Shown here piece after piece: positions 1 through 64,000 of a DNA stretch of 64,000 bases. Location of the stretch: the NCBI GenBank assembly GCA_947630685.1, contig CANRII010000001.1, forward strand, positions 199 through 64,198. The letters run 5' to 3'. Position 1 is the stretch's first letter. Every line of letters begins with the position of its first letter. A program made the position numbers and the translations under genes. Source of the stretch: an uncultured Ruminiclostridium sp. (lineage in GTDB: Bacteria; Bacillota; Clostridia; Oscillospirales; Ruminococcaceae). The notes under the pieces are model-generated. The model had not been told where the DNA came from, did not search any database, and saw only the letters and a program-made list of their open reading frames with translations.

Positions 1-81
1 GACGACGACAGACCCGACGGCGCGGTAAACGTACAGCCAAACCTTGAAGATGTCTGCATCTTCCATTTCGGGGAGATGTGA
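1..81 (+). CDS. ABC transporter ATP-binding protein, C-terminal fragment (truncated by window edge)
   Basis: Frame 1 reads DDDRPDGAVNVQPNLEDVCIFHFGEM*. PNLED is the usual C-terminal motif of ABC-2 ATPases, and the stop lies 1 nt before the permease ATG. Confidence 0.6.
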   Translation, partial: DDDRPDGAVNVQPNLEDVCIFHFGEM

Positions 82-82
82 T

Positions 83-1222
83 ATGATACTTTACGAGCTG
101 AAAAAATACATACTTAAACCCTCGGTATTTGTCTGCTTAATAATATTTGCCGTTGTGAACTTTGTAAAATTTTTCGAGCTGTACTACAATTTCGGAGGAG
201 GAAGAGGTCAGATTGCGGATAACGGCGCCGGTGCGGGCGTTATCGAGCTGTATGAAAAATACGGCGGGACTATCACCGATGAAAAGATAGCGGGGCTGAA
301 AGCCGACCTTGACTTTGCCGAAAAGAGCTTTGCCGAAAACGGCATTACCGAGGAAGCAAGCGACAAGTTTTACACCGGGTACGCTTACGGCGACAAAAAC
401 GAGATAAGCGCTATCATCAAAAAATACCAAAGCGCGATACTTTATGAAAACACCGCGAACGAACTATCGCAAAAGGCGGACGAAAACGCGAGATTTTTCG
501 CGGGCAAGAATGATTATGAACAGCGCAAAAACGAGCTTATCCGCGACACCTTCAGCGGGCGGTATATCGGACAATGCGTGAGAAGCAACGGGTGGGAAAC
601 GCTGTTTGACTTTAAGTTTTCCGCTATACTCACCATGCTACTTATCGCGCTTATGCTCTCCCCGATATTTGCGGGAGAACGCGCGGACGGCTTTGACCGA
701 CTTATAATATCGTCGGGAAAGCGCGGCGCGGCGATACGCTCAAAGCTGCTCACGGCGGGGATCGTCGCGTTTACGGTCACGCTGATATTCTTTATTTTAG
801 ATGTGAGCTATACCTTTACGGTGTACGGGCTCAGCTGCTTTGACGCGCCGCTTTATGCGATATATCCTAACGCCCCGCTAAACGTCACTTTGCTCGGAGC
901 GTTGGCAACGGCGTTTATTATGAGGCTTGCGGCTATGCTGTTTATGGCGGCGTGTGTTGTGCTTATCTCCTCGTTTTGCAAAAACACCGGCGCGGCGCTT
1001 ATCATATCGGTGCTGTTCGGCGCGGCGCTTGTCGTGCTGACCGAGCTTTTGCCGAGCGCGTTCAACCCGTTAGAGCTTGTATATTCGAGCGAGTTTTTCT
1101 CAAATTTTGACACGGTAGATCTTTTCGGCTTGCCGTGCTTACAGCTGTTTGCCTCGATAGGCTTTACGCTGCTGCTTACCTTAGCCGCGGGAGCGGTTAC
1201 GGCGATAAGGGGGCTTAGATAA
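83..1222 (+). CDS. ABC-2 type transporter permease
   Basis: Starts MILYELKK (ATG 83 preferred over TTG 44). N-terminal TM, extracytoplasmic loop, then about 5 TM helices; typical FAGERADG motif. Confidence 0.75.
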   Translation: MILYELKKYILKPSVFVCLIIFAVVNFVKFFELYYNFGGGRGQIADNGAGAGVIELYEKYGGTITDEKIAGLKADLDFAEKSFAENGITEEASDKFYTGYAYGDKNEISAIIKKYQSAILYENTANELSQKADENARFFAGKNDYEQRKNELIRDTFSGRYIGQCVRSNGWETLFDFKFSAILTMLLIALMLSPIFAGERADGFDRLIISSGKRGAAIRSKLLTAGIVAFTVTLIFFILDVSYTFTVYGLSCFDAPLYAIYPNAPLNVTLLGALATAFIMRLAAMLFMAACVVLISSFCKNTGAALIISVLFGAALVVLTELLPSAFNPLELVYSSEFFSNFDTVDLFGLPCLQLFASIGFTLLLTLAAGAVTAIRGLR

Positions 1223-4200
1223 TGGTACTTTCAGAGCTTAAAAAGCTGTTTATAAAGCAGCACGTTTTGCTTTTGATAATAATAATTTCAATAGTAAAGG
1301 TGATCACCTCGCTTAATATGTTCGCTCCCGATTATAACGGGCTTTCTCCCGAACAGCAGAAAAAATATCTCGCATATATAGACGAGCTCGGCGGAAAGCT
1401 CGACGAAAGCAAGGAGGAAAAAATCGTCCTGCTTTACGCCGAATATCAGTCCGCCGCCGAAATGTTAAAGCAGGTGCATGATAAATACGTCGCGGGCGAA
1501 TATGCCACCTCGGAGGAATATTTTGCCGCTATGCGGGAAATACCCGAGATAGCGGAGGACGCCGAGGCTATAGAAAAGCTGTACGCCGCTTATGAAAAGA
1601 TAAGCGAAAACGAAAGCGGTATGCTGCTCGCCTCGGACGCGCCGATAATGTCGGTCGGCATGGAGTACCCGCTTATGCTGCTTATCTGCTACATATCCGC
1701 CGCCGCGTTCTACTACGAGCGCAAAATGGATCCGCTGTCGCTGACATCCGTAAAGGGCAGATCCGCCTGCGCGGGAAGATCGTTCTCGCTGTTTTGCGCG
1801 GTGGGGCTTGCCTGTGTGATATTCTTTATAACGGAATTTTGCGCGTTGTGCGCCGAGATAGGCACAGACAGCCTTTTCGCCTCGGTGACCAGCCTTGAGA
1901 GCTTTGGCAGGTCAAATTACCCCGATATGAATATACTCACCTGCTTTTGCCTAGCACATCTGCTTAAATTTATCGGCTGTCTGCTGACTGCGGCGACCGG
2001 CGCGGTGATAATGAGGGCGGGAAAGAATTTTGCGGCGGCGATATTTACCCCCGCGGCGATACACTTTGTATGGGCGTACCTCTTTTCAAAAAAGGATATC
2101 GAGTTCTATTCCCCCTATTCGCTTATGCAGGGCGGGGTGTTCTTTCAAGGCGACGCTGAATACCGCACCCATCTTGCTATTCCGTCAGGGCAGACTATAG
2201 CGCTCGCCGCAGTGTCGATAGTGCTTATCGCGGCGGCGTGCATATATCTTACAAATTCATACAAAAACCGCCGTATGCGTATCGGCGGCGCGGCGATAAT
2301 TACCGCGGCTGTTATGCTGCTCGGCGGCTGTTCGGCAGCTTCAGGCGGCGATGAATATGCAAATATCGCCTATGATGAAGCCTACGGCGGCGGGTATTAT
2401 TTTAAGTGCCAAGACATATTAGCCGACGCGCCCGTATCAGACAGCTTCAGCAATACGAATGAAGACGATAAATATATTATCGGCACTAAAATAGAGCAGT
2501 ACGACGAATACGGGAAAATCGTCTGCGATCAGATAAACCGCGAGTTGTTTACCAACGGCGGCACCATACAGGATATATCAGTCTGCGGCGGGTATCTTTA
2601 TTATCTTTTCTACGACGGCGGGGGCAGCAAGATAGGCAGGATAAGCCTTGACGATTACTCCGACGACGTAATTTATTCGGGTGGGTACTATCCCGACTTG
2701 ACGGCTTATTTTGATTTGTTTTTGTTCTATGAATCAAGCGACGGTATGCCGCCCGAGCCGAAAGACTTTATTGCGGCTGAAAGCGGGGTGATCTTCCACA
2801 CCTCTAATGAAAACGGCGAGGCGCTTTACAGCTTAGACCCGTCAAGCGGCAGGATCTCTTATCTGCTTGAGGATATAATGATACCGGCTTACGCGTTAGC
2901 GGGCGGAAAGCTGTACTATATAAATTCCGACGGACATCTTACGTTATTTTCCGACAATAAAAAGACTAACGTGTGCGACGGTCAGTATAAGGCTATGTGT
3001 GCGTATGACGGAAAGCTGTATCTTGCGGGCGGACAGGGTATGTTCTGCTATGAGATAAACAGCGGCACGCTCGAAAAAATATCGGATATTACCGAGATCG
3101 TCGACCTCAGGATAGCAAACGATGTGCTTAAATATAAAATTTACGGCACGTCGCAGTGGGAAGAATTAAACCTCGGCTCCGACGCGGCAGACAGTACCAC
3201 CGACAGCACGGAAACCGGCACCGTTCCCGCCCCTGATGAGGAAACGTCCGACAGTGACGAGCCTACCCCGTCAGGAAACATCCACAGCTATACTATCATA
3301 AGCTACATAGACAAGGAGCAAAAGCACCTGCTGATGAGAAGACGGCTACCCTCGGACGACGGTTCATCGATGTATGAATTTGCGGTTTACGACACCGAGA
3401 GCAAAAAAATAATAGGCACGCTTGAAAACGACATTGAGAGATGTTGCTATTATGATGATCATATATCGCTGCCCTCGTTCAACGATCCCCAATCAGAAAC
3501 CACATTCGCTTTATACGATTCATCATTAAATAAAATAAAGATGATCGAGGGAGATGTATGGGAGCTTCCGCTATACCTTGACGACGAGGATATATTTATC
3601 GGCGGATACCATGTAAAGACCGCCGACGGGAAAGACGATTATAAGTGGGCAAGATATGATACCGACGGCAAGCTCATAGACTTTTTCGACGACGAAAATA
3701 AAGAATTATATCCTGCGCCCCCGCCTTTGGCGGTAAACGGAAAGCTTATATTTCAATCTACGGACGAAACTAACGAGAGCGGAGAATTTGTCGAGGTCAT
3801 GAATTATGACGGGAGCGATTACAGAATATGGCAGATATATGATGAAATTGAGTATCACAAAGTCGGTCGGCTCGGCAAATACGTCTACTTTTTGCCCGAT
3901 AATATCAGTGGGCATGAGGGGATACCCGGAAAGGCGTATTTTTACGATACCGAGAAAGACGATCTGATATATGTAGATACCGTCACAGAGCATGAGGTGG
4001 CAAATTCAACGGTCAGCCCCAACGGAAAGTATCTTGTCACCAATTTTACGGAATTAAAAGACAAAATCCCGGTGCGAACATTTATACGCTTTTACGATAT
4101 AGAAAAGAACGAGCTTGTATACACCTATACTAAAGAAGATGTGGAATACGGCTGTATGATAGACGCATATTTTGACGGTGTGCAGGTGAGATCCCTAGAC

Positions 4201-4242
4201 GGAGATTATTTTCTGAAGTATGAGGATCTGGGGCTAAATTAA
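1222..4242 (+). CDS. ABC-2 permease fused to large extracellular beta-propeller-like domains
   Basis: About 350 aa multi-TM permease, then LLGGC lipobox-like segment, Tyr/Asp-rich propeller-like repeats, S/T/D/E linker, and a C-terminal domain paralogous to that of 4258..6321. Start overlaps the previous stop (TAATG). Confidence 0.7.
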   Translation: MVLSELKKLFIKQHVLLLIIIISIVKVITSLNMFAPDYNGLSPEQQKKYLAYIDELGGKLDESKEEKIVLLYAEYQSAAEMLKQVHDKYVAGEYATSEEYFAAMREIPEIAEDAEAIEKLYAAYEKISENESGMLLASDAPIMSVGMEYPLMLLICYISAAAFYYERKMDPLSLTSVKGRSACAGRSFSLFCAVGLACVIFFITEFCALCAEIGTDSLFASVTSLESFGRSNYPDMNILTCFCLAHLLKFIGCLLTAATGAVIMRAGKNFAAAIFTPAAIHFVWAYLFSKKDIEFYSPYSLMQGGVFFQGDAEYRTHLAIPSGQTIALAAVSIVLIAAACIYLTNSYKNRRMRIGGAAIITAAVMLLGGCSAASGGDEYANIAYDEAYGGGYYFKCQDILADAPVSDSFSNTNEDDKYIIGTKIEQYDEYGKIVCDQINRELFTNGGTIQDISVCGGYLYYLFYDGGGSKIGRISLDDYSDDVIYSGGYYPDLTAYFDLFLFYESSDGMPPEPKDFIAAESGVIFHTSNENGEALYSLDPSSGRISYLLEDIMIPAYALAGGKLYYINSDGHLTLFSDNKKTNVCDGQYKAMCAYDGKLYLAGGQGMFCYEINSGTLEKISDITEIVDLRIANDVLKYKIYGTSQWEELNLGSDAADSTTDSTETGTVPAPDEETSDSDEPTPSGNIHSYTIISYIDKEQKHLLMRRRLPSDDGSSMYEFAVYDTESKKIIGTLENDIERCCYYDDHISLPSFNDPQSETTFALYDSSLNKIKMIEGDVWELPLYLDDEDIFIGGYHVKTADGKDDYKWARYDTDGKLIDFFDDENKELYPAPPPLAVNGKLIFQSTDETNESGEFVEVMNYDGSDYRIWQIYDEIEYHKVGRLGKYVYFLPDNISGHEGIPGKAYFYDTEKDDLIYVDTVTEHEVANSTVSPNGKYLVTNFTELKDKIPVRTFIRFYDIEKNELVYTYTKEDVEYGCMIDAYFDGVQVRSLDGDYFLKYEDLGLN
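3295..4242 (+). repeat. Duplicated C-terminal domain, copy 1 (copy 2 at 5371..6321)
   Basis: Both encode II[SG]YIDKEQKHLLMRRRLP...YFLKYE[DE]LGL. Nucleotide similarity is patchy, with a near-identical 159-nt stretch (3445-3603 vs 5521-5679). Confidence 0.9.
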
Positions 4243-4257
4243 AAAAGGAGGATAATT

Positions 4258-6321
4258 ATGAAAATCAAAAGAATTATCGCTATGTTAGCAGCGGCGGCGC
4301 TATGTCTTACGGCTTGCTCGGACACCAGGGCGACGTCCGGCATGGCGAGCGACCCGTTTGCGGACGAAAGCGCGGATTCGGCGGAAGAAACCGAACTCAG
4401 CGACAAAGATTATGAGGAACTGTTCGGAAAATATCAATCGGGCATTGCGGACTTTGACGACAGGAGCTTTGAATACAAGGACGGCGTGATAGAAAAGTCG
4501 TTCACCGCCAAGACCAAAGACAACGAATACGATGTAGAATACGGCTATATGGCTTATATAAACGGCATACCGCAGAAAATAAGCCTAAACGGCGGCGAGC
4601 CGCAGGAAATGGTGAGCGTCACCCTGCCGCCCAATACCGAGCAGAAAATAACGCTTGACATTAAGCCTGCTCTTACCGAGGATATAAAAAGCGAAAAAGA
4701 ATTGCAAGTGAAATTTTTGAGCATATTTAATCCGTCCTACAAGCCGCAGGGGCAGTATGTGGGCTTCGGTAACGCCCATAACGGCACAGCCGACGGCAGA
4801 CAAATCATACAGCCGGACGGCTCGGAGGAGAGTATTTCGGATATAAAAACTACTACCGAGTACGAATCGGTCGCTATTACCAAAGAGGTAAAGAAAAAGT
4901 ATTCGCTGAACGATGTTACCGCGAGCGGCTATATCATGATAAGCGGGGATTATTTACCGCTTAAATCGGGAGAAAGCTCCGTCAAGACAGATATACTTAT
5001 GCTCGGCAATACGGCTAACACCTATCGGGTATTTTTGTACAAAAATCACGAGCGGATACAAATAAACGGCTGTGACTGCGCCGAAATGAAGGTAGAAAAC
5101 GGCAAGCTCAGTATACTCGGCGTCGAGATACCCGACGTACAAAACCGCGATATCCTTTATGCTGTGGCAATACCCATAGACGACACGGAAAATATCATCA
5201 ATCTTTGCAAATCCGGCAGCGCTCTGATACTCAGCGAGGACGATCCGAGCTATAATTTAGTTCAGGAGACCGACGAAACGGAGTCTGTACCGAGCACGGA
5301 AACTTCCGACGAGCCGGAAGAAGAAGAGGAGGAAGAGGAAGAAACCGGCGGCAGTATTTACGATTACGGTATCATAGGCTACATAGACAAGGAGCAAAAG
5401 CACCTGCTGATGCGAAGGCGGCTTCCCACGGACGGGGATCCAACGATGTATGAATTTGCGGTATACGACACCGACAGCGAAAAGATAACAAGCACCCTCG
5501 AAAACGACTATGACGAATACTGCTATTATGATGATCATATATCAATATCCTCGTTCAACGGTCCCCAATCAGAAACCACATTCGCTTTATACGATTCGTC
5601 ATTAAATAAAATAAAGATGATCGAGGGAGATGTATGGACGCTTCCGATATACATTGACGACAAGGATATATTTATCGGCCTGTGCCCCGGAAAAGACGAC
5701 GACGGAAAAGACATTCTTAAGTTGGCAAGATACGATAAGGACGGTAAGCTGATAGATTTTATCAAAGACTGCGATACGTACGATCCGATTAGCATTTTAG
5801 CGGTAAACGATAAGCTGATATGTGAGTCGCAGCACAGCGAATACGGCAAAGGCGAGTTTGTCGAAGTAATGAATTATGACGGCAGCGATTACCGAAGATG
5901 GCAGATATTTGACAGCACCGAATATCATTACGTCGGACAACTCGGGAAATATATTTACTTTTTGCCGAACCTGATAAAAAACCCCAAGGACGGCCCCGGA
6001 AAGGTGTATTTTTACGATACCGAGAAAGATGATCTGATTTATGTGGACACCGTGACAGAAGAAGAGGCGGGAAGCTCCTCGGTCACTCCCGACGGGAAGT
6101 ATCTTGTCACCTGTTACGTGGAGGAAAAGGACAGAATAGCTCAGCAGGAATTTGTACGTTTTTACGATATTGAAAAGAATGAGCTTGTTTACACCTACAA
6201 CAGAGGAAAAGACAAGATAGAGTTTGGACTTGCCGGAGTAACGGCATATTTTGACGGTGTATGGGTGTATTCCCGCGACGGTAATTATTTTCTGAAATAT
6301 GAGGAGCTCGGGCTTTATTAA
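4258..6321 (+). CDS. Lipoprotein with C-terminal beta-propeller-like domain
   Basis: Signal peptide MKIKRIIAMLAAAALCLTAC with lipobox, AGGAGG RBS, poly-Glu linker, C-terminal domain shared with the upstream gene. Confidence 0.8.
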   Translation: MKIKRIIAMLAAAALCLTACSDTRATSGMASDPFADESADSAEETELSDKDYEELFGKYQSGIADFDDRSFEYKDGVIEKSFTAKTKDNEYDVEYGYMAYINGIPQKISLNGGEPQEMVSVTLPPNTEQKITLDIKPALTEDIKSEKELQVKFLSIFNPSYKPQGQYVGFGNAHNGTADGRQIIQPDGSEESISDIKTTTEYESVAITKEVKKKYSLNDVTASGYIMISGDYLPLKSGESSVKTDILMLGNTANTYRVFLYKNHERIQINGCDCAEMKVENGKLSILGVEIPDVQNRDILYAVAIPIDDTENIINLCKSGSALILSEDDPSYNLVQETDETESVPSTETSDEPEEEEEEEEETGGSIYDYGIIGYIDKEQKHLLMRRRLPTDGDPTMYEFAVYDTDSEKITSTLENDYDEYCYYDDHISISSFNGPQSETTFALYDSSLNKIKMIEGDVWTLPIYIDDKDIFIGLCPGKDDDGKDILKLARYDKDGKLIDFIKDCDTYDPISILAVNDKLICESQHSEYGKGEFVEVMNYDGSDYRRWQIFDSTEYHYVGQLGKYIYFLPNLIKNPKDGPGKVYFYDTEKDDLIYVDTVTEEEAGSSSVTPDGKYLVTCYVEEKDRIAQQEFVRFYDIEKNELVYTYNRGKDKIEFGLAGVTAYFDGVWVYSRDGNYFLKYEELGLY
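5371..6321 (+). repeat. Duplicated C-terminal domain, copy 2 (copy 1 at 3295..4242)
   Basis: Offset of 2076 nt from copy 1 at the 5' end. Confidence 0.9.
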
Positions 6322-6393
6322 ATCGCGATTTCCGGCAAAGGCGGCTATTTCCTAAAAGTCGGGTTTGATTACGAAATCGTCAGCCCTACAGGT

Positions 6394-6422
6394 TTGAAAA
6401 CCCTATGCGAATATGATATAAT
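6394..6422 (+). promoter_or_regulatory. Sigma-A type promoter with extended -10
   Basis: TTGAAA-17 nt-TATAAT with TG at the extended position, upstream of the M4 peptidase gene. Confidence 0.75.
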
Positions 6423-6505
6423 TAATATTAGATAAGATACTTATGCAATTCCGAAACGGCATAAGTATCTTATCATATTCGTATAAAAATAAAAGGAGAA
6501 GAAGC

Positions 6506-9139
6506 ATGAAGAAAACAAAGTTTGCCGCAGCGATAACGACCGCCTCGGCTATGCTGTTTGTCTGTGCGTTTTCCGCCTCGGCGGAGAATTACGCCGTTAC
6601 CGGCTCGTTCGACGCATACAGCGAAGGCGATTCGGCGACAGTTACGGCCACCGTTACAAACGATTACTACTATGATGTAGACGGCATCGGCTACAGCGTA
6701 TCGGTATCGGATAACGCGGTGATCAAGGGCGAAACCTCTAAAACCGACGTATCGCTTGCCGCGGGTGAAAGCGACAGCCTTACCTTTGAGGTAGAGCTTT
6801 TACAGCAGGAGGAGTCCTCGCAGCCCGAAGCTTCCAAGCCCGAAAGCTCTCAGCCCGAAAGCTCCGAACCCGAAAGCTCTCAGCCGGAATCTTCACAGTC
6901 GGCGGGCGATAACCCGAATACCGGCGTAGGCGTAAGCGGCGCGGCTATAGCTGTATCCGTTCTGGCTTTGGCGGCGGTAGGTTTCGCGGCTGTAAGAAAG
7001 AAAAAACAGCTGCTTTCACTTATACTTTGCGTAGCTGTAGCGGGTACCGCGGTAGTAACATCCTTGCCGCTTACAGCTGACGCGGAAGAGGCCGAAAGCG
7101 ATCCCTCAACGCAGATAGTTGAGATGGAGCTGGGCGGCGAAACGGTAACGGTAACTCTTGATATTACCGTACCCGAGCAGCCGGAGATACACGATAACTC
7201 CGAAGAGGATATCCAGCGCCTCAACGACGGCAAAGCGGTCATCTCAAGATACACCGACAGCGGAGAGATATCCTTTATAAACGGTAAATACACCGATTAT
7301 AAGGTCACCGACCCCGAAACGGCATTCAATTCTACCAGAGCGGTAGACACACTACTTAACAGCAAGGACGTTGTGCTCGCATACTTAAGGACTGACACGG
7401 CTCAAAACGGCGACACGTTCTACACCTTTACCCAGATGCAGGGAATAGCGCAGGTCTCCAACGCTTTCATCAAGATAGGAGTAGACAAGGACGGCAACAC
7501 TATCAGCCTGTCCAGCTCTATCGACCCCGACGCGACCGCGCTTAATATTTCCGAAGAGGATGTAAGAGCAAACTTTGAAAAAGCTATAGAGGCAGCGGAA
7601 AAATACGTTGAGGAAAACGGCGGTACGCTGGTCCCCGCGGCAGAGCCTAATGTAGTTTTGCACAAGAACGCTTACATGGCGTCCTGCTTCCTGTTTTATG
7701 TCAAGCTGGACGAGAATCCCAATCTGCCGAGCGGTTCGGAATCCTCCGGCTATCTTAAGCTGCTTATAGAAACTCAGTCATGTACGGTATACGACGTGGT
7801 TCCGGTAAAAACTATCGACTCGACTACCGGCGAAAACGTCGATAACAGTAAATATTTCGACGTAGAAACCGAGCAAATGGAATTTACCGACTATTACGGT
7901 CAGAAGGTAACTCTGCCGGTAGCTAAGAACGACGACGGTTATTACTTTGTAGATCCCGAGCGCAAAATTATCTGCGTCGATTCCTGGAAAACCTTTGATA
8001 CCGAAAAAGCAGGAATACAAAACGTTGTTCCGGTGGTATTCGCTTCCGCCGAAGAAGCTCCGGCGCTGCTGGTATCCATATTCAGCAACATGAGGACTAT
8101 CTACGACTTTTATGCCGCAAAGGGCATTAAGTCCTTAGACGGCAACGGACTTCCCTTACTGCTCGGTTTAGGATTTAACGCGGGCTTCGGTCAGGATATG
8201 GAGAACGCGGCGTTCACCTCCGTGATAAGCGGATTCGGCTGCTTCATGTTCGGCAATTATCCGCTAAGCTCTTGCTTTGATTTCTCCGCGCACGAGTTCA
8301 CACACGGAATAAAAGCCTGCCACAACAGCAAAGGCACGGCTATAAATAACGCCGGCTCGATAGAAGAATCCTACGCGGATATACTCGGCAATCTTATCGA
8401 AATGCAGATAGACCCGCCGGGCTGCAACAAGGATATATGGTACATCGGAGAGCAGCAGATGGGTAAAACGAGCATCCTGCGCTGCATGTCCGACCCGCAT
8501 TCCTGCAATCAGCCGGAATATGTAGGCGACGTAAACTTCGTAATGAATACCCGATATGCGTCCTCGCTGGTAATAGACGACAGCGGCGGAGTACATGTAA
8601 ACAACTCCATACTGCCGTATATATGCTATCAGATGGATCAGGCGGGCATAAGCCTTGAAGATAACTTCGATATATGGGCATACACCCTTTATACTGCGGT
8701 ACCCGACAGCGAGTATAAGGATATAGCCGAAATGCTCAAGCTCGCGGTAGTGCGTCTTGGCTTTGAGGATAAGCTAGACACGGTAAGCAAGCTGCTGGAC
8801 AACGCTAACCTTTACGGCGATACAACTTCGTGGGACAGCTACGAAAGGCCGGAGGGTTCGGTAAAGCTTGAATACAAGCTGGAGAACGTTCCCGAAGGCT
8901 GCGAATGGTCGTTGGCTATAAAGAAAAATCTCGGCCGCTCCGGCAACCTTGTATATGCTACCGCCGATGAAAACAACGTTGCGACCAGCTACACCATGCC
9001 CGAAGCTCAAACCACTCTTATGCTGCTGATATCGATGGAGGGAAAAACCTATGCCGCTACCGTCTTTAACGACGATCTGGATTCCGATATGTCGGTAACA
9101 TTAGACTTTGATGAGCTTGAGCTCATGTTCCTTATGTAA
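6506..9139 (+). CDS. Secreted M4 (thermolysin-like) metallopeptidase with N-terminal domain and internal NPNTG sorting signal
   Basis: AAGGAG RBS then ATG 6506; signal peptide ending ASA. HEFTH zinc motif, GSIEESYAD third ligand, GGVHVNNSI, and an FTP-like propeptide region. Confidence 0.85.
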   Translation: MKKTKFAAAITTASAMLFVCAFSASAENYAVTGSFDAYSEGDSATVTATVTNDYYYDVDGIGYSVSVSDNAVIKGETSKTDVSLAAGESDSLTFEVELLQQEESSQPEASKPESSQPESSEPESSQPESSQSAGDNPNTGVGVSGAAIAVSVLALAAVGFAAVRKKKQLLSLILCVAVAGTAVVTSLPLTADAEEAESDPSTQIVEMELGGETVTVTLDITVPEQPEIHDNSEEDIQRLNDGKAVISRYTDSGEISFINGKYTDYKVTDPETAFNSTRAVDTLLNSKDVVLAYLRTDTAQNGDTFYTFTQMQGIAQVSNAFIKIGVDKDGNTISLSSSIDPDATALNISEEDVRANFEKAIEAAEKYVEENGGTLVPAAEPNVVLHKNAYMASCFLFYVKLDENPNLPSGSESSGYLKLLIETQSCTVYDVVPVKTIDSTTGENVDNSKYFDVETEQMEFTDYYGQKVTLPVAKNDDGYYFVDPERKIICVDSWKTFDTEKAGIQNVVPVVFASAEEAPALLVSIFSNMRTIYDFYAAKGIKSLDGNGLPLLLGLGFNAGFGQDMENAAFTSVISGFGCFMFGNYPLSSCFDFSAHEFTHGIKACHNSKGTAINNAGSIEESYADILGNLIEMQIDPPGCNKDIWYIGEQQMGKTSILRCMSDPHSCNQPEYVGDVNFVMNTRYASSLVIDDSGGVHVNNSILPYICYQMDQAGISLEDNFDIWAYTLYTAVPDSEYKDIAEMLKLAVVRLGFEDKLDTVSKLLDNANLYGDTTSWDSYERPEGSVKLEYKLENVPEGCEWSLAIKKNLGRSGNLVYATADENNVATSYTMPEAQTTLMLLISMEGKTYAATVFNDDLDSDMSVTLDFDELELMFLM
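6812..6898 (+). repeat. 15-nt tandem repeats encoding (ESSQP)n linker
   Basis: ESSQP EASKP ESSQP ESSEP ESSQP ESSQ. Confidence 0.9.
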
Positions 9140-9156
9140 TTAAAATAAATTATTTT

Positions 9157-9184
9157 TCCCCCGCTTTAAGCGGGGGATTTTTTT
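9157..9184 (+). terminator. Rho-independent terminator
   Basis: TCCCCCGC-TTTAA-GCGGGGGA stem-loop followed by T7. Confidence 0.85.
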
Positions 9185-9413
9185 GGGGTGGGAGGGTGGG
9201 ATGACCCGCGAAGCGGGGCATGAAAAACGGAGGGCGGAATAGAGGCTGATCTATAGGAAAATAACATCATGTAGGGGAGAAACTGCACTATCCGTTAAAA
9301 AGCACTATCGCTTAAAAAAGTAAACTCGTTTAAGGGAAAAACGTCGAAATAAAGGCAGCTGCGTCGATTTCCCGAAAATCGCTTTTTATTTCGTAAAAAT
9401 CAAAACCGCTATA

Positions 9414-9442
9414 TTGAAAATATTGTTAATTTGTGGTATAAT
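9414..9442 (+). promoter_or_regulatory. Sigma-A type promoter with extended -10
   Basis: TTGAAA-17 nt-TATAAT, TGG before the -10, upstream of the LytTR gene. Confidence 0.75.
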
Positions 9443-9518
9443 TAAATATATATGTCCGGCATTTCCTCTGAACCTAGGGATATCGGCATATTCTTTGACC
9501 CGGTTGGAGGTATCTTCT

Positions 9519-10256
9519 ATGCGTATTGCGATTTGCGACGATGAGCAGCACGAGCGCGAACGGCTTGAACAAGCGCTGCAAGGCTGTGACGCCGCGTACA
9601 GCGCGGAAAAATTTGCCGACGGAGCTTCTTTGTTGGATGCGACAAAAAAATCCCCTCCGTTCGATATTGCGTTTTTGGACATATATATGCCCGGCGAAAA
9701 CGGCATAGATATAGCAAAAATACTGCGGCAGATATCCCCCGATACCGGCATTGTATTTGTGACTACCAGCAGAGAGCACGCCGTGGACGCGTTTTCTCTT
9801 TACGCCCTGCACTATCTGGTAAAGCCCGCTACGACAGACGGGATAGCGGAGGCGTTACACCGTCTTAATCAGTCCCGCCGCGAACAAAGAGAACGCATTA
9901 CCCTTACTGTAGGTGCGGAAAGGCACACGGTGTTTCTCGATCAGATATGCTTATTGCAAAACGATAATCACGCGGTGAATGTAACGCTGTCCGACGGGCG
10001 CAGCCTTAAGGTCTGGATGTCGCTGGGCGAGATGGAAAAGAAAATGAATAAGAACTTTCTTAAGATAAACCGCGGTATAATCGTCAATATGGATTATATC
10101 GAACAGATGAGGACAGACGTCTGCGTTATGCGCAGCGGGATAAGACTGCCAATCGCGGTAAGACAGAGCGCCGTGATACGCGCGGCGTATGATAACTATG
10201 TGTTCGACCGGCTCGCCGGACGAAAAAACCTTACGGCAAAGGAGCCTAGACCATGA
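9519..10256 (+). CDS. LytTR family response regulator
   Basis: MRIAICDDE, FLDIYM (phospho-Asp), YLVKP, C-terminal FLKINRGIIVNMDYI LytTR domain; GGAGG RBS before ATG 9519. Confidence 0.92.
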   Translation: MRIAICDDEQHERERLEQALQGCDAAYSAEKFADGASLLDATKKSPPFDIAFLDIYMPGENGIDIAKILRQISPDTGIVFVTTSREHAVDAFSLYALHYLVKPATTDGIAEALHRLNQSRREQRERITLTVGAERHTVFLDQICLLQNDNHAVNVTLSDGRSLKVWMSLGEMEKKMNKNFLKINRGIIVNMDYIEQMRTDVCVMRSGIRLPIAVRQSAVIRAAYDNYVFDRLAGRKNLTAKEPRP

Positions 10257-11623
10257 TCGCTTTTTTAGAAAATGCTCTGGGATTTATCGTGCAGTTTTTG
10301 CCCTGCGTTATCCTGATATTTCTGCCGTTCCCCGAAGAGGCGTTCCGCTTCAGACGAAGAAATATATTCTTCTGGCTGTCGGTGATCTCGGTGGCGGTAG
10401 CCGTTTTGCTCTCGGCGGTATTATGCCTTAGAGATACGGAAAAATATCCTCAGCATATAGTAATATCCAATTCCTTTATGCTTGCTGCTATACTGCTTAT
10501 CTTAGCGGCGTATATCTGGCTGGTTCGGGAGTCGGTGATAAAAAAGCTGATGATATTTTTTATAGTGATGTTCTACGGCGCGACGGTCTACATACTGGTA
10601 AACTCCACCTACGCGCTTATATTCCCGAATCAGATAGACACCACTATATACCCCTATACCGACCGGTTTCTTATCATGTTCGCCGCCGTGACCGCTTTAC
10701 TGCTGCCTATGATAATCGCGGCGGTGATAAATCCGCTGAAAGAATACGTCCAGCTGATAGAACCGAAAAACATGCGGCGCGAATTTTGCATCGTGACTTT
10801 TTCCACGCTGCTTTATTTTACCACGATGATATGCTGCGTGACGTTTTTCGGAAGCAAAGGGCTTTTGCAGTACGTCCTGCTGCCCATGATATTCATGACG
10901 GCGAATCAGCTGCTGATATACTGGCTGATATTCCGCGAATCCGTCAGGCGCAAGCTGGACGGCGAGCAGCTCCACGCTATCGAGATAAGGCAGCTGCAAT
11001 ATGAAAAGATAGTAAACGACATGGAAAATACCCGCCGTATGCGCCACGATATGCGCCATCATTACAACTCGCTGAACGATATGCTCAGCCGCGGAAAATA
11101 CGACGAAATGAAAGACTACTTGTCCCAGCTGATAGATACCACGGTAAAGCGCGATGATAAGATGTACTGTAAAAACCTCACGGTAAACGGGCTTTTACAA
11201 TATTACGTCGGCATGGCAAGGGACAGGGATATCAGCTGCGACGTCAGCGCGGAATGCGACGAGCTTATGATAGAGCCGGCGGATCTTACCGTGCTGTTCG
11301 GCAACACTATGGAAAACGCGATAAATTCATGCGGAAAATACCCCGGCGAACGTCATATAGAAATACGGCTCGGTACGGTAAACGGCTCGCTTGCGATAGA
11401 GATATCCAATTCCTGCAAGGAGGTAAATCTTGATAAGCGCTTCAGCTCGGAGGACGGCTTTATGCCCGCCAACGCGTTTATCAGCAGCAGGAACGGCGGC
11501 GGATACGGACTTAGCAGTATCACGCATACCGCGCAGAAATACGGCGGCAGCGCTAAATTCAGATTTGACGCGGAAAAAGAATTGTTCACCGTTCGTATAC
11601 GGTTGAATATGCACACGAATTAA
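10253..11623 (+). CDS. GHKL sensor histidine kinase (AgrC/VirS-like)
   Basis: About 7 TM N-terminus, RRMRHDMRHH H-box, NTMENA N-box, GGYGLSSI G-box; ATGA overlap with the regulator. Confidence 0.9.
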   Translation: MIAFLENALGFIVQFLPCVILIFLPFPEEAFRFRRRNIFFWLSVISVAVAVLLSAVLCLRDTEKYPQHIVISNSFMLAAILLILAAYIWLVRESVIKKLMIFFIVMFYGATVYILVNSTYALIFPNQIDTTIYPYTDRFLIMFAAVTALLLPMIIAAVINPLKEYVQLIEPKNMRREFCIVTFSTLLYFTTMICCVTFFGSKGLLQYVLLPMIFMTANQLLIYWLIFRESVRRKLDGEQLHAIEIRQLQYEKIVNDMENTRRMRHDMRHHYNSLNDMLSRGKYDEMKDYLSQLIDTTVKRDDKMYCKNLTVNGLLQYYVGMARDRDISCDVSAECDELMIEPADLTVLFGNTMENAINSCGKYPGERHIEIRLGTVNGSLAIEISNSCKEVNLDKRFSSEDGFMPANAFISSRNGGGYGLSSITHTAQKYGGSAKFRFDAEKELFTVRIRLNMHTN

Positions 11624-11644
11624 TTTTTTTGGGAGGTCGCAAAA

Positions 11645-11941
11645 ATGACGATAAGCAAAAAACAAAACGGAACAGAGCTTGAGATAGCGCTGGAGGGCAG
11701 GCTGGACACCACCACCGCCCCGCAGCTTGAGGGCGAGCTTAAGCACAGTATAGACGGCGTTACCGATCTTATAATGGACTTTTCCAAGCTGGAGTATATT
11801 TCCTCCGCGGGACTGCGCGTTCTGCTTGCCGCTCAAAAGGTGATGAACAGACAAGGCAGTATGGTTATACGCGGCGTAAACGAAACGGTCATGGAAGTAT
11901 TTGAGATAACCGGCTTTGTAGATATACTTACGATAGAATAA
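11645..11941 (+). CDS. STAS-domain anti-sigma factor antagonist (RsbV/SpoIIAA-like)
   Basis: LEGRLDTTTA and DFSKLEYISSAGLRVLL with the phosphorylatable Ser. Confidence 0.92.
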   Translation: MTISKKQNGTELEIALEGRLDTTTAPQLEGELKHSIDGVTDLIMDFSKLEYISSAGLRVLLAAQKVMNRQGSMVIRGVNETVMEVFEITGFVDILTIE

Positions 11942-11943
11942 GC

Positions 11944-13560
11944 ATGGCAAAGAAACGGAAATTCAATCTTCAGCCGAAGCTGCTCATAGGTCTTGTACTT
12001 ATGGCGATCGTGCTGATGTTTTCGCTCATATCCATTCTTATAATCATCTTCTGCGGCGTAATGTACCAATATTACTCCTGGGTAACATTCGACAACGCCT
12101 CCGTCTGCTCCTACGTCATCGACGGCGACCGCATAGAGCGGTATTACAATAACGGCAAGATAGGCGAAAAAGACGATTACTATGAAATGATAGGCGATTA
12201 TCTGCTTGAGGTGAAAAATCAAGTCGGACTGCAATACCTGTATGTAGCCGTTCCCGAGCAGGACAACATAGTTTATGTATGGGACGCGGGCGCTCCCGAC
12301 GAGGATGGCATACATAAGCTCGGCGAATCAATACAGATGTTCGGCGAGATAAAGGACGTAATGCAGACAGCTTACGCGGGCGGCGCGGATATGCTCGACT
12401 CCGTACTATTCACCGAAAGCTCCGCCGTGGCTTTTGTTCCGCTGCTGAATAGTGACAACAAGCCGGTGGCGCTGATAGCGGTAAGCATTCCTATCGAAAG
12501 AGTAAGCCGTCACGTCGAAACGTTTACCGTGCTTGCGCTGATATCCACGATCGTCGTGATGCTCATCTCCTCATTCTTTTACTATCTTTATATCCGTAAA
12601 ATACTCGTCCGTCCTTTGAGGAATCTCCACCATGCCGTTACCGGACTGGTAAGCGACAATATGGAACACCTTGACAGCTTCGACTTAAAAATTAAAACCA
12701 GGGACGAGGTGGGCGACCTTGCCAACGGATTTAATCAGATGGTGAAAGAGCTTAACGAGTACATTAACAATCTCAGCCGCGTTACCGCGGAAAAAGAGCG
12801 TATAGGCGCGGAGCTTGACGTCGCTACTCATATCCAGAAGTCTATGCTCCCCTGCACTTTCCCGGCGTTCCCCGACCGAAAGGAGATAGACATATACGCT
12901 ACCATGACCCCCGCAAAGGAGGTCGGCGGAGATTTCTACGACTTCTTTATGGTGGACGACAGACATCTTGCGATAGTAATGGCGGACGTTTCCGGCAAGG
13001 GCGTTCCCGCGGCGCTGTTTATGGTAATAGGCAAAACGCTTATCAAAGACCATACCGTCCCCGGTTACGATCTCGGTGCGGTGTTCACCGAGGTAAACGA
13101 TCTTTTATGCGAATCAAACAGCGAGGGACTGTTTATAACGGCGTTCGAGGGCGTACTTGACCTTGTCACCGGAGAATTTAATTATGTGAACGCGGGACAT
13201 GAAATGCCGTTTATCTGCCGTTCGGGTGAAAATTTCGCGCCGTATAAGATAAAGGCGGGATTCGTGCTTGCGGGCATGGAGGGAATGAGGTACCGCGCGG
13301 GCAGCCTTACGCTTGCGCCGGGAGATAAGGTATTCCAGTACACCGACGGCGTTACCGAGGCGACAAATTCCGATAACGAGCTTTACGGTATGGAAAGACT
13401 GGAAAATGTGCTGAACCTCAACAAGGACAGCGCTCCTGCCGAGCTTCTCCCCAAGGTAAAAGAGGATATCGACGCGTTTGTAGGCGAGGCTCCTCAGTTT
13501 GACGATATAACGATGCTTTGTCTTGAATATAAGAGCAGAATGGAGGATAACAATGAATGA
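11944..13560 (+). CDS. Membrane sensor PP2C/SpoIIE phosphatase with HAMP domain (RsbU-like)
   Basis: Two TM helices flanking an extracellular domain, HAMP (DEVGDLANGFNQM), EVGGDFYD, DVSGKG, YTDGVTEA, DDIT. Confidence 0.92.
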   Translation: MAKKRKFNLQPKLLIGLVLMAIVLMFSLISILIIIFCGVMYQYYSWVTFDNASVCSYVIDGDRIERYYNNGKIGEKDDYYEMIGDYLLEVKNQVGLQYLYVAVPEQDNIVYVWDAGAPDEDGIHKLGESIQMFGEIKDVMQTAYAGGADMLDSVLFTESSAVAFVPLLNSDNKPVALIAVSIPIERVSRHVETFTVLALISTIVVMLISSFFYYLYIRKILVRPLRNLHHAVTGLVSDNMEHLDSFDLKIKTRDEVGDLANGFNQMVKELNEYINNLSRVTAEKERIGAELDVATHIQKSMLPCTFPAFPDRKEIDIYATMTPAKEVGGDFYDFFMVDDRHLAIVMADVSGKGVPAALFMVIGKTLIKDHTVPGYDLGAVFTEVNDLLCESNSEGLFITAFEGVLDLVTGEFNYVNAGHEMPFICRSGENFAPYKIKAGFVLAGMEGMRYRAGSLTLAPGDKVFQYTDGVTEATNSDNELYGMERLENVLNLNKDSAPAELLPKVKEDIDAFVGEAPQFDDITMLCLEYKSRMEDNNE

Positions 13561-13960
13561 ACTGACCGTTGACGCGACGGTGGAAAATATCCCTACAGTC
13601 ACGGATTTTGTAGACGAACAGCTCGAGGCTCACGGCTGCCCGATGAAAGCGCAAATGCAGATAGACATCGCCATAGACGAGCTGCTCAGCAACATAGCGT
13701 ATTATGCCTACAGCTCCGGTTCGGGGACCGTCACCATCCGCGTGGAGATAGCCGAAGAGCCGCTTTCCGTTCTGATAACGTTCATAGATAACGGCGTACC
13801 TTACGACCCGCTTAAAAAAGAAGACCCCGACACCACGCTTTCCGCAGACCAAAGAGATATAGGCGGGCTTGGGATATACATGGTCAAAAAAAGCATGGAC
13901 GGCGTCGAATATGAATATAAAGACGGTCAGAACGTTCTCAAAATAACCAAAAAATTCTAA
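13553..13960 (+). CDS. Anti-sigma factor Ser/Thr kinase (RsbW/SpoIIAB-like)
   Basis: DELLSNIAYYAY, FIDNGVPYDP, GGLGIYMVK; GGAGG RBS before ATG 13553. Confidence 0.9.
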   Translation: MNELTVDATVENIPTVTDFVDEQLEAHGCPMKAQMQIDIAIDELLSNIAYYAYSSGSGTVTIRVEIAEEPLSVLITFIDNGVPYDPLKKEDPDTTLSADQRDIGGLGIYMVKKSMDGVEYEYKDGQNVLKITKKF

Positions 13961-13982
13961 TATAAAACAAAACATAAAAAAC

Positions 13983-14022
13983 AGGCTTTTACACTTACGT
14001 TTTTACGATAGTGTAAAAGCCT
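13983..14022. terminator. Inverted repeat between convergent operons (probable bidirectional terminator)
   Basis: Perfect 13-bp arms AGGCTTTTACACT / AGTGTAAAAGCCT. Confidence 0.7.
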
Positions 14023-14085
14023 TAAATTATTAGGTATTTAACGGTATAGGAATCACATTTATGTGAAAAAGTCGCTCACACAACT

Positions 14086-14304
14086 TCAAATATACATAAA
14101 CGTACTTCTTCCTCCGGCGACATTTTCAAGCGCTTCATCGGAAAGCTCCGTGCCGGAACGCAGCGTATCGTACAGCTCTTTGGCCTTTTCCTCGGAAAGC
14201 TCAAAGCCGTCTTCCTTTGCCAAAGCTATAAGCTCCTCCGGCGAGTTTGCTTTGTTAAGCTTTTGCAAAAGCTCCTCTTTAGTCATAATAGTATGTTCAG
14301 CCAT
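14086..14304 (-). CDS. Nif11-like leader double-glycine precursor peptide P1
   Basis: Leader ends LSDEALENVAGG; core RSTFMYI. Confidence 0.85.
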   Translation of the reverse strand: MAEHTIMTKEELLQKLNKANSPEELIALAKEDGFELSEEKAKELYDTLRSGTELSDEALENVAGGRSTFMYI

Positions 14305-14354
14305 TTTCGCTTTCCTCCTTTAGATAGGTTTTTGAAGCAAAGGCGAAAAATCGA

Positions 14355-14651
14355 TCACCCTTCCGACCATAACGTTTCGGTGAAAAATTTATCGACTGCT
14401 TTAACGCCTTTTTCAATACCCTTTGCTATATCCTTCCAGAAATCAAGGCAGGAATATCCGCCCGCAACTCCTTCGAGCGCGTCGTCGGAAAGCTCGCCCT
14501 CGGCGTGCAGCGTATCGTACAGCTCTTTGGCCTTTTCCTCGGAAAGCTCAAAGCCGTCTTCCTTTGCCAAAGCTACAAGCTCCTCCGGCGAGTTTGCTTT
14601 GTTCAGCTTTTGCATAAACTCCTCTTTAGTCATAATAGTCTGTTCAGCCAT
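14355..14651 (-). CDS. Nif11-like leader precursor P2
   Basis: LSDDALEGVAGG; core YSCLDFWKDIAKGIEKGVKAVDKFFTETLWSEG. Confidence 0.88.
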   Translation of the reverse strand: MAEQTIMTKEEFMQKLNKANSPEELVALAKEDGFELSEEKAKELYDTLHAEGELSDDALEGVAGGYSCLDFWKDIAKGIEKGVKAVDKFFTETLWSEG

Positions 14652-14682
14652 TTTTTATTATCCTCTTCCGCTGTCTTAAAGC

Positions 14683-15078
14683 TCAAGACCAAGTGCGTTT
14701 GCAATCACCGCAGTAATATTTTTGGGTCTTCTCGCTATACGCTGTATTTTTGCGCGAATGGCAGTAGGGGCAGTCTATGCCCTGAGTAACGTCCCTGAAC
14801 GCTTCGGGTATCGTTTCGGTGAAAAATTTACCTATACTCTCAACGCCCTTTGCTATATCTTTCCAGAAATCAAGGCAGGAATATCCGCCCGCAACTCCCT
14901 CGAGCGCGTCGTCGGGAAGCTCGCCCTCGGCGTGCAGCGTATCATATAGTTTTTCGGAGTCTTCCACGGAAAGCTCGAAGCCGTCTTCCTTTGCCAAAGC
15001 TATAAGCTCCTCCGGCGAGTTTGCTTTGTTGAGCTTTTGCATAAACTCCTCTTTAGTCATAATAGTCTGTTCAGCCAT
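14683..15078 (-). CDS. Nif11-like leader precursor P3 (helix plus CxxC..CxxC core)
   Basis: Core YSCLDFWKDIAKG...CPYC-16aa-CGDC. Confidence 0.88.
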   Translation of the reverse strand: MAEQTIMTKEEFMQKLNKANSPEELIALAKEDGFELSVEDSEKLYDTLHAEGELPDDALEGVAGGYSCLDFWKDIAKGVESIGKFFTETIPEAFRDVTQGIDCPYCHSRKNTAYSEKTQKYYCGDCKRTWS

Positions 15079-15109
15079 TTTTGTTATCTCCTTTCAAAAT
15101 TGTCGGCAG

Positions 15110-15340
15110 TTAAACGAGAGTACGGAACGGACCTATACGGTCGCCGCCTCCTCCTCCGAGCCAGTATCCGCCCGCAACGCTTTCAAGCTGTTCATCGGTC
15201 AGCTCGCCGCCGCTCAGCTGCTCGAAAAGCTCTTTTGCCTTTTCGGGAGTCATTTCGATCCCGTTTTCCTTAGCAAGCGCGAGGATATCATCAGCGGATC
15301 TTACATCTTTCAGCTTTGCTAAAAATTCTTCCTTGTTCAT
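15110..15340 (-). CDS. Nif11-like leader precursor P4
   Basis: LTDEQLESVAGG; core YWLGGGGGDRIGPFRTLV. Confidence 0.88.
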   Translation of the reverse strand: MNKEEFLAKLKDVRSADDILALAKENGIEMTPEKAKELFEQLSGGELTDEQLESVAGGYWLGGGGGDRIGPFRTLV

Positions 15341-15386
15341 ATTTTCTCCTTTTACAACTAGCGATCTGATATTATCAGCGGACTTG

Positions 15387-15629
15387 TTAATAATTTATTA
15401 ATTTCACTCCGCTCATGCTCTCTATTATTTTAATTATCTCATCATCCATACTCCAGCCGCCGGCAACGTTTTGGAGCTGATCATCGGATAACTCGACCGA
15501 GTTTAATTTGCCGAAAAGCTCCTGTGCTTTGTCGGGAGCAATTTCAATGCCGTTTTCTTTGGCAAGAGCGATAATATCATCAGCGGACTTTGCACCTTTC
15601 AGCTTGGAAATAAATTCTTCCTTGTTCAT
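15387..15629 (-). CDS. Nif11-like leader precursor P5
   Basis: LSDDQLQNVAGG; core WSMDDEIIKIIESMSGVKLINY. Confidence 0.88.
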   Translation of the reverse strand: MNKEEFISKLKGAKSADDIIALAKENGIEIAPDKAQELFGKLNSVELSDDQLQNVAGGWSMDDEIIKIIESMSGVKLINY

Positions 15630-15774
15630 TTGTTTAAGCTCCTTTCAAGGGGGCAGATCAGAATAGTAGTTCCTTTATTCTCTTCTTTAATTTGTCCTTC
15701 AAATCCCCGCCTGCGACTTTGTCAAGTTCCTCGTCGGAAAGCTCGCAGTTTGAATTTATCTGATCAAACAGCTC
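15601..15774. repeat. 174-nt exact direct repeat (second copy 16330..16503)
   Basis: Spans the 3' half of P6/P9, the spacer and the first codons of the next precursor (P5/P8). Confidence 0.9.
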
Positions 15775-15882
15775 TTTTGCCTTTTCGGGGGTTAGCTCAA
15801 CACAGTTTTCCCTTGCAAGTACTAGAATATCGTCAGCAGATTTTGCTTCTTTTAGCTTGGCGATAAGTTCTTCATTGTTCAT
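15658..15882 (-). CDS. Nif11-like leader precursor P6
   Basis: LSDEELDKVAGG; core DLKDKLKKRIKELLF. Confidence 0.88.
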   Translation of the reverse strand: MNNEELIAKLKEAKSADDILVLARENCVELTPEKAKELFDQINSNCELSDEELDKVAGGDLKDKLKKRIKELLF

Positions 15883-15906
15883 GTGTTTGCCTCTTTCGTA
15901 AAAATT

Positions 15907-16132
15907 TTATTTTCCAAAAAGGCTACCGAACCACTCTTTGACTGTGTCAACTATGCCGCCCCCGGAAACAGTATCAAGCTGATCGTCGGATAACTCGACC
16001 GAGTTCATACTGTTGAAAATCTCTTGTGCCTTATCGGGGGGGTACGTCAACGCCGGCTTCTTTTGCCAACGCAATAATATCGTCGGCAGATTTTGCTGTT
16101 TTCAGATTTGCAATAAATTCTTCCTTAGTCAT
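15907..16132 (-). pseudogene. Nif11-like leader precursor P7, +1 frameshift in a C7 tract (absent from the ORF track)
   Basis: 226 nt from ATG to TAA. Removing one base from the run at 16036-16042 gives MTKEEFIANLK...LSDDQLDTVSGG-GIVDTVKEWFGSLFGK (74 aa); AAAGGAG RBS upstream. Confidence 0.85.
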
Positions 16133-16160
16133 GTCATTTGCTCCTTTAGCTTATCAATGA

Positions 16161-16358
16161 TCAATGGTATGTCCAGATGCTCATGCCGCCCGCAACGTTT
16201 TCTAACTGCTCATCGGAAAGCTCGCCGCCGCTTAGCTGCTCGAAAAGCTCTTCTGCCTTTTCGGGAGTCATTTCGATCCCGTTTTCCTTAGCAAGAGCGA
16301 GGATATCGTCAGCGGACTTTGCCAATTTAAGCTTGGAAATAAATTCTTCCTTGTTCAT
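16161..16358 (-). CDS. Nif11-like leader precursor P8
   Basis: LSDEQLENVAGG; core MSIWTYH. Confidence 0.88.
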   Translation of the reverse strand: MNKEEFISKLKLAKSADDILALAKENGIEMTPEKAEELFEQLSGGELSDEQLENVAGGMSIWTYH

Positions 16359-16386
16359 TTGTTTAAGCTCCTTTCAAGGGGGCAGA

Positions 16387-16611
16387 TCAGAATAGTAGTT
16401 CCTTTATTCTCTTCTTTAATTTGTCCTTCAAATCCCCGCCTGCGACTTTGTCAAGTTCCTCGTCGGAAAGCTCGCAGTTTGAATTTATCTGATCAAACAG
16501 CTCCTGTGCCTTTTCGGGAGCAATTTCAATGCCGCTTTCATTAGCAAGCGCGATAATATCGTCGGCGGATTTTACGCCTTTAAGCCTTGCTAAAAATTCT
16601 TCCTTGTTCAT
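16387..16611 (-). CDS. Nif11-like leader precursor P9
   Basis: Core DLKDKLKKRIKELLF, identical to P6, on a different leader N-half. Confidence 0.88.
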   Translation of the reverse strand: MNKEEFLARLKGVKSADDIIALANESGIEIAPEKAQELFDQINSNCELSDEELDKVAGGDLKDKLKKRIKELLF

Positions 16612-16646
16612 ATCATTTGCTCCTTTAGTTGATCAATGATCAATGA

Positions 16647-16844
16647 TCAATGGTATGTCCAGATGCTCATGCCGCCCGCGACGTTTTCCAGCTGCTCGTC
16701 GGAAAGCTCATTGCCGCTCATCTGCTCGAAAAGCTCTTTCGCCTTGTCGGGGGTCATCTCAACGCCGTTTTCCTTTGCAAGCGCTAGAATATCATCAGCG
16801 GATTTTGCATCTTTCAGCTTGGCTAAAAATTCTTCCTTGTTCAT
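16647..16844 (-). CDS. Nif11-like leader precursor P10
   Basis: Core MSIWTYH. Confidence 0.88.
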   Translation of the reverse strand: MNKEEFLAKLKDAKSADDILALAKENGVEMTPDKAKELFEQMSGNELSDEQLENVAGGMSIWTYH

Positions 16845-16872
16845 ATCATTTGCTCCTTTAGTTGATCAATGA

Positions 16873-17070
16873 TCAATGGTATGTCCAGATGCTCATGCCG
16901 CCCGCGACGTTTTCCAGCTGCTCGTCGGAAAGCTCATTGCCGCTCAGCTGCTCGAAAAGCTCTTTTGCCTTATCGGTAGTCATTTCTATCCCGTTTTCCT
17001 TAGCAAGCGCGATAATATCGTCAGCGGATTTTACGCCTTTCAGCTTGGCTAAAAAATCTTCCTTTTTCAT
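16873..17070 (-). CDS. Nif11-like leader precursor P11
   Basis: Start reassigned to MKKEDF (ATG 17070) by homology with its siblings; core MSIWTYH. Confidence 0.85.
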   Translation of the reverse strand: MKKEDFLAKLKGVKSADDIIALAKENGIEMTTDKAKELFEQLSGNELSDEQLENVAGGMSIWTYH

Positions 17071-17092
17071 AACATCAGCCTCATTTCGGATT

Positions 17093-17326
17093 TTAATCGT
17101 TATTGTTTGGAAACGGGATAATAAAGTCTTTTTCCCAAATAATGCGGCTGCCGCCGGCAACATTGTCAAGCTCGTCGTCGGACATTTCGCCGCTTGCGGT
17201 TATCCGCTCGAAAAGCTCCTTTGCCTTATCGGGAGTTATCTCTATCCCGTTTTCTTTAGCAAGCGCGATAATATCATCGACGGATTTTACGCCTTTCAGC
17301 TTGGCTAAAAAATCTTCCTTGTTCAT
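17093..17326 (-). CDS. Nif11-like leader precursor P12
   Basis: Start MNKEDF (ATG 17326) after AAAGGAG; core SRIIWEKDFIIPFPNNND. Confidence 0.85.
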   Translation of the reverse strand: MNKEDFLAKLKGVKSVDDIIALAKENGIEITPDKAKELFERITASGEMSDDELDNVAGGSRIIWEKDFIIPFPNNND

Positions 17327-17399
17327 GTTAAGCTCCTTTCGTAAGGTGGGTGGCATACGGGCGTCAGCCGAAAAGGCATCGTCCCGTATGCCTGAACTT

Positions 17400-17627
17400 T
17401 TAGTATTTATACACCGCGATCCATACGTCCGGACCTAAAAGATCGGCAAGGTCTTTTCTTCCGCCCGCAACATTGTCAAGCTCGTCGTCGGATAATTCGT
17501 TTATCTTGTCGAAAAGCTCCTTTGCCTTATCGGGAGCGATCTCTAAGCCGTTTTCTTTTGCAAGAGCGATAACGTCATCGACGGACTTTGCATTCGTCAG
17601 CTTTTTGATAAATTCTTCCTTGTTCAT
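17400..17627 (-). CDS. Nif11-like leader precursor P13
   Basis: LSDDELDNVAGG; core RKDLADLLGPDVWIAVYKY. Confidence 0.88.
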   Translation of the reverse strand: MNKEEFIKKLTNAKSVDDVIALAKENGLEIAPDKAKELFDKINELSDDELDNVAGGRKDLADLLGPDVWIAVYKY

Positions 17628-17655
17628 AAGTTTGACCCTCTCTTTTAATAAGTCG

Positions 17656-17901
17656 TTAAAGTTGGATCTTTATGATCTGTCCGTGACCCTCCGCATAACA
17701 GCAGTCTTCGCAGTTATAACCGCTGGTGCCGCCGGAACGGATATATACTATCCTCTTTGAACCGCAGTTCGGACAGCCGTTCGCCCAACTTTTTATATAT
17801 TCGGGAGAACCCTCTTTCGGAAGCGACGTGTCATTCGATCCGCCCGAAACGCTTTCAAGCTGGTCGTCGAGAAGCTCCGCGTTTTTATCTGATCTTTCCA
17901 T
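17656..17901 (-). CDS. Short-leader double-glycine precursor P14 (CxxC..CxxC core)
   Basis: 21-aa leader ending LLDDQLESVSGG; core contains CPNC-17aa-CEDC. Confidence 0.82.
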   Translation of the reverse strand: MERSDKNAELLDDQLESVSGGSNDTSLPKEGSPEYIKSWANGCPNCGSKRIVYIRSGGTSGYNCEDCCYAEGHGQIIKIQL

Positions 17902-17923
17902 AGTAATTCCTCCTTAAGCCGCT

Positions 17924-18286
17924 TTAATCCTTCTTAGTCATAGATGATACGGCTGCGCTCGTGGAAACTTGTGCTAAAGACTTTGTAAAGTCCGCGAAGC
18001 CCTCGAAATATTCGGGTATGTCCTTTGTGAAGAAGTCCTTTACATCCTCTGTAAAGAATTTATCTATAGACTTGAAAACGTCGGTGAGCCAGCTGCCGCC
18101 GGAAACGCCCTCAAGCTCATCGTCGGAAAGCTCGCCCTCAGCGTGCATGGAATCAAATAATTTCTGCGCGTTTTCCGGACTTAACTCCGCGTCGTACACC
18201 TTAGCAAACTCTATCAGCTCCTCCGGGGACTTCGCACTCATTAACTGAGCCTGAAATTCTTCCTTAGTGAATACTTGCTCTTCCAT
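17924..18286 (-). CDS. Nif11-like leader precursor P15
   Basis: LSDDELEGVSGG; core SWLTDVFKSIDKFFTEDVKDFFTKDIPEYF... Confidence 0.88.
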   Translation of the reverse strand: MEEQVFTKEEFQAQLMSAKSPEELIEFAKVYDAELSPENAQKLFDSMHAEGELSDDELEGVSGGSWLTDVFKSIDKFFTEDVKDFFTKDIPEYFEGFADFTKSLAQVSTSAAVSSMTKKD

Positions 18287-18328
18287 GGTGATTATCCTCC
18301 TTTATCGACCGTAAATTGGGGTCGTTTT

Positions 18329-18691
18329 TTACATTAAGCCTAAACCTTTTGCCGCCTCGCCCACTATGACTTTAGCGGTAGTTTCATACGCATCCGGTAA
18401 TGTTTCGGTAAAGAATTTGGGTACGTCCTTTGTGAAGAAGTCCTTTACATCCTCTGTAAAGAATTTATCTATAGACTTAAAAGCGTCGGTGAGCCAGCAG
18501 CCGCCGGAAACGCCCTCAAGCTGATCGTCGGAAAGCTCGCCCTCGACGTGCATAGAATCAAACAATTTCTGCGCGTTTTCCGGACTTAACTCCGCGTCGT
18601 ACACCTTAGCAAACTCTATCAGCTCCTCCGGGGACTTCGCACTCATTAACTGAGCCTGAAATTCTTCCTTAGTGAATACTTGCTCTTCCAT
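18329..18691 (-). CDS. Nif11-like leader precursor P16
   Basis: Core CWLTDAFKSIDKFFTEDVKDFFTKDVPKFFTETLPDA... Confidence 0.88.
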   Translation of the reverse strand: MEEQVFTKEEFQAQLMSAKSPEELIEFAKVYDAELSPENAQKLFDSMHVEGELSDDQLEGVSGGCWLTDAFKSIDKFFTEDVKDFFTKDVPKFFTETLPDAYETTAKVIVGEAAKGLGLM

Positions 18692-18733
18692 GGTGATTAT
18701 CCTCCTTTATCGACCGTAAATTGGGGTCGTTTT

Positions 18734-19099
18734 TTACATTAAGCCTAAACCTTTTGCCGCCTCGCCCACTATGACTTTAGCGGTAGTTTCATACGCATCC
18801 GGTAATGTTTCGGTAAAGAATTCGGGTACGTCCTTTGTGAAGAAGTCCTTTACATCTTTGGTAAAGAATTTATCTATAGACTTAAAAGCGTCGGTGAGCC
18901 AGCAGCCGCCGGACACGCCCTCAAGCTGATCGTCGGAAAGCTCTCCCTCGACGTGCATGGAATCAAACAATTTCTGCGCGTTTTCCGGGCTTAACTCCGC
19001 GTCGTACACCTTAGCGAACTCTATCAGCTCCTCCGGGGATTTTGCGCTCATTAACTTCTCCTGAAATTCTTCCCTGGTGAGTGTTCTTGCCTCTTCCAT
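18734..19099 (-). CDS. Nif11-like leader precursor P17
   Basis: Near-duplicate of P16 (2 core substitutions). Confidence 0.88.
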   Translation of the reverse strand: MEEARTLTREEFQEKLMSAKSPEELIEFAKVYDAELSPENAQKLFDSMHVEGELSDDQLEGVSGGCWLTDAFKSIDKFFTKDVKDFFTKDVPEFFTETLPDAYETTAKVIVGEAAKGLGLM

Positions 19100-19153
19100 G
19101 TGATTATCCTCCTTTATAGACCGTAAATTTTTATGGGGCGTTTTTGCCCAAAA

Positions 19154-19441
19154 TTATTCAAAAACGTGTCCGCAGAACTTACATACATAATGATACGCCT
19201 TTGTAGGAAAGCCCTTTGGTACAAGCCGGGAATCGGTCACCTGCTCTATCTCAATATCATATTTGCCGCAATACATACATCTTGACGGCTTTTCGGGAAT
19301 AGCGCTGAGCGGCGTGCTTGAATCAGAACCGTATATTACTTTTCCGAACGGCGTTTGCATTTCAAACCACATACCGCTGCCGCCCGACACCGTTTCAAGC
19401 TCTTCGTCGGAAAGCTCGTTCCTCTTTTCCTCTTTGCTCAT
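19154..19441 (-). CDS. Short-leader double-glycine precursor P18 (CxxC..CxxC core)
   Basis: 21-aa leader ending LSDEELETVSGG; core contains CMYC-28aa-CKFC. Confidence 0.82.
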   Translation of the reverse strand: MSKEEKRNELSDEELETVSGGSGMWFEMQTPFGKVIYGSDSSTPLSAIPEKPSRCMYCGKYDIEIEQVTDSRLVPKGFPTKAYHYVCKFCGHVFE

Positions 19442-19456
19442 AATTATCCCTTTCTA

Positions 19457-19846
19457 TTATGATTTTACAAGCTTGCCGCAGTGTTTGCACCTGATCTTTT
19501 GGACGCCGAATTGCCATTCTATCGTAAAGCCTTCGCGTGAACCGCACCACTGGCAATCAGCGCCGTAGAAAATATCTTTGAATTTGTCGCTTATTGCATC
19601 ACCTAATGATTCAAACGTTTCTTTCACGCTTTTTAAAAAGCTGCTTAAGCTTCCTCCCGCTACGCTTTCAAGCTCATCGTCGGAAAGCTCTCCCTCGGCG
19701 TGCAGAGCATCAAACAATTTCTGCGCGTCTTCCGGGCTCAGTTCGAGGTTGCATTCATTAGCGAACGCTATCAGATCCTCCGGAGACTTTGCTTTCTTTA
19801 ACAGCTCCTTTATTTCTTCATCGGTGATTTTTTTCGCTTCTTCCAT
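19457..19846 (-). CDS. Nif11-like leader precursor P19 (helix plus CxxC..CxxC core)
   Basis: Core SLSSFLKSVKETF...CQWC-18aa-CKHC. Confidence 0.88.
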   Translation of the reverse strand: MEEAKKITDEEIKELLKKAKSPEDLIAFANECNLELSPEDAQKLFDALHAEGELSDDELESVAGGSLSSFLKSVKETFESLGDAISDKFKDIFYGADCQWCGSREGFTIEWQFGVQKIRCKHCGKLVKS

Positions 19847-19946
19847 AGTAAATTATCCTCCTTTATCGACCGTAAATTTTTTGGGGTCGTTTTTGCTTGT
19901 TTTTTTGCCGTATCGGCGAAATTAAACCACTATCTGCCCGTAAATC

Positions 19947-20309
19947 TCAGTTTTTCTTGGTCTTTATCACATACTGGCAGTTGCCGCAAATGGTTTTTAT
20001 AACTCCCTTGTCGCTCTGCTGGTAGCTCTTGCGCGAACCGCACCTCGGGCAATCCGCACCTACAAACAGATCAGCTATTTTGTCGCCGAGATTCTTAAAG
20101 AAGTCTGTAAAAGCGTTTCCGCCCGCAACATCCTCAAGCTGCTCGTCGGCAAGCTCGCCCTCAGAATGAAGTGCGGCGAACATGGCCTTAGCGTCCTGCT
20201 CGCTTATGGTCACTCCGTTGCCATCCGCGATAGCGATAAGCTCGTCGGGAGACTTTGCCGCCTTGATCTTAGCAAGTATCTCCTCGTTGGTTATTGTTTT
20301 CTCTTCCAT
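19947..20309 (-). CDS. Nif11-like leader precursor P20 (helix plus CxxC..CxxC core)
   Basis: Core NAFTDFFKNLGDKIADLF...CPRC-17aa-CGNC. Confidence 0.88.
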   Translation of the reverse strand: MEEKTITNEEILAKIKAAKSPDELIAIADGNGVTISEQDAKAMFAALHSEGELADEQLEDVAGGNAFTDFFKNLGDKIADLFVGADCPRCGSRKSYQQSDKGVIKTICGNCQYVIKTKKN

Positions 20310-20364
20310 GTTTTTCCTCCTTTATAATATTTAACTGTTTATTTTTAATGCTTGAAACAGCATT

Positions 20365-20799
20365 TTAATGTAACCACGTATAGCCGCAGTTGCAGCATTT
20401 ATAGTTATACTGACCGCCCGCCTGGGCAGATACGCCAAGCTCTTCTTTAGTGTTTATTGAGCCGCAGCTGGGGCATTTTACATATTTTAGCAGCCTGTCT
20501 ATACCCTCGCCCGCTAGCTTAAACGCTTCCGGCACATCTTTCGTGAATACTTTTTCTACGGCTTTAGCCGCTTTTTTTATTCCCTCTCCTATGTCGCAGA
20601 AGATGCATCCGCCCGAAACCTCAGCAAGCTCATCGTCGGAAAGCTCGCCCATAGCCATCGCGCTTTCATACATCTTCTTTGCGGTCTCCTCACTTACGGT
20701 AACGCCGTTTTCTTTAGCAAGCGCCATTACCCCCTCGGGAGAACCCGCCTCTCTGAATTTTGCAAACAGTTCTTCTTGGCTTATAGTTTTTTCTTCCAT
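20365..20799 (-). CDS. Nif11-like leader precursor P21 (helix plus CxxC..CxxC core)
   Basis: Core CIFCDIGEGIKK...CPSC-22aa-CCNC (80 aa). Confidence 0.88.
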   Translation of the reverse strand: MEEKTISQEELFAKFREAGSPEGVMALAKENGVTVSEETAKKMYESAMAMGELSDDELAEVSGGCIFCDIGEGIKKAAKAVEKVFTKDVPEAFKLAGEGIDRLLKYVKCPSCGSINTKEELGVSAQAGGQYNYKCCNCGYTWLH

Positions 20800-20824
20800 A
20801 TCAATACCTCCTTATGGAAATTAA

Positions 20825-22093
20825 TTACATCTTTAAGTTAGGACAAACAAGCGGCTCTTCGTCGTCCGCGGTCGCCTGTATGCCTACCTGTCTTAACTGC
20901 TCCGCAAAGCCGTCCGACAATGCGTTTCCCGCAAATTCCTGTAAAAACGTAATGCAGAAGTTGCCGCCCACGGCGTTTACTTCAAATAATACATGGCTCG
21001 CGGCAGGGTCTACATAGGTAAATATCGACTTTATATAAGGCTCTAACGCTCCGAGCCGCTGTATATGCACATAGCTTACCGTGAGGTCTACGAACACCTT
21101 GTTCATCTGCGACGATTTTTGAAACGCCTCATGCACCGCGTCGTAATCGCCGAGCGCTAATATCTTTTGTTCCTTTTGCAATCGGTTCTTCACCGCGTTC
21201 AGCATATATTCCTGTGAGGACTGGTGATCCATCATCTGACGGGTAACGCCGCACAGCTTATCCATCGGCATATTTCTCATCTGCTCGGTATAATTCAGCA
21301 CGATATTGCCCAGCACGTTGTTATGCGCTTTCGGAGCTTTTACCGCGTCGCGGTAGTTTTTCATAAGTATCGTTCTGAACGGGTGATTAAGCTTTTCGCA
21401 AAGGTCGAATACCGTTTTCGCCAAGAGATTGGACATCACTATCGCGGGAGTGCCGCCGTTTGCCTTGACGTACTCCATGAATTCGTCCTCCGGCACCGAC
21501 ATTCTGCGCGCCGTTTTACAAACGGGACAGCCGGGAAGTATCTCCTCCCATTGCACGGCGGGCTCGACAGCCTGCGGATTGTGCTTAGGAGCTTCTTCCT
21601 TTGCGGGCTCTATATCAAGATACGGGTCTTTTCGTTCCTCCTCGGTGACAGGATCGTCTAATGTTCTGATACCGTCCGCGGGAAAGCTCTTTTTATATTT
21701 TTCGGTTATGTAGTAATACAGCGTAGTTTTGATAAACTCCAGTATACCCGTTTCGTCGGTTATAGAATGTACTATATCAAAATATACCGTGCTGCCCTCA
21801 TAATTTACCGCAAGCGCGTGCTCGTTCGACTGCTCCGACAGCAGCAGTACCGGAGTTATCCCCTCGGTTATAACTATCTGCTTATCGTTAGGCAGTACCG
21901 AATGTAAAAGCTCGCCCTCTTCGCGGACAAATTTTACCGAATAGTAATCGTAACGCTTTATCGCAATATCCACCGCCTTGCGCAAAGCGGCGGGGTCTAT
22001 ATTTTCGTTAAGCTCCACCGCGGTTCTTACGGTGTGCTGTACGTTTTCGTCGGAACGGTAAAATCCCGATATCCCCGACGGATTGTTCTTCAT
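20825..22093 (-). CDS. CoA-dependent acyltransferase, condensation/CAT fold (alcohol acetyltransferase-like)
   Basis: IDPAALRKAVDIAIKRY N-terminal motif, HSITDETG (HxxxD catalytic motif), FIKTTLYYY, 422 aa. These resemble the clostridial AATase/condensation family. Confidence 0.7.
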   Translation of the reverse strand: MKNNPSGISGFYRSDENVQHTVRTAVELNENIDPAALRKAVDIAIKRYDYYSVKFVREEGELLHSVLPNDKQIVITEGITPVLLLSEQSNEHALAVNYEGSTVYFDIVHSITDETGILEFIKTTLYYYITEKYKKSFPADGIRTLDDPVTEEERKDPYLDIEPAKEEAPKHNPQAVEPAVQWEEILPGCPVCKTARRMSVPEDEFMEYVKANGGTPAIVMSNLLAKTVFDLCEKLNHPFRTILMKNYRDAVKAPKAHNNVLGNIVLNYTEQMRNMPMDKLCGVTRQMMDHQSSQEYMLNAVKNRLQKEQKILALGDYDAVHEAFQKSSQMNKVFVDLTVSYVHIQRLGALEPYIKSIFTYVDPAASHVLFEVNAVGGNFCITFLQEFAGNALSDGFAEQLRQVGIQATADDEEPLVCPNLKM

Positions 22094-22136
22094 CTGTTGT
22101 TCCTCCCTTTTGTTCAGGCGTTTATTTATATATCTC

Positions 22137-22628
22137 TTAGTCGGTATATCCCGCTTCTTCTAAAAAACGCCTTAGCTTTTTTAATGCGCTGTACTGTAAA
22201 AATCTCACGTTGGAATAGCTTACGCCGACGCGCTCCGCCGTTTCCTTTGAGGAAAGTCCGTGATAAAATCTAAGCACTATTATCTTTCGTTCTCTGTCCG
22301 GCAATTGTTCTAACGCTAACGCTAAGGATTCAAGGTTCTCGTTTGTAAGTATCCTGTCGTCCTGAGCCGGTATAAGCTCGATATCTTCGGCTGTAGGCTC
22401 GCGGGAGAGCTTTCTGTAATAATCGTTTACCGCGTTTCTCGTTATCGCGTACAGCCATGTGCCTATCGCGCCGCGCGACGGGTCGTAGCTTTCAAGAGCG
22501 GAAATGGCGTTCAAAAACACCTGATGCACTATATCGGCTCTGTCATGCTCGTTTTGCACATGGGAGCATATATATCTTTCTACCTTTTCGCGGTAACCGT
22601 TATACAGCTCTTCGGGGGTGATGGTCAT
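22137..22628 (-). CDS. ECF-subfamily RNA polymerase sigma factor
   Basis: Region 2 DIVHQVFL...YDPSRGAIGTWLYAITRN; region 4 LPDRERKIIVLRFYHGLSSKETAERVG. Confidence 0.92.
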   Translation of the reverse strand: MTITPEELYNGYREKVERYICSHVQNEHDRADIVHQVFLNAISALESYDPSRGAIGTWLYAITRNAVNDYYRKLSREPTAEDIELIPAQDDRILTNENLESLALALEQLPDRERKIIVLRFYHGLSSKETAERVGVSYSNVRFLQYSALKKLRRFLEEAGYTD

Positions 22629-22813
22629 GGCTTTTCATCGCCTCCCGTTTCGGCGCGCCACGTTTCATTCTCTCCCGCGGCGTTAAGCTCAAGGTCGCTG
22701 TCGTCCAGAGGTACGCCCATGTCCTCCGTGCGCACTATCCTTTCAAGGCGTTCGTTCTTTTGGAACTTTTGAAAATCGAACAATGCGCGCAGCAGTTTTT
22801 CGCTCTTATCCAT
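22625..22813 (-). CDS. Small protein with double-glycine-leader-like motif, translationally coupled to the ECF sigma
   Basis: 62 aa, GGAGG RBS, LFDFQKFQKNERL and LDDSDLELNAAG; ATGA overlap with the sigma start. Confidence 0.75.
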   Translation of the reverse strand: MDKSEKLLRALFDFQKFQKNERLERIVRTEDMGVPLDDSDLELNAAGENETWRAETGGDEKP

Positions 22814-22850
22814 AGATCCCTCCTGCCCGAATATTTGCTTTCATATATTG

Positions 22851-22877
22851 ATACGTTGAGCGGTAGTGTTTTGTTAG
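22851..22877 (-). promoter_or_regulatory. Possible ECF-type promoter upstream of the small ORF-sigma operon
   Basis: Minus strand ctAACa...CGTAt with 17 nt between AAC and CGT, matching the general ECF AAC/CGT pattern. The motif is short and weak. Confidence 0.35.
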
Positions 22878-22897
22878 ATTATTTTTGAAAAATTTTT

Positions 22898-25105
22898 TCA
22901 GCTGTTTACCGGCTCTTTGTCGTCAAGGCGCTGACGCGCTACCAGCTCGGCAAATTTTCCGTTTAAGGCTATAAGCTCGTCGTAAGTGCCCTCCTCGGCG
23001 ATCTTGCCCTTTTCAAGATATATTATCCTGTCGCATTGCTTTATGGTGGAAAGCCTGTGCGCTATCACTATCCTTGTGCATTTAAGGCTGTTCAGCGAAT
23101 CGGAAACGGTCTTTTGCGTGATGTTGTCCAGCGCGCTGGTCGCCTCGTCGAACATAAGTATCTTAGGCCTCGGCGCTATCGCTCTGGCTATCATAAGGCG
23201 CTGACGCTGACCGCCGGAAACGCCGCCGCTGCCCTCGGAGATGATAGTGTTCATTCCCATAGGCATTCTGCGTATGTCCTCCGCTATGCCGGAAAGCTCC
23301 GCCGCCTCCCACGCTTCGTCCATGGTGAGCCACGGCGCGGAAATGGTGATGTTAGAGAATATATCCCCCTGGAACAGCTTGCCGTTTTGCATTACCGTGC
23401 CTATACTGCGGCGCAATGATTTAAGGTCAAGGCTGGAAATATCCTTGCCGTCGTAGTATACCGAGCCTTTCTGCGGAGTTTCAAAGCCCAGCATTACTCT
23501 CATAAGCGTGGATTTACCGCAGCCAGTAGTGCCTACTATCGCGACATACTGACCCGGCCGTATCTTAAGCGACAGATCGTCAAGGACGTTGGGCATGCTG
23601 TCGCTGTAGCGGAACGAAATGTTGTTCAGCTCTATCCCGCCGGAAAGCCTTGTCACTACTTCCTTGCCCTCGGATATTTCGGGTGTAGCGTCAAGTATCG
23701 GCTTTGCCATATCCAATACCGGCTTGATATTCGCCGCGGTGAGCGCTATCCCCGCAAGGGACATGAACGCGCCGGACACCATGCCGTACGCGGTATTGAA
23801 CGCGTAGTAATCCGCTACCGACACGTTGCTTACCACCGCGAGATAATACATAACGAATGTTCCCGCAAGGCTTATAATAGTGGTAAATACCGAGTTGTAT
23901 CTTATTAAAGTCGGCGGGTCGTACAGCAGCTTAGCCTCTTTTGAGTACAGGCTGCCCCATTTGGCGAACGCGCGCCGCTCCGCACCGGACAGCTTTATCT
24001 TCTGGACGCCGGTTATCAGCGCATAATCAAGACCGCTGACCTTAGCGCCGTGCTCCATCTGCTGCTTTGATATTTTCATCTGAGCCAATGCGCTTATCAC
24101 CGAAAACAGCACCGTAACGATTATTATTATCAGCGCGGGAACCACCAGCGTCGGCGCAAACGCGAATATCTGCGCTATATACACCAGCGAGAACACCGAG
24201 GTAAGACCGGTAGAAAGCACCGTATCCACCAGCATGGAGCATATCATATTTATGTACTGCGTTCTTACCGACAGCTCGCCGGAGCTGTATTTTTTGAAAA
24301 ACGACGCGGGTAGTGACATGACGCGCGCCATGGTCGCCGCCTGCACGGTAACGTCCATTTTCGTGCGTATCCTCGCCATAATAAGCGATTTTATCGTGCT
24401 TATCATCAGTGTGGATATTGACAGGCATATCATAAACACCGCTATAGACATAAGCAGCGTAAGATCCTTGTTATCCACTACCAGACCGAAAAGCAGCTGA
24501 TTGAGCTTAGGCGTCAGCATACCTACAACGGTAGCGGCCAGCGTCACCGTTGCCGCTATCAGATAATCCGATACCGATAAGATACCGGCTATGTATTTTA
24601 GCAGGCTGCCTATACTTAACTTCTTTAGCGGGAACGGCTTGTAAAAGGCGACAGCGTCCTCCTCAAACAGCCCCTCGTTCTTTTTGGATATCTTGACGGT
24701 CTTACCGGTCGTGCGGTCGTAGTATGAATACCCCGACATACCGCTGGGTATCAATGCGGCAACGCTGCCGTCCGACTTCATCACCGCGAGCATAGCTCCG
24801 AACGCGTCCTTATACCACCCTTTTTCAAGGGTGACGTTTCTGCGCATGATACCGTGCGGCCGCATGAGATATTCAAGCTGCTCGTTGGTATCCTTTATCG
24901 TATCCGGTACGTCTTTTGATCTCGTTTTGATATGATAATAGCTTAGTATCTCGTCGATAGCGTCCTTAGCGCGGCTCTTATCGTCGGCGAACGCGTCGGA
25001 TATATGCGTTCCGGTCACCGCGTCGGATATGCTTATAAACGCCTCCTCGAAGGTGCTGAGGTCTTTTTCCTTTCGCTGTTTTATCTGTTCATCGAACCAA
25101 CCCAT
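22898..25105 (-). CDS. NHLM/NHLP bacteriocin export ABC transporter, permease/ATPase subunit (TIGR03797-like)
   Basis: Degenerate peptidase-like N-domain without catalytic Cys, ABC membrane domain, GTTGCGKS Walker A, VSGGQRQR, FDEATSALD. Confidence 0.9.
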   Translation of the reverse strand: MGWFDEQIKQRKEKDLSTFEEAFISISDAVTGTHISDAFADDKSRAKDAIDEILSYYHIKTRSKDVPDTIKDTNEQLEYLMRPHGIMRRNVTLEKGWYKDAFGAMLAVMKSDGSVAALIPSGMSGYSYYDRTTGKTVKISKKNEGLFEEDAVAFYKPFPLKKLSIGSLLKYIAGILSVSDYLIAATVTLAATVVGMLTPKLNQLLFGLVVDNKDLTLLMSIAVFMICLSISTLMISTIKSLIMARIRTKMDVTVQAATMARVMSLPASFFKKYSSGELSVRTQYINMICSMLVDTVLSTGLTSVFSLVYIAQIFAFAPTLVVPALIIIIVTVLFSVISALAQMKISKQQMEHGAKVSGLDYALITGVQKIKLSGAERRAFAKWGSLYSKEAKLLYDPPTLIRYNSVFTTIISLAGTFVMYYLAVVSNVSVADYYAFNTAYGMVSGAFMSLAGIALTAANIKPVLDMAKPILDATPEISEGKEVVTRLSGGIELNNISFRYSDSMPNVLDDLSLKIRPGQYVAIVGTTGCGKSTLMRVMLGFETPQKGSVYYDGKDISSLDLKSLRRSIGTVMQNGKLFQGDIFSNITISAPWLTMDEAWEAAELSGIAEDIRRMPMGMNTIISEGSGGVSGGQRQRLMIARAIAPRPKILMFDEATSALDNITQKTVSDSLNSLKCTRIVIAHRLSTIKQCDRIIYLEKGKIAEEGTYDELIALNGKFAELVARQRLDDKEPVNS

Positions 25106-25117
25106 ACAAACACCCCC

Positions 25118-27310
25118 TTATTCATTGGAAACGAGCCTGGTATAAAGCCCGTTCGCGGCGTACAGCTCTTCATGCGTGCCGCGTTCAACGACTTTTCCAT
25201 TATCCAAAACGATTATCTCGTCGCAGTCGCGTATGGTGGAAAGTCTGTGTGCGACGACTATGCAGGTTATTCCCCTGTCCTTTATGGAGCGTACCACGTC
25301 GTACTCGGTCTTTGCGTCCAGCGCGCTGGTCGCCTCGTCCAGGATTATTATAGTGGGATCCTGGGCGAGCACGCGGGCTATCTCCATTCTCTGACGCTGA
25401 CCGCCGGAGAAGTCCTTGCCGTTTTCGGTAATGACGTAATCATATCCGCCGTCGCGCTGCATTATGTCGGAATGTATCTGCGCGTCCTTTGCGGCGAGTA
25501 TCATTTCAAAATCTTCAATGGAGCTGTCCCACATCTTTATATTGTTTCTTATAGAGTCCTCAAACAGGATTATATCCTGATCCACTACCGCCAAAGAGCC
25601 GGTAAACACGCTGCGGTCGATATCCTTTATCGGCTTGCCGTCAAAAAGTATCTCGCCGCTCCACGGCTGATACAGTCCGGAGATGAGCTTTGAAAGGGTG
25701 GATTTTCCACAGCCGGAGCCTCCCACGAAAGCAACGCGGCTGCCCGGCTTTAGGGTAAGGCTGAAATCCTCTATCAGCGGATCGTCAAGACGTGAATAGC
25801 CGAACGTAACGTTCTTTAATTCCACGGTGCCGCTTAGCTTGCTGTACTCCGCGTCGTCGGAGGCGGTATCGTCGTCCCTGTAGTTTACGTCGGTGGGATA
25901 TTCCATAACGTCCTCGATACGCTCCATCTGGGTGCGCATCTCCTGTATGGTCTGACTTGCCGAGATAAGCGTCATGGCAGGCTCGGTAAAGGACGCTAAA
26001 AATCCCTGGAACGCCATTACCATACCTACGGTGAAATTGCCCTGTATAGTAAACAGCACGCCGAGTATCAGCACTATTGTATTGGTAAGCTGAGAAACAA
26101 GTCCCGGCACCATGCCGAGGTATTCGTTCAGCCTTTCGTATCTTACCTGCTGGGTGTTCACGCTCGCCTGATAGCCCGACCATTTTTCAAAATAGCCGTT
26201 CTCCGCGCCGCTGGACTTGATAGTTTCTATCATCTCTATACCCGCGACCGTCGCGCCTGCGAGCTTGCCCTCGTCGCGCATCTGGATACGGGTGATATTG
26301 ACGCGCTTTTTAGAGATTATCTGCGACATTATAAGATTGAGCAATATAGAAGCCACACCGACTATCGTCAATATCCAGCTGTAGCGTATCATTACCACGA
26401 GATAGAATATCATCATCGCCGTATTCAGCACCAGCGGCGCAAAGGTATTTACAAGGCTGCTCGCTATGCCGGAATTAGTGCTTTGCCTTTGCTGGATATC
26501 CCCCGCCATTCGCTGGGAGAAAAACTCCATCGGCATGCGCAGTATCTTCCATAAAAACGACGTATCGCCCACTACCGCTAATTTTCCCTCTATCATTCGG
26601 TTGGATTTTGCGGTGACGTATGCGACGACGATCTGCGCCAGCGAAAATACCGCTAACAGCGCAAGGAACGGATAGAACCATTCTATATCCGTATGCGTCA
26701 AAAGTCTATCCAGAAATACCCGTGAAAACGCGGGCTGTATAATGCCGAGCAGCGACGTTATTATCGTAGTGATAACAGTAAACGCGATGGCTACTCCCGC
26801 GCCTATAAGGCGTTTTCTCGCAAAGGACATCACGCTTTTCGGCTTTCCGCCCGGCTCGAAATTCTCGGTCGGCTCGAACATCAGGCAGATACCGGTAAAG
26901 CTCTTATCAAAGGTTTCCATAGAAACGGTATAATTGCCTTTTGCCGGATCGTTAAGCACGGCTTTATCGCCCTTAAAGCCGCAAAGCACCACAAAGTGAT
27001 TGAAATTCCAATGGACTATGCAGGGGAATTTTCCTTTTTCCTTGAGCTGCTCCGGCTCGTAGCGGTAGCCCTTTGCCGTCATTCCGTAGCTGCGGGCGGC
27101 CTTAAGTACGTTCTTAGCGCTGGAGCCGTCGCGGGACACGCCGCAGTCCGCGCGCACCTGCTCGAGCGGTATCCATTTTCCGTAATAGGCAAGGATCATG
27201 GTAAGCGCCGCCGCTCCGCATTCGAGCGCCTCCATCTGCATTACCACAGGCACCTTTGCCCAGCCTTTCGTTACCGGCGTATGCTGCTTTTTATCGAACA
27301 TCATGCGCAC
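25118..27310 (-). CDS. NHLM/NHLP bacteriocin export ABC transporter, C39 peptidase/permease/ATPase (TIGR03796-like)
   Basis: QMEALECGAA (Cys), HWNFNHF (His), NDPA (Asp), GGSGCGKS, FSGGQRQR. The start may be ATG 27304 or 27301. Confidence 0.93.
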   Translation of the reverse strand: MRMMFDKKQHTPVTKGWAKVPVVMQMEALECGAAALTMILAYYGKWIPLEQVRADCGVSRDGSSAKNVLKAARSYGMTAKGYRYEPEQLKEKGKFPCIVHWNFNHFVVLCGFKGDKAVLNDPAKGNYTVSMETFDKSFTGICLMFEPTENFEPGGKPKSVMSFARKRLIGAGVAIAFTVITTIITSLLGIIQPAFSRVFLDRLLTHTDIEWFYPFLALLAVFSLAQIVVAYVTAKSNRMIEGKLAVVGDTSFLWKILRMPMEFFSQRMAGDIQQRQSTNSGIASSLVNTFAPLVLNTAMMIFYLVVMIRYSWILTIVGVASILLNLIMSQIISKKRVNITRIQMRDEGKLAGATVAGIEMIETIKSSGAENGYFEKWSGYQASVNTQQVRYERLNEYLGMVPGLVSQLTNTIVLILGVLFTIQGNFTVGMVMAFQGFLASFTEPAMTLISASQTIQEMRTQMERIEDVMEYPTDVNYRDDDTASDDAEYSKLSGTVELKNVTFGYSRLDDPLIEDFSLTLKPGSRVAFVGGSGCGKSTLSKLISGLYQPWSGEILFDGKPIKDIDRSVFTGSLAVVDQDIILFEDSIRNNIKMWDSSIEDFEMILAAKDAQIHSDIMQRDGGYDYVITENGKDFSGGQRQRMEIARVLAQDPTIIILDEATSALDAKTEYDVVRSIKDRGITCIVVAHRLSTIRDCDEIIVLDNGKVVERGTHEELYAANGLYTRLVSNE

Positions 27311-27311
27311 C

Positions 27312-27833
27312 TCAATTAAACAAGAACATTATCGGAGAAATACTGTCGGTTATTATCTCCGCCTTATATGTGCCGCTGGGAAAAGAAGCGCCCAGCTTTA
27401 TCGGGTATACCCATTCGCCCTCCATAAGGTCAAAAGCGTGCATGGTATACTCGTTGAACGTGTTTTTATCCACCGTGATAGGCTCCTCGGAGATCTCCTC
27501 TATCGGGTATTCCTTGTTGTCTATCCTTACGGGATCGTCAAGAGATACCCGTTCTATATCCCCCTCTTTGACAAAACAGAACGCTATCTCGTCCATACCC
27601 GCTTCCTGCGCCTGCGGTACGAGGTCTTGGAGCCCTTGCACCGACAAAACGACGCATTCGACCTTGGTCTCTATCTTGCCTACCGCGCCCCATACGATAA
27701 ATCCTATCAGCAGGAGTATCACCGCGCCCAGCGTCAGCCAGATACCGGGACTGGTCACCCGTATGTAGTCGTTGAGCTGCTCCGGAGAGGAGACGCGCTC
27801 TATGCTCTTTTCTCTGAAAATATTGTTTGCCAT
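27312..27833 (-). CDS. NHLP bacteriocin system secretion accessory protein (short form, TIGR03794-like N-terminus)
   Basis: IFREKSIERVSSPEQLNDYIRVTSP followed by one TM helix. Confidence 0.85.
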   Translation of the reverse strand: MANNIFREKSIERVSSPEQLNDYIRVTSPGIWLTLGAVILLLIGFIVWGAVGKIETKVECVVLSVQGLQDLVPQAQEAGMDEIAFCFVKEGDIERVSLDDPVRIDNKEYPIEEISEEPITVDKNTFNEYTMHAFDLMEGEWVYPIKLGASFPSGTYKAEIITDSISPIMFLFN

Positions 27834-27890
27834 TTATTTACCTCCGTTTTATCGTTACGGGGCAAGCCCGTTATTGAAGTCCGCGCGCTG

Positions 27891-29339
27891 TTATTTTGCC
27901 AAAGCGCCGGACGAAGTTCCTTTTTTTCCGTACCATATCAACGCAACTGCATATGCAGCGGTAAGCACTCCCGCTATCGTATAGCTTATCGCCCACGGTA
28001 AATTAAATCCGATAGCCGCGTTGAGGATAAAGCTGGATATCACGAACATATAGAACATACCCGGCAGCAACGCCATGATAAACGGCTTTTTATGCCGTAT
28101 CATGTATATCGCTATCATGGCGAACGCGAACACCGCTATGGTCTGATTTGCCCATGCGAAATACCGCCAAAGTATATTGAATCCGCCGCTGTTCACCTTA
28201 GCGAACACCAGCACCGCCGCCGTTACCGCGAATATTATCAGCGACACGCCGAGCCTTTTTTTAGTCTTGGTCTGGTCTATTTTGAGCGCGTCGGAGATTA
28301 TCAGCCTGAGCGAACGCAAAGCGGTATCGCCGGAGGTTATCGGCAGTACGATAATACCTATCACCGCTATTATGCCGCCGACTCCGCCGAGCAGGTTTTT
28401 GGCGATTATCCCCACCACTTCGGTAGCCTCGGTCTCGGCTCCGGCAAGTCCCAGCTTCATTACGCCCATAGCGGCAGCCGCCCATATCATGGCGATGAAG
28501 CCCTCGGCTATCATCATATTGTAAAAGGTCATGCGGCCTTCCTTTTCGCTGCGCATCGTGCGTGAAATAAGCGTCGCCTGCGTGGAATGAAAGCCGGATA
28601 CTATTCCGCACGCTACGGTAACGAAGAACACCGGTATAAAGTTTAGCCCCTGCGGGTGAACGCCCAGTCCCGTCGTCCATATCTCGTCCAGCGGATAACC
28701 CTTTATCAAAAAGCCTATGAACACGCCTATCGCCGATATTATCAGCAGCAGTCCGAATATGGGATATACCTTTCCGATTATCTTATCTATAGGAAATAAA
28801 GTGGCTATGATATAATATACGAATATCGCGCCGTACACTATCCACACTATGGGATTTGTCACGCCGTTGTCCGCGCCGAGTATCTGCGTTACAAACAAAT
28901 CGCCCGGGGTATAGATAAACACCGTGCCTACCAGCAGCATCAAAAGGCAGACGAACACGTTATAGATAGGATAAGCATACTTGCCGAGATACTTTCTTAT
29001 AAGTCCCGGCATCTGCGCGCCGTCGTTTCGCACCGATATCATGCCGGACATATAATCGTGGAACGCTCCGCCTATCACGCAGCCTATCGGGATAGTCAAA
29101 AAGGCGATAGGTCCGAAAAGAATGCCCTGTATCGGACCGAGTATAGGCCCCGTTCCCGCGATGTTCAGCAATTGTATCAGCGAGTTTTTCCACTTTTTCA
29201 TCGGAACATAGTCCACGCCGTCGTTGAGCCGCACCGCTGGAGTTTCGCGGTCGTCCGGCTTAAAGACCTTTTCGCAGAATTTGCCGTATACCGCTCCTCC
29301 CACGATAAGAAGCGCAAGTCCTATAAAGAATGTAACCAT
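27891..29339 (-). CDS. cstA: Carbon starvation protein A (CstA) family transporter
   Basis: TPAVRLNDGVDYVP, IAGTGPILGP, CGIVSGFHSTQ, TSGDTALRSLR; highly hydrophobic. Confidence 0.88.
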   Translation of the reverse strand: MVTFFIGLALLIVGGAVYGKFCEKVFKPDDRETPAVRLNDGVDYVPMKKWKNSLIQLLNIAGTGPILGPIQGILFGPIAFLTIPIGCVIGGAFHDYMSGMISVRNDGAQMPGLIRKYLGKYAYPIYNVFVCLLMLLVGTVFIYTPGDLFVTQILGADNGVTNPIVWIVYGAIFVYYIIATLFPIDKIIGKVYPIFGLLLIISAIGVFIGFLIKGYPLDEIWTTGLGVHPQGLNFIPVFFVTVACGIVSGFHSTQATLISRTMRSEKEGRMTFYNMMIAEGFIAMIWAAAAMGVMKLGLAGAETEATEVVGIIAKNLLGGVGGIIAVIGIIVLPITSGDTALRSLRLIISDALKIDQTKTKKRLGVSLIIFAVTAAVLVFAKVNSGGFNILWRYFAWANQTIAVFAFAMIAIYMIRHKKPFIMALLPGMFYMFVISSFILNAAIGFNLPWAISYTIAGVLTAAYAVALIWYGKKGTSSGALAK

Positions 29340-29391
29340 AAAATACCACTCCTTAAAAAATTTTTAGCCGCAAGCCCGAAATTCAAAGATA

Positions 29392-30369
29392 TCACAGATC
29401 GTTTTCCAGATACGCTTGTAATCTTGTTTGCACGTTCTTTTCCAGATTGCGGTAGAAAAATTGATAATCGTATAAATGATATATGCCGTCGGTGAAAATA
29501 TCCAATCCCGCGGGATAATCCGCAGGAGAAACGTCGGGGACCTTAAGCGCTCCTCTGCTGTCGTCGATATACGCTCCAGTAAGCGCGGGTATCTCGGTTT
29601 TTATATTGCCGTCGTAATCGGTAAAGCATGCGCCGAGGTTAAGCTCTTTATCGGCGGGAGTATTGTCCGTAGTCCAGTTCAGCGGGTTTATCGCAAGCGT
29701 TTTCGTTCCTTTAGGTATCATCAGAGAATCGTCGATATCCTCCGCCTCGCTGTTGAACGCAACGATAACGCCGGTATCGCTTTCACCCGAGGCAAATTTA
29801 AGCTGAGGATATTCTTCAAGCTCCTGCTCGGTGACGCGCCAGCCTATCGCATAGCACGCGACCAGCTGACTTTGCAGCTTCTCGTCGGTAAAGCGCTCTT
29901 TCAGCAGCCTTATGCACATATCCGCCCCTTGGGAAAAGCCCGCGAGTATTATCGGGCGGCCGTCGTTGAAATTGTCATAGTAATGATCAAACGACGCTTT
30001 TACGTCCTCAAAGGCGGTATCGAAATACTTATCCGCGCCGCTGTCTTCCATTTTGTAAACGTCCAGCGCCGCCTGACGGTAGTACGGCGCGAAAAAGCGG
30101 CATTCATCGTCGTATATGCCCTTTTCCATATTCGTAGCGCCGAGAAAGCTGGCTTTTGCGTCTTGGTCGGAAAGCGGCATGTTATGGATATCCTCCCCGC
30201 CCATATATACCGTCGGACAGATAAAAAATACGTCAGCGGGAAGATCAGTATCGCCGCTGCCGCAGTACGCCCAGTTTTCTTCGGCATGATAATCTACAGA
30301 CGCGCTCTCACAGCCGCAGAATAAAACGGCTGCAAAAACCAGCAAAGCAATAAGTTTTACTCTTTTCAT
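29392..30369 (-). CDS. DUF3089 alpha/beta-hydrolase lipoprotein
   Basis: Lipobox FCGC; ADVFFICPT, FAPYYRQ, GFSQG nucleophile elbow, INPLNW, HLYDYQFFY. Confidence 0.85.
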   Translation of the reverse strand: MKRVKLIALLVFAAVLFCGCESASVDYHAEENWAYCGSGDTDLPADVFFICPTVYMGGEDIHNMPLSDQDAKASFLGATNMEKGIYDDECRFFAPYYRQAALDVYKMEDSGADKYFDTAFEDVKASFDHYYDNFNDGRPIILAGFSQGADMCIRLLKERFTDEKLQSQLVACYAIGWRVTEQELEEYPQLKFASGESDTGVIVAFNSEAEDIDDSLMIPKGTKTLAINPLNWTTDNTPADKELNLGACFTDYDGNIKTEIPALTGAYIDDSRGALKVPDVSPADYPAGLDIFTDGIYHLYDYQFFYRNLEKNVQTRLQAYLENDL

Positions 30370-30423
30370 GCTCTTTCACGCTTTCTTAAAAATCATCCGT
30401 AAAACAACGTATAACTCAAATTA

Positions 30424-30452
30424 ATTATATCATCTTTTTACATTTTTTTCAA
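30424..30452 (-). promoter_or_regulatory. Sigma-A type promoter with extended -10 (drives DUF3089-cstA-export genes)
   Basis: Minus strand TTGAAA-17 nt-TATAAT with TGA before the -10. Confidence 0.75.
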
Positions 30453-30611
30453 TGTTGCCGTTATGACTTTTAGGTAATGAAGATTGACTTTTACGAAATT
30501 GTTAAAATCGTCTATATCAGCGGAAGATAAAATTTACCTCAAAAGTCTGCATATTTCGCGCACGATTGCCTAAAAGTCATATTTTATTACCTAAACGTCA
30601 ATAGTATGGGT

Positions 30612-30640
30612 TTGAAATGTCACTATAAAAGTGATATAAT
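30612..30640 (+). promoter_or_regulatory. Sigma-A type promoter with extended -10
   Basis: TTGAAA-17 nt-TATAAT with TGA before the -10; divergent from the promoter at 30424-30452. Confidence 0.75.
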
Positions 30641-30763
30641 TAGCTTGGATTATTGCGTTTAGGCGATAACTGAAAATAACGAGCAACAAATGCGGTATCT
30701 TCCGTATTTGTCGCATATAAAAGCGCGTTTATACAGCGCGAAATCAAGAAAAGGAGAAAACCA

Positions 30764-33700
30764 ATGAAGCTAAGAAACAGGATCATATCCGTAGTGACCT
30801 GCGCGGCAATGCTGCTTACTATGCTGCCGGCTCAGGTCTTTGCCGAGGAAGAGCCTGTCACGGTCACTATCTTTACGACCAATGACATCCACGGCACTAT
30901 GGAAGGCGACGGCACCGTCGGCATCGTTCAGGCGGCCGCTATGAAAGCGTCTACCCCCAACGCATTGCTTGCGGACGCGGGCGACGCTACGCAGGGTGCG
31001 TCCTTTGCGACTATATCGCAGGGCGAGGACGTTATCCGCATGATGAACGCGGCAGGCTACGACGTTATGGCTGCCGGAAACCATGAATTCGACTACGGCA
31101 CCGAGCAGCTGCTCAGCAACGCCGAAACCGCCGAGTTCCCGATAATCAGCGCAAACGTTAAGCTGAACGACGAGCTTATGCTTCCCCCGACCGCGATCGT
31201 TGAGCAGGCGGGAAAAACCATAGGATTTATCGGACTTACCACGGTAAACACTCTTACTACCGCAAACCCCGAAAAGCTCGCTGGCGTAAGCTTTTCCGAT
31301 GAAGCGGCGGCCGCTAAGGAGCAGATAAAGGCGCTCGCAGACCAGACCGACGCTATCGTGCTTATCTGCCATCTCGGCGATAACGAGGCCGCGGTAAAAT
31401 GCACCAGCAAGGACCTGCTGGACGCTCTGTCCGACAGCGAGCTTGCCGAGGTAGCCGCAGTTATAGACGGTCACAGCCACTCTGTAGAAGATGTGACGTA
31501 TGAACGCGGCGGAGTTACCGTTCCGGTAGTGCAGACCGGCGTATATTCCTCCGGTATAGGCAAGCTGGAGCTTACCTTTGATAACGGCAAGGTTACCGCT
31601 GACGGCGACGTGCTCACCGCAGCCGAGGCAAGCGAGTATCAGCTTACCGACGCGGGCAAAGCGGCAGCCGAAAAGGTACAGAAAGCGCTTGACGATATAA
31701 AGGCCGAGCAGGAAAAGACTCTCGGCGAGGAACTCTGCTATAACAGAATTCCTCTCTGGGGCGGCTACATTTATTATGATTATGCCGAGCCGCGTATAGT
31801 AGAAACCAGCTACGGCGATTTTGTCACCGACGCATTTGCGGAATACGCAGCCGCATTCAACGAGCAGAACAAGCTTTCCCTGCCTGTTATCGCGGTAGAG
31901 AACGGCGGCGGCATCTCGGCGGCGCTTCCTATGGGCAAGGTGACCCGCGGCGATGTGCTGAACGCCTTTAACCACGGCAACATGGTGGAGGTGTACACCG
32001 TTACTCCCGCACAGCTCAAGACCGCACTGGAGGCGGGACTTACCATGACCGGACAGGACGAGACCGGACTTTTGATAAGAGAGCGCGTGAGCGGCAGCTT
32101 CTTACAGGTAAGCGGCTTTGAATACACCTATGACCCCTCCGGCGAATCCGGCAATAAAGTTAAAGAAATAAAGCTTGAAGACGGTACCGCGCTCAGCCTT
32201 ACCGATACTTCCACCAAGCTGCTGCTTGCCACCAACAATTATGTAGGAGGCAGCTTTGCGGCGCTCGGCTGTGAAAAATTAGGCGAGCTCGGCGGCGAGG
32301 ACCAGCTGATAAGTGACTATATACTTTCGTTTACCTCGGTCAGCTCACTGCTTAATTATCAGGTTTTAGGGAACCGTATAAAGATCTATAACGACAAAGC
32401 TCCCGACACCTATACCGTGAAGATACCGGTATACCTCCCCGACGGCAAGACCGTACAGCCCGGAGCAAAGGCTAATATCTGCGTGGACGGCGAACAGTCC
32501 CAGCCCGTAGCGACCGACGAGGACGGCAATATAGTTATGACCGTTCCGAGCGGCGCGCATACCTTTGTTCTTGTAGAATCCTCCGACAACATGCCGGTAT
32601 ACGTCAACAACTATTCCGGCTCCGGCACAGTTACCACTAAGCCGGGTTATTACAGCCTTTCCTTCAAGGCGGAAAAGCTGCCGGCGTTCGATCCCGAGGT
32701 AGAAAAGGATATCGACGAGGCGGTACAGTACCTCAGAGAGAAAGCCGTAGAATACAACGAATGGGTAGAGAACAATATAAATTATCTCGCCGATGAGAGA
32801 AAAGAAGGCTTCTATAACGACATAGAGCAGCTCCTTGACGTTGCCGAGCATGATCTTAGAAGTCTCGGAACTATCGACGAGATAGAGGAAAGAAAAGCAT
32901 ACTACGACAACAATATGCAGATCAACGAGTACAGTATCTATGTACAGAATCTGATCGAATTCTACTACATGGAGATCGACGATCTGGAGTTTGCTCCGGA
33001 TGAAGTAAAGCAGGAAGCAAAGACCAGCGTAGCTAATGCGGCGCTGCAATACTCCGCTTATATAATAAACGACATGCTGAACGGCGTCGATCCCGCCGAA
33101 ACGCTGGACAACATCAAGGTGTATGACTCCATTATGTATCTAGGCGCATGCGAGGCGTACATTGAAGATAATTACCTTTACTGCAAAGGCTACTTAGACC
33201 TCCTTCGCCATCATTCCGACGCGGATATCAACGAATACCGTGAAAAAATAGAGGAAATGTACAAAGAGGCAAAGGATATCCTCGCTAATTATACCGACGC
33301 CGAAGCTGCCGCAAACAGCATAAACAAGTACTTTAATGATTCCGACGCTTTTATTGACAGTATTCTTATGAGCGAATATACCAATCTGGTGAACGGCTTT
33401 ATTCCCGACACATTTGACTGGATTGTAACGAATTACTCCGAAAAGCTTGCCGATATAAGCGATGAAGAGGTAAAGGCTATCCGCGACGAGTTTATTAAGG
33501 TCGCCGAAGAGTCGGTCGAGCCTATTAGAGAGGAAACTCAAAAAGATCAGCCGAGCAGCGATAATCTTAAAGCCATCGTAAACAAAGTTATAAGCAAATT
33601 CGACCAATCGGTGCTGGAAGTGTTCTACACCAATTCCAAAAACAAGCTGAGCGCTGCTGCTTCCGACGCAAAGGCAGCGCTTGAGGGTATGGAAGAGGAA

Positions 33701-34147
33701 TACAATGTGGACCTTTCAGACTATATCGCAGACATTGATAAAGCACTTGAGGCGGGTATAGATTCGCTTAATACCGAATATCAGAAGCTTGCCGACGAAA
33801 ATTACTCCATATCGCTGATTGAAGAAGAAGATGCGCCGTTTGACGTATCAGACGAAGCGATAGCAGAGGCATACGACAGATTAAACTCCGCCATCACTTC
33901 CGCTCAAGAACAGATATATACTGTACTTGATAGTGCTGCCGACGCTGCTACGAGCGAGCCTGAAAGCGAGCCCGAAAGCGAACCTGAGAGCCAGCCCGAA
34001 AGCGAACCCGAAAGCAAACCCGATGAAAATCCCGATACCGGTTATCCTATCGGCGGAGCGGTGCTCGTTACATTGATACTGTCTGGCTGCGCGGCTGCCG
34101 CAATGCCTATCAGTAAAAAGCTGAGAAGAGAAAAGAACGATAAATAA
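30764..34147 (+). CDS. Cell-wall-anchored 5'-nucleotidase/metallophosphoesterase
   Basis: Signal peptide; TNDIHG, DAGD, GNHEFD, GHSH metal motifs; nucleotidase C-domain; long acidic helical region; SEPE repeats; NPDTG + TM + KKLRR sorting signal. Confidence 0.9.
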   Translation: MKLRNRIISVVTCAAMLLTMLPAQVFAEEEPVTVTIFTTNDIHGTMEGDGTVGIVQAAAMKASTPNALLADAGDATQGASFATISQGEDVIRMMNAAGYDVMAAGNHEFDYGTEQLLSNAETAEFPIISANVKLNDELMLPPTAIVEQAGKTIGFIGLTTVNTLTTANPEKLAGVSFSDEAAAAKEQIKALADQTDAIVLICHLGDNEAAVKCTSKDLLDALSDSELAEVAAVIDGHSHSVEDVTYERGGVTVPVVQTGVYSSGIGKLELTFDNGKVTADGDVLTAAEASEYQLTDAGKAAAEKVQKALDDIKAEQEKTLGEELCYNRIPLWGGYIYYDYAEPRIVETSYGDFVTDAFAEYAAAFNEQNKLSLPVIAVENGGGISAALPMGKVTRGDVLNAFNHGNMVEVYTVTPAQLKTALEAGLTMTGQDETGLLIRERVSGSFLQVSGFEYTYDPSGESGNKVKEIKLEDGTALSLTDTSTKLLLATNNYVGGSFAALGCEKLGELGGEDQLISDYILSFTSVSSLLNYQVLGNRIKIYNDKAPDTYTVKIPVYLPDGKTVQPGAKANICVDGEQSQPVATDEDGNIVMTVPSGAHTFVLVESSDNMPVYVNNYSGSGTVTTKPGYYSLSFKAEKLPAFDPEVEKDIDEAVQYLREKAVEYNEWVENNINYLADERKEGFYNDIEQLLDVAEHDLRSLGTIDEIEERKAYYDNNMQINEYSIYVQNLIEFYYMEIDDLEFAPDEVKQEAKTSVANAALQYSAYIINDMLNGVDPAETLDNIKVYDSIMYLGACEAYIEDNYLYCKGYLDLLRHHSDADINEYREKIEEMYKEAKDILANYTDAEAAANSINKYFNDSDAFIDSILMSEYTNLVNGFIPDTFDWIVTNYSEKLADISDEEVKAIRDEFIKVAEESVEPIREETQKDQPSSDNLKAIVNKVISKFDQSVLEVFYTNSKNKLSAAASDAKAALEGMEEEYNVDLSDYIADIDKALEAGIDSLNTEYQKLADENYSISLIEEEDAPFDVSDEAIAEAYDRLNSAITSAQEQIYTVLDSAADAATSEPESEPESEPESQPESEPESKPDENPDTGYPIGGAVLVTLILSGCAAAAMPISKKLRREKNDK
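33953..34024 (+). repeat. 12-nt tandem repeats encoding (SEPE)n wall-spanning linker
   Basis: SEPE SEPE SEPE SQPE SEPE SKPD. Confidence 0.9.
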
Positions 34148-34177
34148 CAGGATCTCTCAACGATAAAACATAAAATT

Positions 34178-34211
34178 ATCCTCCCGAAATAAAACTTCGG
34201 GAGGATTTTTT
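34178..34211. terminator. Rho-independent terminator (probably bidirectional)
   Basis: ATCCTCCCGAA / TTCGGGAGGAT 11-bp stem, T-run downstream and A-run upstream, between convergent genes. Confidence 0.85.
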
Positions 34212-34273
34212 GTTTGAATTTGTGTAAGAGGGAGCGTTTCGTTTGGGTGGAAATTTGTCTAATGTATCAATGC

Positions 34274-34456
34274 TCATATCCCGCAATCGTCGTAATCCTT
34301 CCATTTATCCCTATACATCTGTTCCTGGCGCGCTATTTTAGCGACGATGAACGCCACGCCGGCTATTATAAGCACCAGCGCGCCGATTATTGCGGGGATA
34401 GTATAGCTTTTGCCGCAGAGCTTATTATTTTCTTCCTTTTTGCACATTGTATTCAT
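34274..34456 (-). CDS. Small single-TM hypothetical protein
   Basis: 60 aa, one hydrophobic helix, AAAGGATG RBS-like sequence, starts 4 nt after the rsmI stop. Confidence 0.6.
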   Translation of the reverse strand: MNTMCKKEENNKLCGKSYTIPAIIGALVLIIAGVAFIVAKIARQEQMYRDKWKDYDDCGI

Positions 34457-34460
34457 CCTT

Positions 34461-35312
34461 TCACTCTTTATTTTCAGTAGCGTATGCCCTGAGATATTCC
34501 TTATATATCTCGCTTTTCTTAAATGCCGAGGTAAGCGCCGCCTGCCTGCACGCCTCGGACGGCTTCATCCCGTCGGCGATAAGCGCGGCTGCCTTTTTCA
34601 CGGCGTCTTCGAGAGTAGTTTCGCTTATCTCGGTATTTTGATAATTGCCCTGCACGACTATCACATATTCTCCGCGCGGGGTCTTATCCTTATATAACTC
34701 GTTCAGATTCGACAGGGTGGAGCGTATTACCTCCTCGTGCAGCTTGGTAAGCTCTCTGCACAACGACGCGGGACGGTCGCCCAGCGCCTCCAACAGATCG
34801 GCGAGCGTGTTTTTCAGCTTATGCGGCGCTTCGTAAAATATCAGCGTATGGGGCAGGTTTTTTATCTCGTTCAAATGCTTTTCGCGCTGCTTTTTTGTTA
34901 CGCTTAAAAATCCCTCGAACGAAAAGCGCGAGGTGTCCAGTCCGCTGACGCTCAATGCGGTTATTACCGCCGACGGACCCGGCACGGCTTCTATTTCCAC
35001 CCCATAGTCGCGGCACAGCTTTACCAATTGCTCGCCCGGGTCGGATATGCAGGGCATTCCCGCGTCGGTTATCACCGCGCAGCTTTCCCCGGAAAGTATC
35101 CGGTCTATGATAGCCTGCTCCCGCTGCTCTCCGGTAAATTTGTGATAGCTCACCATCGGCGTTTTTATGCCGAATTTAGCAAGCAGCACCGCGCTTACTC
35201 TCGTGTCCTCCGCCGCGATAAAATCCACCTCGGACAGCGTTTTCACCGCGCGCGGCGACATATCCGACATATTGCCTATCGGCGTACCAACAACATACAG
35301 TCTGCCGGTCAT
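34461..35312 (-). CDS. rsmI: 16S rRNA (cytidine1402-2'-O)-methyltransferase
   Basis: LYVVGTPIGN, IAAEDTR, TDAGMPCISDPG, FYEAPHKL, RELTKLHEE, RGEYV. Confidence 0.95.
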   Translation of the reverse strand: MTGRLYVVGTPIGNMSDMSPRAVKTLSEVDFIAAEDTRVSAVLLAKFGIKTPMVSYHKFTGEQREQAIIDRILSGESCAVITDAGMPCISDPGEQLVKLCRDYGVEIEAVPGPSAVITALSVSGLDTSRFSFEGFLSVTKKQREKHLNEIKNLPHTLIFYEAPHKLKNTLADLLEALGDRPASLCRELTKLHEEVIRSTLSNLNELYKDKTPRGEYVIVVQGNYQNTEISETTLEDAVKKAAALIADGMKPSEACRQAALTSAFKKSEIYKEYLRAYATENKE

Positions 35313-36040
35313 CAGCTTTCTTCCTTTATCATGTACATTTTCTTTATCGTATCGGTGTATTCCATATTTTCATTATATACCGCAAGCTGCGGCAATATCT
35401 CCATGCCCGGCTTTGCTCCGCGCTTTCCGCTTATCAAAAACAGCCATGGCTTTTCCCCCTCGCGCTTTACCACAAAGCGCAGCAGCTTAGGTTCTATCCC
35501 CGCCTGCCTCATGGCGCATATCACGTCCGACAGCCGTGAGGGTATATGACACAGCTTTAAGCTGCCGCCGTATTTTAACAGCGCCGCCGCCGCTTTGGCA
35601 ACGTCGTTTATATCGCACAAAAGCTCGGTTCGTGCCGCCGCCTGGGCGGGGCTGAGCCTTACTCCGCCGCTGTCCTTTTTATAGTACGGCGGATTTACCG
35701 TGACTATATCGCAGCTTTCCCTCGGAACTATACTGCCGTTTATCTCTTTTATATCCGAAAGCACGGGTATTACCCTGTCGCTCAGCTTGTTTGCTTCAAC
35801 GCTTTTTTGAAAAAGCATTATCGCTTCTTCGTTTATATCCAGACCGTAAATTTTCATCGGCGGCCTTTCCCGGCAGAACAGCAGCGGTATTATCCCGCAG
35901 CCGGTGCAAAGGTCGCAGACGGTGTGAGAGGGCAGCACAGCGGCGAAATCCGCCAGCAAAAACGCGTCGGTGCCGAACCTGTGATCGCCGGACACGAACA
36001 TTTCCAGTTTCCCCAGGCAAAAGCTTTCGATATTCTCCAC
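35312..36040 (-). CDS. tRNA1(Val) (adenine37-N6)-methyltransferase family (YfiC/YabB-like)
   Basis: HRFGTDAFLLA, DLCTGCGIIP, NPPY motif; GTG start 36040 after AAGGAGG. Confidence 0.88.
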   Translation of the reverse strand: MENIESFCLGKLEMFVSGDHRFGTDAFLLADFAAVLPSHTVCDLCTGCGIIPLLFCRERPPMKIYGLDINEEAIMLFQKSVEANKLSDRVIPVLSDIKEINGSIVPRESCDIVTVNPPYYKKDSGGVRLSPAQAAARTELLCDINDVAKAAAALLKYGGSLKLCHIPSRLSDVICAMRQAGIEPKLLRFVVKREGEKPWLFLISGKRGAKPGMEILPQLAVYNENMEYTDTIKKMYMIKEES

Positions 36041-36050
36041 GCTTTCCTCC

Positions 36051-37877
36051 TTATGCCCTTGATTCCGACGGAGGAGCAAGCGATATATCCTCGCCCTCCT
36101 CGGAGCTGTTGTACAGCAGCGTTTCCGCGCCCCTGACGTAGATATTTATGCCGTTTTCTCTGCCGACCAATACGCTCAGTCCGTCGCTGCCGACCGATCT
36201 TTCACTCACTACAAAGCAATCGTCCGGGATAAGGCTTTCATCGGATATATACATTACTTCACAGTTTTGATTGAAGTATTGAAGATTCATCGCCAGCATT
36301 TCACTTGTCTTATATACCGCGACCACCGGCCGGCTGTCGCCGCGGGAACCGTCTTCTATATACTCGCTCACCGCCGCGGACAGTTCGGCGCTCTGTGCGG
36401 TAAGCTCCGCGGTATACGGTATCACCGCCGCCGAGATATATATCGCGCTGTACGCCACCAGTCCGGTACAGATACAGGTGACTATGCTGCCCGCGTATTT
36501 TTTCGCGCAGCATACCACCGAGGTCATCACGGCATAGGCGGTAAGTATCAGGCAGACCGGATATATTATAGAATCCTCGGTAAACGGCTCATATGCGGGC
36601 GTTCCTATCCTAAGCGCGCTTATATCTCCGCAGACTACCGACACCGGGTCGGAAAATACCGCGGTCGAAAACACGCACAGCGCCGCCGCCAATACCGCGC
36701 TTACCCCTCCGGTCACGGCTATGGACATCATCAGTCTTCCGTAGCTTATCCTGTATTCGATAAGATGTATAAACAGCATAAATACTGCCGGAGCGGCGGT
36801 AAACGCCGATACCGAGGAGGATATAACGGTCGCGCCTCCGTCGGGGTATGTGCTCATCGAGATGAACGCGTCGCCGAGCGTCAGCAGTATTATCATCAAG
36901 GTGCAGAGCATTCCGCCTGCGGCATACACTCCGGTATACATCTTTTCCGGAGATTTTTTACGCCTCAGACAGTTGAATAATGCGTACATGCCCAGCGCGC
37001 AGGACGCGGGTACAAGTCCCCAGGACGCCACCGACAGGTGGTACAGTCTGCCCGCAAGCAGCGAAACGAAGCCCGCCGGGTCGGATAATATCGCCGAAAA
37101 CGAGCTTATCACCGTGCCGTAAAGGCCGCCGTTCGCGCCGCCCGGCACCGAAAAATCCAATATAAAGGTTATCACAAAATCCGCCGCGAACAGCAGCAGA
37201 TACACTACCGTGTAGACGGATATATATATGCCGTCCCGGCCGGTCAGCTTTTTTTGCAGCAGCAATGTTATCAATACCGCCGGGAACAATACAAAGCAGG
37301 AGGGGCTGAAGTAATACGCCGCTGCGGTAAATATTGCCGCAGCCGCCGAAACATAGCCCCTTCGCAGCTTTCCGCGCCCGCTTTCGTCGCGAAGCACGAA
37401 CAACATTATCAGCCAGATCATCACCGAGGAAAATCCGTCCGGCAGCAAAAGGTGCGCGTGTATCATAAGCGTCGGGAATATCCCGCTCACCGCGGCCGCC
37501 AATACCCTTAGGGATATTTTGCTTACTCCCAGATGAATAGACAGCCGATACGCTATTACCGGAATAAACGAATATATAACGGAATTTGTAAGCAAAAACA
37601 GTTTATACTGCATACCGGGATCGGGACAGAGCAGCATAGACGGCAGGTATATAAGCCCGTGCAGCAACCCTCCCGCTCCGTTTATCGCAGGCATGGAGGA
37701 AAACCAATCCCTGCCCATAAGCAGCGCGGCCGCGGCGGGACCGGTATATTCCCGCTCCAGCGACATATTCTGCAAAAACAGTACCACGACACAGTTTATC
37801 AATAAAAATATAAGGAAGATAAGCAGGCAGACGGATCTGTCGCTTAAGCTGCCGCAATGCTCTTTTATTCTTTTCAG
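36051..37877 (-). CDS. Polytopic membrane protein, possibly GT-C-like; probable CTG start
   Basis: About 11-13 hydrophobic segments plus a small C-terminal soluble domain. The frame stays open upstream of the track's TTG (37802) to a CTG at 37877, 9 nt after AAAGGAGG. Confidence 0.6.
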   Translation of the reverse strand: MKRIKEHCGSLSDRSVCLLIFLIFLLINCVVVLFLQNMSLEREYTGPAAAALLMGRDWFSSMPAINGAGGLLHGLIYLPSMLLCPDPGMQYKLFLLTNSVIYSFIPVIAYRLSIHLGVSKISLRVLAAAVSGIFPTLMIHAHLLLPDGFSSVMIWLIMLFVLRDESGRGKLRRGYVSAAAAIFTAAAYYFSPSCFVLFPAVLITLLLQKKLTGRDGIYISVYTVVYLLLFAADFVITFILDFSVPGGANGGLYGTVISSFSAILSDPAGFVSLLAGRLYHLSVASWGLVPASCALGMYALFNCLRRKKSPEKMYTGVYAAGGMLCTLMIILLTLGDAFISMSTYPDGGATVISSSVSAFTAAPAVFMLFIHLIEYRISYGRLMMSIAVTGGVSAVLAAALCVFSTAVFSDPVSVVCGDISALRIGTPAYEPFTEDSIIYPVCLILTAYAVMTSVVCCAKKYAGSIVTCICTGLVAYSAIYISAAVIPYTAELTAQSAELSAAVSEYIEDGSRGDSRPVVAVYKTSEMLAMNLQYFNQNCEVMYISDESLIPDDCFVVSERSVGSDGLSVLVGRENGINIYVRGAETLLYNSSEEGEDISLAPPSESRA

Positions 37878-37917
37878 ACGGTTTCCCCTCCTTTCCCGAA
37901 AATCGGTATTTGTACTT

Positions 37918-38826
37918 TTACATTCCCAGCCAGCCGTTCAACATTCTGAACAGCACCGACATTACAAAGAATATGCACAGCGGGTAAGCTATCGCGTTGA
38001 ACAGGCTGGGTCTGCCCTCGACGTATATCCTCATATCCGCCTCTTCTTTTGATAGTGAATCCCGCTTTATTCGCGCGATACGTTTTATCGTGGTGCGCAG
38101 ATACAGGATATTAAAGAACAGCAGCATACACACCATCAGCACGACTATCCCCGCGCACATTATCATGACGATAGTCTGCGCTCCGTCGACCGACACGTCG
38201 GGCGAGGTGCTGAGCGTGCCGGCGATAAGCAGCCTCAGCTCGTACACCATCGCTATCGCAATGGTAATAAGCGTGCCAAACAGGTTCATGTGCCTATAAA
38301 AACAATGGAACGGCGAAAACAAAAACGCTGCGAAATTCGGCTTTACTATTTTATTGTGCAGCACTATATCCAAAAATACCGGAAGATAGTACATAGCATT
38401 TTTCCCGACATACTGGGCTATATCGTCGCCGTTCACGCCGTTTCTCTCCGGTATGCGGCCGGACATTTTTTCGACGTGCTTATCTACCGCCGCTTTGAAA
38501 TCCTCATAGTTTTCGTGACGTCTTATCTCTTCTTCTATGCTGAATTCCTCAAACTCGTCTTCGGAGTCGTTTTCTTCTTCGGCGTTTTCCGCGTCCTCAG
38601 CCTCCATATTTGCCTGTTCGATATTCAAAAAATGCTCGCGCAGCTTATCTTTCCTGCTTTGCCATTCAAACTCGCCGTGCTGCTCTGAAAACAGACATTT
38701 ACCCTCTTTTAAGTAGCATTCGCGGTGATAAGGTGCTCCGCACTCCGGGCATACCACTATATCGCTGTCCTCAGCGAACGGCTCGCTGCAGATGGGGCAT
38801 TTTTCATCTATAAAATTCTCGTGCAT
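37918..38826 (-). CDS. Prokaryotic RING-like zinc finger plus DUF2628-like membrane domain protein
   Basis: CPIC...DIVVCPECGAPYHREC...C; acidic linker; YYLPVF and NFAAFLFSPF, then TM helices. Confidence 0.8.
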   Translation of the reverse strand: MHENFIDEKCPICSEPFAEDSDIVVCPECGAPYHRECYLKEGKCLFSEQHGEFEWQSRKDKLREHFLNIEQANMEAEDAENAEEENDSEDEFEEFSIEEEIRRHENYEDFKAAVDKHVEKMSGRIPERNGVNGDDIAQYVGKNAMYYLPVFLDIVLHNKIVKPNFAAFLFSPFHCFYRHMNLFGTLITIAIAMVYELRLLIAGTLSTSPDVSVDGAQTIVMIMCAGIVVLMVCMLLFFNILYLRTTIKRIARIKRDSLSKEEADMRIYVEGRPSLFNAIAYPLCIFFVMSVLFRMLNGWLGM

Positions 38827-38912
38827 TTGTTATTCCTCTTAAAATTAAAAACAACAGATCGATCTGTCTTTGCCTAAAATCGTTTCCAAAACGATAAAGT
38901 CGCTCTGCGATA

Positions 38913-38941
38913 ATTGTACCACATATCGCCGCACATGTCAA
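38913..38941 (-). promoter_or_regulatory. Sigma-A type promoter with extended -10
   Basis: Minus strand TTGACA-17 nt-TACAAT with TGG before the -10. Confidence 0.8.
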
Positions 38942-38967
38942 TATTGAGGGAACAACGCAACATATAA

Positions 38968-38997
38968 AACAATACCCGCCTTTCGACGGGTATTGTT
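38968..38997 (-). terminator. Terminator after metY
   Basis: AACAATACCCG / CGGGTATTGTT 11-bp stem directly after the stop codon. Confidence 0.8.
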
Positions 38998-40278
38998 CTA
39001 TGCTTTGGATAAAGCCTGTTCTATATCTGCGATTATATCCTTTTTATCTTCGATGCCTATGCTTAGTCTTACCGTGCCTTCGGTTATGCCCGCGTCGGCG
39101 AGCTGTTTTGCTGAAAGCTGGCTGTGAGTGGTGGAGGCGGGATGTATCACCTGGCTCCTTACATCGCCGACATTCGCTACTATCTGAAGCAGTTTAAGAT
39201 TATCCATGAAGTTTATACCCGCCTGCTTGCCTCCCGCAAGCTCGAAGGTGAACACGCCGCCGCAGCCCTTGGGCGTGTACTTTTTCGCCAGCTCATGATA
39301 CGGGCTTGACGGCAAAGCGGGGTAGTTTACCTTCGCGGCCTTGGGATGATTTTCAAGAAACTGCGCCACGGCAAGCGCGTTTTCACAATGCCTTTGCATA
39401 CGCAGCGATAGTGTTTGTATACCGGTAAGGCAGCTCATCGCGTTAAAGGGGGCAAGGCACGCGCCGAGGTCTCTCATTATAAGCGCGCGCAGTCTGGAGA
39501 TGAATGCCGCTTCGCCCAAGTCGGCGAACACCACTCCGTGGTAGGATACGTCCGGCTCGTTGAACAACGGGAAACGCGGATTGTCCTTGAATTTGAATTT
39601 TCCGCTGTCTACCACTACTCCCGCCATGACCTGACCGTGTCCGCTTAAAAATTTTGTTGCGGAGTGTATTACAAAGTCCGCGCCCCATTCTATCGGGCGG
39701 CAGAGGTAAGGGGTGGTAAAGGTGCTGTCCGCCATGAACGGTATGCCGTGCTTATGCGCTATATCCGCTATCTTGGCCAAGTCGGACATGTTGGCGTTGG
39801 GATTGCCTATCACCTCGGTGAAGAACAGCCGCGTTTTGTCGGTCACCGCGTTTTCCCACGCGTCGAGATCGTCGGGATCCACAAACGTCACCTTGACTCC
39901 CATTCTTTTAAGAGTGATACCGAGCAGATTTATCGCGCCGCCGTAAATATTTATAGAAGATACCACCTCGTCGCCCTCCACGCAAAGGTTGGCTATCACA
40001 TTGAAGATAGCCGCGTGTCCGGAGGAGAACGACAGCGCCGCATATCCGCCGTCCAGCGCCGCTACCCTGCGCTCAAACATTTCGGAGGTGGGATTTTGCA
40101 GCCGGGAATAGATATTCCCCGGTTCTTTAAGTTCAAATAATTCTCTGGCGTGCGCCGCGCTGTGAAAAACATAAGCGTTAGTCTGGTAAAGCGGCGGCGT
40201 CACCGACATGGTGGCCTCGTCCGTCTCATAGCCCGCATGCACCGCGAGCGTATCTATGCCGTAGTTGTTATTGTCCAT
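38998..40278 (-). CDS. metY: O-acetylhomoserine aminocarboxypropyltransferase (sulfhydrylase)
   Basis: GNIYSRLQNPT, HSATKFLSGHG (PLP Lys), ANVGDVRSQVIHPASTTHSQL, VRLSIGIED. Confidence 0.93.
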   Translation of the reverse strand: MDNNNYGIDTLAVHAGYETDEATMSVTPPLYQTNAYVFHSAAHARELFELKEPGNIYSRLQNPTSEMFERRVAALDGGYAALSFSSGHAAIFNVIANLCVEGDEVVSSINIYGGAINLLGITLKRMGVKVTFVDPDDLDAWENAVTDKTRLFFTEVIGNPNANMSDLAKIADIAHKHGIPFMADSTFTTPYLCRPIEWGADFVIHSATKFLSGHGQVMAGVVVDSGKFKFKDNPRFPLFNEPDVSYHGVVFADLGEAAFISRLRALIMRDLGACLAPFNAMSCLTGIQTLSLRMQRHCENALAVAQFLENHPKAAKVNYPALPSSPYHELAKKYTPKGCGGVFTFELAGGKQAGINFMDNLKLLQIVANVGDVRSQVIHPASTTHSQLSAKQLADAGITEGTVRLSIGIEDKKDIIADIEQALSKA

Positions 40279-40316
40279 AATTTTCTTCCTTTCCTGCTGA
40301 TGGATATTTCTTTATT

Positions 40317-40345
40317 ATTGTATCACAAATCAAGGAAAATGTCTA
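40317..40345 (-). promoter_or_regulatory. Sigma-A type promoter for metY
   Basis: Minus strand TAGACA-17 nt-TACAAT with TGA before the -10. Confidence 0.65.
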
Positions 40346-40438
40346 TAGGTGGGAATTAAGGTGTGGATGGGAAAAGGCAAAATCCGAGTGCGTTTCGGTT
40401 TGAATGCGACGAATGTAAACCCCCTAAAAAATAATTTG

Positions 40439-40473
40439 ACCTTCGGTAGACTCATAATGAGCCTTCCGAAGGT
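40439..40473 (-). terminator. Hairpin at the end of the glycan operon
   Basis: ACCTTCGG / CCGAAGGT outer stem with inner CTCAT/ATGAG, followed by a T-rich run on the minus strand. Confidence 0.6.
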
Positions 40474-40532
40474 TTTTAGGTTATTTAGTTGTTTATGTAT
40501 TCTGTTAATATGAAAAATCGGGTTATTTCCTC

Positions 40533-41780
40533 TTAAAAAAGGATAGCATTTACTGCGTCGATCAGCGTCATATCATTTTCAAGCAATACTGTATGACACC
40601 CGGCTGATTCTCCGGCTTTCATATCAGTCACGGAATCTCCAATCATCCAGCTTTGTGACAGATCAATGTTGTATTTTTCCGCTGCTTGAAAAATAAGACC
40701 CGGCTTAGGCTTGCGACAGTCACACTCGAATTTATATTCCGGTCTTTCACCCGGAAATCCTTTATCCGGATGGTGAGGACATATAAATATATCATCAATA
40801 TATGCGCCTTGTTGACCGAGCAGCGTCTCCATCTTCCTGTGTATTTCATACAACTCTTCCCATGTGACGTCGCCTCTGGCGATCACCGGTTGATTCGTAA
40901 TTACGATCACCAGATAACCGCTGCGGTTTATTCGACGTATAGCCTCAGCGACACCGTCGATCAGTTCAAAGTCATCTATATTACGCAGAAAGCCTATGTA
41001 TTTATTTATAGTTCCATCCCTGTCCAAAAAGACAGCCTTTTGTTTGCAGCTGAGATTCCTGCTTTTAACAAAGCCTGTTTGTATGTCTTTCTCTACTTCA
41101 CGTATTCGTTCGGGTGTACCCATATCCTTCACATACTCAGGAGAACGGTAAGCATATATCTTTCCCGACGGTATCAACGGTTTGAGAAGCTCCCTGTCCA
41201 GATCTGTCTTTTTTGCTTCTCTTAAATTTTCGATCACACGCAAAGACAATACATGAATTCCCGCGTTGACGCAATTTGAATACCATCCGCGCTCGTCCTC
41301 TTTAGTAAGCCAATCAAGTACGCAGCCGTTTTCATCTGTGATAATGATACCGCTGTCATAAGGGTGATCGTTCGGATGAGCGAGAAGTGTAACATCAGCG
41401 TTATGGGCTTTGTGAAAATCCATCAAGCGGTGAAAATCAACGTCAAAGATCATATCACCGTTCAAAAGCAGAAAATCATCTTTAATTTTTCCATTCAGAT
41501 AATACAGCGCACCTGCTGTGCCAAGAGGAACATCCTCACGGATATACTCTATATTAACGCCGAATCTGCTTCCGTCACCGAAATGATTGCAGATCTGATC
41601 TGCCATATATCCAACGGTGATGATAATATCTGTAATGCCTTGTTTTGCCAAGCATTCAATTTCATGCTCTAACACCGGTTTTCCTGCTATCGGCAGAAGA
41701 GGCTTAGGGATAGTGCTGTTCAATGACGCTATCCGCGTACCCTTGCCGCCCGCCATAATGACTGCGGTCATATTACTCAT
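40533..41780 (-). CDS. Fused heptose-1-phosphate guanylyltransferase (HddC-like) / heptose-1,7-bisphosphate phosphatase (GmhB-like)
   Basis: AGGKGTR nucleotidyltransferase N-domain; C-domain FLDRDGTIN, TNQP, CPHHP, CRKPKPG, MIGDS. Confidence 0.9.
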   Translation of the reverse strand: MSNMTAVIMAGGKGTRIASLNSTIPKPLLPIAGKPVLEHEIECLAKQGITDIIITVGYMADQICNHFGDGSRFGVNIEYIREDVPLGTAGALYYLNGKIKDDFLLLNGDMIFDVDFHRLMDFHKAHNADVTLLAHPNDHPYDSGIIITDENGCVLDWLTKEDERGWYSNCVNAGIHVLSLRVIENLREAKKTDLDRELLKPLIPSGKIYAYRSPEYVKDMGTPERIREVEKDIQTGFVKSRNLSCKQKAVFLDRDGTINKYIGFLRNIDDFELIDGVAEAIRRINRSGYLVIVITNQPVIARGDVTWEELYEIHRKMETLLGQQGAYIDDIFICPHHPDKGFPGERPEYKFECDCRKPKPGLIFQAAEKYNIDLSQSWMIGDSVTDMKAGESAGCHTVLLENDMTLIDAVNAILF

Positions 41781-42405
41781 GCCCCCAGAACTGACACTCC
41801 AAAGCCGCACAGATAACGTGATAAATAGTGGAATGGATATCCTGTATGTCCTCTGTGATTTGGGAATCGGCAATAATGGTAAGATCAAATATGTCTTTCA
41901 TCTTTCCTCCGTCACGACCTGTCAGACCTATGGTCTTGACGCCCATTGCTTTTGCAGCATCCGCGGCGTAAAGGATATTTTTAGAATTTCCGGAAGTGCT
42001 TATACCGAGGAACACATCTCCCGCACGTCCGTAACTTATTACCTGCTGAGCAAATATGTATTCTCCGCCTACATCGTTTATCATAGCGGTAACCAATGAC
42101 GTATGAGCACCAAGGTCTATTGCCGGCAGTCCGCCCTGAAGCTTGTCCTTAAGCTCGTCTATAAGCATCGCATCCTTTATATCATCGGTCAGCGGGCGCT
42201 GAAGTCTGAATGATTTTACCAGTTCTCCGACAATATGACCGGCATCCGCATTGCTGCCGCCGTTGCCGCATATAAGGAGTTTGCCGCCGTTCTTGAAAGA
42301 ATCCTCCATGATCTCCACAGCTTGACGGATATTCGATTCCAATGGCGCTATGAATTTATGCTGTGCTCTGTATTTATCAAACAATTCTTCTGTACTTTTT
42401 TTCAT
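41773..42405 (-). CDS. gmhA: Phosphoheptose (sedoheptulose-7-phosphate) isomerase
   Basis: LLICGNGGSNADAGHIVGEL, GISTSGNSKN, GLTGRDGG, IQDIH. Confidence 0.92.
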   Translation of the reverse strand: MKKSTEELFDKYRAQHKFIAPLESNIRQAVEIMEDSFKNGGKLLICGNGGSNADAGHIVGELVKSFRLQRPLTDDIKDAMLIDELKDKLQGGLPAIDLGAHTSLVTAMINDVGGEYIFAQQVISYGRAGDVFLGISTSGNSKNILYAADAAKAMGVKTIGLTGRDGGKMKDIFDLTIIADSQITEDIQDIHSTIYHVICAALECQFWGHE

Positions 42406-43415
42406 GCTTCCCAAACCTTTCTTTTGTCCGGATCGTATATCTCCGGAGTGTAATATAATATCCTGCTGCCTCCGTTATCAAAATCGAACGGGATCTCCAT
42501 CAGATCTTCGAGAGCCTTTCGTACTGCTCCCTGCTTGTTTTGCGGAACATAGAACAACAGGAATCCGCCTCCGCCGGCGCCTAAAAGCTTCCCTCCGAGT
42601 GCTCCTGCGGATACAGCTTTCTGGTAATGCGCATCAATAGCGGGATTGGATACTTTTCCGTTGATTTCACGTTTTAAGTTCCACTCATAATCCAACATCG
42701 CTCCAAAATCGTCGATGCGTTTTTCTATTAACGCCTTTTCAGCGTCATCTACCAAGTCTTTCATTTTCAGGAGCTGACTGTTTTTCTTATCAATATTTTT
42801 CTCCTGCTCCACCTGAATATCTGAGGAAAAGCGTGAGATACCCGTAAAGAACAGCATCAAGTTATCGCTTAGCGCTTGTTTAGTATCATTATCTACGATC
42901 ACAGGCAGTACTTCATAACCTTCCTGATTAAATACTATCTTATTCAGACCGCCAAATGACGCGGCTATCTGATCCTGTACTCCGCCGCTTTCTTTGCATA
43001 GTACTCGTTCAAGATAGATAGCTTCGTCCGCAAGACGACGCTTGTCCACGTATTTTCCTTTAAGAGCATAGAATGCCGAGAGCAGTCCCACCGCAAAGGA
43101 ACTGCTTGTTCCAAGTCCTGTCCGAGCCGGAAGATCAGCATCATAAAGTATGTTTAACTCGTGCATATCCAAAAATTTCATGGCTTCCCTGACCGCAGGA
43201 TGCTGGATCTCCTCTATACTTATCGTGCGTTCCGTCCTGGAATAGGAAATGTAATTGGAATAATCAAAGAAAGGCGGAAGATGCCGCACCGTTAAATAAC
43301 AGTATTTGTCTATGCTGGTGGATAAAACTTGTCCGCCGTATTTCTCATAAAATCCCGGAAAATCTGTTCCGCCCCCAAAAAAAGAGATTCGGAACGGTGT
43401 CTGTGTAATAACCAT
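42402..43415 (-). CDS. hddA: D-glycero-alpha-D-manno-heptose 7-phosphate kinase (GHMP)
   Basis: TPFRISFFGGGTDF, PARTGLGTSSS, GGVQDQ, GKLLGAGGGGF. Confidence 0.92.
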   Translation of the reverse strand: MVITQTPFRISFFGGGTDFPGFYEKYGGQVLSTSIDKYCYLTVRHLPPFFDYSNYISYSRTERTISIEEIQHPAVREAMKFLDMHELNILYDADLPARTGLGTSSSFAVGLLSAFYALKGKYVDKRRLADEAIYLERVLCKESGGVQDQIAASFGGLNKIVFNQEGYEVLPVIVDNDTKQALSDNLMLFFTGISRFSSDIQVEQEKNIDKKNSQLLKMKDLVDDAEKALIEKRIDDFGAMLDYEWNLKREINGKVSNPAIDAHYQKAVSAGALGGKLLGAGGGGFLLFYVPQNKQGAVRKALEDLMEIPFDFDNGGSRILYYTPEIYDPDKRKVWEA

Positions 43416-43435
43416 ATCATTTACCCTCACTTAAT

Positions 43436-44452
43436 TTATCTGGTTAAGAATTGTTCTCCATTTCCTATGCGCATCCTCCAATAATCGAGAAGATCACGCA
43501 TGGTTTGTTCATATGGTATGATCGGCTCCCAGCCGGAATGCTTTTTGAACTTAGTGCAATCCGGTACCTGAAGATCTGCATCTATTGGACGCAGGCGTTC
43601 CGGATCAACTTCTATTCGGATCTCATCTTTCTTTGGAGAGAATGCCAGCAGCGTATTTAGCGTATCTTCCACAGTACAGGTGTAACTGCCGCCTATATTG
43701 TAATACTCACCGGGAATGGGATCTATCGTTACAAGCATATAATATGCTCTTACCGCGTCACGTACATCGGCGTATGTCCTCAGAGATTTGAGATTACCTA
43801 CTTTTACAACAGGTTCTATAAGCCCTGCCTCGATCATGGCTATCTGTTTTGCAAATGTAGATTCATGAAACACATCTCCGCGCCGCGGACCCGTATGGGT
43901 GAACATACGCGTTGTCATTACTTTCATATTATACGCTTCTGCATAATACCGCCCCAAAAGATCGGTACCTACTTTAGAGATAGCATACGGCGACGCCGGA
44001 TGAAACGGACATTCCTCATGAATACCTGTTGCAGGCTTCTTTTCCGGCGGTATCTTACCGAATACTTCCGAAGATGCACACACATGAATTACAGGGTCGA
44101 TACCTACCACACGCACCGCTTCCAATAAACGGCAGGTACCAAGTATGTTCGTGTTCAGCGTATCTATCGGCGAATCGAAACTTGTCAGCGGATAACTTTG
44201 CGCCGCCAAATGAAATATATAGTCCGGTTTTACTTTTTCTATTAAATGTATGAGCGATACTGTGTCATTCAGATCGGCATATTCAAAATATACACGGTCT
44301 TTATTGTTTACTCTCTCGATCAAATGTGATACATTATCTAACGGACTCCTCCATCTGCACGCTCCGTATATATCCCAATCTGTTTCTTCCAATAAATAGT
44401 CTGCTAAATGCGAACCTACCATTCCCGTTATACCGGTTATTAACGCTTTCAT
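43436..44452 (-). CDS. GDP-manno-heptose/GDP-mannose 4,6-dehydratase (DmhA/DdahA-like)
   Basis: LITGITGMVGSH, HLAAQS, SSEVFG, SPYAISK, THTGPRRGDVFHESTFAKQIA, RLRPIDAD. From memory this resembles heptose-specific dehydratases more than canonical Gmd. Confidence 0.85.
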   Translation of the reverse strand: MKALITGITGMVGSHLADYLLEETDWDIYGACRWRSPLDNVSHLIERVNNKDRVYFEYADLNDTVSLIHLIEKVKPDYIFHLAAQSYPLTSFDSPIDTLNTNILGTCRLLEAVRVVGIDPVIHVCASSEVFGKIPPEKKPATGIHEECPFHPASPYAISKVGTDLLGRYYAEAYNMKVMTTRMFTHTGPRRGDVFHESTFAKQIAMIEAGLIEPVVKVGNLKSLRTYADVRDAVRAYYMLVTIDPIPGEYYNIGGSYTCTVEDTLNTLLAFSPKKDEIRIEVDPERLRPIDADLQVPDCTKFKKHSGWEPIIPYEQTMRDLLDYWRMRIGNGEQFLTR

Positions 44453-44477
44453 TTGTATTCCTCCTTGAAATAAAATT

Positions 44478-45386
44478 TTATCGACCGTAAAGATTCCTAT
44501 AACGCTGGATCAGTCCTTCTCGCAGTCCGATTTTTGGCGTCCAGCCTAAACGACCTATCTTTGTGCAATCCAGCTTTTCCCGCTGTGCTCCCTCGGGTTT
44601 TGATAAATCATGCTCTATCTCTCCGCAATATCCGCTTATTTCTTTCATAAGCTCCGCAAGATGAGAGATCGTATCCATTTCCGACGCACCGATATTTATA
44701 TAAGGTTCGGAAAAATCGCTGTTTATCAAGATATCTATAGCGCTTGCAAGATCATAAACGTGCAGAAATTCTCTTTTTACACGGCCGGTACCCCAAATAG
44801 TAACGGTTTTCGCACCATCTGCAACAGCTTGATAAAAACGTTCCATCATTGACGGCAATACCGATGACATATCGGGTTTGTACCCTTCTCCGTCCCCATA
44901 AAGATTTGGAAGCAGAACAGATGTATATCTAAGTCCCATACTCAAATTGTAGTATTCACAAAGTTTCATGCCGGCAGCCTTTGCCATACCGTATGGTTCT
45001 GTAGCTTTTTGGACATTTCCGTTAAAGATCATATCCTCTGTGAGCGGACCTTTCAGCCCCTCAGCATAAACACAACTTGCTCCAATATTAATTAGTCTTT
45101 CGACTCCGTTTTCAGCCGCCGCAGTAATGGAGTTGGCGCATATCAGCAAGTTATCCCTGTAATATTCCAGTGGTGAAGCCATATAGCTTGCTACGCCGCC
45201 GTGTTTTGCCGCCGAAAGGATCATAACATCAGGTTTCGTCTTGCGCAAATAATTACTGATCTGACTATGATCCCGCAGATCGACCTCCGCCGAGGATGTC
45301 GACGTCAGTTCTACGTCTTTGTCTTTATAATATCTGCGTATTGCACTTCCGACCAATCCGTTTTTTCCTGCTAAATATATCTTCAT
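44478..45386 (-). CDS. GDP-L-fucose-synthase-like epimerase/reductase (second copy; ColC-like candidate)
   Basis: GKNGLVGS, SAAKHGG, GASCVY, PYGMAK, WGTGRVKREFLHV, KPEG. Confidence 0.85.
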   Translation of the reverse strand: MKIYLAGKNGLVGSAIRRYYKDKDVELTSTSSAEVDLRDHSQISNYLRKTKPDVMILSAAKHGGVASYMASPLEYYRDNLLICANSITAAAENGVERLINIGASCVYAEGLKGPLTEDMIFNGNVQKATEPYGMAKAAGMKLCEYYNLSMGLRYTSVLLPNLYGDGEGYKPDMSSVLPSMMERFYQAVADGAKTVTIWGTGRVKREFLHVYDLASAIDILINSDFSEPYINIGASEMDTISHLAELMKEISGYCGEIEHDLSKPEGAQREKLDCTKIGRLGWTPKIGLREGLIQRYRNLYGR

Positions 45387-45459
45387 TCCGACATCACCTC
45401 CAAATGATCTTTTCCCGTATGTTTTATACTCAAGTCATTTCCTCCTTATTTATCTTTTC

Positions 45460-46626
45460 TCAAACTTTGTTCAACAGCTCGCAAAGTCTTATAATTTTCT
45501 CTCTTTCCAAACTCGGATAGTTGCCCGTATAAAGGCCATAGAAATGAATAAAATCCGCGTTTTTCAGTAAGGAAGGGTCAAATTCAGGCATACGACATCT
45601 AACAAAAGGCTGCCGAGCCAAATTTCCTCCGCCGGCTGTACCCCTTCTAAATTCCACGTTTTCCGATCTCAATAGTTCCGTCAGTACGTCAAACTGTTTA
45701 CGGTCGGGATGACGCAGAAGAATAATAAACGCATAATTGACCTGACCTTCCATCTTAAAATCCGTATAATACTTTTCGGGATCAAGATTTTCAATAAAAA
45801 GCTTAAAATTCTCTACCCGTCTTTTGTTGTTTTCGTCCAATCGCTTCAACTGATTCAACCCGATAACGGCATTCAATTCGGTACTGCGCATATTATAACC
45901 GGGTACCGCAAAAAGAAATTCCGGACGCAGCTCCGAATATTTCTTTGCATACTCCTGCTTCATGCTCTCGTCTGTTAATTCTCTTATCATACCGTGACTG
46001 CGGAACATACGGCACATCTGATAAAATCTATCGTCATTTGTGCATATTACTCCTCCTTCTATCGTACTCATATGATGAGCATAGTAAAATGAAAAGTTAG
46101 ACGCAAGACCAAACGATCCGCATTTCTTTCCGCCCATTGTTGTACCGTGAGATTCGCAGACATCTTCGATCAAAGGGATACCGCGTTTTTCAAGCTCTGT
46201 CAGCAAACCGAGAGTCAGACCGTTAAGGCCCAAAACATGGGTAAGAAATACTGCTCGCGTTTTATCTGTGATATGTGACAGTATCTCATTTTCGTCCATG
46301 GAAAGGGTACTGATATTAACATCCGCAAAAACCGGCGTAAGCCCTGCCGCAAGCACAGACGAAATGTCGCTGCTCCATGCTATAGGCGGAACTATTACTT
46401 CTCCCTCTCCGTAAAGCTCTTTAAGTACCGCCATGGTTATGTAATTCGCCGACGCTCCGGAATTAACGAACAAGCTGTGTTTAACTCCCAGCCAACTGCT
46501 CCAGGCATCCTCAAATTCCCGTACTTTTGATCCGTTGGTAAATCGATCTGATGTGCGGATAAAATCGATAAGCTTCTCTTTATCCTCTTGGGATATGTTG
46601 TTGCTCATTAAAGGAAGGTTAAGCAT
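45460..46626 (-). CDS. DegT/DnrJ-fold PLP enzyme with His at the catalytic Lys position (ColD-like 3-dehydratase)
   Basis: NSGASAN, EDVCESHG, FSFYYAHHMSTIEGG (H where aminotransferases have K), GYNMRSTE; 388 aa. Confidence 0.85.
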   Translation of the reverse strand: MLNLPLMSNNISQEDKEKLIDFIRTSDRFTNGSKVREFEDAWSSWLGVKHSLFVNSGASANYITMAVLKELYGEGEVIVPPIAWSSDISSVLAAGLTPVFADVNISTLSMDENEILSHITDKTRAVFLTHVLGLNGLTLGLLTELEKRGIPLIEDVCESHGTTMGGKKCGSFGLASNFSFYYAHHMSTIEGGVICTNDDRFYQMCRMFRSHGMIRELTDESMKQEYAKKYSELRPEFLFAVPGYNMRSTELNAVIGLNQLKRLDENNKRRVENFKLFIENLDPEKYYTDFKMEGQVNYAFIILLRHPDRKQFDVLTELLRSENVEFRRGTAGGGNLARQPFVRCRMPEFDPSLLKNADFIHFYGLYTGNYPSLEREKIIRLCELLNKV

Positions 46627-46671
46627 ACAGCCTGCCTCCCCTCTGTTTTAAGGATCGGCTTGGCGGTAATA

Positions 46672-47037
46672 TTATGACATCCGGAAGATGTCTAATACCC
46701 CCCCACCCCAATCATTTTCAACACCAACGTCATACAAGCTGATCAGTAAAGTATCTTCCAAATACTTGAAACTATGTACCGTATTAGTTTCTATGGCGAA
46801 AAAATCTCCTGACGAAAAAGTTTTGTTCTGTTGTTCCCCGTCTAATGATAATGTAACCTCGCAAGAACCGCTGATTATATAGAACGCTTCTCTGTTTTTC
46901 TTGTGATAATGCCCACCCCGAACGGTATTACCCTTTGAAAATATAACATTAACTTGACGCCAACCGTCATGCACCAGTTGTGCTAAGCTTCCCCGTTCAT
47001 CCTCATGTATAAAATCGGGATGCATAATCTTATACAT
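46672..47037 (-). CDS. Cupin-fold sugar-nucleotide isomerase/epimerase (QdtA/WxcM-like)
   Basis: DERGSL, RGGHYH, HSF; ATG 47037 overlaps the upstream stop (TAATG). Confidence 0.75.
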   Translation of the reverse strand: MYKIMHPDFIHEDERGSLAQLVHDGWRQVNVIFSKGNTVRGGHYHKKNREAFYIISGSCEVTLSLDGEQQNKTFSSGDFFAIETNTVHSFKYLEDTLLISLYDVGVENDWGGGVLDIFRMS

Positions 47038-47981
47038 TACAAGTCCTCCTTTTGCTGCACAATATTCTTCAAATACCACTCATACTCCCGTTTTAAGCCT
47101 TCAGACAATGTTACTTTCGGACTCCAACCCATGGCAATAATTTTTTGGCTATCCAACAGACGACGCGGCATACCGTCGGGCTTTGTGGTGTCATAGTATA
47201 TTTGGCCTTCATATCCAACCGTTTTGCGAATTTCCTCTGCTAATTCCCGAATTGACATTGTGAAACCCATTCCTATGTTGATGGTCCCTATTTCATCATA
47301 ATGTTCCATGATCAACATGCAGGCGTCCGCTGCGTCATCAATGTGCATAAACTCCCGTTCTGCACTTCCGGTCCCCCATATCTCCACACGATTTTTGCCG
47401 GTTGTTTTTGCCTGATGAAACCTCTTGAGCAATGCCGGTATCACATGGTTGCCTTCATCAAAGCTATCGTTTTCACCATAAACATTTGCAGGAATACAGC
47501 TTACGAAATTATCGCCATATTGTCGTTTATAATAATCACACAAACGCACGCCTGCGATTTTTGCTATAGCATATCCCTCGTTTGTAGGTTCAGGCAAGCC
47601 TGTCAGCAAGTATTCCTCTTTTACGGGCTGAGCCGCTTCTCTCGGATATATACAGGACGAACCAAGATAAAGCAGTTTTTTTACACCTGTTTCATGTGCA
47701 GCTTTGAGAACATTGCAAGTGATCAGCAGATTTTCCATGGCAAAATCCGCCATGTATGCATTGTTCACGTCGATGCCGCCTACTTTAGCCGCTGCAACGA
47801 AAACATATTCTGGTTTTTCGTCTTCAAAGAACTTTTTAGTTGCAGCTCCATCTGTCAGATCAAGCTCGGTATGTGTCCGGGTGAGGATATTGTCAAAACC
47901 GTTCCGTTCCAATGCGCGCATTATAGCGGAACCAAACAACCCGCTGTGACCGGCCACATAAATTTTTGAATCTTTTTTCAT
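47037..47981 (-). CDS. fcl: GDP-L-fucose synthase family epimerase/reductase
   Basis: IYVAGHSGLFGSA, AAAKVGGI, LGSSCIYP, PTNEGYAIAK, HVIPAL, WGTGSAEREF, KPDGMPR. Confidence 0.9.
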   Translation of the reverse strand: MKKDSKIYVAGHSGLFGSAIMRALERNGFDNILTRTHTELDLTDGAATKKFFEDEKPEYVFVAAAKVGGIDVNNAYMADFAMENLLITCNVLKAAHETGVKKLLYLGSSCIYPREAAQPVKEEYLLTGLPEPTNEGYAIAKIAGVRLCDYYKRQYGDNFVSCIPANVYGENDSFDEGNHVIPALLKRFHQAKTTGKNRVEIWGTGSAEREFMHIDDAADACMLIMEHYDEIGTINIGMGFTMSIRELAEEIRKTVGYEGQIYYDTTKPDGMPRRLLDSQKIIAMGWSPKVTLSEGLKREYEWYLKNIVQQKEDL

Positions 47982-48166
47982 GTGTGATACCACCCTTACT
48001 ATAATAAATTTAGAAGTTAGATCCATAACAAGCCGTTATGGTCTTAATACACTTATACAATGTATAATGACAGGCAAACTCATAGTATATCCTCCTTTTT
48101 TAATCAAAAATCCCAACAGGTATAAACCGTTTTGTAAGGCAAATAAAGACTTTTTGCCCTCCAAAA

Positions 48167-48791
48167 TTATATAAGTTTCATTACTTCCGCAGTCTTGCGG
48201 GCGATTTTCTCGCTGCCTTCTTTTGAAAAATGGACTCGATCACGATGGATCTCGCTAAACATAAGCGAATAAAGATCATTGACTTTCAGTTTATATTTTT
48301 CGGCGATCTTTTTTGCGATTTGATTGCGCTTTATTATTTCGTTATTGATTTTTTCATCCAGTTCAGATAAGTTACTCTGTTTAACAATAGAAGTAGTTAG
48401 TGCGATCGTCAAATCGGGAATATATCTCAAAACATAAGTAACCAATTTTTCATACGCTTTTTCAAACTCATCAATGGAATCGCTTTGAATTGCATTTCCA
48501 AATCCGTCAATGCCGTGTACGCCGATTTGAATCTGCGCTTTGTACTGACGGTACTCCTCATAGGAAAAGAATAGATCAAGCGTTTTATAAAACTTATCGT
48601 CAGAAATATTTGTAGTTGTCGCAAAAAAGTCTACCGGCTTTTTTGTTAACTGCGCAAGCGGCCCTCTGTACTCACGAGCAACCGAATCACCTATCAGCAG
48701 TATCCTGTCGGTGCGTTTTTCATTTGCATAGTCAAACCAGAAATTAAGCCATTCAACGTATTCTCTGCCTTTAATTATACCCCCCCCGCAT
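48167..48791 (-). pseudogene. SGNH/GDSL hydrolase-family gene lacking an in-frame start in the G8 state
   Basis: Open frame IKGREYVEW...RILLIGDSV...DRVH continues into track ORF 48167..48445. ATG 48791 is out of frame by one base across the run at 48780-48787. Confidence 0.75.
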
Positions 48792-51495
48792 TATTTTGGG
48801 GTTCCGCAGCAGACTGCATATTGGAAGCAGCGGCTTTTTCTTTAGCGTCTTTCTCGTTGATATCTATAACTGCTTCCTCTTTGAAATTTCTAACATCATA
48901 TTTATTTTTTCTTACATATTGTTGAAATAAATTCATTCTATTCTTGTCGGAAGTAACAAACACTTCCCATCTATCACTATACAAAGCGGCAATTGTCGGA
49001 AAATAACTTTGGCTTGCAATAATAACTTTTCCAAGGGCCATTAACTGAATATCCCTGTAACTTTCTTCTCCTTTATTTGAATCCACAAAAAACAACTTAT
49101 CTTTTTCGATCTTATCAATTCCCAACTGCTCTAAATTTAATTTACACCATTTTATGTCATCTGAGAAAATAAAGATTTTTTTGTTTAGATAATCATCGAT
49201 TTTCATTACCGATTGAATGGTTGATTTATAATATTCATTATCAACAGACACACCGGCTGTAACATAATCTCCTCGTCTTACATGCATGACAATAGCGTCA
49301 CATGACGTCATTTCATCAGCTAAACTAATTAGTTGTTCGCTTTCAAAAGGTGGAAATGCTATAAAATCACTCAACTTAAAATCATAATATTGCTTTAAGG
49401 TTTCTATTCTTAACAATAAATTGTAATACATGTGCGGGCTTTTGAATTCAATAAAATCTTTTTTGTTTTCCCCACATAAATAACACGGAGCTCCTTTAGC
49501 GTTTTTTTCATATCTTACATAATTAAAACTCTGTGTCATGTAAGTATATTTTTCTGATAATTTCAAATAGATTTTTTTGAACAATTGATTGCCATATTCT
49601 CGTATTGGCGTCAGTCTGGGTGATAGCTTCGAAGTTAATAAACTCATCGGTTCTTTAGCAAATTTATCGACCTCAAATCCGTTGAATGCAGAACACTTAG
49701 TCGTATCATAAATAACTTTTTTATGCGCATACTTTTCAATAATTTTTCCCATTACAAAATTGCACAGCTGATCGCCTAATCCTGCTTCTATATTAACTGT
49801 CACTATGTCAGGATCTAATAATTCCGTAAGATCCATAATTGGAATAAAGTCATTAATATCAGCAGGATCTTTGTTATCGCCTATAACAAATACAAACCTC
49901 TCATTTTTCAATAAGTCGCAATAATTTATAAAATACAAGCTTTCAACAAGCTCCTGCTTACTGTTAAATCTTAGATATGTCGGCTTGTTGCCATCTTTAT
50001 TTCTTGCCTTTTCAACATAATAGTCATAGCTGTATGTCAATGCGTCGGCGCTGTCTATAGAACAGATATAGCCGTCGGCGATAATTTTCTTATAATCAAG
50101 CTCTTTCGCATTAAATTCAAATTTCCTTATAGGCGTTTCGGAATTTGGATTCAACACGAGCCAGCAGTTATTTACCAAGGGCACATACACGTCACCATTA
50201 TCTTCCGTAAATTCTTTTACAGATATATACGGATACTCTTTAAGAAAAGCTATATTTTTCTCTTTGAATTTTCTTGCAGAGTTCACAGAAATACAATCGC
50301 TGTTGCTTAAAATATTAGAAACGATTTTTTTGTATTCTGCTGCATTTTCGCAATTGCTGCATAGCAAATAAACCGCAATAATATCGTTCAGCTCCAGCTT
50401 AAAATAACGGGTGTAAAGCTCGACCAGTTCAATATCAGCGGTAATTTTTTTACTTTGCACATCAACTGCGTATTCTGCAAGACGATATTTATTTTCAACA
50501 TCAAGAAATTGTCTGAGCTTTATTATATTATCAAAAAATTCACAAGTACCTGACTGAAGTTTGCTCAGCTTATCTACGTTGAGCATATTATCGTCAATAT
50601 ACTTCAAATGCTCCGCATTGTGAGAAATTATATCTTTTGATAGTCTTGAAAGCAAAGTCTTGAAAAAGTCGCTTGTATATCCGTAAAAATGCGGTTTATA
50701 TGCGTCTGTGTTTTTATTGACGATGATATCGTAGATCTCTTCAGCAACAGCCTTAGCCGAATCCGCGCTCATCTGGATATAAGGAAACCAACATTCAACA
50801 TATTTCGGCGGGATGTTATTACAATGTTCATTTACAACTAAGCAATGTGTTCTTTCGATAAAATAATTGTCTATCCGCTCCATCATCCCAACAAATTGTC
50901 CGGATAACTTTTCAAACACTCCGACGTCATGGTCGCTCATATAAAAACGCGAGCAATTTGAACGGATAAGAATAATATGATCCGGATCGTACTCTTTCAA
51001 GACGATATCAATAAATCTGTCATAATAATACTTCCAGTTGAACGAGCCTGTGAAAGGAAACGTTCTTCTTGTGAACCCGCCCTCGCTGTTTTTTATGGCG
51101 TTTCTTATTTCTTCGGTAGTATATTCGGAATAAACCATGTCTGCTTTTTCCAGAACAGGAAGTTCTATGCTGGAATTCATATAAATCAGATATTCTGATG
51201 TGTTGCTCAATCTAACCTCTTTGCTTCTGGGTTGAATATTGTAATTATCGGAAAAATTCTTTGGATCGTGCGACAATACCTTATCTAAATTTTTTCTTAT
51301 ATTAAGCAGTTCGTGTGGCTTCAAATCAGGCATATCGGAGTATTTCTGATATGCCTGATCAAACGTGCCTGTCATTGCTAAGGGGCTGCAGCCATTAATC
51401 ATACTTTCAGTCAATATGCCCATATTATTTAATTTTTTACTAACCGAATCAAGAAAACTGCCTATAATTTGTATTCTGTTTTTGTGACACGACAT
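48775..51495 (-). CDS. Large protein with C-terminal GT11 (alpha-1,2-fucosyltransferase-like) domain
   Basis: AGLGDQL, MHVRRGDYV, FIFSDDIKWC, DIQLM...SQSYF...AALY; about 570 aa unassigned N-terminal region. Confidence 0.82.
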   Translation of the reverse strand: MSCHKNRIQIIGSFLDSVSKKLNNMGILTESMINGCSPLAMTGTFDQAYQKYSDMPDLKPHELLNIRKNLDKVLSHDPKNFSDNYNIQPRSKEVRLSNTSEYLIYMNSSIELPVLEKADMVYSEYTTEEIRNAIKNSEGGFTRRTFPFTGSFNWKYYYDRFIDIVLKEYDPDHIILIRSNCSRFYMSDHDVGVFEKLSGQFVGMMERIDNYFIERTHCLVVNEHCNNIPPKYVECWFPYIQMSADSAKAVAEEIYDIIVNKNTDAYKPHFYGYTSDFFKTLLSRLSKDIISHNAEHLKYIDDNMLNVDKLSKLQSGTCEFFDNIIKLRQFLDVENKYRLAEYAVDVQSKKITADIELVELYTRYFKLELNDIIAVYLLCSNCENAAEYKKIVSNILSNSDCISVNSARKFKEKNIAFLKEYPYISVKEFTEDNGDVYVPLVNNCWLVLNPNSETPIRKFEFNAKELDYKKIIADGYICSIDSADALTYSYDYYVEKARNKDGNKPTYLRFNSKQELVESLYFINYCDLLKNERFVFVIGDNKDPADINDFIPIMDLTELLDPDIVTVNIEAGLGDQLCNFVMGKIIEKYAHKKVIYDTTKCSAFNGFEVDKFAKEPMSLLTSKLSPRLTPIREYGNQLFKKIYLKLSEKYTYMTQSFNYVRYEKNAKGAPCYLCGENKKDFIEFKSPHMYYNLLLRIETLKQYYDFKLSDFIAFPPFESEQLISLADEMTSCDAIVMHVRRGDYVTAGVSVDNEYYKSTIQSVMKIDDYLNKKIFIFSDDIKWCKLNLEQLGIDKIEKDKLFFVDSNKGEESYRDIQLMALGKVIIASQSYFPTIAALYSDRWEVFVTSDKNRMNLFQQYVRKNKYDVRNFKEEAVIDINEKDAKEKAAASNMQSAAEPQNNAGGV

Positions 51496-51600
51496 ATATC
51501 TACTCTCCTTTAATAGTATTAAGATATATTCCCCGTTATTTATATTGCTGCAAAATCATTTCAAATCCTGCGAGCAATATAAAATATAAAAGGAAATAAA

Positions 51601-51993
51601 TCACATCATATCTATAAGTTTACCATGCTTTTCATATCGGCTGGTTCTGAAGATTCGATTTTCTTCGTCCACAAACACAACCTTCGGAGGATTATTTTTT
51701 ATTTCCTCCGGACTCATATCCGCATATGACATGATTATAACAAAGTCGCCTTTCTGACCGCAGCGTGCAGCCGCTCCGTTAAGACAAATAACACCGCTTC
51801 CGCGTTCTCCGGCAATCACATAAGTTTCGATCCTGCTACCGCTATTAATATTCACTATATGAACATGCTCATATTCCACTATTCCTGAAGCATCCATAAG
51901 GTCTTCATCAATAGTGATACTCCCTACATAATTAAGCTCTGCCTGTGTAATAACGGCACGGTGAATCTTGCTTTTTAATACAGAAATATTCAT
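51601..51993 (-). CDS. panD: Aspartate 1-decarboxylase
   Basis: [11 protein letters not shown]|SITID self-cleavage site, [16 protein letters not shown]. Confidence 0.95.
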
Positions 51994-52127
51994 TTCTCTT
52001 CCTCCATTTATTTTGTTTTTTTATTTCAACACCATATATGATATGGTGCGAATAAACCATAATACATCCGGGTTATAACCCTACATTATTGTTTAATGTC
52101 TCAGATGTTATTCTAAAACAGCTTATA

Positions 52128-54443
52128 CTATATAGAAGCCGTTTTTCTAATATCATCTAATTTCCCTTCAAGAGTTTGTACTTTCTCTTGCATTGTTTTG
52201 ACCAAATTTTTTTCTTTTCGAATATCATGTGGTATCCACGTGGTATCAATATATATAATGTCTCCATCGTCAACTTTACGAGAATACTTAAACGGTTTGT
52301 CATGAGTTATTGATTTTGTTTCGTTAAATACTATCTCGCCATTGACAATAAGCTTTTGAAAATCCATTTTTATAGGGATCCTGCTATTATCTGCATATTT
52401 AACATCCATCGTTCTTAAGAAAATATCAAATCTCCCGCTTTTTTTACAACGAAATATAATACTTATTGAGCCGGAACTTGACTGAATTATATAGCCGTTC
52501 CCATTTTTATTGAACCAAGTCGGTGAAGAAATTGACGCATTTGTATCTGATACTTTTATAAGCTCAATTCTGTTATCATCAGAATCAGAATTTTTTATAT
52601 CTATTCTTCCGGTAATATAAAAATCTATCAACTCGTGAAAACGTAGTGATGACCGACTTGTGCTGTAGTTTGGCTCGTCTTTATTATACTTAGCTGCGGT
52701 ATTTTTTATAAAATCCGCCGGTAATGAGGGGGTTGCTTTAGGCGATGAAATATCTTCAATTATATTACATATTGCAAGTGCCGCAAAAACGTTTCGCATC
52801 GGAAAATACGACCTTTTCTTAGAATCGTCGGAAATATAATTATATACTTCTTCGTTGTAATAAAGCAAAAATGTATTTTTCATTTCATTACTGTGAAAAG
52901 CGTCGCTTAACAATTGCTCAGGCAGCTTTGAGTCAAACTTTTTGACCTTAGCCATTTGAACAGCTTTTACATCTGTTTTTATACAACTGTTGTTTTGAAC
53001 ATCAACATAAGGAAAAGCTTTATTAACCGTTTTTACATTTTGAATTGTAGAGTCCTTAAATCCGCGATTACTGTCAAATTTAAAGTCAAGCAGCTTACTA
53101 CAATAACGATCCAATATTATAGCGTAAAGTGCACTCATATCATCTTTGTCCCGTGAAACATACAGCTTCAACTTTTGCAAATCTGAGTCTAAAAGCGGAG
53201 ATAAATAAAAAACATTTGAATAGTAATTTTCCACAGTCATCTTTCCAAAATGACTTCTGTTTCCTGTTTCACGCCATAAAATATTTGCTAAATTTTGAGG
53301 GTCTATAGATGCTCTTCCAAACGATTTGAATTTATCTCTGATTTCGCTGAAAGTTTTTTCAAATATGGTTTTTATAGATTCTCTGTATTTTTCAATATCA
53401 TCAAAGCGATACTGCAAACCGAAATTTATTAGTTTTTCTATGAAAAATGTTTCATTTTTACACCAATACACACGATCTCTTACGCATTCTCCTCCAAAGC
53501 CCGAGAAACTGTATTTAGGTTTTTTATAACGAAACATATGAAAATGATTTTCCTTATGAAAACATGCTTGCATATACCAAGAAATATTAAGAGCATCTTC
53601 CAAACTGTAATTATCCGCTTCTGCAGAAAAAGTTTGATTGTTCAAACCAAAACCAAAATATTTAGAAATCTGTGAGGCGATTTCATAATCTTCAGTATGA
53701 GTATGTAAGCCGTCATTTAAGGATTTAACAAACATTTTATTCAAATCCACGCCTGAATTTAATGCTAACGCAAATACTACTCTGGAGTCGAATCCGCCCG
53801 TTAATTCAAATTTTATATCTTCGCCGTTTTCCGCAAGACTTTTTATTATTCCTATCCATTTTCTGTACCAATTATCAAGTATTGATATTCCCTCTTCAGA
53901 GTCAAGCTCAACGGTGTTTTCTTTATAGTCTACACAATACCAGTCAATAGATTTATCTGAAATATTTAATTCAACAACTGCGCTGCGATCCAAAAGTGAT
54001 ATCTCATTTACCATGGTTTCGGAATAAACATAAGAGCTCAGATTGGATGTAAGCATAAAATTCGCATAATTTCGATTAAAAGTTATTTTTCGGGATGCCT
54101 TTATATAATCAATAAGATATATAAACGAATTGCTTAAGGCAAAATAACTCTCATCTTTGTATAAATACAAACCGTAAGAACCAATAAAATCTTGTTTTAT
54201 TGTGATTTTATTGCCGTCACGTTTTATATACATATATGCTCCGCTGCCATTTGGCTCAGCACCTGCAAGCGATTCAAATTTATCGGTTATCACATTATTA
54301 ATAACGCAGAAACCGTATAGTTTGCTCGTTACATTCTGCATATTGTCAGAATCAATTACAAAAAATGCCTCGTTCGGATCAAAATTCCTAGTATTGACAT
54401 TTTCATTTGTTGATCCTTTATTCAAAAAATTCATTTCAACCAC
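52128..54443 (-). CDS. Asparagine-synthetase-like ATP pyrophosphatase domain protein (no N-terminal Cys)
   Basis: DFIGSYGLY Ntn-like segment, LTGGFDSR PP-loop, SGFGGECVR, SPLLD; C-terminal beta-rich domain and short coiled coil. Confidence 0.65.
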   Translation of the reverse strand: MVEMNFLNKGSTNENVNTRNFDPNEAFFVIDSDNMQNVTSKLYGFCVINNVITDKFESLAGAEPNGSGAYMYIKRDGNKITIKQDFIGSYGLYLYKDESYFALSNSFIYLIDYIKASRKITFNRNYANFMLTSNLSSYVYSETMVNEISLLDRSAVVELNISDKSIDWYCVDYKENTVELDSEEGISILDNWYRKWIGIIKSLAENGEDIKFELTGGFDSRVVFALALNSGVDLNKMFVKSLNDGLHTHTEDYEIASQISKYFGFGLNNQTFSAEADNYSLEDALNISWYMQACFHKENHFHMFRYKKPKYSFSGFGGECVRDRVYWCKNETFFIEKLINFGLQYRFDDIEKYRESIKTIFEKTFSEIRDKFKSFGRASIDPQNLANILWRETGNRSHFGKMTVENYYSNVFYLSPLLDSDLQKLKLYVSRDKDDMSALYAIILDRYCSKLLDFKFDSNRGFKDSTIQNVKTVNKAFPYVDVQNNSCIKTDVKAVQMAKVKKFDSKLPEQLLSDAFHSNEMKNTFLLYYNEEVYNYISDDSKKRSYFPMRNVFAALAICNIIEDISSPKATPSLPADFIKNTAAKYNKDEPNYSTSRSSLRFHELIDFYITGRIDIKNSDSDDNRIELIKVSDTNASISSPTWFNKNGNGYIIQSSSGSISIIFRCKKSGRFDIFLRTMDVKYADNSRIPIKMDFQKLIVNGEIVFNETKSITHDKPFKYSRKVDDGDIIYIDTTWIPHDIRKEKNLVKTMQEKVQTLEGKLDDIRKTASI

Positions 54444-54531
54444 CTCTATACTATCACTTTCGTGGCTTTTGCCGCGATTAGTTTCTTTTAATATAAATTC
54501 CTATTCGTCCGGCGATTCGCTTTATCATTAT

Positions 54532-55374
54532 TTACAGAGTACACAAAAATTTCAGATCCTCCGACGTTATTATATAAGTAAATTTGTTTCCCTTATATTC
54601 ACCTGTACTATATTTTATATTGTTTTTCTCAAGGACTGCCAGCATCTCTTTTATTGTCTGCTTTTCGCCGGGGCGGTTTGAATCATCCATAAAAATTACA
54701 AAGCTATCCTCAAGGCAACTCGGTAAAACGCGCAGAATATCTACACGGGCATATATTTTCGCATAACCTCCGAACGGTCCATCAATTGAAATAAGATCGA
54801 ATTTTTTGCCTTTTAATGCCTCTTCAAATCCCTCGTAAGCATAAACTTCGGTGTCGTTCTTATAAACCGATTTATCAGTCAGCGGTAACAACTGAATGCG
54901 TATATTATCCGGAAGGTGATTAGCTTGCTTGTAAAAGTCTATCCACTTCTCGTCGTGCTCCACAACGGTATGAGATATGCTCTTATTTTTAGCGGCATAC
55001 TGAGAAATCATATTCGTTGTCTGTCCCAAACCAAGTTCCAAAATACTATGCGGACGAAACTCGTCCAATGTTCGGTAGAGGGCGTACAGGAAAGGATATC
55101 CCGCTGCCCATCTGCCGGGTGAAAACTTTTTGTTCTCCAACCAATCTGAACGAGCTATTGTGCTGTTAAAGACCTCTGCCCAAACTATCTCGCCGGAGTT
55201 TCTGCTGGCGTCATTGCTGAGCCTCATGATTTCTTTCGCGTTTTTCAAGAGCATTTGTATCTGTTCTTGTTGTTCTTTTTGCAACGCGTCCATATGCTCC
55301 ACAATTTGTTTTAATTCGGATACCTGCTCGGTAAGCTCGGATATTAACCGTTTATCTGTTGTTTCCATTGGCAA
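54532..55374 (-). CDS. Coiled-coil plus class I SAM-dependent methyltransferase-like protein
   Basis: N-terminal heptads LTEQVSELKQIVEHMDALQKEQQEQIQML; ILELGLGQTT, VVEHD, DLISIDGP, MDDSNR. Confidence 0.65.
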   Translation of the reverse strand: MPMETTDKRLISELTEQVSELKQIVEHMDALQKEQQEQIQMLLKNAKEIMRLSNDASRNSGEIVWAEVFNSTIARSDWLENKKFSPGRWAAGYPFLYALYRTLDEFRPHSILELGLGQTTNMISQYAAKNKSISHTVVEHDEKWIDFYKQANHLPDNIRIQLLPLTDKSVYKNDTEVYAYEGFEEALKGKKFDLISIDGPFGGYAKIYARVDILRVLPSCLEDSFVIFMDDSNRPGEKQTIKEMLAVLEKNNIKYSTGEYKGNKFTYIITSEDLKFLCTL

Positions 55375-55449
55375 ATTCCCTATTTAATAATTAAATTTTT
55401 GTGTATGAAAGTACAAGCAAACGCTGCCCTCGGCCCCCACACAGCCGTT

Positions 55450-58400
55450 CTACTTTTTATGTTGTTCCAGAGCTGCGATTTTTTTTGCCTGCTCTGCAAC
55501 TTTAGTTTCAAGGGTTTTTCTTTCTTTTCTGTTCCACGTTAATTTTTCGATAACTTCTTTTTCCGTTCGAATTTCGGTGTCGGAAACCTTTATTTTTCTG
55601 TCGGGGCTGCTGAGCTCAGCAACTTTTTGGCTTAGGGCTTTTAGCTTGTAATCAAAGTAAGCGGTACAGCCATCATGATCTTGTGCTTCGGAAATATTGA
55701 TAAATTGACTGTATTCCGATTTATTATCATAAAAATTCTTACCATAATCCCTTATATCAAGGTTTTCAAACCACTCTTCTCGCAGCTTATCAAACAGCAT
55801 GATCGCCTGTTCCTGAGGGAGCGTATTGAAATTCCATAAACAGCTGTGCAAAGCATAATTAACAAACGACCTTCTGTATCTGTCATATACTCCCATATTG
55901 ACAAGCTCACCGCGAACCTTGTTTAACGCGTAGTAGAAGCATTGCCATGAGAGATATCGGGTAGATGAAAGAGAATCGGGATTGTTTCTCCTCTGATTGT
56001 ACAGGCTTTCTTTCACAATAGTTATTGAATCAGCCTTAAAAAGAGAAGCAAACACGAAATACATATCATTTGTCGTTCTCTGTTCTTGGAACAAAAGTCC
56101 GTTATCAAGTACGAAATCTTTTCTGTAAAGCTTATCCCATGCCCATCCCATAAAGACTTTGAATTCATTGCCGTTAATTTCGGAAATATTGAAAACATCC
56201 TCTTTGGGGAGCATTTCGGGTCTTATCGAAAATGTGCAGGGTTTTCTTTCACGAGTCTGATAGTCAAATAGGCTTGATGCAAATATGCAAATATCTGCAT
56301 TTCGGCTTGTGATCGCCGTATATGTCTTTTTAAGCAGATCACGCTCAACGTAATCGTCCGCGTCGGGAAAATAAAGATACTCGCCGTTAGCCGCCGCGAT
56401 CCCTTTATTTCTCGCCACTCCTGCTCCGCCGTTTTCCTGGTCAATAATGACAACACGATCATCAAGAAGAGCATATTCCGTTAAAATCTCCAACGAATTA
56501 TCCGTTGAGCCGTCATTTACACAGATAAGCTCTATATCATCAAGCGTCTGATCCAAAAAGCTGTCAAGGCACTCACACAAATACTTGCCTACATTGTAAA
56601 CCGGAAGGATAACAGATACCTTAACACCGCCGTTTCTCTTTATTGAATAGAAATAATCCTCCGGATCGCGTATAATATAATTCAGCTCATTCCACTGCCG
56701 GTCTGTAAACGCGCTTTTATCAAGTCCGTTGGCGTTTTTTTCTTCGATGAATATATCGTGAATATAATTTATATATTCCTGTTTTGCATTTATATCAATA
56801 TCAGATAATAAGGACATATAAGCATCGTATTTTCTTTCCTGATAAGAGGATAAGAATCTTTCCTTGGCGACAGGCTTAGCGTCAAGATAATCAAGAATAT
56901 GAGCATATTCCGACTGTATGCTTTTGCATTTATTAACATAAGATGCTTTATCAGTTTTAACGCATCTGTTAAAGTAAAAAGGCTTATCGATAAACATACA
57001 TTTTTCAGCTTCTGCAAACACCTTGAATATAAACACGCTGTCGGCAGGAAGTGCATCGGCATCTTCGGTATACCGAATTAGTCTTTTCTTCAAAAACAAT
57101 GTACGATAAACGGCGCTTAATCCGTTTTTGCCGTATTTTAAGCAATGTGTGTAAATGTAAGGATGAATAACTCTGTTATAATCACTTGATCCATCGCACA
57201 GCTTTACATCTCGATTTCTAGATATCGCAAAATTGCTGAAATCTGACATAACAAAATCCAGATCGTTCTTAACAGCCCGACTGTAAAGTGTTTCAAGCAT
57301 ACCGGGAAGAATATAGTCTTTTGCATTTATTATGGTGACATATTCACCTGAAGCCATGTCTATTCCCAGATTAACAGTCCGACCGTAATCTTTATCCGAT
57401 TTATCAATAACCTTAACGCTCGATTCAACAGCGGCAATTTCTTTTAACACATCAAGAGAATTATCGGTTGAACCGTAATTTATGCATATAACTTCGACAT
57501 CGCCCAATGTCTGCCCGATTATACTATTTATGCATTTTCTGACATAGCTTTCCGCATTATAAACAGGAACAATGACTGAAACTTTAGCTTTGTCTTTAGA
57601 TCCTTTGCAGTTAATACGCTCTTTTATTAAACTTTTTTCAACCGTATTCCTAACAACCGGCATACTTCTAAACGCATTCTCATCAAATCTACTGCCATAG
57701 ACATATATGTATTCTTCCTCGTCAAGACGGATGATTTCGCTGTATTCGGCGTACCAGGATCTGACAGAATAGTCGCTATAAGTATTTTTTATAAAATCAA
57801 TATCCGACGAAATATTCTCGAAGAAACGCTTAGTAGGTTCAAATACAATATGAAAACGCTTATCCGATATTGCTTTGAATTCATCAAGTATGCATCTTAT
57901 TTCTCCTTGATAAACATCTGCTTTGACCTTGCTTTCTTCGTCACGGATCAACTCTGAAACAGCCTTATAGGACTCAAAACGTTCCAGGAAGCGTTTTGTG
58001 CATTGTTCGGAAAAAACATTATCCTTTTCTGATACACTAAAAACAAGCTCTTCATTAAGGAAAAGCGTTTTCTCGGCATTTAACAAAGCATTTACACACG
58101 GGAGCCAATCAAAGGAATAATCAAAATTGCCGAAATGAAAATTAATTTCATCCGAATAATCTTTGCGCAGCATAACTCCGGAAAGCGTCATATTAATTTT
58201 AAGGAATAAATCGCTGTTGTATCTGAAATTAATAAGTTTTCCGGTTTTATCAACGGCAACATCGGACATTTCTTTAATTCCGGTATTGAGTCTGTAACTT
58301 GTTTTTACGATATCAGCACCGATTTTTTCAGCGCTGCTGTACATAGTTTTAAGCGCATTGGGATTGAGATACTCATCGGGCTCGATGAAAATATAATACT

Positions 58401-61400
58401 TACCAAAGACATATTCAAGAGCCTTGTTCCTCGCTTCTCCGCTGCTTAATCTTTCTGCTGTGTCGATCATTAAAATGCGGCTGTCATTAACCGCATATTT
58501 TTTTATAATGTCAACAGAACTGTCATCAGAGCAGTTATTTACACATATAATTTCCAACTTCGTAAAAGTCTGACGCAATATACTCTCAATACACTTTTTT
58601 ATTGTCGAAGCATTATTATTAAAAGTAACTATAACAGAAACCTGAATTTTCTTACTCAAGTCATCATCAACGAATTTGTCCGGATCCTCGATCATTCGTT
58701 CTATCTTATCCCATTCGTTATCATTAAAAAGGCTTCTGTCCAGCTCATTATTATCCATAGCCTGCCGATATTCGTCAGCAAAATGCCTTGCGAAATCGTG
58801 TTTGTATATATTATTTATTCTGTTGTAATTAAAAAGATAATTTCTGAATCTTGAAATATGATATATCCCAATAAATTTTTCAAAAATATATCGGTTCTGT
58901 TCAAGAATAGTCCTCACATGGCTGTATTCATCCTTCATGCACCATACCTTAGTAGGACTCATAACCGAGGAATTCGGATTGTCGCGTCTGTTCATATAAT
59001 ACGGATTGTTACAGAACATTGCTCTTTTTGCGAAAATAAATGTCTGAAACCAAAAACCGTTATCTTGAAAAGAGGCTCCGGGAGTTTCGTTGTGCCTTAT
59101 TCCATGCTGCTCAAGAAAACTTCTCTTATATATACCGCTCCATGTGTTGAGGGTATATCTGAAACAATCAGGATGATTGCCGGGTGTCATAACAAAGTTA
59201 TAATTTTTGTCATCACCGGCAATTTTGTTGTACATTAACACAAACTGTCCAAATTCATCATGAGTAAACCTGTTGAAATCAGCCTTGATAAAGTCGAGAT
59301 CGTTTTCAACTGCGATATTATACAGATCTCCGAACATATTTACATCAACAAAATCATCGGGCTCGATTATGCCGATATACTCGCCTTTAGCCTTATCAAT
59401 GCCGTAATTCATAGCCATGCCGTAACCGCCGTTTTCCTTATCGATGATTAAAATGCGGTCGTCCTCGGCGGCATACTCCTTGATTATCTCAAGGCAGTTA
59501 TCTGTCGAACCGTCGTTCACAACAATAATTTCGATATCGTCAAGCGTCTGATTAACAGCGCTGTCAAGACATATCCTCATATACTGTTCCACGTTATATG
59601 TAGGTATAATTATAGAAACCTTGGGTGCGGCGTTTTTGTCTATCTCTTTTCTTTCGGATATTATTTGACGCATTTCATCGTATAAGTCCTGATTGACAAA
59701 AAGCTCCCGCGGCGATGAGGCGATATCCAGAGCATCGAAAAATTTGCGCTTCAGACTTTGGCGGATAAGATCGCGAAAATGCTCGCGATAATTATGCATA
59801 TTCCATATTGAAAAATCGATCGCCCAGTTCACAAAGCTCTTTTTATATTCTTTATAGATCTTATGGTCGATAAGATAATTCTTCAGAGCAAGCAGCGCGT
59901 CATAGAAATTATGCCACAAATATTCGATATCCTTGGAAAGAGTTTTTGTGTGATTTACTCTTTGATGCACAAGGATCCTATCCAATGTTGTGATCTTATC
60001 CGCGGCGGTATAAGCCGATAATGTAAACAGCATATCGTTGCAGGAAAGCACGCTCTGAAATTCAAGTTTATTCTCCATAACAAACGAACGCTTGTACAGC
60101 TTATCCCAGGCTGTACAGCTTGTCATGGTAAAGATCACATCTGCGCAGTCGCGGCGGGAAAAAGGACGCTGCTCCGGCATAACTTCGAGCTTGAGCGTCC
60201 ACGGGCATTCGTGAAACTGCTTTGACGGTTCGTCAAACTGATCACATCTGAAAGCGCATATCTCGGAATCCGTATCTTTAATAACTGTATACGCCGCTTC
60301 CAGCATATCCGGCTCGAAAAAGTCGTCTGCGTCAAGGAATGAAAGATATTCTCCTTCCGCAAGCTCTATACCGGCATTTCGGCTTTCGCCCGCGTTTGAA
60401 TGTTCTTTATCAATAACAATAATCCTATCGTCGCGCGACTCATATTCCTTGAGGATATCAGCGGTGCTGTCTGTAGAACCGTCGTTTACGCAAATTATCT
60501 GTATCTCCCCAAGCGTCTGGCCGCATACGCTGTCAAGGCATTGACGAATGTACTTTTCCCCGTTATATACGGGTATAATAACGGAGACCCTGACCTCGCT
60601 CATTATCCTTTGCAAACGCTTATATTCATGATCGTACAAAAAATAGGACGGCGCGTTATTCAGAATATCCAGCTTTTCAAAATATTCTTCCCTGCATTTT
60701 TGCTTTATTTCTCTGCTAAACTTCTTATCCAGCGTGTCGATATTCCATAAGCTGAAATTCAGCGCCCAGTTTACAAAGCTGTGTCTGAAAATATCATATA
60801 CTCCGTCGGTAATAAGCTGCTCCTTTAACGCCATAAGCGCAAGGTAAAAGTTGTCGCACGACAATTCACGCGTTACGGATAAAGTATTGTATGCGTTTAT
60901 CCTCCTGTGGGCAAACAGCGTATCCATTACATAAATGCTTTTTGCTTTAGAATAAAGGTAAAATACAAAAAACATATCGTTGGAGGTCCGTATCTCCTGA
61001 AAACGAGCATTGTTTTCTTCTACAAAATCTCTCCTGAACAGCTTGTCCCACGCCCAGCCGCAGCCTATATTGAATATCCTGTCAGGTATGTCCATAGCGC
61101 CGAACGGATTGATATCCGGCAGTACGTCCTCTTTCACGCTGTAATCGCAAGGTATAAACTTATGCTCTTGTTCATCATAGAAATCAGACTTAAACACAAC
61201 GATATCCGCGTCCTCGACTTTTGCGGCATAGTACGCCTTTTTCAGCATATCGGGTTCAAAAAAATCATCTGAGTCCAAAACAGACAGATACTCGCCCTTA
61301 GCCGCCGGCAAGCCTTTGTTGCGTGCCGCTCCCGCGCCGGCGTGCTCCTGCCGGATTATCTGTATCCTGCTGTCCTTTAGCCGATATTCTTCAAGTATTT

Positions 61401-61590
61401 GAGGCGATCGATCCGTTGAGCCGTCATCGACGCAAATAATTTCAATATTATTGAGCGTTTGTCCGATAACGCTTTCCAGGCACTGCTTCAAATATGCTTC
61501 CACATTATATACGGCAATTATGACAGATACCATCGGCGAATTATTCGCGGCCGACCCTGACATATTTGTATTGGCAGATTTATCATTCAT
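55450..61590 (-). CDS. Six-domain GT2 glycosyltransferase (2046 aa)
   Basis: Six VS[VI]I-type GT-A starts. DxD-region motifs in order: LDSDD, LDADD, IEPDD, IEPDE, INAKD, PDADD. C-terminal coiled coil. Confidence 0.9.
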   Translation of the reverse strand: MNDKSANTNMSGSAANNSPMVSVIIAVYNVEAYLKQCLESVIGQTLNNIEIICVDDGSTDRSPQILEEYRLKDSRIQIIRQEHAGAGAARNKGLPAAKGEYLSVLDSDDFFEPDMLKKAYYAAKVEDADIVVFKSDFYDEQEHKFIPCDYSVKEDVLPDINPFGAMDIPDRIFNIGCGWAWDKLFRRDFVEENNARFQEIRTSNDMFFVFYLYSKAKSIYVMDTLFAHRRINAYNTLSVTRELSCDNFYLALMALKEQLITDGVYDIFRHSFVNWALNFSLWNIDTLDKKFSREIKQKCREEYFEKLDILNNAPSYFLYDHEYKRLQRIMSEVRVSVIIPVYNGEKYIRQCLDSVCGQTLGEIQIICVNDGSTDSTADILKEYESRDDRIIVIDKEHSNAGESRNAGIELAEGEYLSFLDADDFFEPDMLEAAYTVIKDTDSEICAFRCDQFDEPSKQFHECPWTLKLEVMPEQRPFSRRDCADVIFTMTSCTAWDKLYKRSFVMENKLEFQSVLSCNDMLFTLSAYTAADKITTLDRILVHQRVNHTKTLSKDIEYLWHNFYDALLALKNYLIDHKIYKEYKKSFVNWAIDFSIWNMHNYREHFRDLIRQSLKRKFFDALDIASSPRELFVNQDLYDEMRQIISERKEIDKNAAPKVSIIIPTYNVEQYMRICLDSAVNQTLDDIEIIVVNDGSTDNCLEIIKEYAAEDDRILIIDKENGGYGMAMNYGIDKAKGEYIGIIEPDDFVDVNMFGDLYNIAVENDLDFIKADFNRFTHDEFGQFVLMYNKIAGDDKNYNFVMTPGNHPDCFRYTLNTWSGIYKRSFLEQHGIRHNETPGASFQDNGFWFQTFIFAKRAMFCNNPYYMNRRDNPNSSVMSPTKVWCMKDEYSHVRTILEQNRYIFEKFIGIYHISRFRNYLFNYNRINNIYKHDFARHFADEYRQAMDNNELDRSLFNDNEWDKIERMIEDPDKFVDDDLSKKIQVSVIVTFNNNASTIKKCIESILRQTFTKLEIICVNNCSDDSSVDIIKKYAVNDSRILMIDTAERLSSGEARNKALEYVFGKYYIFIEPDEYLNPNALKTMYSSAEKIGADIVKTSYRLNTGIKEMSDVAVDKTGKLINFRYNSDLFLKINMTLSGVMLRKDYSDEINFHFGNFDYSFDWLPCVNALLNAEKTLFLNEELVFSVSEKDNVFSEQCTKRFLERFESYKAVSELIRDEESKVKADVYQGEIRCILDEFKAISDKRFHIVFEPTKRFFENISSDIDFIKNTYSDYSVRSWYAEYSEIIRLDEEEYIYVYGSRFDENAFRSMPVVRNTVEKSLIKERINCKGSKDKAKVSVIVPVYNAESYVRKCINSIIGQTLGDVEVICINYGSTDNSLDVLKEIAAVESSVKVIDKSDKDYGRTVNLGIDMASGEYVTIINAKDYILPGMLETLYSRAVKNDLDFVMSDFSNFAISRNRDVKLCDGSSDYNRVIHPYIYTHCLKYGKNGLSAVYRTLFLKKRLIRYTEDADALPADSVFIFKVFAEAEKCMFIDKPFYFNRCVKTDKASYVNKCKSIQSEYAHILDYLDAKPVAKERFLSSYQERKYDAYMSLLSDIDINAKQEYINYIHDIFIEEKNANGLDKSAFTDRQWNELNYIIRDPEDYFYSIKRNGGVKVSVILPVYNVGKYLCECLDSFLDQTLDDIELICVNDGSTDNSLEILTEYALLDDRVVIIDQENGGAGVARNKGIAAANGEYLYFPDADDYVERDLLKKTYTAITSRNADICIFASSLFDYQTRERKPCTFSIRPEMLPKEDVFNISEINGNEFKVFMGWAWDKLYRKDFVLDNGLLFQEQRTTNDMYFVFASLFKADSITIVKESLYNQRRNNPDSLSSTRYLSWQCFYYALNKVRGELVNMGVYDRYRRSFVNYALHSCLWNFNTLPQEQAIMLFDKLREEWFENLDIRDYGKNFYDNKSEYSQFINISEAQDHDGCTAYFDYKLKALSQKVAELSSPDRKIKVSDTEIRTEKEVIEKLTWNRKERKTLETKVAEQAKKIAALEQHKK

Positions 61591-61621
61591 AACTTATACC
61601 TCTCTATAATTATTTGAATTT

Positions 61622-62836
61622 TCAATCTCTCTTGAAAATGTCTTTTGTATACACCTTTTCAGCTACGTCGTCCAGACAGTTGTCATATCTGTTTGCGATT
61701 ATTATATCGCAGACTCGCTTGAATTTTGAAATATCGTTTATTATCGGAGTACCCTCAAATACAGCATTGTCGCTGATCGTAGGTTCATAAATAACCAGCT
61801 TTGCTCCCGCCGCTTTAAGGCGTCTCATAATGCCCTGAACCGAGCTGTGACGAAAATTGTCGCTGTTGCTCTTCATTATAAGTCTGAATATTCCTACGGT
61901 TGGCGGCCGATCGGACGGCGCTTTGTTATATCCCGACTTTTCAAGTATACGTTGAGCGATAAAATCTTTCCTCGTTCGGTTGCTCTCAACTATTGCTCCG
62001 ATAAGATTTTCCGGAACATCATGATAATTTGCAAGCAATTGCTTGGTATCTTTCGGCAGGCAATACCCGCCGTATCCAAAGCTGGGATTATTATAAAAAT
62101 CCCCTATTCTCGGATCAAGGCAGACTCCCGATATTATCTGTCTGCTGTCAAGGCCTTTCATTTCCGCATAAGTGTCCAGCTCGTTGAAATAGCTCACTCT
62201 AAGCGCAAGGTATGTATTTGCAAATAATTTTACAGCTTCCGCTTCTGCCGAGCCCATATGAAGGACAGGTATATTTTCTTTTATCGCGCCTTCCTGCATA
62301 AGCTCCGAATAAATTTTGGCCGCTTTGACAAGATCCTGATTTGTAATATCATAACCGATGATTATTCTCGACGGATAAAGATTATCATATAAAGCTTTGG
62401 ATTCTCTCAGAAATTCAGGGCTGAACATTATTTTTTCATATCCCGTTTTTTCCTTTAGCTGCTTTGTATATCCGACAGGAATTGTAGATTTGATGATTAT
62501 AACGGCGTTTTTATTGCAGCTCAATATTTTTTCTGCCGTGTCTTCAATGCACGATGTATCAAAATAATTTTTCTCAGGATCATAATTCGTCGGGACTGCA
62601 ACAATGATCATCTCTGCATCGGAATAAGCCGCGTCAGCATCAACTGTCGCAATCAGATTTAATTCCTTTTCCCGAAAATATGCTTCAATTTCTTTATCTG
62701 CAATAGGGGATCTTCTGTTGTTGACCATGTCAACTTTATCCTTGACAACATCAACCGCGATAACTTCATTCTTCTGGGCAAGCAATGTAGCAATTGACAG
62801 TCCCACATATCCAAGTCCCACAACAACAGTTTTCAT
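61622..62836 (-). CDS. ugd: UDP-glucose 6-dehydrogenase
   Basis: [48 protein letters not shown]. Confidence 0.93.
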
Positions 62837-62879
62837 ATATCTTTCCTTTCAACGATTCGTTATATCGATATACATTTCG

Positions 62880-63791
62880 TTACATTTTTTCTTTAATAAT
62901 ATAATCCATTGTCCTTTTTATCCCCTCTTCAAAGGGTATTTCGGATCTAAACCCCGTATCTTTTTCTGTAGCTGAGCAGTCAAAGCATTCTAACGGAAGA
63001 TTCACACCGGTAAACGGTACATCTCCAAAAAGAAATTCTTTGTGCGGCGCAACAGTTGATTTTATCTTCAAAAGAAATTCTTTGAGCGGTTTAGCGTCCG
63101 AACTGCCTATAAGATAATGGTAAAACGGCTTTCCGTTCTCGCCGATCAGACGAAACGCCCTCGCCACATCTGTTATATATACAAAATCATAATTCTGAGT
63201 CCCTGATGTAAATTCAAGAGGTTCATCGGCAAGTATTTTTCGCAAAGTAGAATTTATCAGTCTAGGTGAATTTTCTCCCGCGCCATAAGCGTTGGTAATT
63301 TCAGCCCATACCGTTTCTATTCCGATTTGAGCGCCTTTTATCATACATAATGCTCTGGCAGCAAGCTTTGCCGCACCGTATGTATAATTTATACCGGGCT
63401 TGTTTCCTTGTTCGGTAACCGCATAATAGGTCTCATACTCCATTATGCTGCCCGCTCCGACAAAGCGTTTACAGCCTATTTCTTCGGCTTGTTGAAGAGC
63501 GTCTATTGTCCACCCGGTATTTTTGATCTGAACAGAAGCGTCACCTCTTGTTTTTCCGTTCATTCCGAACCATGCTAAGTGGTAATACAGGTCAGGCTTA
63601 AGGTCTGAAAGTCTTTTTGCCACGGCGGACATATTATTCATATCAAATTGGATAAAAACGATTTTATCATCAACGGGAATATTGTTATTGTACAAATCAA
63701 GAGCAATGACCTCGATGCCGTTATTTACGAGCTCCTGCACCAAGGCGCTTCCCACAAATCCGTTCGCACCGGTAACGATCGCTCTTTTCAT
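62880..63791 (-). CDS. NAD-dependent epimerase/dehydratase (CDP-paratose/abequose-synthase-like reductase)
   Basis: GANGFVGS, HLAW, GAGSIMEY, YGAAK; directly downstream of the CDP-glucose dehydratase. Confidence 0.75.
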   Translation of the reverse strand: MKRAIVTGANGFVGSALVQELVNNGIEVIALDLYNNNIPVDDKIVFIQFDMNNMSAVAKRLSDLKPDLYYHLAWFGMNGKTRGDASVQIKNTGWTIDALQQAEEIGCKRFVGAGSIMEYETYYAVTEQGNKPGINYTYGAAKLAARALCMIKGAQIGIETVWAEITNAYGAGENSPRLINSTLRKILADEPLEFTSGTQNYDFVYITDVARAFRLIGENGKPFYHYLIGSSDAKPLKEFLLKIKSTVAPHKEFLFGDVPFTGVNLPLECFDCSATEKDTGFRSEIPFEEGIKRTMDYIIKEKM

Positions 63792-63795
63792 CTGC

Positions 63796-64000
63796 TCAGT
63801 CCTCCCAAAATTCCCCTATCTGCCTTTCCATGCAGATATTGACGTCCTCGCCGGACAGCCATGCTTTCGTCCACTCGACCGTCTTTGTTATCGCGGTTTC
63901 AAGAGCCCAATGCGGCTTCCAACCGAAAGTGGTTTTTAACTTTGAACAGTCCAGCTTCAGAAAATTAGCCTCGTGCGGGCCGCCGTCCGATTTATTTATC
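63796..64000 (-). CDS. rfbG: CDP-glucose 4,6-dehydratase, C-terminal fragment (truncated by window edge)
   Basis: Manual translation: ...GPHEANFLKLDCSKLKTTFGWKPHWALETAITKTVEW...*. Confidence 0.8.
   Translation of the reverse strand, partial: INKSDGGPHEANFLKLDCSKLKTTFGWKPHWALETAITKTVEWTKAWLSGEDVNICMERQIGEFWED

Follow-up and report, generated by a model that had tools for sequence, protein, structure and literature searches.

What is a free-standing acyltransferase-like protein doing in an operon that otherwise encodes 21 ribosomal peptides, their export machinery and a sigma factor? The question is raised by a window of 64,000 nucleotides (the whole stretch of DNA that was analyzed) from an uncultured Ruminiclostridium sp., in which a gene for a 422-residue protein, hereafter the target, lies at the junction between the sigma factor gene and the first of the peptide genes. 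An earlier interpretation made without database searches (the sequence-only reading) held that this protein is the sole tailoring enzyme of the cluster. It was thought to acylate the peptides at Ser or Cys residues in core positions +1/+2, directly after the Gly-Gly cleavage site, or at the N-terminus that cleavage creates. The features that bear on the question are the following.

9414-11623, plus strand: LytTR response regulator and GHKL kinase (HATPase_c_5-type), kept beside CstA and the target in cluster-less relatives
14086-20799, minus strand: 21 Nif11-leader/Gly-Gly precursor genes, directly downstream of the target
20825-22093, minus strand: target ORF, 422 aa, a putative acyl-thioester-dependent acyltransferase with a predicted free-standing CAT/condensation fold
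21755-21769, minus strand: codons of the HxxxD motif His109-Ser-Ile-Thr-Asp113 (HSITD)
22137-22628, minus strand: ECF-type sigma-70 family factor (Sigma70_r2/r4, TIGR02937), directly upstream of the target
22625-22813, minus strand: 62-aa ORF that overlaps the sigma start and is conserved with the cassette
22898-25105, minus strand: ABC transporter without peptidase domain (Pfam)
25118-27310, minus strand: C39 peptidase-ABC exporter (Peptidase_C39, 2e-36)
27312-27833, minus strand: short HlyD-like adaptor (N-terminal part of TIGR03794)
27891-29339, minus strand: CstA-family transporter, upstream of the exporter cassette
29392-30369, minus strand: DUF3089 lipoprotein, first gene of the co-directional string
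30464-30493, minus strand: LytTR-type direct repeat TAAAAGTCA-N12-TAAAAGTCA, immediately before the -35 of the promoter-like site at the head of the string DUF3089-CstA-...-target
30571-30600, plus strand: LytTR-type repeat, second copy, preceding the promoter-like site of the 5′-nucleotidase gene

The target gene is part of a 21-peptide bacteriocin-type operon. Its start codon follows the end of the ECF sigma gene after 43 nt and its stop codon precedes the first precursor gene (20365-20799) by 25 nt, both gaps being exactly those given by the sequence-only reading. A strong RBS (AAAGGGAGG) lies directly before the gene, and a scan of the minus strand found no terminator-like site in either gap. 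Besides the target and the precursors, the cluster contains the truncated HlyD-like gene, the C39-ABC gene, the second ABC gene, the 62-aa ORF and the sigma gene, among which Pfam and NCBIfam searches recognized no other enzyme gene, no other modifying enzyme and no other immunity candidate. A second maturase hidden elsewhere in this genome was considered and rejected, since the rSAM/SPASM enzyme found with related arrays in the genomes G347, G317, and G167 has no orthologue here. No carrier protein or ligase gene that would point to a supply of acyl donors was found near the target, and the target protein shows neither a signal peptide nor a transmembrane segment (maximum 19-residue hydropathy of 1.13).

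The proposed condensation/CAT fold is upheld by structure prediction and structural comparison, although sequence models are negative. On the one hand, the target protein has no match in Pfam, NCBIfam or PDB (phmmer for PDB), and 55 family members searched against Pfam at E ≤ 0.01 returned no Condensation, Transferase/BAHD, AATase, CAT or WES match. Two stray and unrelated Pfam matches were seen among these 55 sequences, in one member each. With a 55-sequence profile, the only PDB match to a “condensation domain protein” was marginal (E 0.076) and covered the region of the motif. On the other hand, an AlphaFold2 model built on 16 homologues (pLDDT 82, pTM 0.85) matched 238 PDB chains in Foldseek at E ≤ 1e-3, with the SrfA-C C domain, TRI101, PapA5, HCT/BAHD enzymes and other C domains at the top (E 1e-14 to 1e-11; TMq 0.46-0.63). 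The best 50 of the 238 matches all belong to the CAT/condensation superfamily, with no GNAT fold among them, and the target has no Acetyltransf match in Pfam either. The fold is thus one that sequence comparison fails to detect and that the predicted structure together with its Foldseek matches confirms.

The HxxxD motif reported by the sequence-only reading is indeed kept, as HSITD at residues 109-113 (codons 21755-21769). In the model it lies between a strand (102-108) and a helix (114-133), which would be the canonical HHxxxDG position, behind a beta strand where the two lobes meet. His109 is invariant in 20/20 orthologues, and the motif Asp is lost only in an outgroup, which has HALIT. The motif consensus of the wider family is HxxxDG, and in the orthologue group the residue after the motif Asp is Glu, Ala or Thr, not Gly. 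PapA5, TRI101, BAHD enzymes and free-standing NRPS C domains appear to share with the target the two-lobed fold, the size of about 420 aa and the place of HxxxD. They differ from it in sequence (10-15% identity, with no curated HMM that recognizes the target) and in the Gly after the motif Asp, which the orthologue group lacks. The target can accordingly be described as a two-lobed protein of the CAT/condensation superfamily, confirmed in its predicted structure and at the level of the fold only, the comparison having been made on the whole model.

One observation in favor of a peptide-modifying role came from the precursors. All 21 are co-oriented and have a Nif11-type leader and a cleavage motif of the type ...V[AS]GG. 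A recount reproduced exactly the reported 15 of 21 cores with Ser or Cys at +1 or +2, a count that had been given with the caution that duplicated genes inflate it; 13 of the 18 distinct cores have these residues, and so do 6 of about 10 families into which the cores were grouped by hand. With a background of 10% Ser plus Cys elsewhere in the cores, chance alone would give Ser or Cys at one or other of two positions in about 19% of cores. A naive binomial test gives p ~2e-6, a value to be read in light of the homology of many cores, and the hand-made grouping gives p ~0.005 as a hand estimate. Because many cores are homologous, the raw count overstates an enrichment that is nonetheless real. 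It extends to the three closest relatives of the window (15/17) and is carried largely by amphipathic cores of the form [CS]-hydrophobic-x-x-D and by xSIWTYH heptapeptides. In a sister clade with the identical sigma-target-peptide order, only 2 of 30 cores have Ser or Cys at these positions. The signal is a lineage-specific property of the peptides, not one that is conserved alongside the enzyme, contrary to the idea that these residues are its acceptors.

Further evidence comes from the distribution of enzyme and peptides among related genomes. The comparison set consists of the window and 18 species-representative loci (L008-L025), all from rabbit-gut MAGs, for a total of 19 loci; within the genus, an orthologue is present in 3 of 41 species. 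Exporter, target and peptides occur together at nine loci (the window, L008, L010, L013-15, L018, and L024-25). The order sigma-target-peptide is kept in eight of these nine, down to 55% identity, the sigma gene being replaced in L010. L009 has the target and two peptides, and peptides are present at 10/19 loci and absent at 9/19. At the nine latter loci (L016, L017, L019, L023, L020-22, and L011/L012), the target is found without peptides or exporter. The outgroup L020-22 (47% identical) has the arrangement CstA-target-DUF3089, with no regulator pair and no trace of a past peptide cluster. The copies in Lachnospiraceae (L011/L012) lack peptides, exporter and CstA, and the target of L011 is flanked by a serine recombinase gene and a transposase-type HTH gene. 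The target gene is thus accessory and mobile, and has moved alone into Lachnospiraceae.

Could the peptides be encoded elsewhere in the cluster-less genomes? Genome-wide searches led us to reject this explanation, within the completeness of the MAGs. Nif11 leaders were found in none of seven of the nine cluster-less species and as weak partial matches (E ~3e-4) in two, and no C39 domain was found in six of the nine genomes, absences of peptides and C39 domains that are not absolute in incomplete assemblies such as these. The converse situation also exists. The congeners G317 and G347 possess an orthologous antiSigK-HlyD-C39ABC-ABC-orf62-sigma cassette, whose downstream genes encode a methyltransferase-like/STAS fusion and Gly-Gly peptides, with no target orthologue at the locus. 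The only paralogue of the target in G317 is 31% identical and lies on another contig, and G347 has no target homologue at E ≤ 1e-10. Enzyme and peptides are therefore doubly dissociated across the relatives. The sequence-only reading had itself named homologues lying mostly outside peptide clusters as an argument against it; this is the case for about half of the orthologues (9/19), and appears to be the case for the wider family in the few contexts examined, which are mostly unrelated to peptide clusters.

The cluster-less loci also record how they came about. Four of them (L016, L017, L019, and L023) retain the final 45-70 nt of the sigma gene, joined to the cstA end as a scar directly upstream of the RBS of the target; because of these scars, the cluster-less state must be regarded as derived and not ancestral. 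The scar loci display at least two different upstream junctions, their downstream deletions end at three different points, and in L016 the spacer and hairpin persist as far as the RBS that precedes the first peptide gene. In the protein tree, cluster-less lineages are interspersed among cluster-bearing ones. The target ORF is intact in all nine cluster-less loci. Values of pN/pS range from 0.14 to 0.46 in cluster-less pairs, with neutrality rejected at p = 1e-3 to 1e-22, and from 0.08 to 0.18 in cluster-bearing pairs, while dS of 0.09-0.36 has accumulated among the cluster-less lineages. Retention for want of time to decay was rejected on the ground that pN/pS is well below 1 at such dS.

The decay or relaxed selection expected after loss of the substrate is thus not seen at any of the nine cluster-less loci, and the target stays under purifying selection after the loss of the exporter, the sigma factor and all peptides. 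Since selection keeps it after these deletions, the target is not a dedicated maturase of the Nif11 array. Independent flanking deletions that removed about 12 kb (exporter, sigma and peptides) and spared one gene amount to a clean natural experiment, and single out the target as the part of the system from which non-producers still benefit.

The family to which the target belongs reaches far beyond this operon. It is large and Clostridial, and neither Pfam nor NCBIfam was found to have a model for it. An exhaustive HMMER search at E ≤ 1e-3 returned 764 representative clusters, most of them stand-alone proteins with a length of about 420 aa, and a word-indexed search with a diverse family alignment added almost nothing. 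A profile search detected members in 153 of the 301 genomes searched from the same bacterial family, in most cases as single genes with varied surroundings. The genome of the window itself has a paralogue on contig C58 (28% identical, with the motif HAITDG) that lies away from any peptide gene and whose relatives occur in varied contexts. Copy number can be high in relatives, with tandem arrays (3+2 copies, G097) and up to five copies per genome (G571). STAS-domain genes recur beside family members (L006/L009, G314, and contig C10 of G097) and stand at the head of the cassette in L047. In G167, a 28%-identical homologue, also with HSITD, is inserted between a C39-ABC gene and a second ABC gene (ABC2) with gaps of 18 nt, and four Gly-Gly peptides and an rSAM/SPASM maturase are encoded downstream in this cassette. 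Among metagenomic relatives 75% identical to the G167 homologue, one (L063) lies in the same cassette and one (L064) stands by itself in unrelated surroundings. The family is recurrently linked to Gly-Gly peptide export cassettes, and the G167 type represents an independent second recruitment. A further relative, L065, 71% identical to the G167 homologue, is apparently frameshifted and matches in two adjacent pieces.

The reading that fits all of these observations best, and which we adopt tentatively as it falls somewhat short of an even chance, is that the target is an acyl-thioester-dependent protective enzyme of the immunity type, retained as an orphan when production is lost. The general base would be His109 in the HxxxD motif, which lies between the two predicted lobes, and an acceptor hydroxyl, amine or thiol would then attack an acyl thioester. 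The donor would most likely be acyl-CoA, because no carrier protein or ligase gene is found nearby. The target may acylate and thereby inactivate peptides that reach the cytoplasm; alternatively, it may acylate a cell-envelope precursor in such a way that the amphipathic peptides are no longer harmful. Non-producers living among producers would retain the target as an “orphan immunity” gene. In several cluster-less relatives, the gene follows the LytTR regulator/kinase pair and a putative binding box within a single co-directional string.

Several observations support this reading. The gene belongs to a bacteriocin operon, with its own RBS, gaps of 43 nt and 25 nt and no terminator-like site found. 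Its product has the predicted CAT fold and the HxxxD motif, and no other immunity candidate was recognized in the cluster. Its retention after cluster loss is documented by the sigma scars, the interspersed tree, pN/pS of 0.14-0.46 and the lack of any confident Nif11 leader in the genomes searched. Its distribution is accessory and mobile (3/41 species, plus the Lachnospiraceae copies), a second subfamily occurs both in a cassette (G167, L063) and alone (L064), and relatives have tandem arrays and up to five copies per genome. Against it, class II immunity proteins are typically small and membrane-associated, whereas the target has 422 residues, is soluble and lacks a transmembrane segment. 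One enzyme would also have to handle 18 very different cores, and G317 and G347 run the orthologous cassette and its peptides without the target. The outgroup L020-22, which has lost the motif Asp, shows no regulator pair and no trace of a past cluster. Moreover, most members of the wider family that were examined sit in unrelated contexts, and the incompleteness of the MAGs makes the absences of peptides and C39 domains less than absolute.

An enzyme conferring immunity would not be without precedent. CAT and TRI101 are resistance enzymes of the CAT fold. Enzymatic self-immunity by acetylation of processed microcin C is known for MccE (PMC6795089, PMC4010828). By analogy with MccE, CAT and TRI101, the target would be a cytoplasmic acyltransferase that neutralizes a toxin and whose gene is mobile and useful without the biosynthetic genes, although MccE is a GNAT and acts on a nucleotide-peptide, whereas most Gly-Gly bacteriocins attack the membrane from the outer side. 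The retention of protective genes by non-producers is likewise known from the streptococcal blp system, in which they lose export and production and keep the LytTR regulator/kinase pair together with protective genes (PMC3171984). The cluster-less relatives described here, which keep both the regulator/kinase pair and the target, may be likened to these blp “cheater” genotypes. The blp immunity proteins, however, are small membrane proteins, whereas the retained target is a 422-aa soluble protein with an enzyme fold and a putative protective role.

A different explanation, unlikely in our estimation but deserving of serious attention, is that the target is an accessory acyltransferase unrelated to the peptides, which would act on a small-molecule or lipid acceptor and share with bacteriocin modules a variable slot between cstA and the 5′-nucleotidase gene. 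Its neighborhood lends this some weight. A cstA gene lies upstream of the target, either directly or across the cassette, in 16 of the 18 species-representative loci as well as in the window; it is missing only from the Lachnospiraceae copies L011/L012 and is present even in the 47%-identical outgroup. A CAT-fold paralogue and a CstA-like gene are also adjacent in G314. In the window, the LytTR-type repeat lies just before the -35 at each of the two divergent promoter-like sites (30370-30763), and in the cluster-less genomes such a repeat lies upstream of the regulator gene that heads a co-directional string of response regulator, kinase, CstA and target. The wider family, found in 153/301 genomes mostly as lone genes, and the C58 paralogue of the same genome, which is not near peptide genes, are also in keeping with an unrelated acceptor.

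Several observations nevertheless argue against such an acceptor. The string of response regulator, kinase, CstA and 5′-nucleotidase exists without the target in G317 and G347, which means that CstA does not need the target, and cstA is itself accessory in the genus. A role as a housekeeping partner of CstA was rejected as the main reading on the basis of these two genomes and of the presence of the target in only 3 of 41 species. A divergent subfamily lies inside another exporter cassette with 18-nt gaps, for which coincidence is an unlikely explanation, and the place of the target between sigma and peptides is kept across lineages only 55% identical. Taken as a unit, the exporter-sigma-target-peptide block acts like a single insertion placed between cstA and the nucleotidase gene, and the target is the piece that survives when this block decays.

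Tailoring survives only in a facultative form, in which the enzyme would, ahead of export, O/S-acylate side chains of some precursors close to where they are cleaved and would have a second substrate besides, one that keeps it under selection where the peptides are gone; we consider this improbable. In its favor are the tight operon position of the target directly before the precursors, the catalytic His kept in orthologues, the enrichment of Ser and Cys at +1/+2 here (15/21) and in the three closest relatives (15/17), the presence of another member of the family inside a cassette with an rSAM maturase, and the lack of any other modifying enzyme in the cluster. The claim of the sequence-only reading was broader, and the comparisons do not support it. 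The enzyme occurs without peptides at 9/19 loci, intact and under purifying selection with no substrate at hand, and peptides with their cassette occur without the target in G317 and G347, so that the two are dissociated in both directions. The proposed Ser/Cys acceptors are found in only 2/30 cores of the sister clade with the same gene order, and the enrichment in the window stems largely from a few homologous core families. Genes for the supply of acyl donors are not nearby. As for acylation of the new N-terminus, it would be topologically unlikely, because the C39 domain creates this terminus during export at the exporter whereas the target, with no signal peptide or transmembrane segment, is presumably cytoplasmic.

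A non-catalytic or regulatory role, in which the target would be a CAT-fold scaffold partnering the ECF sigma factor or STAS/partner-switching proteins, is very unlikely: the target does lie directly after the ECF sigma gene, where an anti-sigma gene is usually located, STAS-domain genes recur beside family members and the motif Asp is lost in the outgroup, but the target is retained after deletion of sigma, His109 is invariant in 20/20 orthologues and the wider family has the consensus HxxxDG.

What would a peptide-directed activity of this enzyme mean? The known lipidating enzymes of RiPPs are GNATs (PMC13647313), in agreement with the sequence-only reading, and any such activity of the target would consequently be new. 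These GNATs include KspN/PhaN/NpuN of the selidamides, GdvG of goadvionin, and the enzymes of lipolanthine and lipoavitide (PMC13647313, PMC8784127). Like the target, they are found in clusters with NHLP/Nif11-leader, Gly-Gly-cleaved precursors (PMC13647313, PMC8784127). They transfer acyl groups from thioesters, as the target putatively does, but their fold is GNAT and not CAT, and the target, unlike them, persists without any precursor. That the target is the first CAT/condensation-fold acyltransferase to act on ribosomal Gly-Gly-leader peptides, either by O/S-acylation of Ser/Cys beside the cleavage site of its own precursors or by acylating and disarming the peptides as an immunity enzyme retained by non-producers as an orphan, is a real possibility, though we lean against it. 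If the enzyme does act on peptides, in either direction, ribosomal peptide acylation would acquire a second enzyme fold besides the GNATs, the only one known so far. If tailoring were true, this would be a non-GNAT route to ribosomal lipopeptides.

For the family as a whole, the predicted structure of the target offers a first structural assignment and, in His109, a candidate catalytic residue for a large group of Clostridial proteins without Pfam or NCBIfam model, with members in about half of the genomes sampled from this bacterial family. Should the protective role that we tentatively favor be true, an enzymatic and transferable form of bacteriocin immunity could be defined in gut Clostridia.

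In the sister clade, which shares the sigma-target-peptide gene order of the window, the first peptide encoded 3′ of the target, the 422-aa CAT/condensation-fold protein, has the core GIVDT(I/V)K(H/E)W(V/F)GSLFG(R/K) in six of six clusters (loci in the range L013-L025). Because it occupies this first position throughout and is nearly invariant across the six clusters, the GIVDT-type core is a candidate pheromone or inducer. The window has its own copy:

15907-16074, (-) strand, GIVDT-type peptide gene

The leader of this copy is truncated (39 aa, with a different N-terminus), and the gene therefore looks damaged. In the sister clade (L013-L018, L025), a conserved hairpin, GAAACCACGCAGGTGCGTTTC, separates the target from the first peptide gene; it lies approximately 60-100 nt past the target stop codon and may act as a terminator or RNA-processing element. 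It still follows the target in L016, a relative that has lost the peptides and exporter, and is not present in the 25-nt gap after the target in the window.

An orthologous exporter-orf62-sigma cassette occurs in two congener loci, L033 (G317:C3) and L034 (G347:C1). Past the sigma gene come an ORF of 95 aa, a zeta-toxin-like P-loop remnant, and a protein of 403 aa whose N-terminal half resembles methyltransferases and whose C-terminus carries a STAS domain; two Gly-Gly peptides follow. Another STAS protein, 405 aa long, is encoded immediately before the target in L006 and L009. In L010 / L004 (CANQIB010000016.1), the C39-ABC gene is broken into two ORFs (278 and 463 aa), and ORFs of 52 and 91 aa and a 186-aa Zeta_toxin-family gene replace the orf62-sigma pair, which suggests an exporter in decay or a toxin-antitoxin insertion.

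In L031 (G347:C10), L032 (G317:C11), and L047 (G167:C2), precursors with Nif11 leaders and Cys-rich C-terminal cores form separate arrays of as many as 10 members, each adjoined by a radical SAM/SPASM enzyme of 477-502 aa. The genome of the window has no orthologue of this enzyme, even though six of the window cores terminate in CxxC...CxxC motifs. The same genome encodes a second CAT-fold family member:

contig C58:13730-14995, (-) strand, 421-aa protein with an HAITDG motif, 28% identical

The neighbours of this paralogue are unrelated, and it has an upstream region of its own. Members of its subfamily abound in metagenomes, with 753 clusters (90%-identity representatives) reaching E <= 1e-5, the best 120 of which are 56-81% identical. 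Divergent CAT-fold paralogues with the motif HxxVDGGG lie in tandem in G097, three in L061 (G097:C87:61-3876) and two in L062 (G097:C10:57-2513), the latter pair preceded by a gene for a STAS-domain protein of 626 aa. In several genomes, STAS genes are found repeatedly in the vicinity of family members.

Two copies of a LytTR-type direct repeat, TAAAAGTCA-N12-TAAAAGTCA, lie at divergent promoters:

30464-30493, (-) strand, repeat on the DUF3089-operon promoter side
30571-30600, (+) strand, second copy, on the 5′-nucleotidase promoter side

Both lie directly 5′ of the -35 element of a strong sigma-70-like site (TTGAAA-17-TATAAT), and the same box recurs ahead of the LytTR regulator gene in L006, L009, L016, L017, L019, and L023. 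The adjacent response regulator (9414-10256) probably binds these repeats.

In two cluster-less relatives, a further deletion scar separates the histidine kinase gene from cstA:

L016 8181-8414, remnant of an RsbW-like anti-sigma kinase gene, C-terminal half only
L019 5112-5348, the same C-terminal half

These half-genes show that the bacteriocin genes and the partner-switching module disappeared together.

Follow-up and report, generated by a model that had tools for sequence, protein, structure and literature searches.

A small protein of 62 residues, encoded directly before an ECF sigma factor and next to a peptide exporter in the 64,000-nucleotide stretch of DNA analysed here (the window), probably serves as a link between peptide production and export. 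This link is proposed because members of its family always stand beside an ECF sigma, usually after an exporter pair, and carry a box resembling the signal by which the exporter recognises its cargo. Sequence comparison places the protein, below called ORF62, in a large unannotated family found in Clostridia, and there is a reasonably good case that ORF62 and the sigma constitute a sigma/anti-sigma pair. More tentatively, ORF62 can be read as a small, disordered anti-sigma-type regulator with a leader-like box that the exporter recognises through its C39 peptidase domain; taken by itself, the reading of the box by this domain is possible rather than probable.

The pair and the elements around it are arranged as follows.

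22851-22876, minus strand: ECF-type promoter candidate, TAACAAAA-N17-CGTAT, upstream of ORF62
22625-22813, minus strand: ORF62, small hydrophilic protein (62 aa) from an unannotated family
22733-22792, minus strand: conserved N-terminal box of ORF62, LRALFDFQKFQKNERLERIV, residues 8–27, the candidate sigma-binding part
22673-22708, minus strand: leader-like box of ORF62, LDDSDLELNAAG, residues 36–47
22628-22672, minus strand: C-terminal tail of ORF62, ENETWRAETGGDEKP, residues 48–62, variable across the family
22137-22628, minus strand: ECF sigma factor, 163 aa, translationally coupled to ORF62 (ATGA)
14086-22093, minus strand: acyltransferase-fold gene (422 aa) and about 21 precursors with Nif11 leaders, probably on the same transcript

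ORF62 is preceded by an AGGAGG ribosome-binding site, and its TGA shares bases with the ATG of the sigma gene, which bears out the ATGA overlap recorded in the first-pass annotation of this DNA. The last codons of the tail contain the ribosome-binding site and the start of the sigma. Judged by its sequence relatives, ORF62 is a genuine conserved gene under protein-level constraint; a dN/dS comparison with its closest relative, L042, in which four codons differ, was uninformative. The sigma has Sigma70_r2 at residues 8–76 and r4 at residues 105–153, with region 3 absent, matches TIGR02937 at 111 bits (cut-off 42.9) and has 6dxo as its closest solved structure, and these matches identify it as an ordinary ECF (group 4) sigma. 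The pair is flanked by the exporter gene ABC2 upstream and by the 422-aa acyltransferase-fold gene downstream. A sigma homologous to that of the window adjoins the small ORF in 22/22 ORF-bearing genomes, mostly with an overlap of 4–8 nt; even in G512, where the gene order is flipped (sigma, then ORF), the two are still adjacent. As a separate observation, P0175 (G060/L074) is a natural in-frame read-through of the small ORF into the sigma, with TAG read as Gly.

Upstream of ORF62, the elements TCTAACAAAA-N16/17-CGTAT are kept in the window, G018, G051, and L042, with the remaining spacer diverged. The strict pattern has one other match in the genome, which lies within a 620-aa ORF and was taken as a chance occurrence rather than a real promoter, and no other intergenic copy. 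The AAC...CGT form of the element is typical of ECF promoters, and the element presumably functions as one. No shared promoter motif was seen upstream of the individual precursor genes (20799–14086, minus strand), and no terminator-like sites were found on the same strand in the intergenic regions from ORF62 to the array; the simplest reading would be a single self-activated operon of ORF62, the sigma, the acyltransferase-fold gene, and the precursors. The sigma would then itself recognise the ECF-type promoter of the pair, so that sigma and inhibitor would be made in equal amounts, and transcription would probably continue through the acyltransferase-fold gene to the 21 precursors. Sigma/anti-sigma systems are usually built in this way, with the inhibitor expressed together with the sigma from a promoter that the sigma activates.

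The anti-sigma reading is favoured because the adjacency, the coupling, the putative self-activated promoter, and the small helical, predominantly disordered form predicted for ORF62 all fit it. The sigma had earlier been proposed to be bound by an N-terminal helix of ORF62; this helical part survives as two short helices, at residues 3–13 and 21–29, in an AF2 model built on a 40-sequence alignment, at a low confidence (mean pLDDT 67). The model gives no confident fold beyond residue 30, although low confidence is not proof of disorder, and the predicted shape fits, as a weak hint, a protein that folds on a partner. The predicted form is similar to that of FlgM, NepR, and CnrY. NepR and CnrY, as short class II anti-sigmas of about 60–95 aa with two short helices, also fold on binding and control ECF sigmas, but they share no sequence similarity with ORF62 and are not linked to exporters. 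The N-terminal box of ORF62 (residues 8–27) is the part that presumably binds the sigma.

A word-based homologue search with ORF62 returned one protein, 95% identical. HMM searches of genomes revealed homologues across the family, the order, and the class of this genome. In an HMMER scan of 1.84 billion representative proteins, 1,180 clusters matched at E<=1e-3 and 340 at the stricter E<=1e-10, with lengths of 55–130 aa in almost every case. Neither the window protein nor 40 family members matched Pfam, NCBIfam, or PDB, and no source names any protein of the family. The family consensus reads MExKLKxLFDYQRFxxNxRLxxLIxETExRYxxELsDDeLxxVNAAGE and is followed by a variable tail. Across 40 diverse members, L8, L11, F12, D13, Q15, F17, N20, L23, and I27 are invariant or nearly so, with full invariance at F17 and, in the leader-like box, at L36, D38, L41, A45, A46, and G47; this box is the best-conserved region of the family. 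No anti-sigma domain (zf-HC2/ZAS, RskA, NepR, CnrY, and similar) was found in the window protein or the 40 members, PF04316 (the FlgM family) gave no match with ORF62, and the leader models (TIGR03798, PF07862, and similar) gave none with its family. One defining feature was tested for each and failed, which places ORF62, on sequence criteria, outside both the known anti-sigma families and the double-glycine leader families. A relationship of the family to the sigma itself, hinted at by two MAFFT alignments, was rejected (hhalign E = 0.39).

The leader-like motif that had been noticed in ORF62 is indeed present as LDDSDLELNAAG, and it is close to the leader end of the window precursors, LSD[DE]xLExV[AS]GG. 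When all open frames of the genome with 30 codons or more were ranked by a matrix derived from the final 12 leader residues of the 21 precursors, the ORF62 box scored 1.1 bits and came at rank 283 of 39,223, while the true leaders scored 35–44 bits. Because of this low score, the likeness is weak in the window copy, which, taken alone, is barely above chance; it appears convincing only across the family. Ala-Ala-Gly is found in 150/150 members and Gly-Gly in none, and when Ala-Ala is placed at −2/−1, hydrophobic residues fall at −4, −7, and −12 in 136/150 members. An hhalign comparison of the family with the Nif11 leaders of the window (ELSDDeLe-nVaGG) aligned 15 columns at E = 2.6e-4 with a probability of 42%, and the box is the sole part of the family to align. 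In the subfamily to which the window copy belongs, the box is one residue shorter than in the rest of the family; with Ala-Gly placed at −2/−1, the −7 and −12 anchors fit, and owing to the deletion neither register accommodates more than two of the three anchors. A short box of this kind can also arise in an unrelated fold, since P0002, a 1,298-aa repeat protein unrelated to the family, carries LSDASLDFTAAGE fifteen times.

In the C39 domain of LahT (LahT150), the substrate residues −4, −7, and −12 occupy hydrophobic pockets, and cleavage stops when they are changed (PMC6363468). The family of ORF62 has in common with the Nif11/NHLP leaders the ELSDDEL..V motif, the hydrophobics at −12/−7/−4, the small end residues, and the position next to TIGR03796/TIGR03797 exporter genes. 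Unlike those leaders, it ends in Ala-Ala-Gly, has no Nif11 domain, and matches no leader HMM, and the window copy is one residue short.

The exporter genes lie upstream of ORF62 on the same strand.

22898-25105, minus strand: NHLM exporter subunit ABC2, without a peptidase domain (TIGR03797, 721.7 bits; cut-off 709.4)
25118-27310, minus strand: NHLM exporter subunit ABC1 with a C39 peptidase domain (TIGR03796, 946.6 bits; cut-off 853.3; Peptidase_C39, 2e-36)
27312-27833, minus strand: short HlyD-like accessory protein of 173 aa, matching TIGR03794 at positions 1–65 only
27891-29339, minus strand: CstA

By these profile matches, the exporter is a standard NHLM pair. The C39 domain of ABC1 is the sole one of the genome, and the N-terminal 177 aa of ABC2 show no Pfam match and no C39 similarity. 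The HlyD-like stub has counterparts of 156–166 aa in relatives. Read along the minus strand, the order is CstA, HlyD-like stub, ABC1, ABC2, ORF62, sigma, acyltransferase-fold gene, and the approximately 21 precursors. The linkage of ORF, sigma, and NHLM exporter, raised in the first-pass annotation as a matter of conservation, holds well beyond this locus: ABC1(C39)-ABC2-ORF-sigma is contiguous in ~18/22 genomes, a count that takes in loci interrupted by contig ends, and the genomes concerned come from at least 10 GTDB families together with three further families of the class. In an even sample of 401 genomes of the order, the ORF and ABC1 occur together in 11, the ORF alone in 5, ABC1 alone in 17, and neither in 368, which corresponds to an odds ratio of 48 (Fisher p = 8e-11). 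Since 17/28 ABC1-bearing genomes are without the ORF, these counts make it an optional regulator of such exporters and not an obligate part of them.

The arrangement has exceptions. In G060, the pair comes after a run of short GG-leader precursors, with the exporters elsewhere; in G112, ABC1 is broken; in P0154 and the genus of G331, the pair is distant from any such exporter. In the wider family, it was seen twice after a radical SAM/SPASM gene; one of these loci has the exporter pair together with a Nif11 precursor, and the other has no exporter within 9 kb. Finally, G258, 97% complete, has an intact ORF-sigma pair with an intact box and no C39 domain anywhere, which speaks against a strict dependence on the exporter as it had originally been put forward.

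A second candidate source of control is found on the opposite strand of the window.

11645-11941, plus strand: STAS protein (Pfam)
11944-13560, plus strand: HAMP-PP2C protein (Pfam)
13523-13960, plus strand: RsbW-like kinase (Pfam)

The domain matches identify this trio of STAS, PP2C, and HATPase_c_2 kinase as one of the RsbV/RsbW/RsbU type. The kinase lies 8.7 kb from the pair, within the same locus. The earlier statement that no membrane anti-sigma gene is adjacent is correct in that none flanks the ORF62-sigma pair in the window, but it overlooked this module; because an RsbW-like kinase belongs to the same cluster, the absence of a nearby anti-sigma holds just for adjacent membrane anti-sigmas, and the RsbW-like kinase could itself be the true anti-sigma. 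A single strong homologue of the kinase is present in most ORF-bearing genomes. In 9 genomes, it shares its strand with ABC1 at a distance of 0.6–2.2 kb; two further genomes, G258 and G331, have RsbW fused to PP2C, and there the ORF-sigma pair comes directly after a STAS gene and this PP2C::RsbW fusion. G051 carries the whole set on a single strand, in the order GHKL kinase, STAS, HAMP-PP2C, RsbW-like kinase, CstA, stub, ABC1, and ABC2, and continues collinearly with the small ORF, the sigma, the acyltransferase-fold gene, and the precursors. The STAS/PP2C/RsbW block of the window is the same as that of G051, but inverted on the far side of the array.

A comparable set of genes is known from P. 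aeruginosa, where the unphosphorylated STAS protein HsbA binds the small anti-sigma FlgM, and where HsbR combines PP2C and RsbW-type domains (PMC6482189). As in the HsbR-HsbA-FlgM-FliA system, STAS, PP2C, and an RsbW-type kinase are here encoded with a small protein and a sigma, and the PP2C-RsbW fusion of G258 and G331 resembles HsbR; the likeness is one of synteny only, the sensor here being a membrane HAMP protein instead of a receiver domain and the sigma an ECF one.

An alternative explanation is that ORF62 regulates the sigma independently of the exporter, under control of the partner-switching module in the way HsbR/HsbA act on FlgM. The box would then be a surface for the sigma, the STAS protein, or the RsbW-like kinase, and its likeness to leaders would be a coincidence or a relic. 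This explanation is on the unlikely side, but several observations favour it: G258 keeps an intact box without C39, with the pair directly after STAS and PP2C::RsbW, and G331 is alike; the RsbW-like gene is clustered in most genomes; the score of the window box against the leaders of the window is as low as 1.1 bits; an unrelated protein bears the same short box; and the box has a loose likeness to the phospho-loop of the window STAS protein, YISSAGL, with Ala at the position of the phospho-Ser. This last relationship was not significant (E = 0.19, probability 0.3%), whereas the alignment with the leaders is far better (E = 2.6e-4). The fit of three anchors, acidic residues, and two small residues to the leader register in 136/150 members and the direct adjacency to ABC2 in ~18/22 genomes also argue against a control that bypasses the exporter.

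According to the preferred explanation, in which the exporter takes part, ORF62 would be a cytoplasmic protein, largely disordered when alone, that controls the co-translated ECF sigma, most likely as its anti-sigma. The conserved N-terminal box (LFDFQ.F..N..L) would hold the sigma, and the C-terminal box would mimic the amphipathic recognition helix of double-glycine leaders, with acidic residues and hydrophobic anchors at −12, −7, and −4 and with Ala-Ala-Gly instead of Gly-Gly; the neighbouring exporter would read it through its C39 peptidase domain. On an idle exporter, docking of the box would free the sigma, or slow cleavage would destroy the inhibitor; with precursor cargo competing for the exporter, the inhibitor would stay on the sigma, and precursors would thus be made in step with the capacity for export. 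The STAS/PP2C/RsbW-like module would probably add a second signal, as HsbA does on FlgM in Pseudomonas. We infer the binding to the sigma, the sign of the regulation, the C39 docking, and any cleavage. Counted against this explanation are the lack of similarity to known anti-sigma domains, the poor match of the window box to its own leaders, the missing Gly at −2, the 17/28 ABC1 genomes without the ORF, the intact pair of G258 in a genome devoid of C39, the occurrence of the pair away from exporters, the RsbW-like kinase as a competing candidate for the anti-sigma, and the chance appearance of the short box in P0002.

The closest functional analogy is offered by FlgM and sigma-28 (FliA). Like ORF62, FlgM is small and encoded with the system that it serves; it is largely disordered, as ORF62 probably is, and in both cases, as proposed for ORF62, an export machine would set the activity of the sigma that drives the genes of its cargo. 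FlgM differs in being exported whole and in lacking any sequence relation to ORF62; here, only the part after the cut would be exported, and the sigma is an ECF one. In exporters of this type, the peptidase-containing ABC transporters (PCATs), the leader is removed and left inside the cell, and only the portion C-terminal to the cut is exported (PMC6363468). A removal by secretion of the FlgM kind, as first suggested for ORF62, does not follow, because the part N-terminal to the cut, with the sigma-binding N-terminus, stays in the cytoplasm. The cleavage originally proposed also meets a difficulty in the site itself: accepted PCAT sites have Gly at −2 (GG, GA, or GS) (PMC6363468), and Gly at −2 with Gly, Ala, or Ser at −1 is absent from all 150 members, which have Ala-Ala-Gly throughout. 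Two versions of the preferred explanation are compatible with this topology. In one, ORF62 would be an uncleaved decoy that moves between the sigma and an idle C39 domain; in the other, a slow cut after Ala-Ala would expose an ...xAA-COOH end.

The second version can be carried further, to a C39 domain that acts as the trigger protease of a soluble anti-sigma, although in this elaborate form the model seems improbable. An idle exporter would dock the box and cut after Ala-Ala, or after Ala-Gly in the subfamily of the window, ClpXP would destroy the fragment, and the sigma would be freed; cargo would compete for the site, so that transcription of the array would follow the free export capacity, and the STAS/PP2C/RsbW module would bind the small protein and bring in an outside signal. 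The VAA, GAA, and AAA ends of the cleaved anti-sigmas RseA, RsiW, and RsdA are recognised by ClpX (10.1101/491043). A cut of ORF62 after Ala-Ala would by analogy leave ...V-x-A-A-COOH, a parallel that we infer in its entirety; RseA, RsiW, and RsdA differ in being membrane proteins cut by site-1/site-2 proteases, where here a C39 domain would act on a soluble protein.

The tail gives some reason to regard ORF62 as a substrate of the exporter instead, with residues 1–47 as a leader type of its own, the tail released as a signal or peptide, and the sigma a neighbour through co-regulation. Family tails have a median length of 17 aa and range over 8–84 aa, so that a conserved N-terminal part is followed by a hypervariable one, as in peptide precursors, and the box is located exactly at the boundary between the two; the exporter genes are adjacent, the long glycine-rich tails of P0018 and P0051 resemble bacteriocin cores, and the subfamily of the window retains the common tail pattern ExxxWRxxT. 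Nonetheless, this role is very unlikely for ORF62: the site is never GG, GA, or GS, no leader HMM matched, most tails are short, acidic, and unconserved and overlap the start signals of the sigma, and the gene is present as a single copy per locus, always with the sigma, even where the genome has no C39 domain.

ORF62 could also be a positive partner that stabilises the sigma or serves it as a co-factor, in the manner of ComW with ComX or RsoA with SigO. The small size, the adjacency, and the translational coupling would also suit such an obligate partner, and ComX/ComW do act in a system with double-glycine exporters, but there is only a slim chance that ORF62 is one, given that the sigma has complete regions 2 and 4, that a co-expressed activator on a self-activated promoter would lead to runaway induction, and that the family resembles neither RsoA nor ComW nor the sigma.

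In a literature search, no publication turned up that ties an ECF sigma to a C39 exporter and a small partner, nor one that connects ECF, C39, anti-sigma, and bacteriocin. If the preferred explanation is true, anti-sigma control by a secretion or proteolytic machine would be met here in a new form, and with it a new way to set the activity of a sigma factor: a peptide exporter would report its own load to the promoter of its cargo, the report being carried by a small protein that imitates the address label of that cargo. The sigma would also be the first ECF sigma embedded in an RsbW/STAS/PP2C partner-switching cluster, as no RsbW/STAS context is mentioned in the ECF classification paper (PMC7826278). 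More than 1,000 unannotated clusters of small proteins from gut and rumen Clostridia would gain a name and a testable role. Moreover, the compact cassette of promoter, small protein, and sigma would flag loci of peptide natural products and could aid both genome mining and the activation of silent clusters.

The surroundings of the exporter-sigma cassette (the NHLM exporter genes ABC1 and ABC2, the small ORF and the ECF sigma gene) vary in the position of a block of regulatory genes, which was compared between the window and the related locus L022 (14500-20000).

9414-13960, plus strand: LytTR regulator, GHKL kinase, STAS protein, HAMP-PP2C phosphatase and RsbW-like kinase

In the related genome G051, this block is collinear with the cassette; in the window, it is inverted, and the precursor array separates it from the cassette. 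The cluster is also accompanied by CstA. In one genus (genomes G258 and G331), the sensor, PP2C and RsbW-like parts form a single fusion protein of about 945 aa, encoded directly 5′ of the small ORF and sigma gene, and no C39 peptidase domain was found anywhere in the G258 assembly.

G258, contig C2 (L123), 9400-13400: fused protein next to the small ORF-sigma pair
G331, contig C6 (L124): fused protein in the same position

Other neighbours of the pair have also been found. Two further families of the class have a giant surface protein gene, rather than precursor genes, after sigma; the protein from G656 is 2,775 aa long.

G656, contig C4 (L126), 6875-15202: giant surface protein after sigma
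G777, contig C14 (L125), 5212 to contig end: giant surface protein after sigma

The small ORF and sigma are immediately preceded by a radical SAM/SPASM gene at loci L127 and L131 (the contexts of family proteins P0016 and P0154); one of these loci also bears a Nif11 precursor together with both exporter genes, and at the other no exporter occurs within 9 kb. Decayed cassettes are present in three relatives.

G583, contig C16, 12868-16662: small-ORF fragment and truncated ABC gene
G426, contig C22, 29035-31122: in-frame TGA inside ABC1
G112, contig C7 (L024), 7608-9560: ABC1 broken, adenine deaminase gene inserted

In some family proteins (P0018, P0024, and P0051), the conserved AAGE box is followed by a long tail that is rich in glycine, contains repeats of a GGL(S/T/A)G unit and looks like bacteriocin-type cargo. 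The best match of the family profile, P0002, is unrelated to the family: it is a repeat protein of 1,298 aa with LSDASLDFTAAGE in every one of its 15 repeats, which appear to resemble BACON-type carbohydrate-binding domains.

Within the precursor array, a short hairpin, CGACCCCAA(T/A)TTACGGTCG, stands immediately 5′ of the ribosome-binding sites of four precursor genes. P12 is preceded by another hairpin.

18287-18328, 18692-18733, 19100-19153 and 19847-19946, minus strand: short hairpins before precursors P15, P16, P17 and P19

The cytoplasmic N-terminal domain of ABC2, a possible docking site, has no Pfam match and does not resemble the ABC1 C39 domain.

24577-25105, minus strand: ABC2 residues 1-177

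Finally, the DUF3089 gene is preceded by a sequence that matches a sigma-70-type promoter strongly.

30424-30452, minus strand: TTGAAA-17-TATAAT with TG extension, 11/12

Transcription of DUF3089, CstA and the exporter genes may start from this predicted promoter, independently of the ECF-type promoter.

Follow-up and report, generated by a model that had tools for sequence, protein, structure and literature searches.

In Campylobacter jejuni HS:5 and HS:11, a 4,6-dehydratase is followed by a C3-dehydratase that depends on PLP and then by a C5-epimerase and a C4-reductase (PMC10440746). The products are GDP-3,6-dideoxy-β-L-ribo-heptose in the former and GDP-3,6-dideoxy-β-L-xylo-heptose in the latter (Ghosh, Xiang and Raushel, 2023; PMC10440746). 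A literature search found no published description of a 3,6-dideoxyheptose outside C. jejuni, in agreement with a preliminary description of the present locus, which knew of no Gram-positive example. The GmhA/HddA/GmhB/HddC route to GDP-heptose was reportedly already known in a Firmicute in 2001; hence, GDP-heptose itself is not new in Gram-positive bacteria. To our knowledge, the 2001 pathway ends at the unmodified heptose and has neither a 4,6-dehydratase nor a 3-dehydratase. The characterized DegT-family enzymes in which His replaces the Schiff-base Lys (ColD, E1/RfbH, and the C. jejuni C3-dehydratases) are, as far as we know, all 3-dehydratases.

The operon evaluated here likely converts sedoheptulose-7-phosphate to GDP-3,6-dideoxyheptose, the sugar of which would then be transferred by a GT11-domain protein. 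If this is correct, a sugar class described so far only in C. jejuni capsules is also made in gut Clostridia, by means of a 3-dehydratase whose lineage is distinct and linked to heptose genes.

Gene Content and Genomic Context

The window, that is, the whole 64,000-nucleotide stretch of DNA that was analyzed, comes from a metagenome-assembled Clostridia genome of the rabbit gut (Bacillota; 96.7% complete). Spo0A scored over its cut-off in a profile search of this genome, and the near relatives of the cluster were all Clostridia, both of which support the Firmicute host that had been proposed. Positions 40533–47981 contained eight genes, all intact and on the minus strand (Table 1), which form a single operon inside a horizontally acquired, low-GC glycan island. 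The genes named in the preliminary description were all recovered at the positions given there, including the start of Fcl1, for which a ribosome-binding site accompanies the ATG at position 47981. Several island proteins had no family assignment, and an SGNH-like ORF was located downstream of the GT11 gene.

Table 1. Genes of the operon and the neighboring GT11-domain gene.
Feature	Coordinates	Strand	Basis
HddC–GmhB fusion	40533..41780	-	NTP_transferase 3.9e-34 + HAD domains (Pfam)
GmhA, sedoheptulose-7-phosphate isomerase	41773..42414	-	SIS_2 4.7e-23 (Pfam)
HddA-type GHMP heptose-7-phosphate kinase	42402..43430	-	GHMP_kinases_N + GHMP_kinases_C (Pfam)
DmhA/WcbK-type GDP-D-glycero-D-manno-heptose 4,6-dehydratase	43436..44452	-	match to PDB 7us5
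Fcl2, divergent Fcl-like SDR, 302 aa	44478..45386	-	GFS comparison
PLP/PMP-dependent sugar 3-dehydratase (predicted), heptose-linked clade	45460..46626	-	DegT_DnrJ_EryC1 2.6e-66 (Pfam)
Small metal-type cupin, CapF-cupin-like, 121 aa	46672..47037	-	Pfam + Foldseek
Fcl1, GFS/ColC-type bifunctional epimerase/4-reductase (predicted)	47037..47981	-	GFS-type catalytic residues
906-aa protein with C-terminal GT11 domain	48775..51495	-	Glyco_transf_11 5.6e-11, residues 729-847 (Pfam)

GDP-Heptose Supply and the 4,6-Dehydratase

All four steps of the GDP-heptose route were encoded. The GmhB part of the fusion passed its NCBIfam cut-off (TIGR00213, 153.9 against 149.6), and the HddC part scored 96.6 on the NCBIfam HddC model, below the cut-off; the top NCBIfam match of the HddC domain was the Rv-type mannose-1-P guanylyltransferase (ManC) model (180 bits, cut-off 440). 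The motifs GGKGTR and DRDGT were visible in the fusion, the ATG of which at 41780 overlaps the GmhA stop. The best families were TIGR00441 gmhA for GmhA (160 bits, cut-off 209) and HddA for the kinase (134, cut-off 600), and the NCBIfam equivalog cut-offs were missed alike by GmhA, HddA, HddC, and Fcl1. The top PDB matches of the kinase were the heptokinases WcbL 4usm (7.8e-40), 3k85, and 4n3o of C. jejuni.

By sequence comparison, the 4,6-dehydratase is orthologous to DmhA, as had been suggested. It matched 7us5, the solved C. jejuni GDP-D-glycero-D-manno-heptose 4,6-dehydratase, at 55% identity over 327 columns (E 3.3e-112, 378 bits), whereas genuine GDP-mannose dehydratases gave ~148 bits and the Gmd model gave 174–178 bits against a cut-off of 415. 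The identity across related Clostridia cassettes was 74–97%. Neither a GMP_PMI match (ManC) nor a Gmd over the cut-off was found across the 96.7%-complete genome, which extends the reported absence of a GDP-mannose pyrophosphorylase from the window to the genome as a whole. Hence, judging by gene content, GDP-heptose is the sole evident substrate in this genome. A truncated 79-aa nucleotidyltransferase fragment of unassignable family at the edge of contig C81 leaves room for a source of GDP-mannose that may exist.

PLP Enzyme

The best PDB match of the PLP enzyme was ColD (2gms, 5.9e-50, 32% identity). The stretch FSFYYAHHMST aligned with FSSFYSHHIAT of ColD, in which His184 coincided with ColD His188 at the position of the Schiff-base Lys, as first noticed, and Ala was found where ColD has Ser187. 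His replaced the Lys in all 80 of the 80 clade members, and the motif FSFYYAHHM(S/T)T(I/V)EG was invariant in the same number (80/80). The clade, with the motif FSFYYAHHMSTIEG, was spread over many phyla, and the cofactor (PLP)-binding residues of ColD were invariant in it. The AF2 model had a pLDDT of 92.9, and the catalytic loop (residues 183–187) was its single low-confidence part. ColD was the top Foldseek match (TM 0.86), and ordinary DegT aminotransferases ranked nearly level with it. Moreover, a very long branch separated the clade from ColD in the tree, and the C. jejuni C3-dehydratases were 62–67% identical to ColD compared with 32% for the window enzyme. According to these comparisons and the gene neighborhoods described below, the lineage is separate from ColD, includes many phyla, and is tied to heptose genes. 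The term ColD-like thus fits the chemistry and the fold but not the sequence lineage. The substrate is presumably GDP-6-deoxy-4-keto-heptose.

An RfbH-like enzyme, which the preliminary description had kept as an alternative, was disfavored. The PLP enzyme scored 186 bits on the RfbH model (cut-off 423) and had no RfbH-type Cys-rich Fe–S motif, and no E3-like reductase gene was found near its gene. A genuine RfbH with 723.6 bits on the same model was located on contig C62 of the same genome.

Fcl Paralogues, Cupin, and GT11-Domain Protein

The two expected Fcl-like reductases were 50% (Fcl1) and 39% (Fcl2) identical to E. coli GFS. Fcl1 retained Ser107, Cys109, Tyr136, Lys140, and His179, the full GDP-fucose-synthase catalytic set, the roles of which have been described (PMC7949155). 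Its score on NCBIfam Fcl was 435.6 (cut-off 500), and orthologues with 46–81% identity occurred in most related cassettes. Fcl2 kept the Tyr and Lys of the triad, but Ser107 and His179 of GFS were replaced in it by Ala and Ser, respectively; it is predicted to be a 4-reductase without epimerase activity. Among the related cassettes, its only orthologue was in locus L001 (94% identity). The formation of two stereoisomers is plausible because the catalytic dyads differ between Fcl1 and Fcl2.

The cupin had the Pfam matches Polysacc_synt_C (3.4e-9), Cupin_2 (1e-8), and FdtA (2.8e-5) and contained an HxH...E...H motif. The top Foldseek match of its model (pLDDT 74) was the CapF cupin domain 4yrd (E 3e-8, TMq 0.73), and it is a putative 4-keto-sugar epimerase. 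The cupin was found only in L018 and L025 and was absent in the nearest relative, L001; hence, it is accessory.

The adjacent GT11 assignment held, with the domain present and motif I intact (HVRRGDY, residues 738–744; HxRRxD), which points to a GDP-β-L-sugar donor. A 60% orthologue occupied the equivalent position in L001. The GT11 enzymes WbgN and FUT2 accept GDP-β-L-colitose, L-fucose, and L-galactose (PMC11987014), and changes at C6 are therefore tolerated. The GT11 protein is a candidate transferase for a GDP-β-L-sugar, presumably the operon product.

Gene Neighborhood

Neighborhoods were counted for 45 loci of the PLP clade with at least 6 kb on each side. An HddA-like kinase gene was beside the PLP gene in 44 of the 45, and a candidate GDP-4-keto-heptose maker in 42; 21 of these makers were DmhA-like, and 26 had a strong match to PDB 6vo6 and were apparently of the Cj1427 type. 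Among related Clostridia cassettes, the PLP gene belonged to the core, and the cupin and Fcl2 were non-core. The sister cassettes L039–L080 contained a 6vo6-type C4-dehydrogenase, ThDP-dependent E1 alpha/beta, and a B12-radical-SAM enzyme, which indicates that the synthesis of more elaborate sugars is also entered through this clade. No homologue of E1, of the radical-SAM enzyme, or of the 6vo6 type was found in the window genome; therefore, by gene content, the window carries a minimal, colitose-like version of the cassette.

Proposed Pathway and Alternatives

Sedoheptulose-7-phosphate would be the starting point, and GDP-heptose would be reached in four steps. The DmhA orthologue would dehydrate it to GDP-6-deoxy-4-keto-D-lyxo-heptose, and the His-for-Lys PLP enzyme would remove the 3-OH by the ColD mechanism, with PMP formed from glutamate and with no need for an Fe–S cluster or a reductase partner. 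Fcl1 would then epimerize C5 and reduce C4, as ColC does, and the adjacent GT11-domain protein would transfer the finished sugar. Together, Fcl2 and the CapF-like cupin probably yield either another stereoisomer or, as a side product, a 6-deoxyheptose. The product, which we infer to be GDP-3,6-dideoxyheptose, probably has the L-xylo configuration and would be the heptose homologue of colitose; the stereochemistry throughout was assigned solely by analogy with GFS and ColC. The earlier proposal of such a sugar agreed with the results in each part that the sequence and structure comparisons could test, and the identity of the sugar is deduced.

It is unlikely that the PLP enzyme catalyzes something other than 3-deoxygenation, such as 4-transamination, which would give a 4-amino-4,6-dideoxyheptose, or some other reaction that depends on PMP. 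DmhA and a GFS-type enzyme would suffice for 6-deoxy-L-heptose, six isomers of which are made by C. jejuni (PMC10440746). ColD is only a distant relative of the PLP enzyme, and the function of the clade of the latter is predicted from sequence. CapF-type cupin domains epimerize C3; the cupin resembles such a domain, and this reaction needs the 3-OH. However, the Lys that DegT aminotransferases require is His in every clade member, the characterized enzymes with this exchange are, as far as is known, all 3-dehydratases, and the PLP gene is core to the cassette, whereas the cupin and Fcl2 are not. We also doubt that the 3,6-dideoxy-4-keto-heptose is further modified (O-acylation or rearrangement) or has the D- rather than the L-configuration. 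The cupin, the SGNH-like ORF, and other island enzymes are candidate modifiers, some island proteins belong to no assigned family, same-clade sister cassettes do add E1 and radical-SAM enzymes, and Fcl2, which lacks the epimerase His, could reduce the un-epimerized D-threo intermediate. Against this, the genome has no homologue of the E1, radical-SAM, or 6vo6-type enzymes, the GFS catalytic set is complete in Fcl1, and the neighboring GT11 domain points to a β-L donor.

DmhA-type enzymes accept GDP-mannose in vitro, and the ManC-type top match of the HddC domain and the C81 fragment would fit a scheme in which the dehydratase, the PLP enzyme, and Fcl1 make ordinary GDP-colitose from GDP-mannose while the heptose genes feed a separate residue. 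This scheme is very improbable, given the absence of Gmd and of a GMP_PMI ManC in the genome, the far higher score of the dehydratase with the heptose enzyme 7us5, the fusion of the nucleotidyltransferase with GmhB, and the HddA-like kinase that accompanies the PLP clade in nearly all well-flanked loci.

Comparison with Known Systems

RfbH/E1 (CDP-6-deoxy-L-threo-D-glycero-4-hexulose 3-dehydrase) shares the DegT fold, the His for the Schiff-base Lys, and, as predicted, C3 deoxygenation of a 4-keto-6-deoxy sugar with the window enzyme; it works with an Fe–S motif and an E3 reductase, both of which are missing from the window enzyme and its surroundings. The sister cassettes share the 3-dehydratase clade (55–62% identity), the HddA-like kinase, GmhA, the nucleotidyltransferase, and an Fcl1-like SDR. 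Unlike the window, they are predicted to form the 4-keto group with the 6-OH kept and to use extra carbon-branching or methylating enzymes.

The GDP-colitose (ColD/ColC) system has in common with the window a 4,6-dehydratase, a His-for-Lys 3-dehydratase without an Fe–S partner, a bifunctional Fcl-like enzyme, and a nearby GT11-type transferase gene, and ColD is the best PDB match of the PLP enzyme by both sequence and structure. The window differs in its substrate, presumably heptose instead of mannose, in the lack of ManC and Gmd in the genome, in the distance of its 3-dehydratase from ColD (32% identity, Ala for Ser187), and in its GT11 domain, which makes up the C terminus of a multidomain protein of 906 aa.

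C. jejuni HS:5 and HS:11 share the orthologous 4,6-dehydratase (55% to 7us5) and the predicted order of 4,6-dehydration, PLP-dependent C3-deoxygenation, C5 epimerization, and C4 reduction, and the predicted L-xylo product is the HS:11 sugar. In C. jejuni, an RmlC-like cupin C5-epimerase and a reductase-only SDR are separate, whereas a GFS/ColC-type enzyme with a Cys/His dyad is predicted for both steps in the window, where the cupin is small and CapF-like. Furthermore, the C3-dehydratase belongs to another clade (32% versus 62–67% identity to ColD), and HddC and GmhB are fused. The preliminary comparison with C. jejuni therefore stands for the order of the chemistry but not for the enzyme set, which follows colitose logic in a host that is a Gram-positive gut anaerobe.

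Gene Content and the Predicted GDP-Heptose Route

The source metagenome-assembled genome (MAG; 2.25 Mb, 174 contigs, 48.5% G+C) had a completeness of 96.7% and a contamination of 0.7%. Minus-strand genes formed an unbroken series between about 63.8 kb and 40.5 kb of the window. The preliminary description had listed eight genes at 40533-47981, and exactly these genes were found. All of the reading frames were intact, and the GGKGTR, DRDGT, GxxGxxG and YxxxK motifs were visible in the sequence. The assignment of the host to the Firmicutes was also upheld, because the Spo0A match was over its cut-off and the close relatives of the cluster were all Clostridia, many of which were rabbit-gut MAGs. 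The features are summarized in the following table.

Features of the operon and of the adjoining glycan island (positions in the window)
Feature	Coordinates	Strand	Length (aa)	Domains, matches and remarks
Operon of eight genes	40533-47981	-		
HddC-GmhB fusion		-		NTP_transferase and HAD phosphatase domains; TIGR00213, 153.9 bits (cut-off 149.6); start ATG at 41780, overlapping the GmhA stop
GmhA		-		SIS_2 domain; best family TIGR00441, score under cut-off
GHMP kinase (HddA type)		-		Closest solved structures: heptokinases WcbL, 3k85 and C. jejuni HddA (4n3o)
4,6-dehydratase (DmhA type)		-		Closest solved structure 7us5, C. jejuni GDP-D-glycero-D-manno-heptose 4,6-dehydratase; 378.5 bits, E 3e-112, 55% identity
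Fcl2 (Fcl-like SDR)	44478-45386	-	302	
PLP enzyme (DegT fold)	45460-46626	-	388	His184 at the Schiff-base Lys position
Cupin		-	121	
Fcl1 (Fcl-like SDR)	47037-47981	-	314	Start at 47981, ribosome-binding site ahead
Eight-G run and SGNH-like ORF	48167-48800			Run at the extreme end of the GT11 gene (GGG GGG GTA TAA); ORF has no obvious start codon
GT11 protein	48775-51495	-	906	C-terminal GT11 domain PF01531, 5.6e-11, residues 729-847
Second panD copy and 771-aa protein	51601-54443			panD: TIGR00223, 167 bits; 771-aa protein has no family match
GT2 protein	55450-61590		2046	One protein with six GT2 domains

The GDP-heptose route was represented by contiguous genes for a SIS isomerase, a GHMP heptose-7-phosphate kinase of the alpha-anomer type, a HAD 7-phosphatase and a guanylyltransferase of the NTP_transferase fold. 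For GmhA, HddA and HddC, the family named was in each case the best or near-best one, yet the scores lay below the equivalog cut-offs. GTP is the nucleotide that we infer for HddC, given that the downstream enzymes are homologous to GDP-sugar enzymes (7us5, GDP-L-fucose synthase (GFS) and ColD). The 4,6-dehydratase carried the SDR catalytic residues and passed as the DmhA/WcbK type, since it was nearer to the characterized heptose 4,6-dehydratases than to the GDP-mannose 4,6-dehydratases; its score against genuine GDP-mannose dehydratases was at most 148 bits, and that against 2pk3 (Rmd) was 195 bits.

Catalytic Signature of the PLP Enzyme

The best solved relative of the PLP enzyme was ColD (2gms, E 6e-50, 32% identity). 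The histidine column was fixed by the ColD mutant entries 3b8x (H188N) and 2r0t (H188K), and hence His184 of the window enzyme is equivalent to His188 of ColD, the residue replacing the Schiff-base lysine. The stretch FSFYYAHHMST of the window enzyme paired with FSSFYSHHIAT of ColD, and ColD Ser187 was replaced by Ala. Among the best 80 of 494 related stretches, the motif FSFYYAHHM(S/T)T(I/V)EG was invariant in all 80 clade members, as were S56/G57, W84, D155, E158, S179, N245 and R247, which presumably align with the cofactor contacts in the ColD structures. The PLP enzyme sequence contained no Cys-rich Fe-S motif, unlike the genome's own RfbH, and the operon contained no gene for an E3-like reductase partner. 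The C3-dehydratases of C. jejuni share 62-67% identity with ColD (PMC10440746). The ColD clade comprises the enzymes of E. coli, Yersinia and C. jejuni, whose mutual identity is likewise 62-67%. At its own identity to ColD, and with a very long branch separating the two, the PLP enzyme falls outside ColD orthology. Judged from its sequence, it is a ColD-like enzyme in its predicted working and not a ColD orthologue.

An AlphaFold model of the PLP enzyme was built on 24 clade members (pLDDT 92.9). In the Foldseek search with this model, the best PDB match was ColD, with a TM value of 0.86, and other DegT proteins, including ordinary aminotransferases, gave values of 0.82-0.85. The fold was thus confirmed at the level of the model, in a comparison that does not separate dehydratases from aminotransferases. 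The sole poorly modelled stretch (pLDDT below 50) coincided exactly with the invariant Ala-His-His-Met-Ser catalytic loop, residues 183-187.

Gene Neighborhoods of the PLP Clade

Relatives of the PLP enzyme were scanned with one genome per species, which gave 494 related stretches, and the best 80 of them were analyzed. The PLP enzymes in these 80 were 55-94% identical to the window enzyme and came from Clostridia, Paenibacillus, Negativicutes, Cyanobacteria, Myxococcota, Verrucomicrobiota, Binatia, Nitrospina, a CPR bacterium and others. The 80 loci were searched by tblastn with the window proteins and the proteins of two distant loci as queries, and two types of cassette were distinguished. 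In type A, to which the window belongs, the PLP enzyme was accompanied by a DmhA orthologue that was 74-97% identical to the window DmhA; this type was found mainly in gut Clostridia. Cultured carriers of type A are bacterium D16-51 (L018), whose cassette is complete and contains the cupin gene as well, Clostridium porci WCA-389-WT-23D1 (L013), Lachnospiraceae strain X68 (L024) and the mouse isolates that correspond to L011 and L021. In type B, DmhA was absent and an SDR was present whose best PDB match (E 1e-111) was 6vo6, which we take to be Cj1427, a GDP-heptose C4-dehydrogenase. Type B usually also included a ThDP enzyme resembling pyruvate dehydrogenase E1 and a B12-radical-SAM enzyme.

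The well-flanked loci among the best 80 of 494, defined by at least 6 kb on either side, numbered 45. An HddA-like kinase was found in 44 of these 45, and a candidate 4-keto-forming enzyme, either DmhA-like or 6vo6-like, in 42. This neighborhood is the strongest indirect evidence for the predicted function, because the clade stands nearly always beside suppliers of GDP-4-keto-heptose, the substrate class of a ColD-type 3-dehydratase. The window PLP enzyme is therefore predicted from its gene neighborhoods to remove the C3 oxygen of a GDP-4-keto sugar. In the phylogenetic tree, it fell within a well-supported group of 12 members, all 12 of which were associated with DmhA. ColD and the RfbH of the genome served to root this tree, which did not include the C. 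jejuni C3-dehydratases. Both outgroups formed very long branches, so no conclusion on where the clade arose is drawn from it.

Several variants of the cassette were observed in individual loci. Type B occurred in many phyla, in most of the loci L039-L080, for example at L040:1-14350 and L042:6000-16300. An Fcl1-like SDR was present in this type, and in L040 the E1 alpha/beta-like ThDP enzyme was fused into one 678-aa protein. The logic of type B resembles that of yersiniose or of C-branching of the AviB1/B2 type, but acting on a GDP-3-deoxyheptose. For type B, action of the PLP enzyme on a GDP-4-keto-heptose is feasible as well, because the Raushel laboratory obtained GDP-3-deoxy-4-keto-heptose in vitro with Cj1427 and a C3-dehydratase (PMC10680097). 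Two loci of the DmhA type from Lachnospiraceae isolates (L021 and L024) contained the PLP enzyme, DmhA, HddA, GmhA and HddC-GmhB, and had no Fcl1-like or Fcl2-like gene within 10 kb; a different reductase must complete the sugar there.

Predicted Roles of Fcl1, Fcl2 and the Cupin

Fcl1 was 50% identical to E. coli GFS, and Ser107, Tyr136 and Lys140 as well as the epimerization dyad Cys109/His179 were all kept. The roles of this triad and dyad in GFS have been described (PMC7949155). The score of Fcl1 on the NCBIfam Fcl model was 435.6 against a cut-off of 500, which places it outside the Fcl equivalog and fits an altered substrate. If Fcl1 acts like GFS or ColC on a 3-deoxy substrate, C5 alone would be epimerized, and C4 would then be reduced. 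By analogy, this would yield the L-xylo isomer, which corresponds to colitose among the heptoses and is made by C. jejuni HS:11.

Fcl2 was 39% identical to GFS and lacked the full triad and dyad: Ala stood at the position of Ser107 and Ser at that of His179, while Cys, Tyr and Lys were kept. DdahC and MlghC, which have no Cys/His dyad, are reductases only (PMC7949155), and Fcl2 is predicted to be a reductase of the same kind. The cupin carried an HxH...E...H motif and belonged to the family of the CapF C-terminal cupin (Pfam PF14667; Foldseek 4yrd, E 3e-8). No RmlC-like C5-epimerase of the C. jejuni kind (about 180 aa, with a His/Tyr dyad) was found next to the PLP gene, where the only cupin was this short CapF/Cupin_2-like protein. 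A role as an RmlC-type epimerase was rejected, as the cupin matched no RmlC family and was CapF-like instead.

Both genes were sparse in the relatives. Among the best 80 of 494 related loci, an Fcl2 orthologue occurred only in the nearest one (L001). In L001, the Fcl1 gene borders directly on the PLP gene without an intervening cupin gene, and the cupin was shared only with L018 and L025 among the related loci searched. Hence, the core of the pathway consists of the dehydratase, the 3-dehydratase and Fcl1, and Fcl2 and the cupin are add-ons. The two may yield a second isomer or a 6-deoxyheptose.

Alternative Substrates

A CDP-sugar substrate, as used by RfbH (E1), was considered for the PLP enzyme, which shares the His-type active site with that enzyme. 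An identity as RfbH was rejected, as the RfbH model gave 186 bits (cut-off 423) and no Cys cluster was present. The genome's true RfbH was located on another contig (C62); it scored 723.6 bits, contained the stretch CICPSGHDNFCGH, and had His-His at the Lys position together with a Cys-rich motif. Consequently, two different His-type 3-dehydratases occur in one genome. The low RfbH score, the lack of an Fe-S motif and the genuine RfbH on C62 make the CDP-sugar alternative a disfavored one. The RfbH gene is part of a second deoxysugar locus (C62:335-5081), which also contains two SDRs, an ORF resembling hexapeptide acyltransferases and RmlC (177 bits).

The other alternative is that the operon serves the hexose pathway to colitose, whose enzyme logic it shares. 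This pathway was disfavored because both Gmd and ManC were absent from the genome. In the 96.7% complete assembly, no Gmd exceeded the cut-off, and the sole match to the model was the DmhA orthologue with 174.5 bits against 415 (174-178 bits over the searches with this orthologue). No ManC of the GMP_PMI type was found in the same assembly. The tblastn matches of HddC elsewhere in the genome were GlgC (C32), GalU (C57) and an ambiguous 79-aa nucleotidyltransferase fragment at the edge of C81. The interpretation as a 3,6-dideoxyheptose pathway, proposed in the preliminary description, is supported by these results, with the product itself as a prediction.

Glycosyltransferase and Glycan Island

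The next large upstream gene encoded the GT11 protein, in which the HxRRxD donor-binding motif was intact (HVRRGDY, residues 738-744). WbgN and FUT2, both members of GT11, accept GDP-beta-L-colitose, L-fucose and also L-galactose as donors, so that changes at C6 are tolerated (PMC11987014). The window GT11 protein is a candidate transferase for the L-configured product predicted for Fcl1, with which this donor range agrees.

Further features of the island were observed. The eight-G run could be a slippage switch, and the SGNH-like ORF that follows it may encode an enzyme for O-acyl modification of the glycan. The second panD copy beside the 771-aa protein had a paralogue (56% identical) on another contig (C30), and its position near a UDP-glucose dehydrogenase gene may point to a uronic acid decorated with beta-alanine. 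Within the contig, the island had neither Wzx/Wzy nor ABC exporter genes, and the promoter and terminator scan gave promoter-like sites only at chance level.

Mobility and Prevalence of the Island

The G+C content fell from about 0.50 to 0.33-0.45 over 40-62 kb of the window. Nucleotide identity to L001 was 90% for the heptose block (40524-45401), 87.5% for the PLP gene, 76-79% for Fcl1 and GT11, and 67% further upstream, with 67-79% for the upstream glycosyltransferase genes. The similarity ended exactly at 40524, adjoining a housekeeping metY-like gene. This mosaic pattern suggests that the sugar-nucleotide block was exchanged recently by recombination. A clade member was found in none of the 40 relatives (0/24 species of the same genus and 0/16 of the same order) and in none of 398 other sampled Clostridia species, for which up to four candidates per genome were scored and two genomes were unscored. 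The low G+C content, the patchy identity to L001 and these absences indicate a rare cassette of mosaic makeup that has moved horizontally.

Comparison With Known Systems

Few bacterial sugars are, to our knowledge, as rare as the 3,6-dideoxyheptoses. The searchable literature described them only from C. jejuni capsules, and no deoxyheptose pathway was found there for Firmicutes or Clostridia. GDP-heptose itself is already known in a Gram-positive bacterium, Aneurinibacillus.

The evidence is evenly poised on the following overall proposal. The window enzyme would represent a multi-phylum lineage of ColD-like 3-dehydratases that is dedicated to GDP-heptoses and arose independently of the clade of ColD and the C. 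jejuni enzymes. In gut Clostridia, the minimal form coupled to DmhA would produce a 3,6-dideoxyheptose (L-xylo), the first in a Gram-positive bacterium, placed by GT11 on a surface glycan as a gut epitope resembling fucose or colitose. In the sister forms, the 3-dehydratase would open the route to 3-deoxy carbon-branched heptoses. If so, the 3,6-dideoxyheptose class reaches Gram-positive gut commensals, and the pathway arose twice, the second time out of another 3-dehydratase lineage and colitose-type logic. A function would furthermore be assigned to an unnamed DegT clade that spans many phyla in the best 80 of 494 loci. Host lectins, antibodies and phages recognize L-deoxysugars placed by GT11. 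Therefore, a mobile and rare island that installs such a sugar, absent from all 24 congeners and 398 Clostridia species, could plausibly determine how surfaces vary between strains in the gut. Moreover, the window enzymes would serve the chemoenzymatic synthesis of GDP-deoxyheptoses.

Among the known systems, the C. jejuni 3,6-dideoxyheptose pathway shares with the window operon its chemistry, as predicted from the genes, and the colitose pathway shares its enzyme logic; ColD is a non-orthologous relative of the putative 3-dehydratase.

Follow-up and report, generated by a model that had tools for sequence, protein, structure and literature searches.

Organisation of the locus

The window, by which we mean the whole stretch of 64,000 nucleotides analysed from an uncultured Ruminiclostridium sp., carries a glycan locus in which ugd, panD and the gene for a 771-aa protein of the AsnB fold all lie on one strand. 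The panD gene (51601-51993, minus strand) encodes a 130-aa aspartate 1-decarboxylase (PF02261, E 2.4e-53; TIGR00223 equivalog). Directly downstream, after a gap of 105 bp, is the gene for a 906-aa protein (48775-51495, minus strand), in which about 700 unannotated residues precede a C-terminal GT11 domain identified by profile match; most of this protein had no family or PDB sequence match. On the other side of panD, across a gap of 134 bp, lies the gene for the 771-aa protein (52128-54443, minus strand), which was identified from an AF2 model and Foldseek as a Cys-less AsnB-fold PP-loop adenylating enzyme and is our candidate glycan carboxylate:beta-alanine amide ligase, hereafter called the ligase. 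Its length is counted from a GTG codon; the copy in the sequence collection starts at the ATG at 54434 and has 768 aa.

Profile matches identified three further genes of the locus. These encode a 2046-aa protein with six GT2 domains, assigned to glycan assembly (55450-61590, minus strand), a nucleotide-sugar 6-dehydrogenase, Ugd, with UDP-glucose 6-dehydrogenase as its best match (61622-62836, minus strand), and, beside ugd, a 303-aa extended SDR (62880-63791, minus strand) which scored equally as a UDP-GlcA epimerase and as a decarboxylase and is annotated as a UDP-GlcA 4-epimerase or decarboxylase. The presence of ugd in the locus had been pointed out in the first-pass annotation, and this gene is the likely source of the glycan carboxylate; the SDR, if it is a UDP-GlcA decarboxylase, could take that carboxylate away. 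Next to the ligase gene is one for a 280-aa protein with a coiled-coil N-terminus and a class-I methyltransferase-like domain (54532-55374, minus strand; Methyltransf_24, E 0.0026, below the cut-off). The sequence of the ligase relative P0008 has this protein fused to the ligase, and P0009 and P0012, at 1001 aa, appear from their length to carry the same fusion. A 1003-aa frame was found in G005, and in L082 a homologue of the 280-aa protein adjoins the ligase.

The window panD and the housekeeping pan operon

In an NCBIfam profile search the window PanD scored 167.2 bits against TIGR00223, above the curated equivalog cut-off of 106. The translation contains the Gly24-Ser25 self-cleavage site and residues K9, H11, R54, T57, Y58 and N72, numbered as in the E. 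coli and M. tuberculosis enzymes. PanD decarboxylates L-aspartate to beta-alanine. The gene has its own ribosome-binding site (GGAGG, 8 nt 5' of panD), and a scan of the minus strand between the ligase gene and panD found no terminator-like site.

A second panD was found in the same genome, as part of a panB-panC-panD-coaBC operon on a separate contig (C30, GC 0.55). This contig also holds the sole panC of the genome, in agreement with the earlier statement that the window has none. Because the operon on C30 is complete, the window panD is dispensable for CoA synthesis, and the concern that it might be the only copy available for that pathway was removed. The two PanD proteins of the genome are 57% identical, and the window panD, with a GC content of 0.40, has a GC3 of 0.36 against 0.64 for the housekeeping copy. 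Among stand-alone PanDs, those closest to it are of Ruminococcus type. With housekeeping PanDs of that type it shares 80-87% identity, membership of TIGR00223 and a complete set of catalytic residues. Unlike the housekeeping PanD of panBCD operons, it is a second copy that lies outside the pan operon and within a glycan locus, is of foreign GC, and forms part of a ligase fusion in a relative. Judged from sequence and context, the window panD is a spare, acquired copy, and we propose that PanD and the ligase lie in a low-GC part of the surface-glycan locus, and that this part was acquired horizontally.

Fold and motifs of the ligase

The ligase gave zero matches to Pfam even at E<=10, no significant match to NCBIfam, where the best one fell on the PP-loop with 14 bits and E 0.011, and no match to PDB sequences in a phmmer search. 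A profile of its family retrieved from PDB only sub-threshold matches to the PP-loop of MnmA, and hhalign aligned that profile with the genome's own AsnB over 22 columns, covering only the PP-loop, at a probability of 2%. The AF2 model (pLDDT 91, pTM 0.80) was used for a structural search, in which all 22 PDB matches returned by Foldseek at E<=1e-3 belonged to the AsnB superfamily and spanned both domains over 440-640 columns. They included TsnB9 (7e-8), the carbapenam synthetase CarA, beta-lactam synthetase, AsnB and human ASNS; sequence identity to the fold matches is about 10-15%. The model thus clearly places the ligase in the AsnB superfamily at the level of the fold, where sequence profiles do not see it.

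The N-terminal Ntn-like domain (53925-54377, minus strand), delimited from the family alignment and the model, has conserved QDFxGxYGLY and ALSNSF motifs and is without the nucleophile Cys. The protein begins MNFLNKGSTNEN..., with the first strand near residue 25 and about 20 residues ahead of it, and the family alignment contained no conserved Cys at the N-terminus. Since the N-terminal Cys is missing, the ligase is not a glutamine-dependent amidotransferase. In the family alignment its PP-loop, ELTGGFDSR (53781-53807, minus strand; family consensus DLSGGFDSR), has G213, G214, D216 and R218 invariant across 60 sequences, and it aligns with the PP-loop of MnmA and with SGGLDSS of the genome's own AsnB. 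The claim that an intact panD adjoins a Cys-less AsnB-like PP-loop protein was therefore confirmed by the TIGR00223 match, the Foldseek assignment and the missing Cys. The secondary structure of the model further shows a C-terminal beta-sandwich (52230-52610, minus strand), lectin- or CBM-like, for which Foldseek gave weak matches to CBM35 and 4g2a; a terminal helix (52134-52205) comes after it. The beta-sandwich is present twice in the relatives P0020 and P0069.

Distribution and neighbours of the ligase family

The ligase family comprises at least 1,437 representative clusters at 50% identity, from gut and rumen Firmicutes, Spirochaetes, Bacteroidota, Melainabacteria and Methanobrevibacter/Methanosphaera. 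One relative, P0007, is an in-frame ligase-PanD fusion encoded directly after ugd, and was found in two samples in which the neighbouring genes differ. Its PanD domain is the nearest relative of the window PanD (90% identity) and its sister in the tree (support 94/80). Because a relative fuses both genes, the pairing of panD and ligase is, on this sequence evidence, more than chance. The P0006 locus likewise has ugd directly upstream of the ligase. Other relatives carry fusions to GT2 or to GT8+GT1, P0010 and P0139 being among the GT-fused proteins, or to pyruvyl transferase (P0162). As read from the sequences, these fusions place the family on glycan assembly lines, beside a carboxylate-installing step.

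A tblastn search of 75 other GTDB loci of the family found no panD within 10 kb of the ligase, and ugd lay within 10 kb in just 9 of the 75. No panD accompanied the four closest relatives of the ligase (P0002-P0005), and none was found anywhere in three ligase-carrying genomes of the same genus, of which 2 out of 25 genomes carry the gene. When 140 neighbours from about 30 loci were assigned to Pfam families, no conserved partner gene emerged, only scattered GT2, acyltransferase-3 and GNAT proteins. Use of beta-alanine by the whole family was rejected on the result for the 75 loci. From that result and the occurrence of the ligase in panD-less genomes of its own genus, beta-alanine can only be a substrate in a small subclade at most, and the distribution of the genes suggests that other amines serve the family at large.

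PanD in other glycan loci

Three further PanDs of the same subclade as the window PanD (P0286, P0264 and P0245) are encoded in glycan loci without panBC, where they adjoin PS_pyruv_trans proteins. Proteins of this type install another glycan carboxylate. The co-occurrence of panD and ligase, named as a check in the first-pass annotation, is borne out by the P0007 fusion and paralleled by these related PanDs, but does not extend to the other loci of the ligase family. The neighbours in other glycan-type panD loci are different Pfam-less proteins and not the ligase of the window. A scan of metagenome contigs for PanD returned 80 loci, 61 of them adjoining panC, and at none of the 80 did panD stand beside a ligase family.

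A single clean clade of glycan PanDs was considered and rejected, since the glycan-type P0245 has a housekeeping panBCD gene, P0296, as its sister. The position of this housekeeping copy among glycan-type PanDs suggests that recruitment of PanD to glycan loci was recent and possibly repeated. A 506-aa protein found beside other glycan PanDs was considered as a possible PP-loop enzyme; it gave a confident model (pLDDT 94) with no significant fold match in PDB, and aligned with the ligase family at an hhalign probability of 2.5%.

Proposed function and alternative explanations

The cell probably attaches beta-alanine to its surface glycan. We put at about 0.5 the probability that the window encodes a module for beta-alanine decoration, in which PanD feeds an adenylating ligase that amidates a carboxylate of the glycan, probably glucuronate. 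PanD (51601-51993) would convert L-aspartate to beta-alanine, and the cytoplasmic 771-aa enzyme, having lost its glutaminase nucleophile, would adenylate a carboxylate with ATP at the PP-loop, leaving the acyl-AMP to be attacked by an external amine. The carboxylate would be that of glucuronate, or of a uronate derived from it, supplied through ugd and already on the nascent glycan; the amine would be beta-alanine and the product an N-(uronoyl)-beta-alanine amide. The C-terminal beta-sandwich may hold the ligase on the glycan chain. The chemistry, the acceptor residue and the direction in which the amide bond is made are inferences, as is the view that the ligase works on the chain and not on UDP-GlcA. 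For chain-bound GlcA as the site of the amide there is indirect support in the lectin-like domain and in the family's fusions to glycosyltransferases and a pyruvyl transferase.

An adenylating amide ligase is indicated by a fold that matches only the AsnB superfamily, by the invariant PP-loop and by the missing N-terminal Cys. The beta-alanine module as a whole is supported by the P0007 fusion after ugd with its PanD sister at 90% identity; by the spare status of panD, its GC3 shift and its Ruminococcus-type relatives; by the PanDs that stand beside PS_pyruv_trans in other glycan loci; and by the ribosome-binding site of panD together with the lack of a terminator-like site after the ligase gene. 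Counted against it were the 75 loci without panD, the low frequency of ugd among them, the lack of a conserved partner, and the panD-less P0002-P0005. Beta-alanine decoration, first proposed from the window alone, was thus strengthened by the spare panD, the fold, the fusion and the recurrence of PanDs in glycan loci, and was not upheld as a general rule for the family. In a literature search we found no report of a beta-alanine-bearing bacterial glycan and nothing relevant on uronate amidation by AsnB-type enzymes.

In AsnB, beta-lactam synthetase and CarA the adenylated acid is itself the carboxylate of a beta-amino acid, and by analogy beta-alanine itself could be the activated acid. The ligase would then adenylate beta-alanine, or aspartate before its decarboxylation, and an amino sugar of the glycan would attack, giving an N-beta-alanyl sugar with a free amine. 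AsnB and the beta-lactam and carbapenam synthetases are among the top fold matches, and in each of them the adenylated carboxylate lies two carbons away from an amino group, which is also the geometry of beta-alanine. We nevertheless regard this orientation as unlikely. No aminotransferase or sugar deacetylase that would make a free amino sugar is evident in the locus, where a DegT-family ORF scored best as the dehydrase RfbH. A glycan carboxylate is also the partner indicated by the fusion of one ligase relative to pyruvyl transferase, by the position of ugd, which is near the ligase or immediately ahead of it at both panD-linked loci and at the P0006 locus, and by the pyruvyl-transferase proteins that adjoin related PanDs.

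The adjacency might also have no mechanistic meaning, with the ligase using ammonia or another common amine and panD being a hitch-hiking extra that supplies beta-alanine for CoA. The 75 family loci and the ligase-carrying genomes without panD fit this explanation, as do the 134-bp gap and the rarity of panD in the genus, where selection for CoA synthesis could favour any copy. It is hard to reconcile with an in-frame fusion present in two samples with differing neighbour genes, with two ligase-linked PanDs that are each other's closest relatives, with the three further glycan-locus PanDs of the same subclade, and with a genome that already has a complete housekeeping panBCD-coaBC operon; we consider it improbable. 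Still less probable, in our estimation, is that beta-alanine is used by another enzyme of the locus, for example the N-terminal part of about 700 residues of the 906-aa GT11 protein, and that amidation by the AsnB-fold protein is unrelated. That protein starts close after panD and largely lacks matches, and the neighbours of other glycan-type panDs are different Pfam-less proteins, not the ligase; yet in P0007 PanD is fused to the AsnB-fold ligase and not to a homologue of the 906-aa protein, of which tblastn found none in the P0007 locus.

Beyond the module favoured here, we tentatively suggest, with less confidence, that the Pfam-less AsnB-fold family is a general glycan carboxylate amide ligase whose amine varies by subclade, and that one subclade captured an Oscillospiraceae-type PanD for making beta-alanine-amidated surface glycans. 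In P0007, self-cleavage would leave the 24-residue beta-chain of PanD on the ligase; this would tether the PanD oligomer by non-covalent contacts and bring the production of beta-alanine to the ligase.

Uronic-acid amide decorations alter the charge, the antigenicity and the recognition by phages and lectins of microbial surfaces, and to our knowledge there are very few systems in which the installing enzymes have been identified. If the beta-alanine module is real, a large unannotated family from gut bacteria and methanogens acquires a function that can be tested, beta-alanine is added to the known glycan substituents, and PanD, usually a pure marker of the CoA pathway, can be recruited for surface chemistry; were the reverse orientation true, the free amine together with glucuronate would make the glycan zwitterionic. 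For metabolic reconstructions, a second panD that lies outside panBC ought not to count as a sign of pantothenate prototrophy. Biochemical work has a simple starting point in the ligase-PanD fusion.

Comparison with known systems

The best structural matches, beta-lactam synthetase, CarA and TsnB9 (PDB 1mbz, 1q15 and 7ylz), share with the ligase the two-domain AsnB fold and the PP-loop, at 9-15% sequence identity, and use acyl-adenylate chemistry in which the nucleophile is not ammonia derived from glutamine. Unlike the ligase, they act on precursors of small-molecule antibiotics or inhibitors, by intramolecular cyclisation or hydroxylamine transfer, and have neither a lectin-like domain nor a glycan context.

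Amino-acid ligases are known among the Cys-less AsnB homologues. One of them, PdmN of pradimicin biosynthesis, couples D-Ala to the carboxylate of a polyketide (bioRxiv 10.1101/2025.10.30.685158). Like the ligase, PdmN is an AsnB-family enzyme that lacks the N-terminal Cys, and it links a free amino acid through its amino group to a carboxylate of a larger scaffold. It is, however, recognisable by sequence as an asparagine synthetase, whereas the ligase has no PF00733 match, carries an extra beta-sandwich and occurs in a glycan rather than a polyketide context.

A precedent for the proposed module exists in the C. jejuni HS:2 capsule, where GlcA is amidated at its C6 carboxylate after chain transfer (PMC11800397). 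There ugd (Cj1441) acts together with amine-supplying enzymes that draw on a common metabolite, a decarboxylase (Cj1436) and a transaminase (Cj1437), and with Cj1438, in which GT2 is fused to an ATP-dependent amidoligase domain; the module also includes Cj1435. The window locus shares with this module ugd, a locus-encoded amine-forming decarboxylase and an ATP-dependent ligase, the last of these predicted in the window. Fusion of the ligase to a glycosyltransferase, as in Cj1438, recurs in the ligase relatives P0010 and P0139, and the C. jejuni ligase acts once GlcA is on the chain. The C-terminal domain of Cj1438 is an ATP-grasp. By contrast, the window ligase is of the AsnB/PP-loop type, with AMP and PPi as its expected by-products, and homology between the two is not expected. 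The amine proposed for the window is beta-alanine from the pyruvoyl-dependent PanD, which needs no phosphatase step, whereas that of C. jejuni is ethanolamine phosphate or serinol phosphate from PLP enzymes. The hosts differ as well, the window being from gut Clostridia and the HS:2 module from Campylobacter.

Glycan locus and its panD genes

On the minus strand, everything from about 40.5 kb up to the window's end forms a single glycan locus. The GDP-heptose genes gmhA, hddA and hddC-gmhB come first, followed by a GDP-mannose-dehydratase-like gene and genes for two Fcl-like reductases, an RfbH-like PLP enzyme and a cupin. Continuing in order, the strand carries a gene for a 906-aa protein with a GT11 domain at its end (48775-51495), panD (51601-51993) and the 771-aa ORF encoding the ligase (52128-54443). 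Beyond these lie genes for a methyltransferase-like protein of 280 aa (54532-55374) and for a protein of 2046 aa that has six GT2 domains (55450-61590), then ugd (61622-62836) and, adjoining it, a 303-aa SDR (62880-63791). The GC content is 0.32-0.38 across 48-60 kb, compared with about 0.49 for the genome.

The panD gene was found to be intact, as the first-pass annotation had described it. The 130-aa product matched PF02261 (E 2.4e-53) and the TIGR00223 equivalog (167 bits against a cut-off of 106), and in its translation the cleavage site Gly24-Ser25 (E. coli PanD numbering) is kept, as are the catalytic residues. The gene is preceded by a GGAGG ribosome-binding site, and a scan of the ligase-panD interval identified no terminator-like site on the minus strand.

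This is not the only panD of the genome. In the source assembly (2.25 Mb, 97% complete), a panE-like/panB/panC/panD/coaBC/coaX row is located on contig C30 (13973-18945); the refuting case named in the first-pass annotation, a sole panD serving CoA synthesis, thus does not apply. The two PanDs share 57% identity. The GC and GC3 values of the C30 operon are 0.52-0.56 and 0.60-0.68 (genome GC 0.485), whereas those of the window panD are 0.40 and 0.36, and those of the ligase gene 0.32 and 0.28. The closest stand-alone relatives of the window PanD (80-87% identity) are of Ruminococcus/Oscillospiraceae type and, where examined, are ordinary panB-panC-panD genes. The C30 operon, the GC contrast and these relatives together indicate that the window panD encodes a normal enzyme and is a surplus copy acquired by import. 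Any panD was found in 2/25 genomes of the genus (one of the 24 besides the source genome) and in 0/16 other genomes of the order; given this scarcity and the GC of the C30 row, which exceeds that of the genome, the pantothenate pathway of this lineage may itself be an acquisition.

Fold and motifs of the ligase

The ligase had no Pfam match even at E<=10, no meaningful NCBIfam match and no PDB match by sequence. A 60-sequence family profile reached only the MnmA PP-loop in the PDB (E 0.08), and hhalign against the canonical AsnB of the same genome aligned the PP-loop alone. An AlphaFold model built from the family alignment (pLDDT 91, pTM 0.80) was then compared with the PDB using Foldseek, and all 22 chains matched at E<=1e-3 belonged to the AsnB superfamily, including TsnB9, carbapenam synthetase, beta-lactam synthetase, E. 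coli AsnB and human ASNS, with alignments covering both domains at 9-15% identity. The modelled fold is thus unambiguously that of the AsnB superfamily. The PP-loop is invariant (DLSGGFDSR in the family, ELTGGFDSR at 53781-53807 in the window ligase), and the motifs GxGGE, RxxHFGK and PLLD are also conserved. Ahead of the first strand lie about 20 residues, among which no Cys is conserved; therefore the protein cannot be a glutamine amidotransferase. The earlier designation as a Cys-less AsnB-like protein accordingly stands for fold and motifs, but sequence profiles give no AsnB match.

The C-terminal region forms a beta-sandwich (52230-52610) with weak similarity to lectin domains of the CBM35 type, and some relatives have it twice. 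Two of these, P0020 and P0069 (1000-1070 aa), carry two copies parted and then trailed by long coiled coils.

Distribution and partners of the ligase family

The family has no name and comprises at least 1,437 representative clusters at E<=1e-3, from gut and rumen Firmicutes, Spirochaetes, Bacteroidota, Melainabacteria, Proteobacteria and Methanobrevibacter/Methanosphaera. The last group accounts for about 24 of the 75 GTDB loci (L017, L021, L023, L027, L028, L030, L031, L033, L035, L036 and others), often with two copies per genome; the remaining loci come from bacteria of the gut and rumen that represent at least six phyla. Such a distribution suggests that a glycan-modifying gene has spread horizontally between domains within gut ecosystems.

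Members of the family are fused to GT2 (P0010), to GT8, GT1 and DUF1796 (P0139), to a polysaccharide pyruvyl transferase (P0162), to the 280-aa methyltransferase-like protein (P0008 by sequence; P0009, P0012 and the congeneric G005, C18:33375-35549, by length) and to PanD (P0007). Taken together, these partners place the family on cytoplasmic glycan assembly lines. Twice the ligase lies beside steps that create a glycan carboxylate, namely ugd and pyruvyl transfer.

In the 280-aa protein, a coiled-coil N-terminus is combined with a motif resembling that of SAM methyltransferases (LELGLGQTT). Its gene is upstream of the window ligase and adjoins the ligase in locus L082, and in rabbit-gut relatives it is fused to the ligase C-terminus; a possible role is methylation of the product of the ligase, or capping of the chain.

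Linkage of panD to the ligase

The first-pass annotation had raised the co-occurrence of panD and the ligase in glycan loci. As a general linkage this failed: within 10 kb of family members, panD was found at 0/75 GTDB loci, ugd at 9/75 and the 280-aa methyltransferase-like gene at 3/75, and a Pfam census of neighbours revealed no conserved partner. Three genomes of the same genus have the ligase and lack panD altogether.

A narrow group shows strong linkage. In P0007, ligase and PanD are fused in frame, and this fusion was found on contigs of two samples with differing neighbour genes, both times directly after ugd. Identity to the window proteins is 47% for its ligase part and 90% for its PanD domain, the latter being closer to the window PanD than any stand-alone PanD among the relatives listed from a 5.8-billion-protein collection. 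The two PanDs are sisters in the PanD tree (support 94/80). In a 45-sequence ligase tree, the window ligase and P0007 fall into one 8-member subclade, together with a ugd-adjacent member and a GT2 fusion. Within it the two do not pair as sisters, and the window ligase has four closer relatives, none of them with panD.

The close ligase relatives P0004 and P0003 (L083:7279-8766, L086:3144-6128) are lone genes next to transporters, these being an APC-family amino-acid/ethanolamine-type permease and a GltS-like symporter with an amidohydrolase. Uptake may replace synthesis of the amine substrate there, or the proximity may be coincidental.

Proposed function and alternatives

We propose, with a probability of roughly 0.7, that PanD supplies the ligase for glycan decoration. 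The window PanD would convert aspartate to beta-alanine, the ligase would adenylate a glycan carboxylate, and the beta-alanine amino group would attack the acyl-AMP, yielding an amide. Such a mechanism is supported by two precedents. Amino acids are joined to scaffold carboxylates by Cys-less AsnB homologues, PdmN among them (bioRxiv 10.1101/2025.10.30.685158), and the C. jejuni HS:2 capsule locus combines ugd, a decarboxylase/transaminase of its own that provides the amine and, fused to a GT2, an ATP-dependent amidoligase that modifies GlcA only once it has been transferred to the chain (PMC11800397). By this analogy, and given the lectin-like domain and the GT fusions, the ligase would be expected to act on the nascent chain rather than on UDP-GlcA.

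For uronoyl-beta-alanine as the specific product, the odds are about even. The SDR beside ugd matched UDP-GlcA 4-epimerases (MoeE5, 6zl6) and UDP-GlcA decarboxylases equally, and which of these it is decides whether uronic acid is retained in the glycan, a caveat on the uronate reading. Its active-site region (GSIMEY...YTYGAAK) is unusual.

The reverse orientation, with beta-alanine as the activated acid joined to an amino sugar, is attractive, as in AsnB, beta-lactam synthetase and CarA alike the group that becomes adenylated is a carboxylate of beta-amino-acid type; a source of free amino sugar is, however, not evident in the glycan locus. The ligase could instead draw on ammonia or some other amine, like its relatives that lack panD, making its adjacency to panD meaningless, but the P0007 fusion and the repeated presence of related PanDs in glycan loci render this improbable. 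Even less probable is consumption of beta-alanine by another enzyme, such as the 700 unannotated residues of the 906-aa protein.

Two elements are already known: amidation of glycans with an amine supplied from the locus itself, and AsnB ligases that lack the Cys. New here would be their combination, beta-alanine as the amine (a literature search found no published glycan bearing it) and a large Pfam-less family of predicted AsnB fold that gut bacteria and methanogens carry in their glycan loci.

PanDs in other glycan loci

The window PanD belongs to a 7-member subclade, three further members of which (P0286, P0264 and P0245) are located in glycan loci without panBC. Their neighbours include giant GT2/GT1 proteins, Pfam-less proteins of 506-514 aa and polysaccharide pyruvyl-transferase-domain proteins, some of which carry ferredoxin and FrhB-like domains. 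Since a fourth, P0296, is a housekeeping gene, recruitment to glycan loci was recent, perhaps occurring more than once, and the enzyme itself shows no specialisation. A scan of metagenome contigs with PanD yielded no additional glycan-type copies.

The 506-514-aa family (39 members found; L095:3281-4801, L099:7870-9414) is marked by a GVDS motif that is invariant and by a cluster of Cys residues (HPC...NC...CxKC). It is not claimed as a PP-loop ligase; its model (pLDDT 94) had no significant PDB fold match and its profile no significant alignment with the ligase family. Directly upstream of a glycan-type panD, a 744-aa protein (L097:2657-4891) combines a PP-loop-like FFSGGVDATS and CxxCxKC motifs in its N-terminal half with a C-terminal pyruvyl transferase, and may represent a second kind of fusion that both installs and activates a carboxylate.
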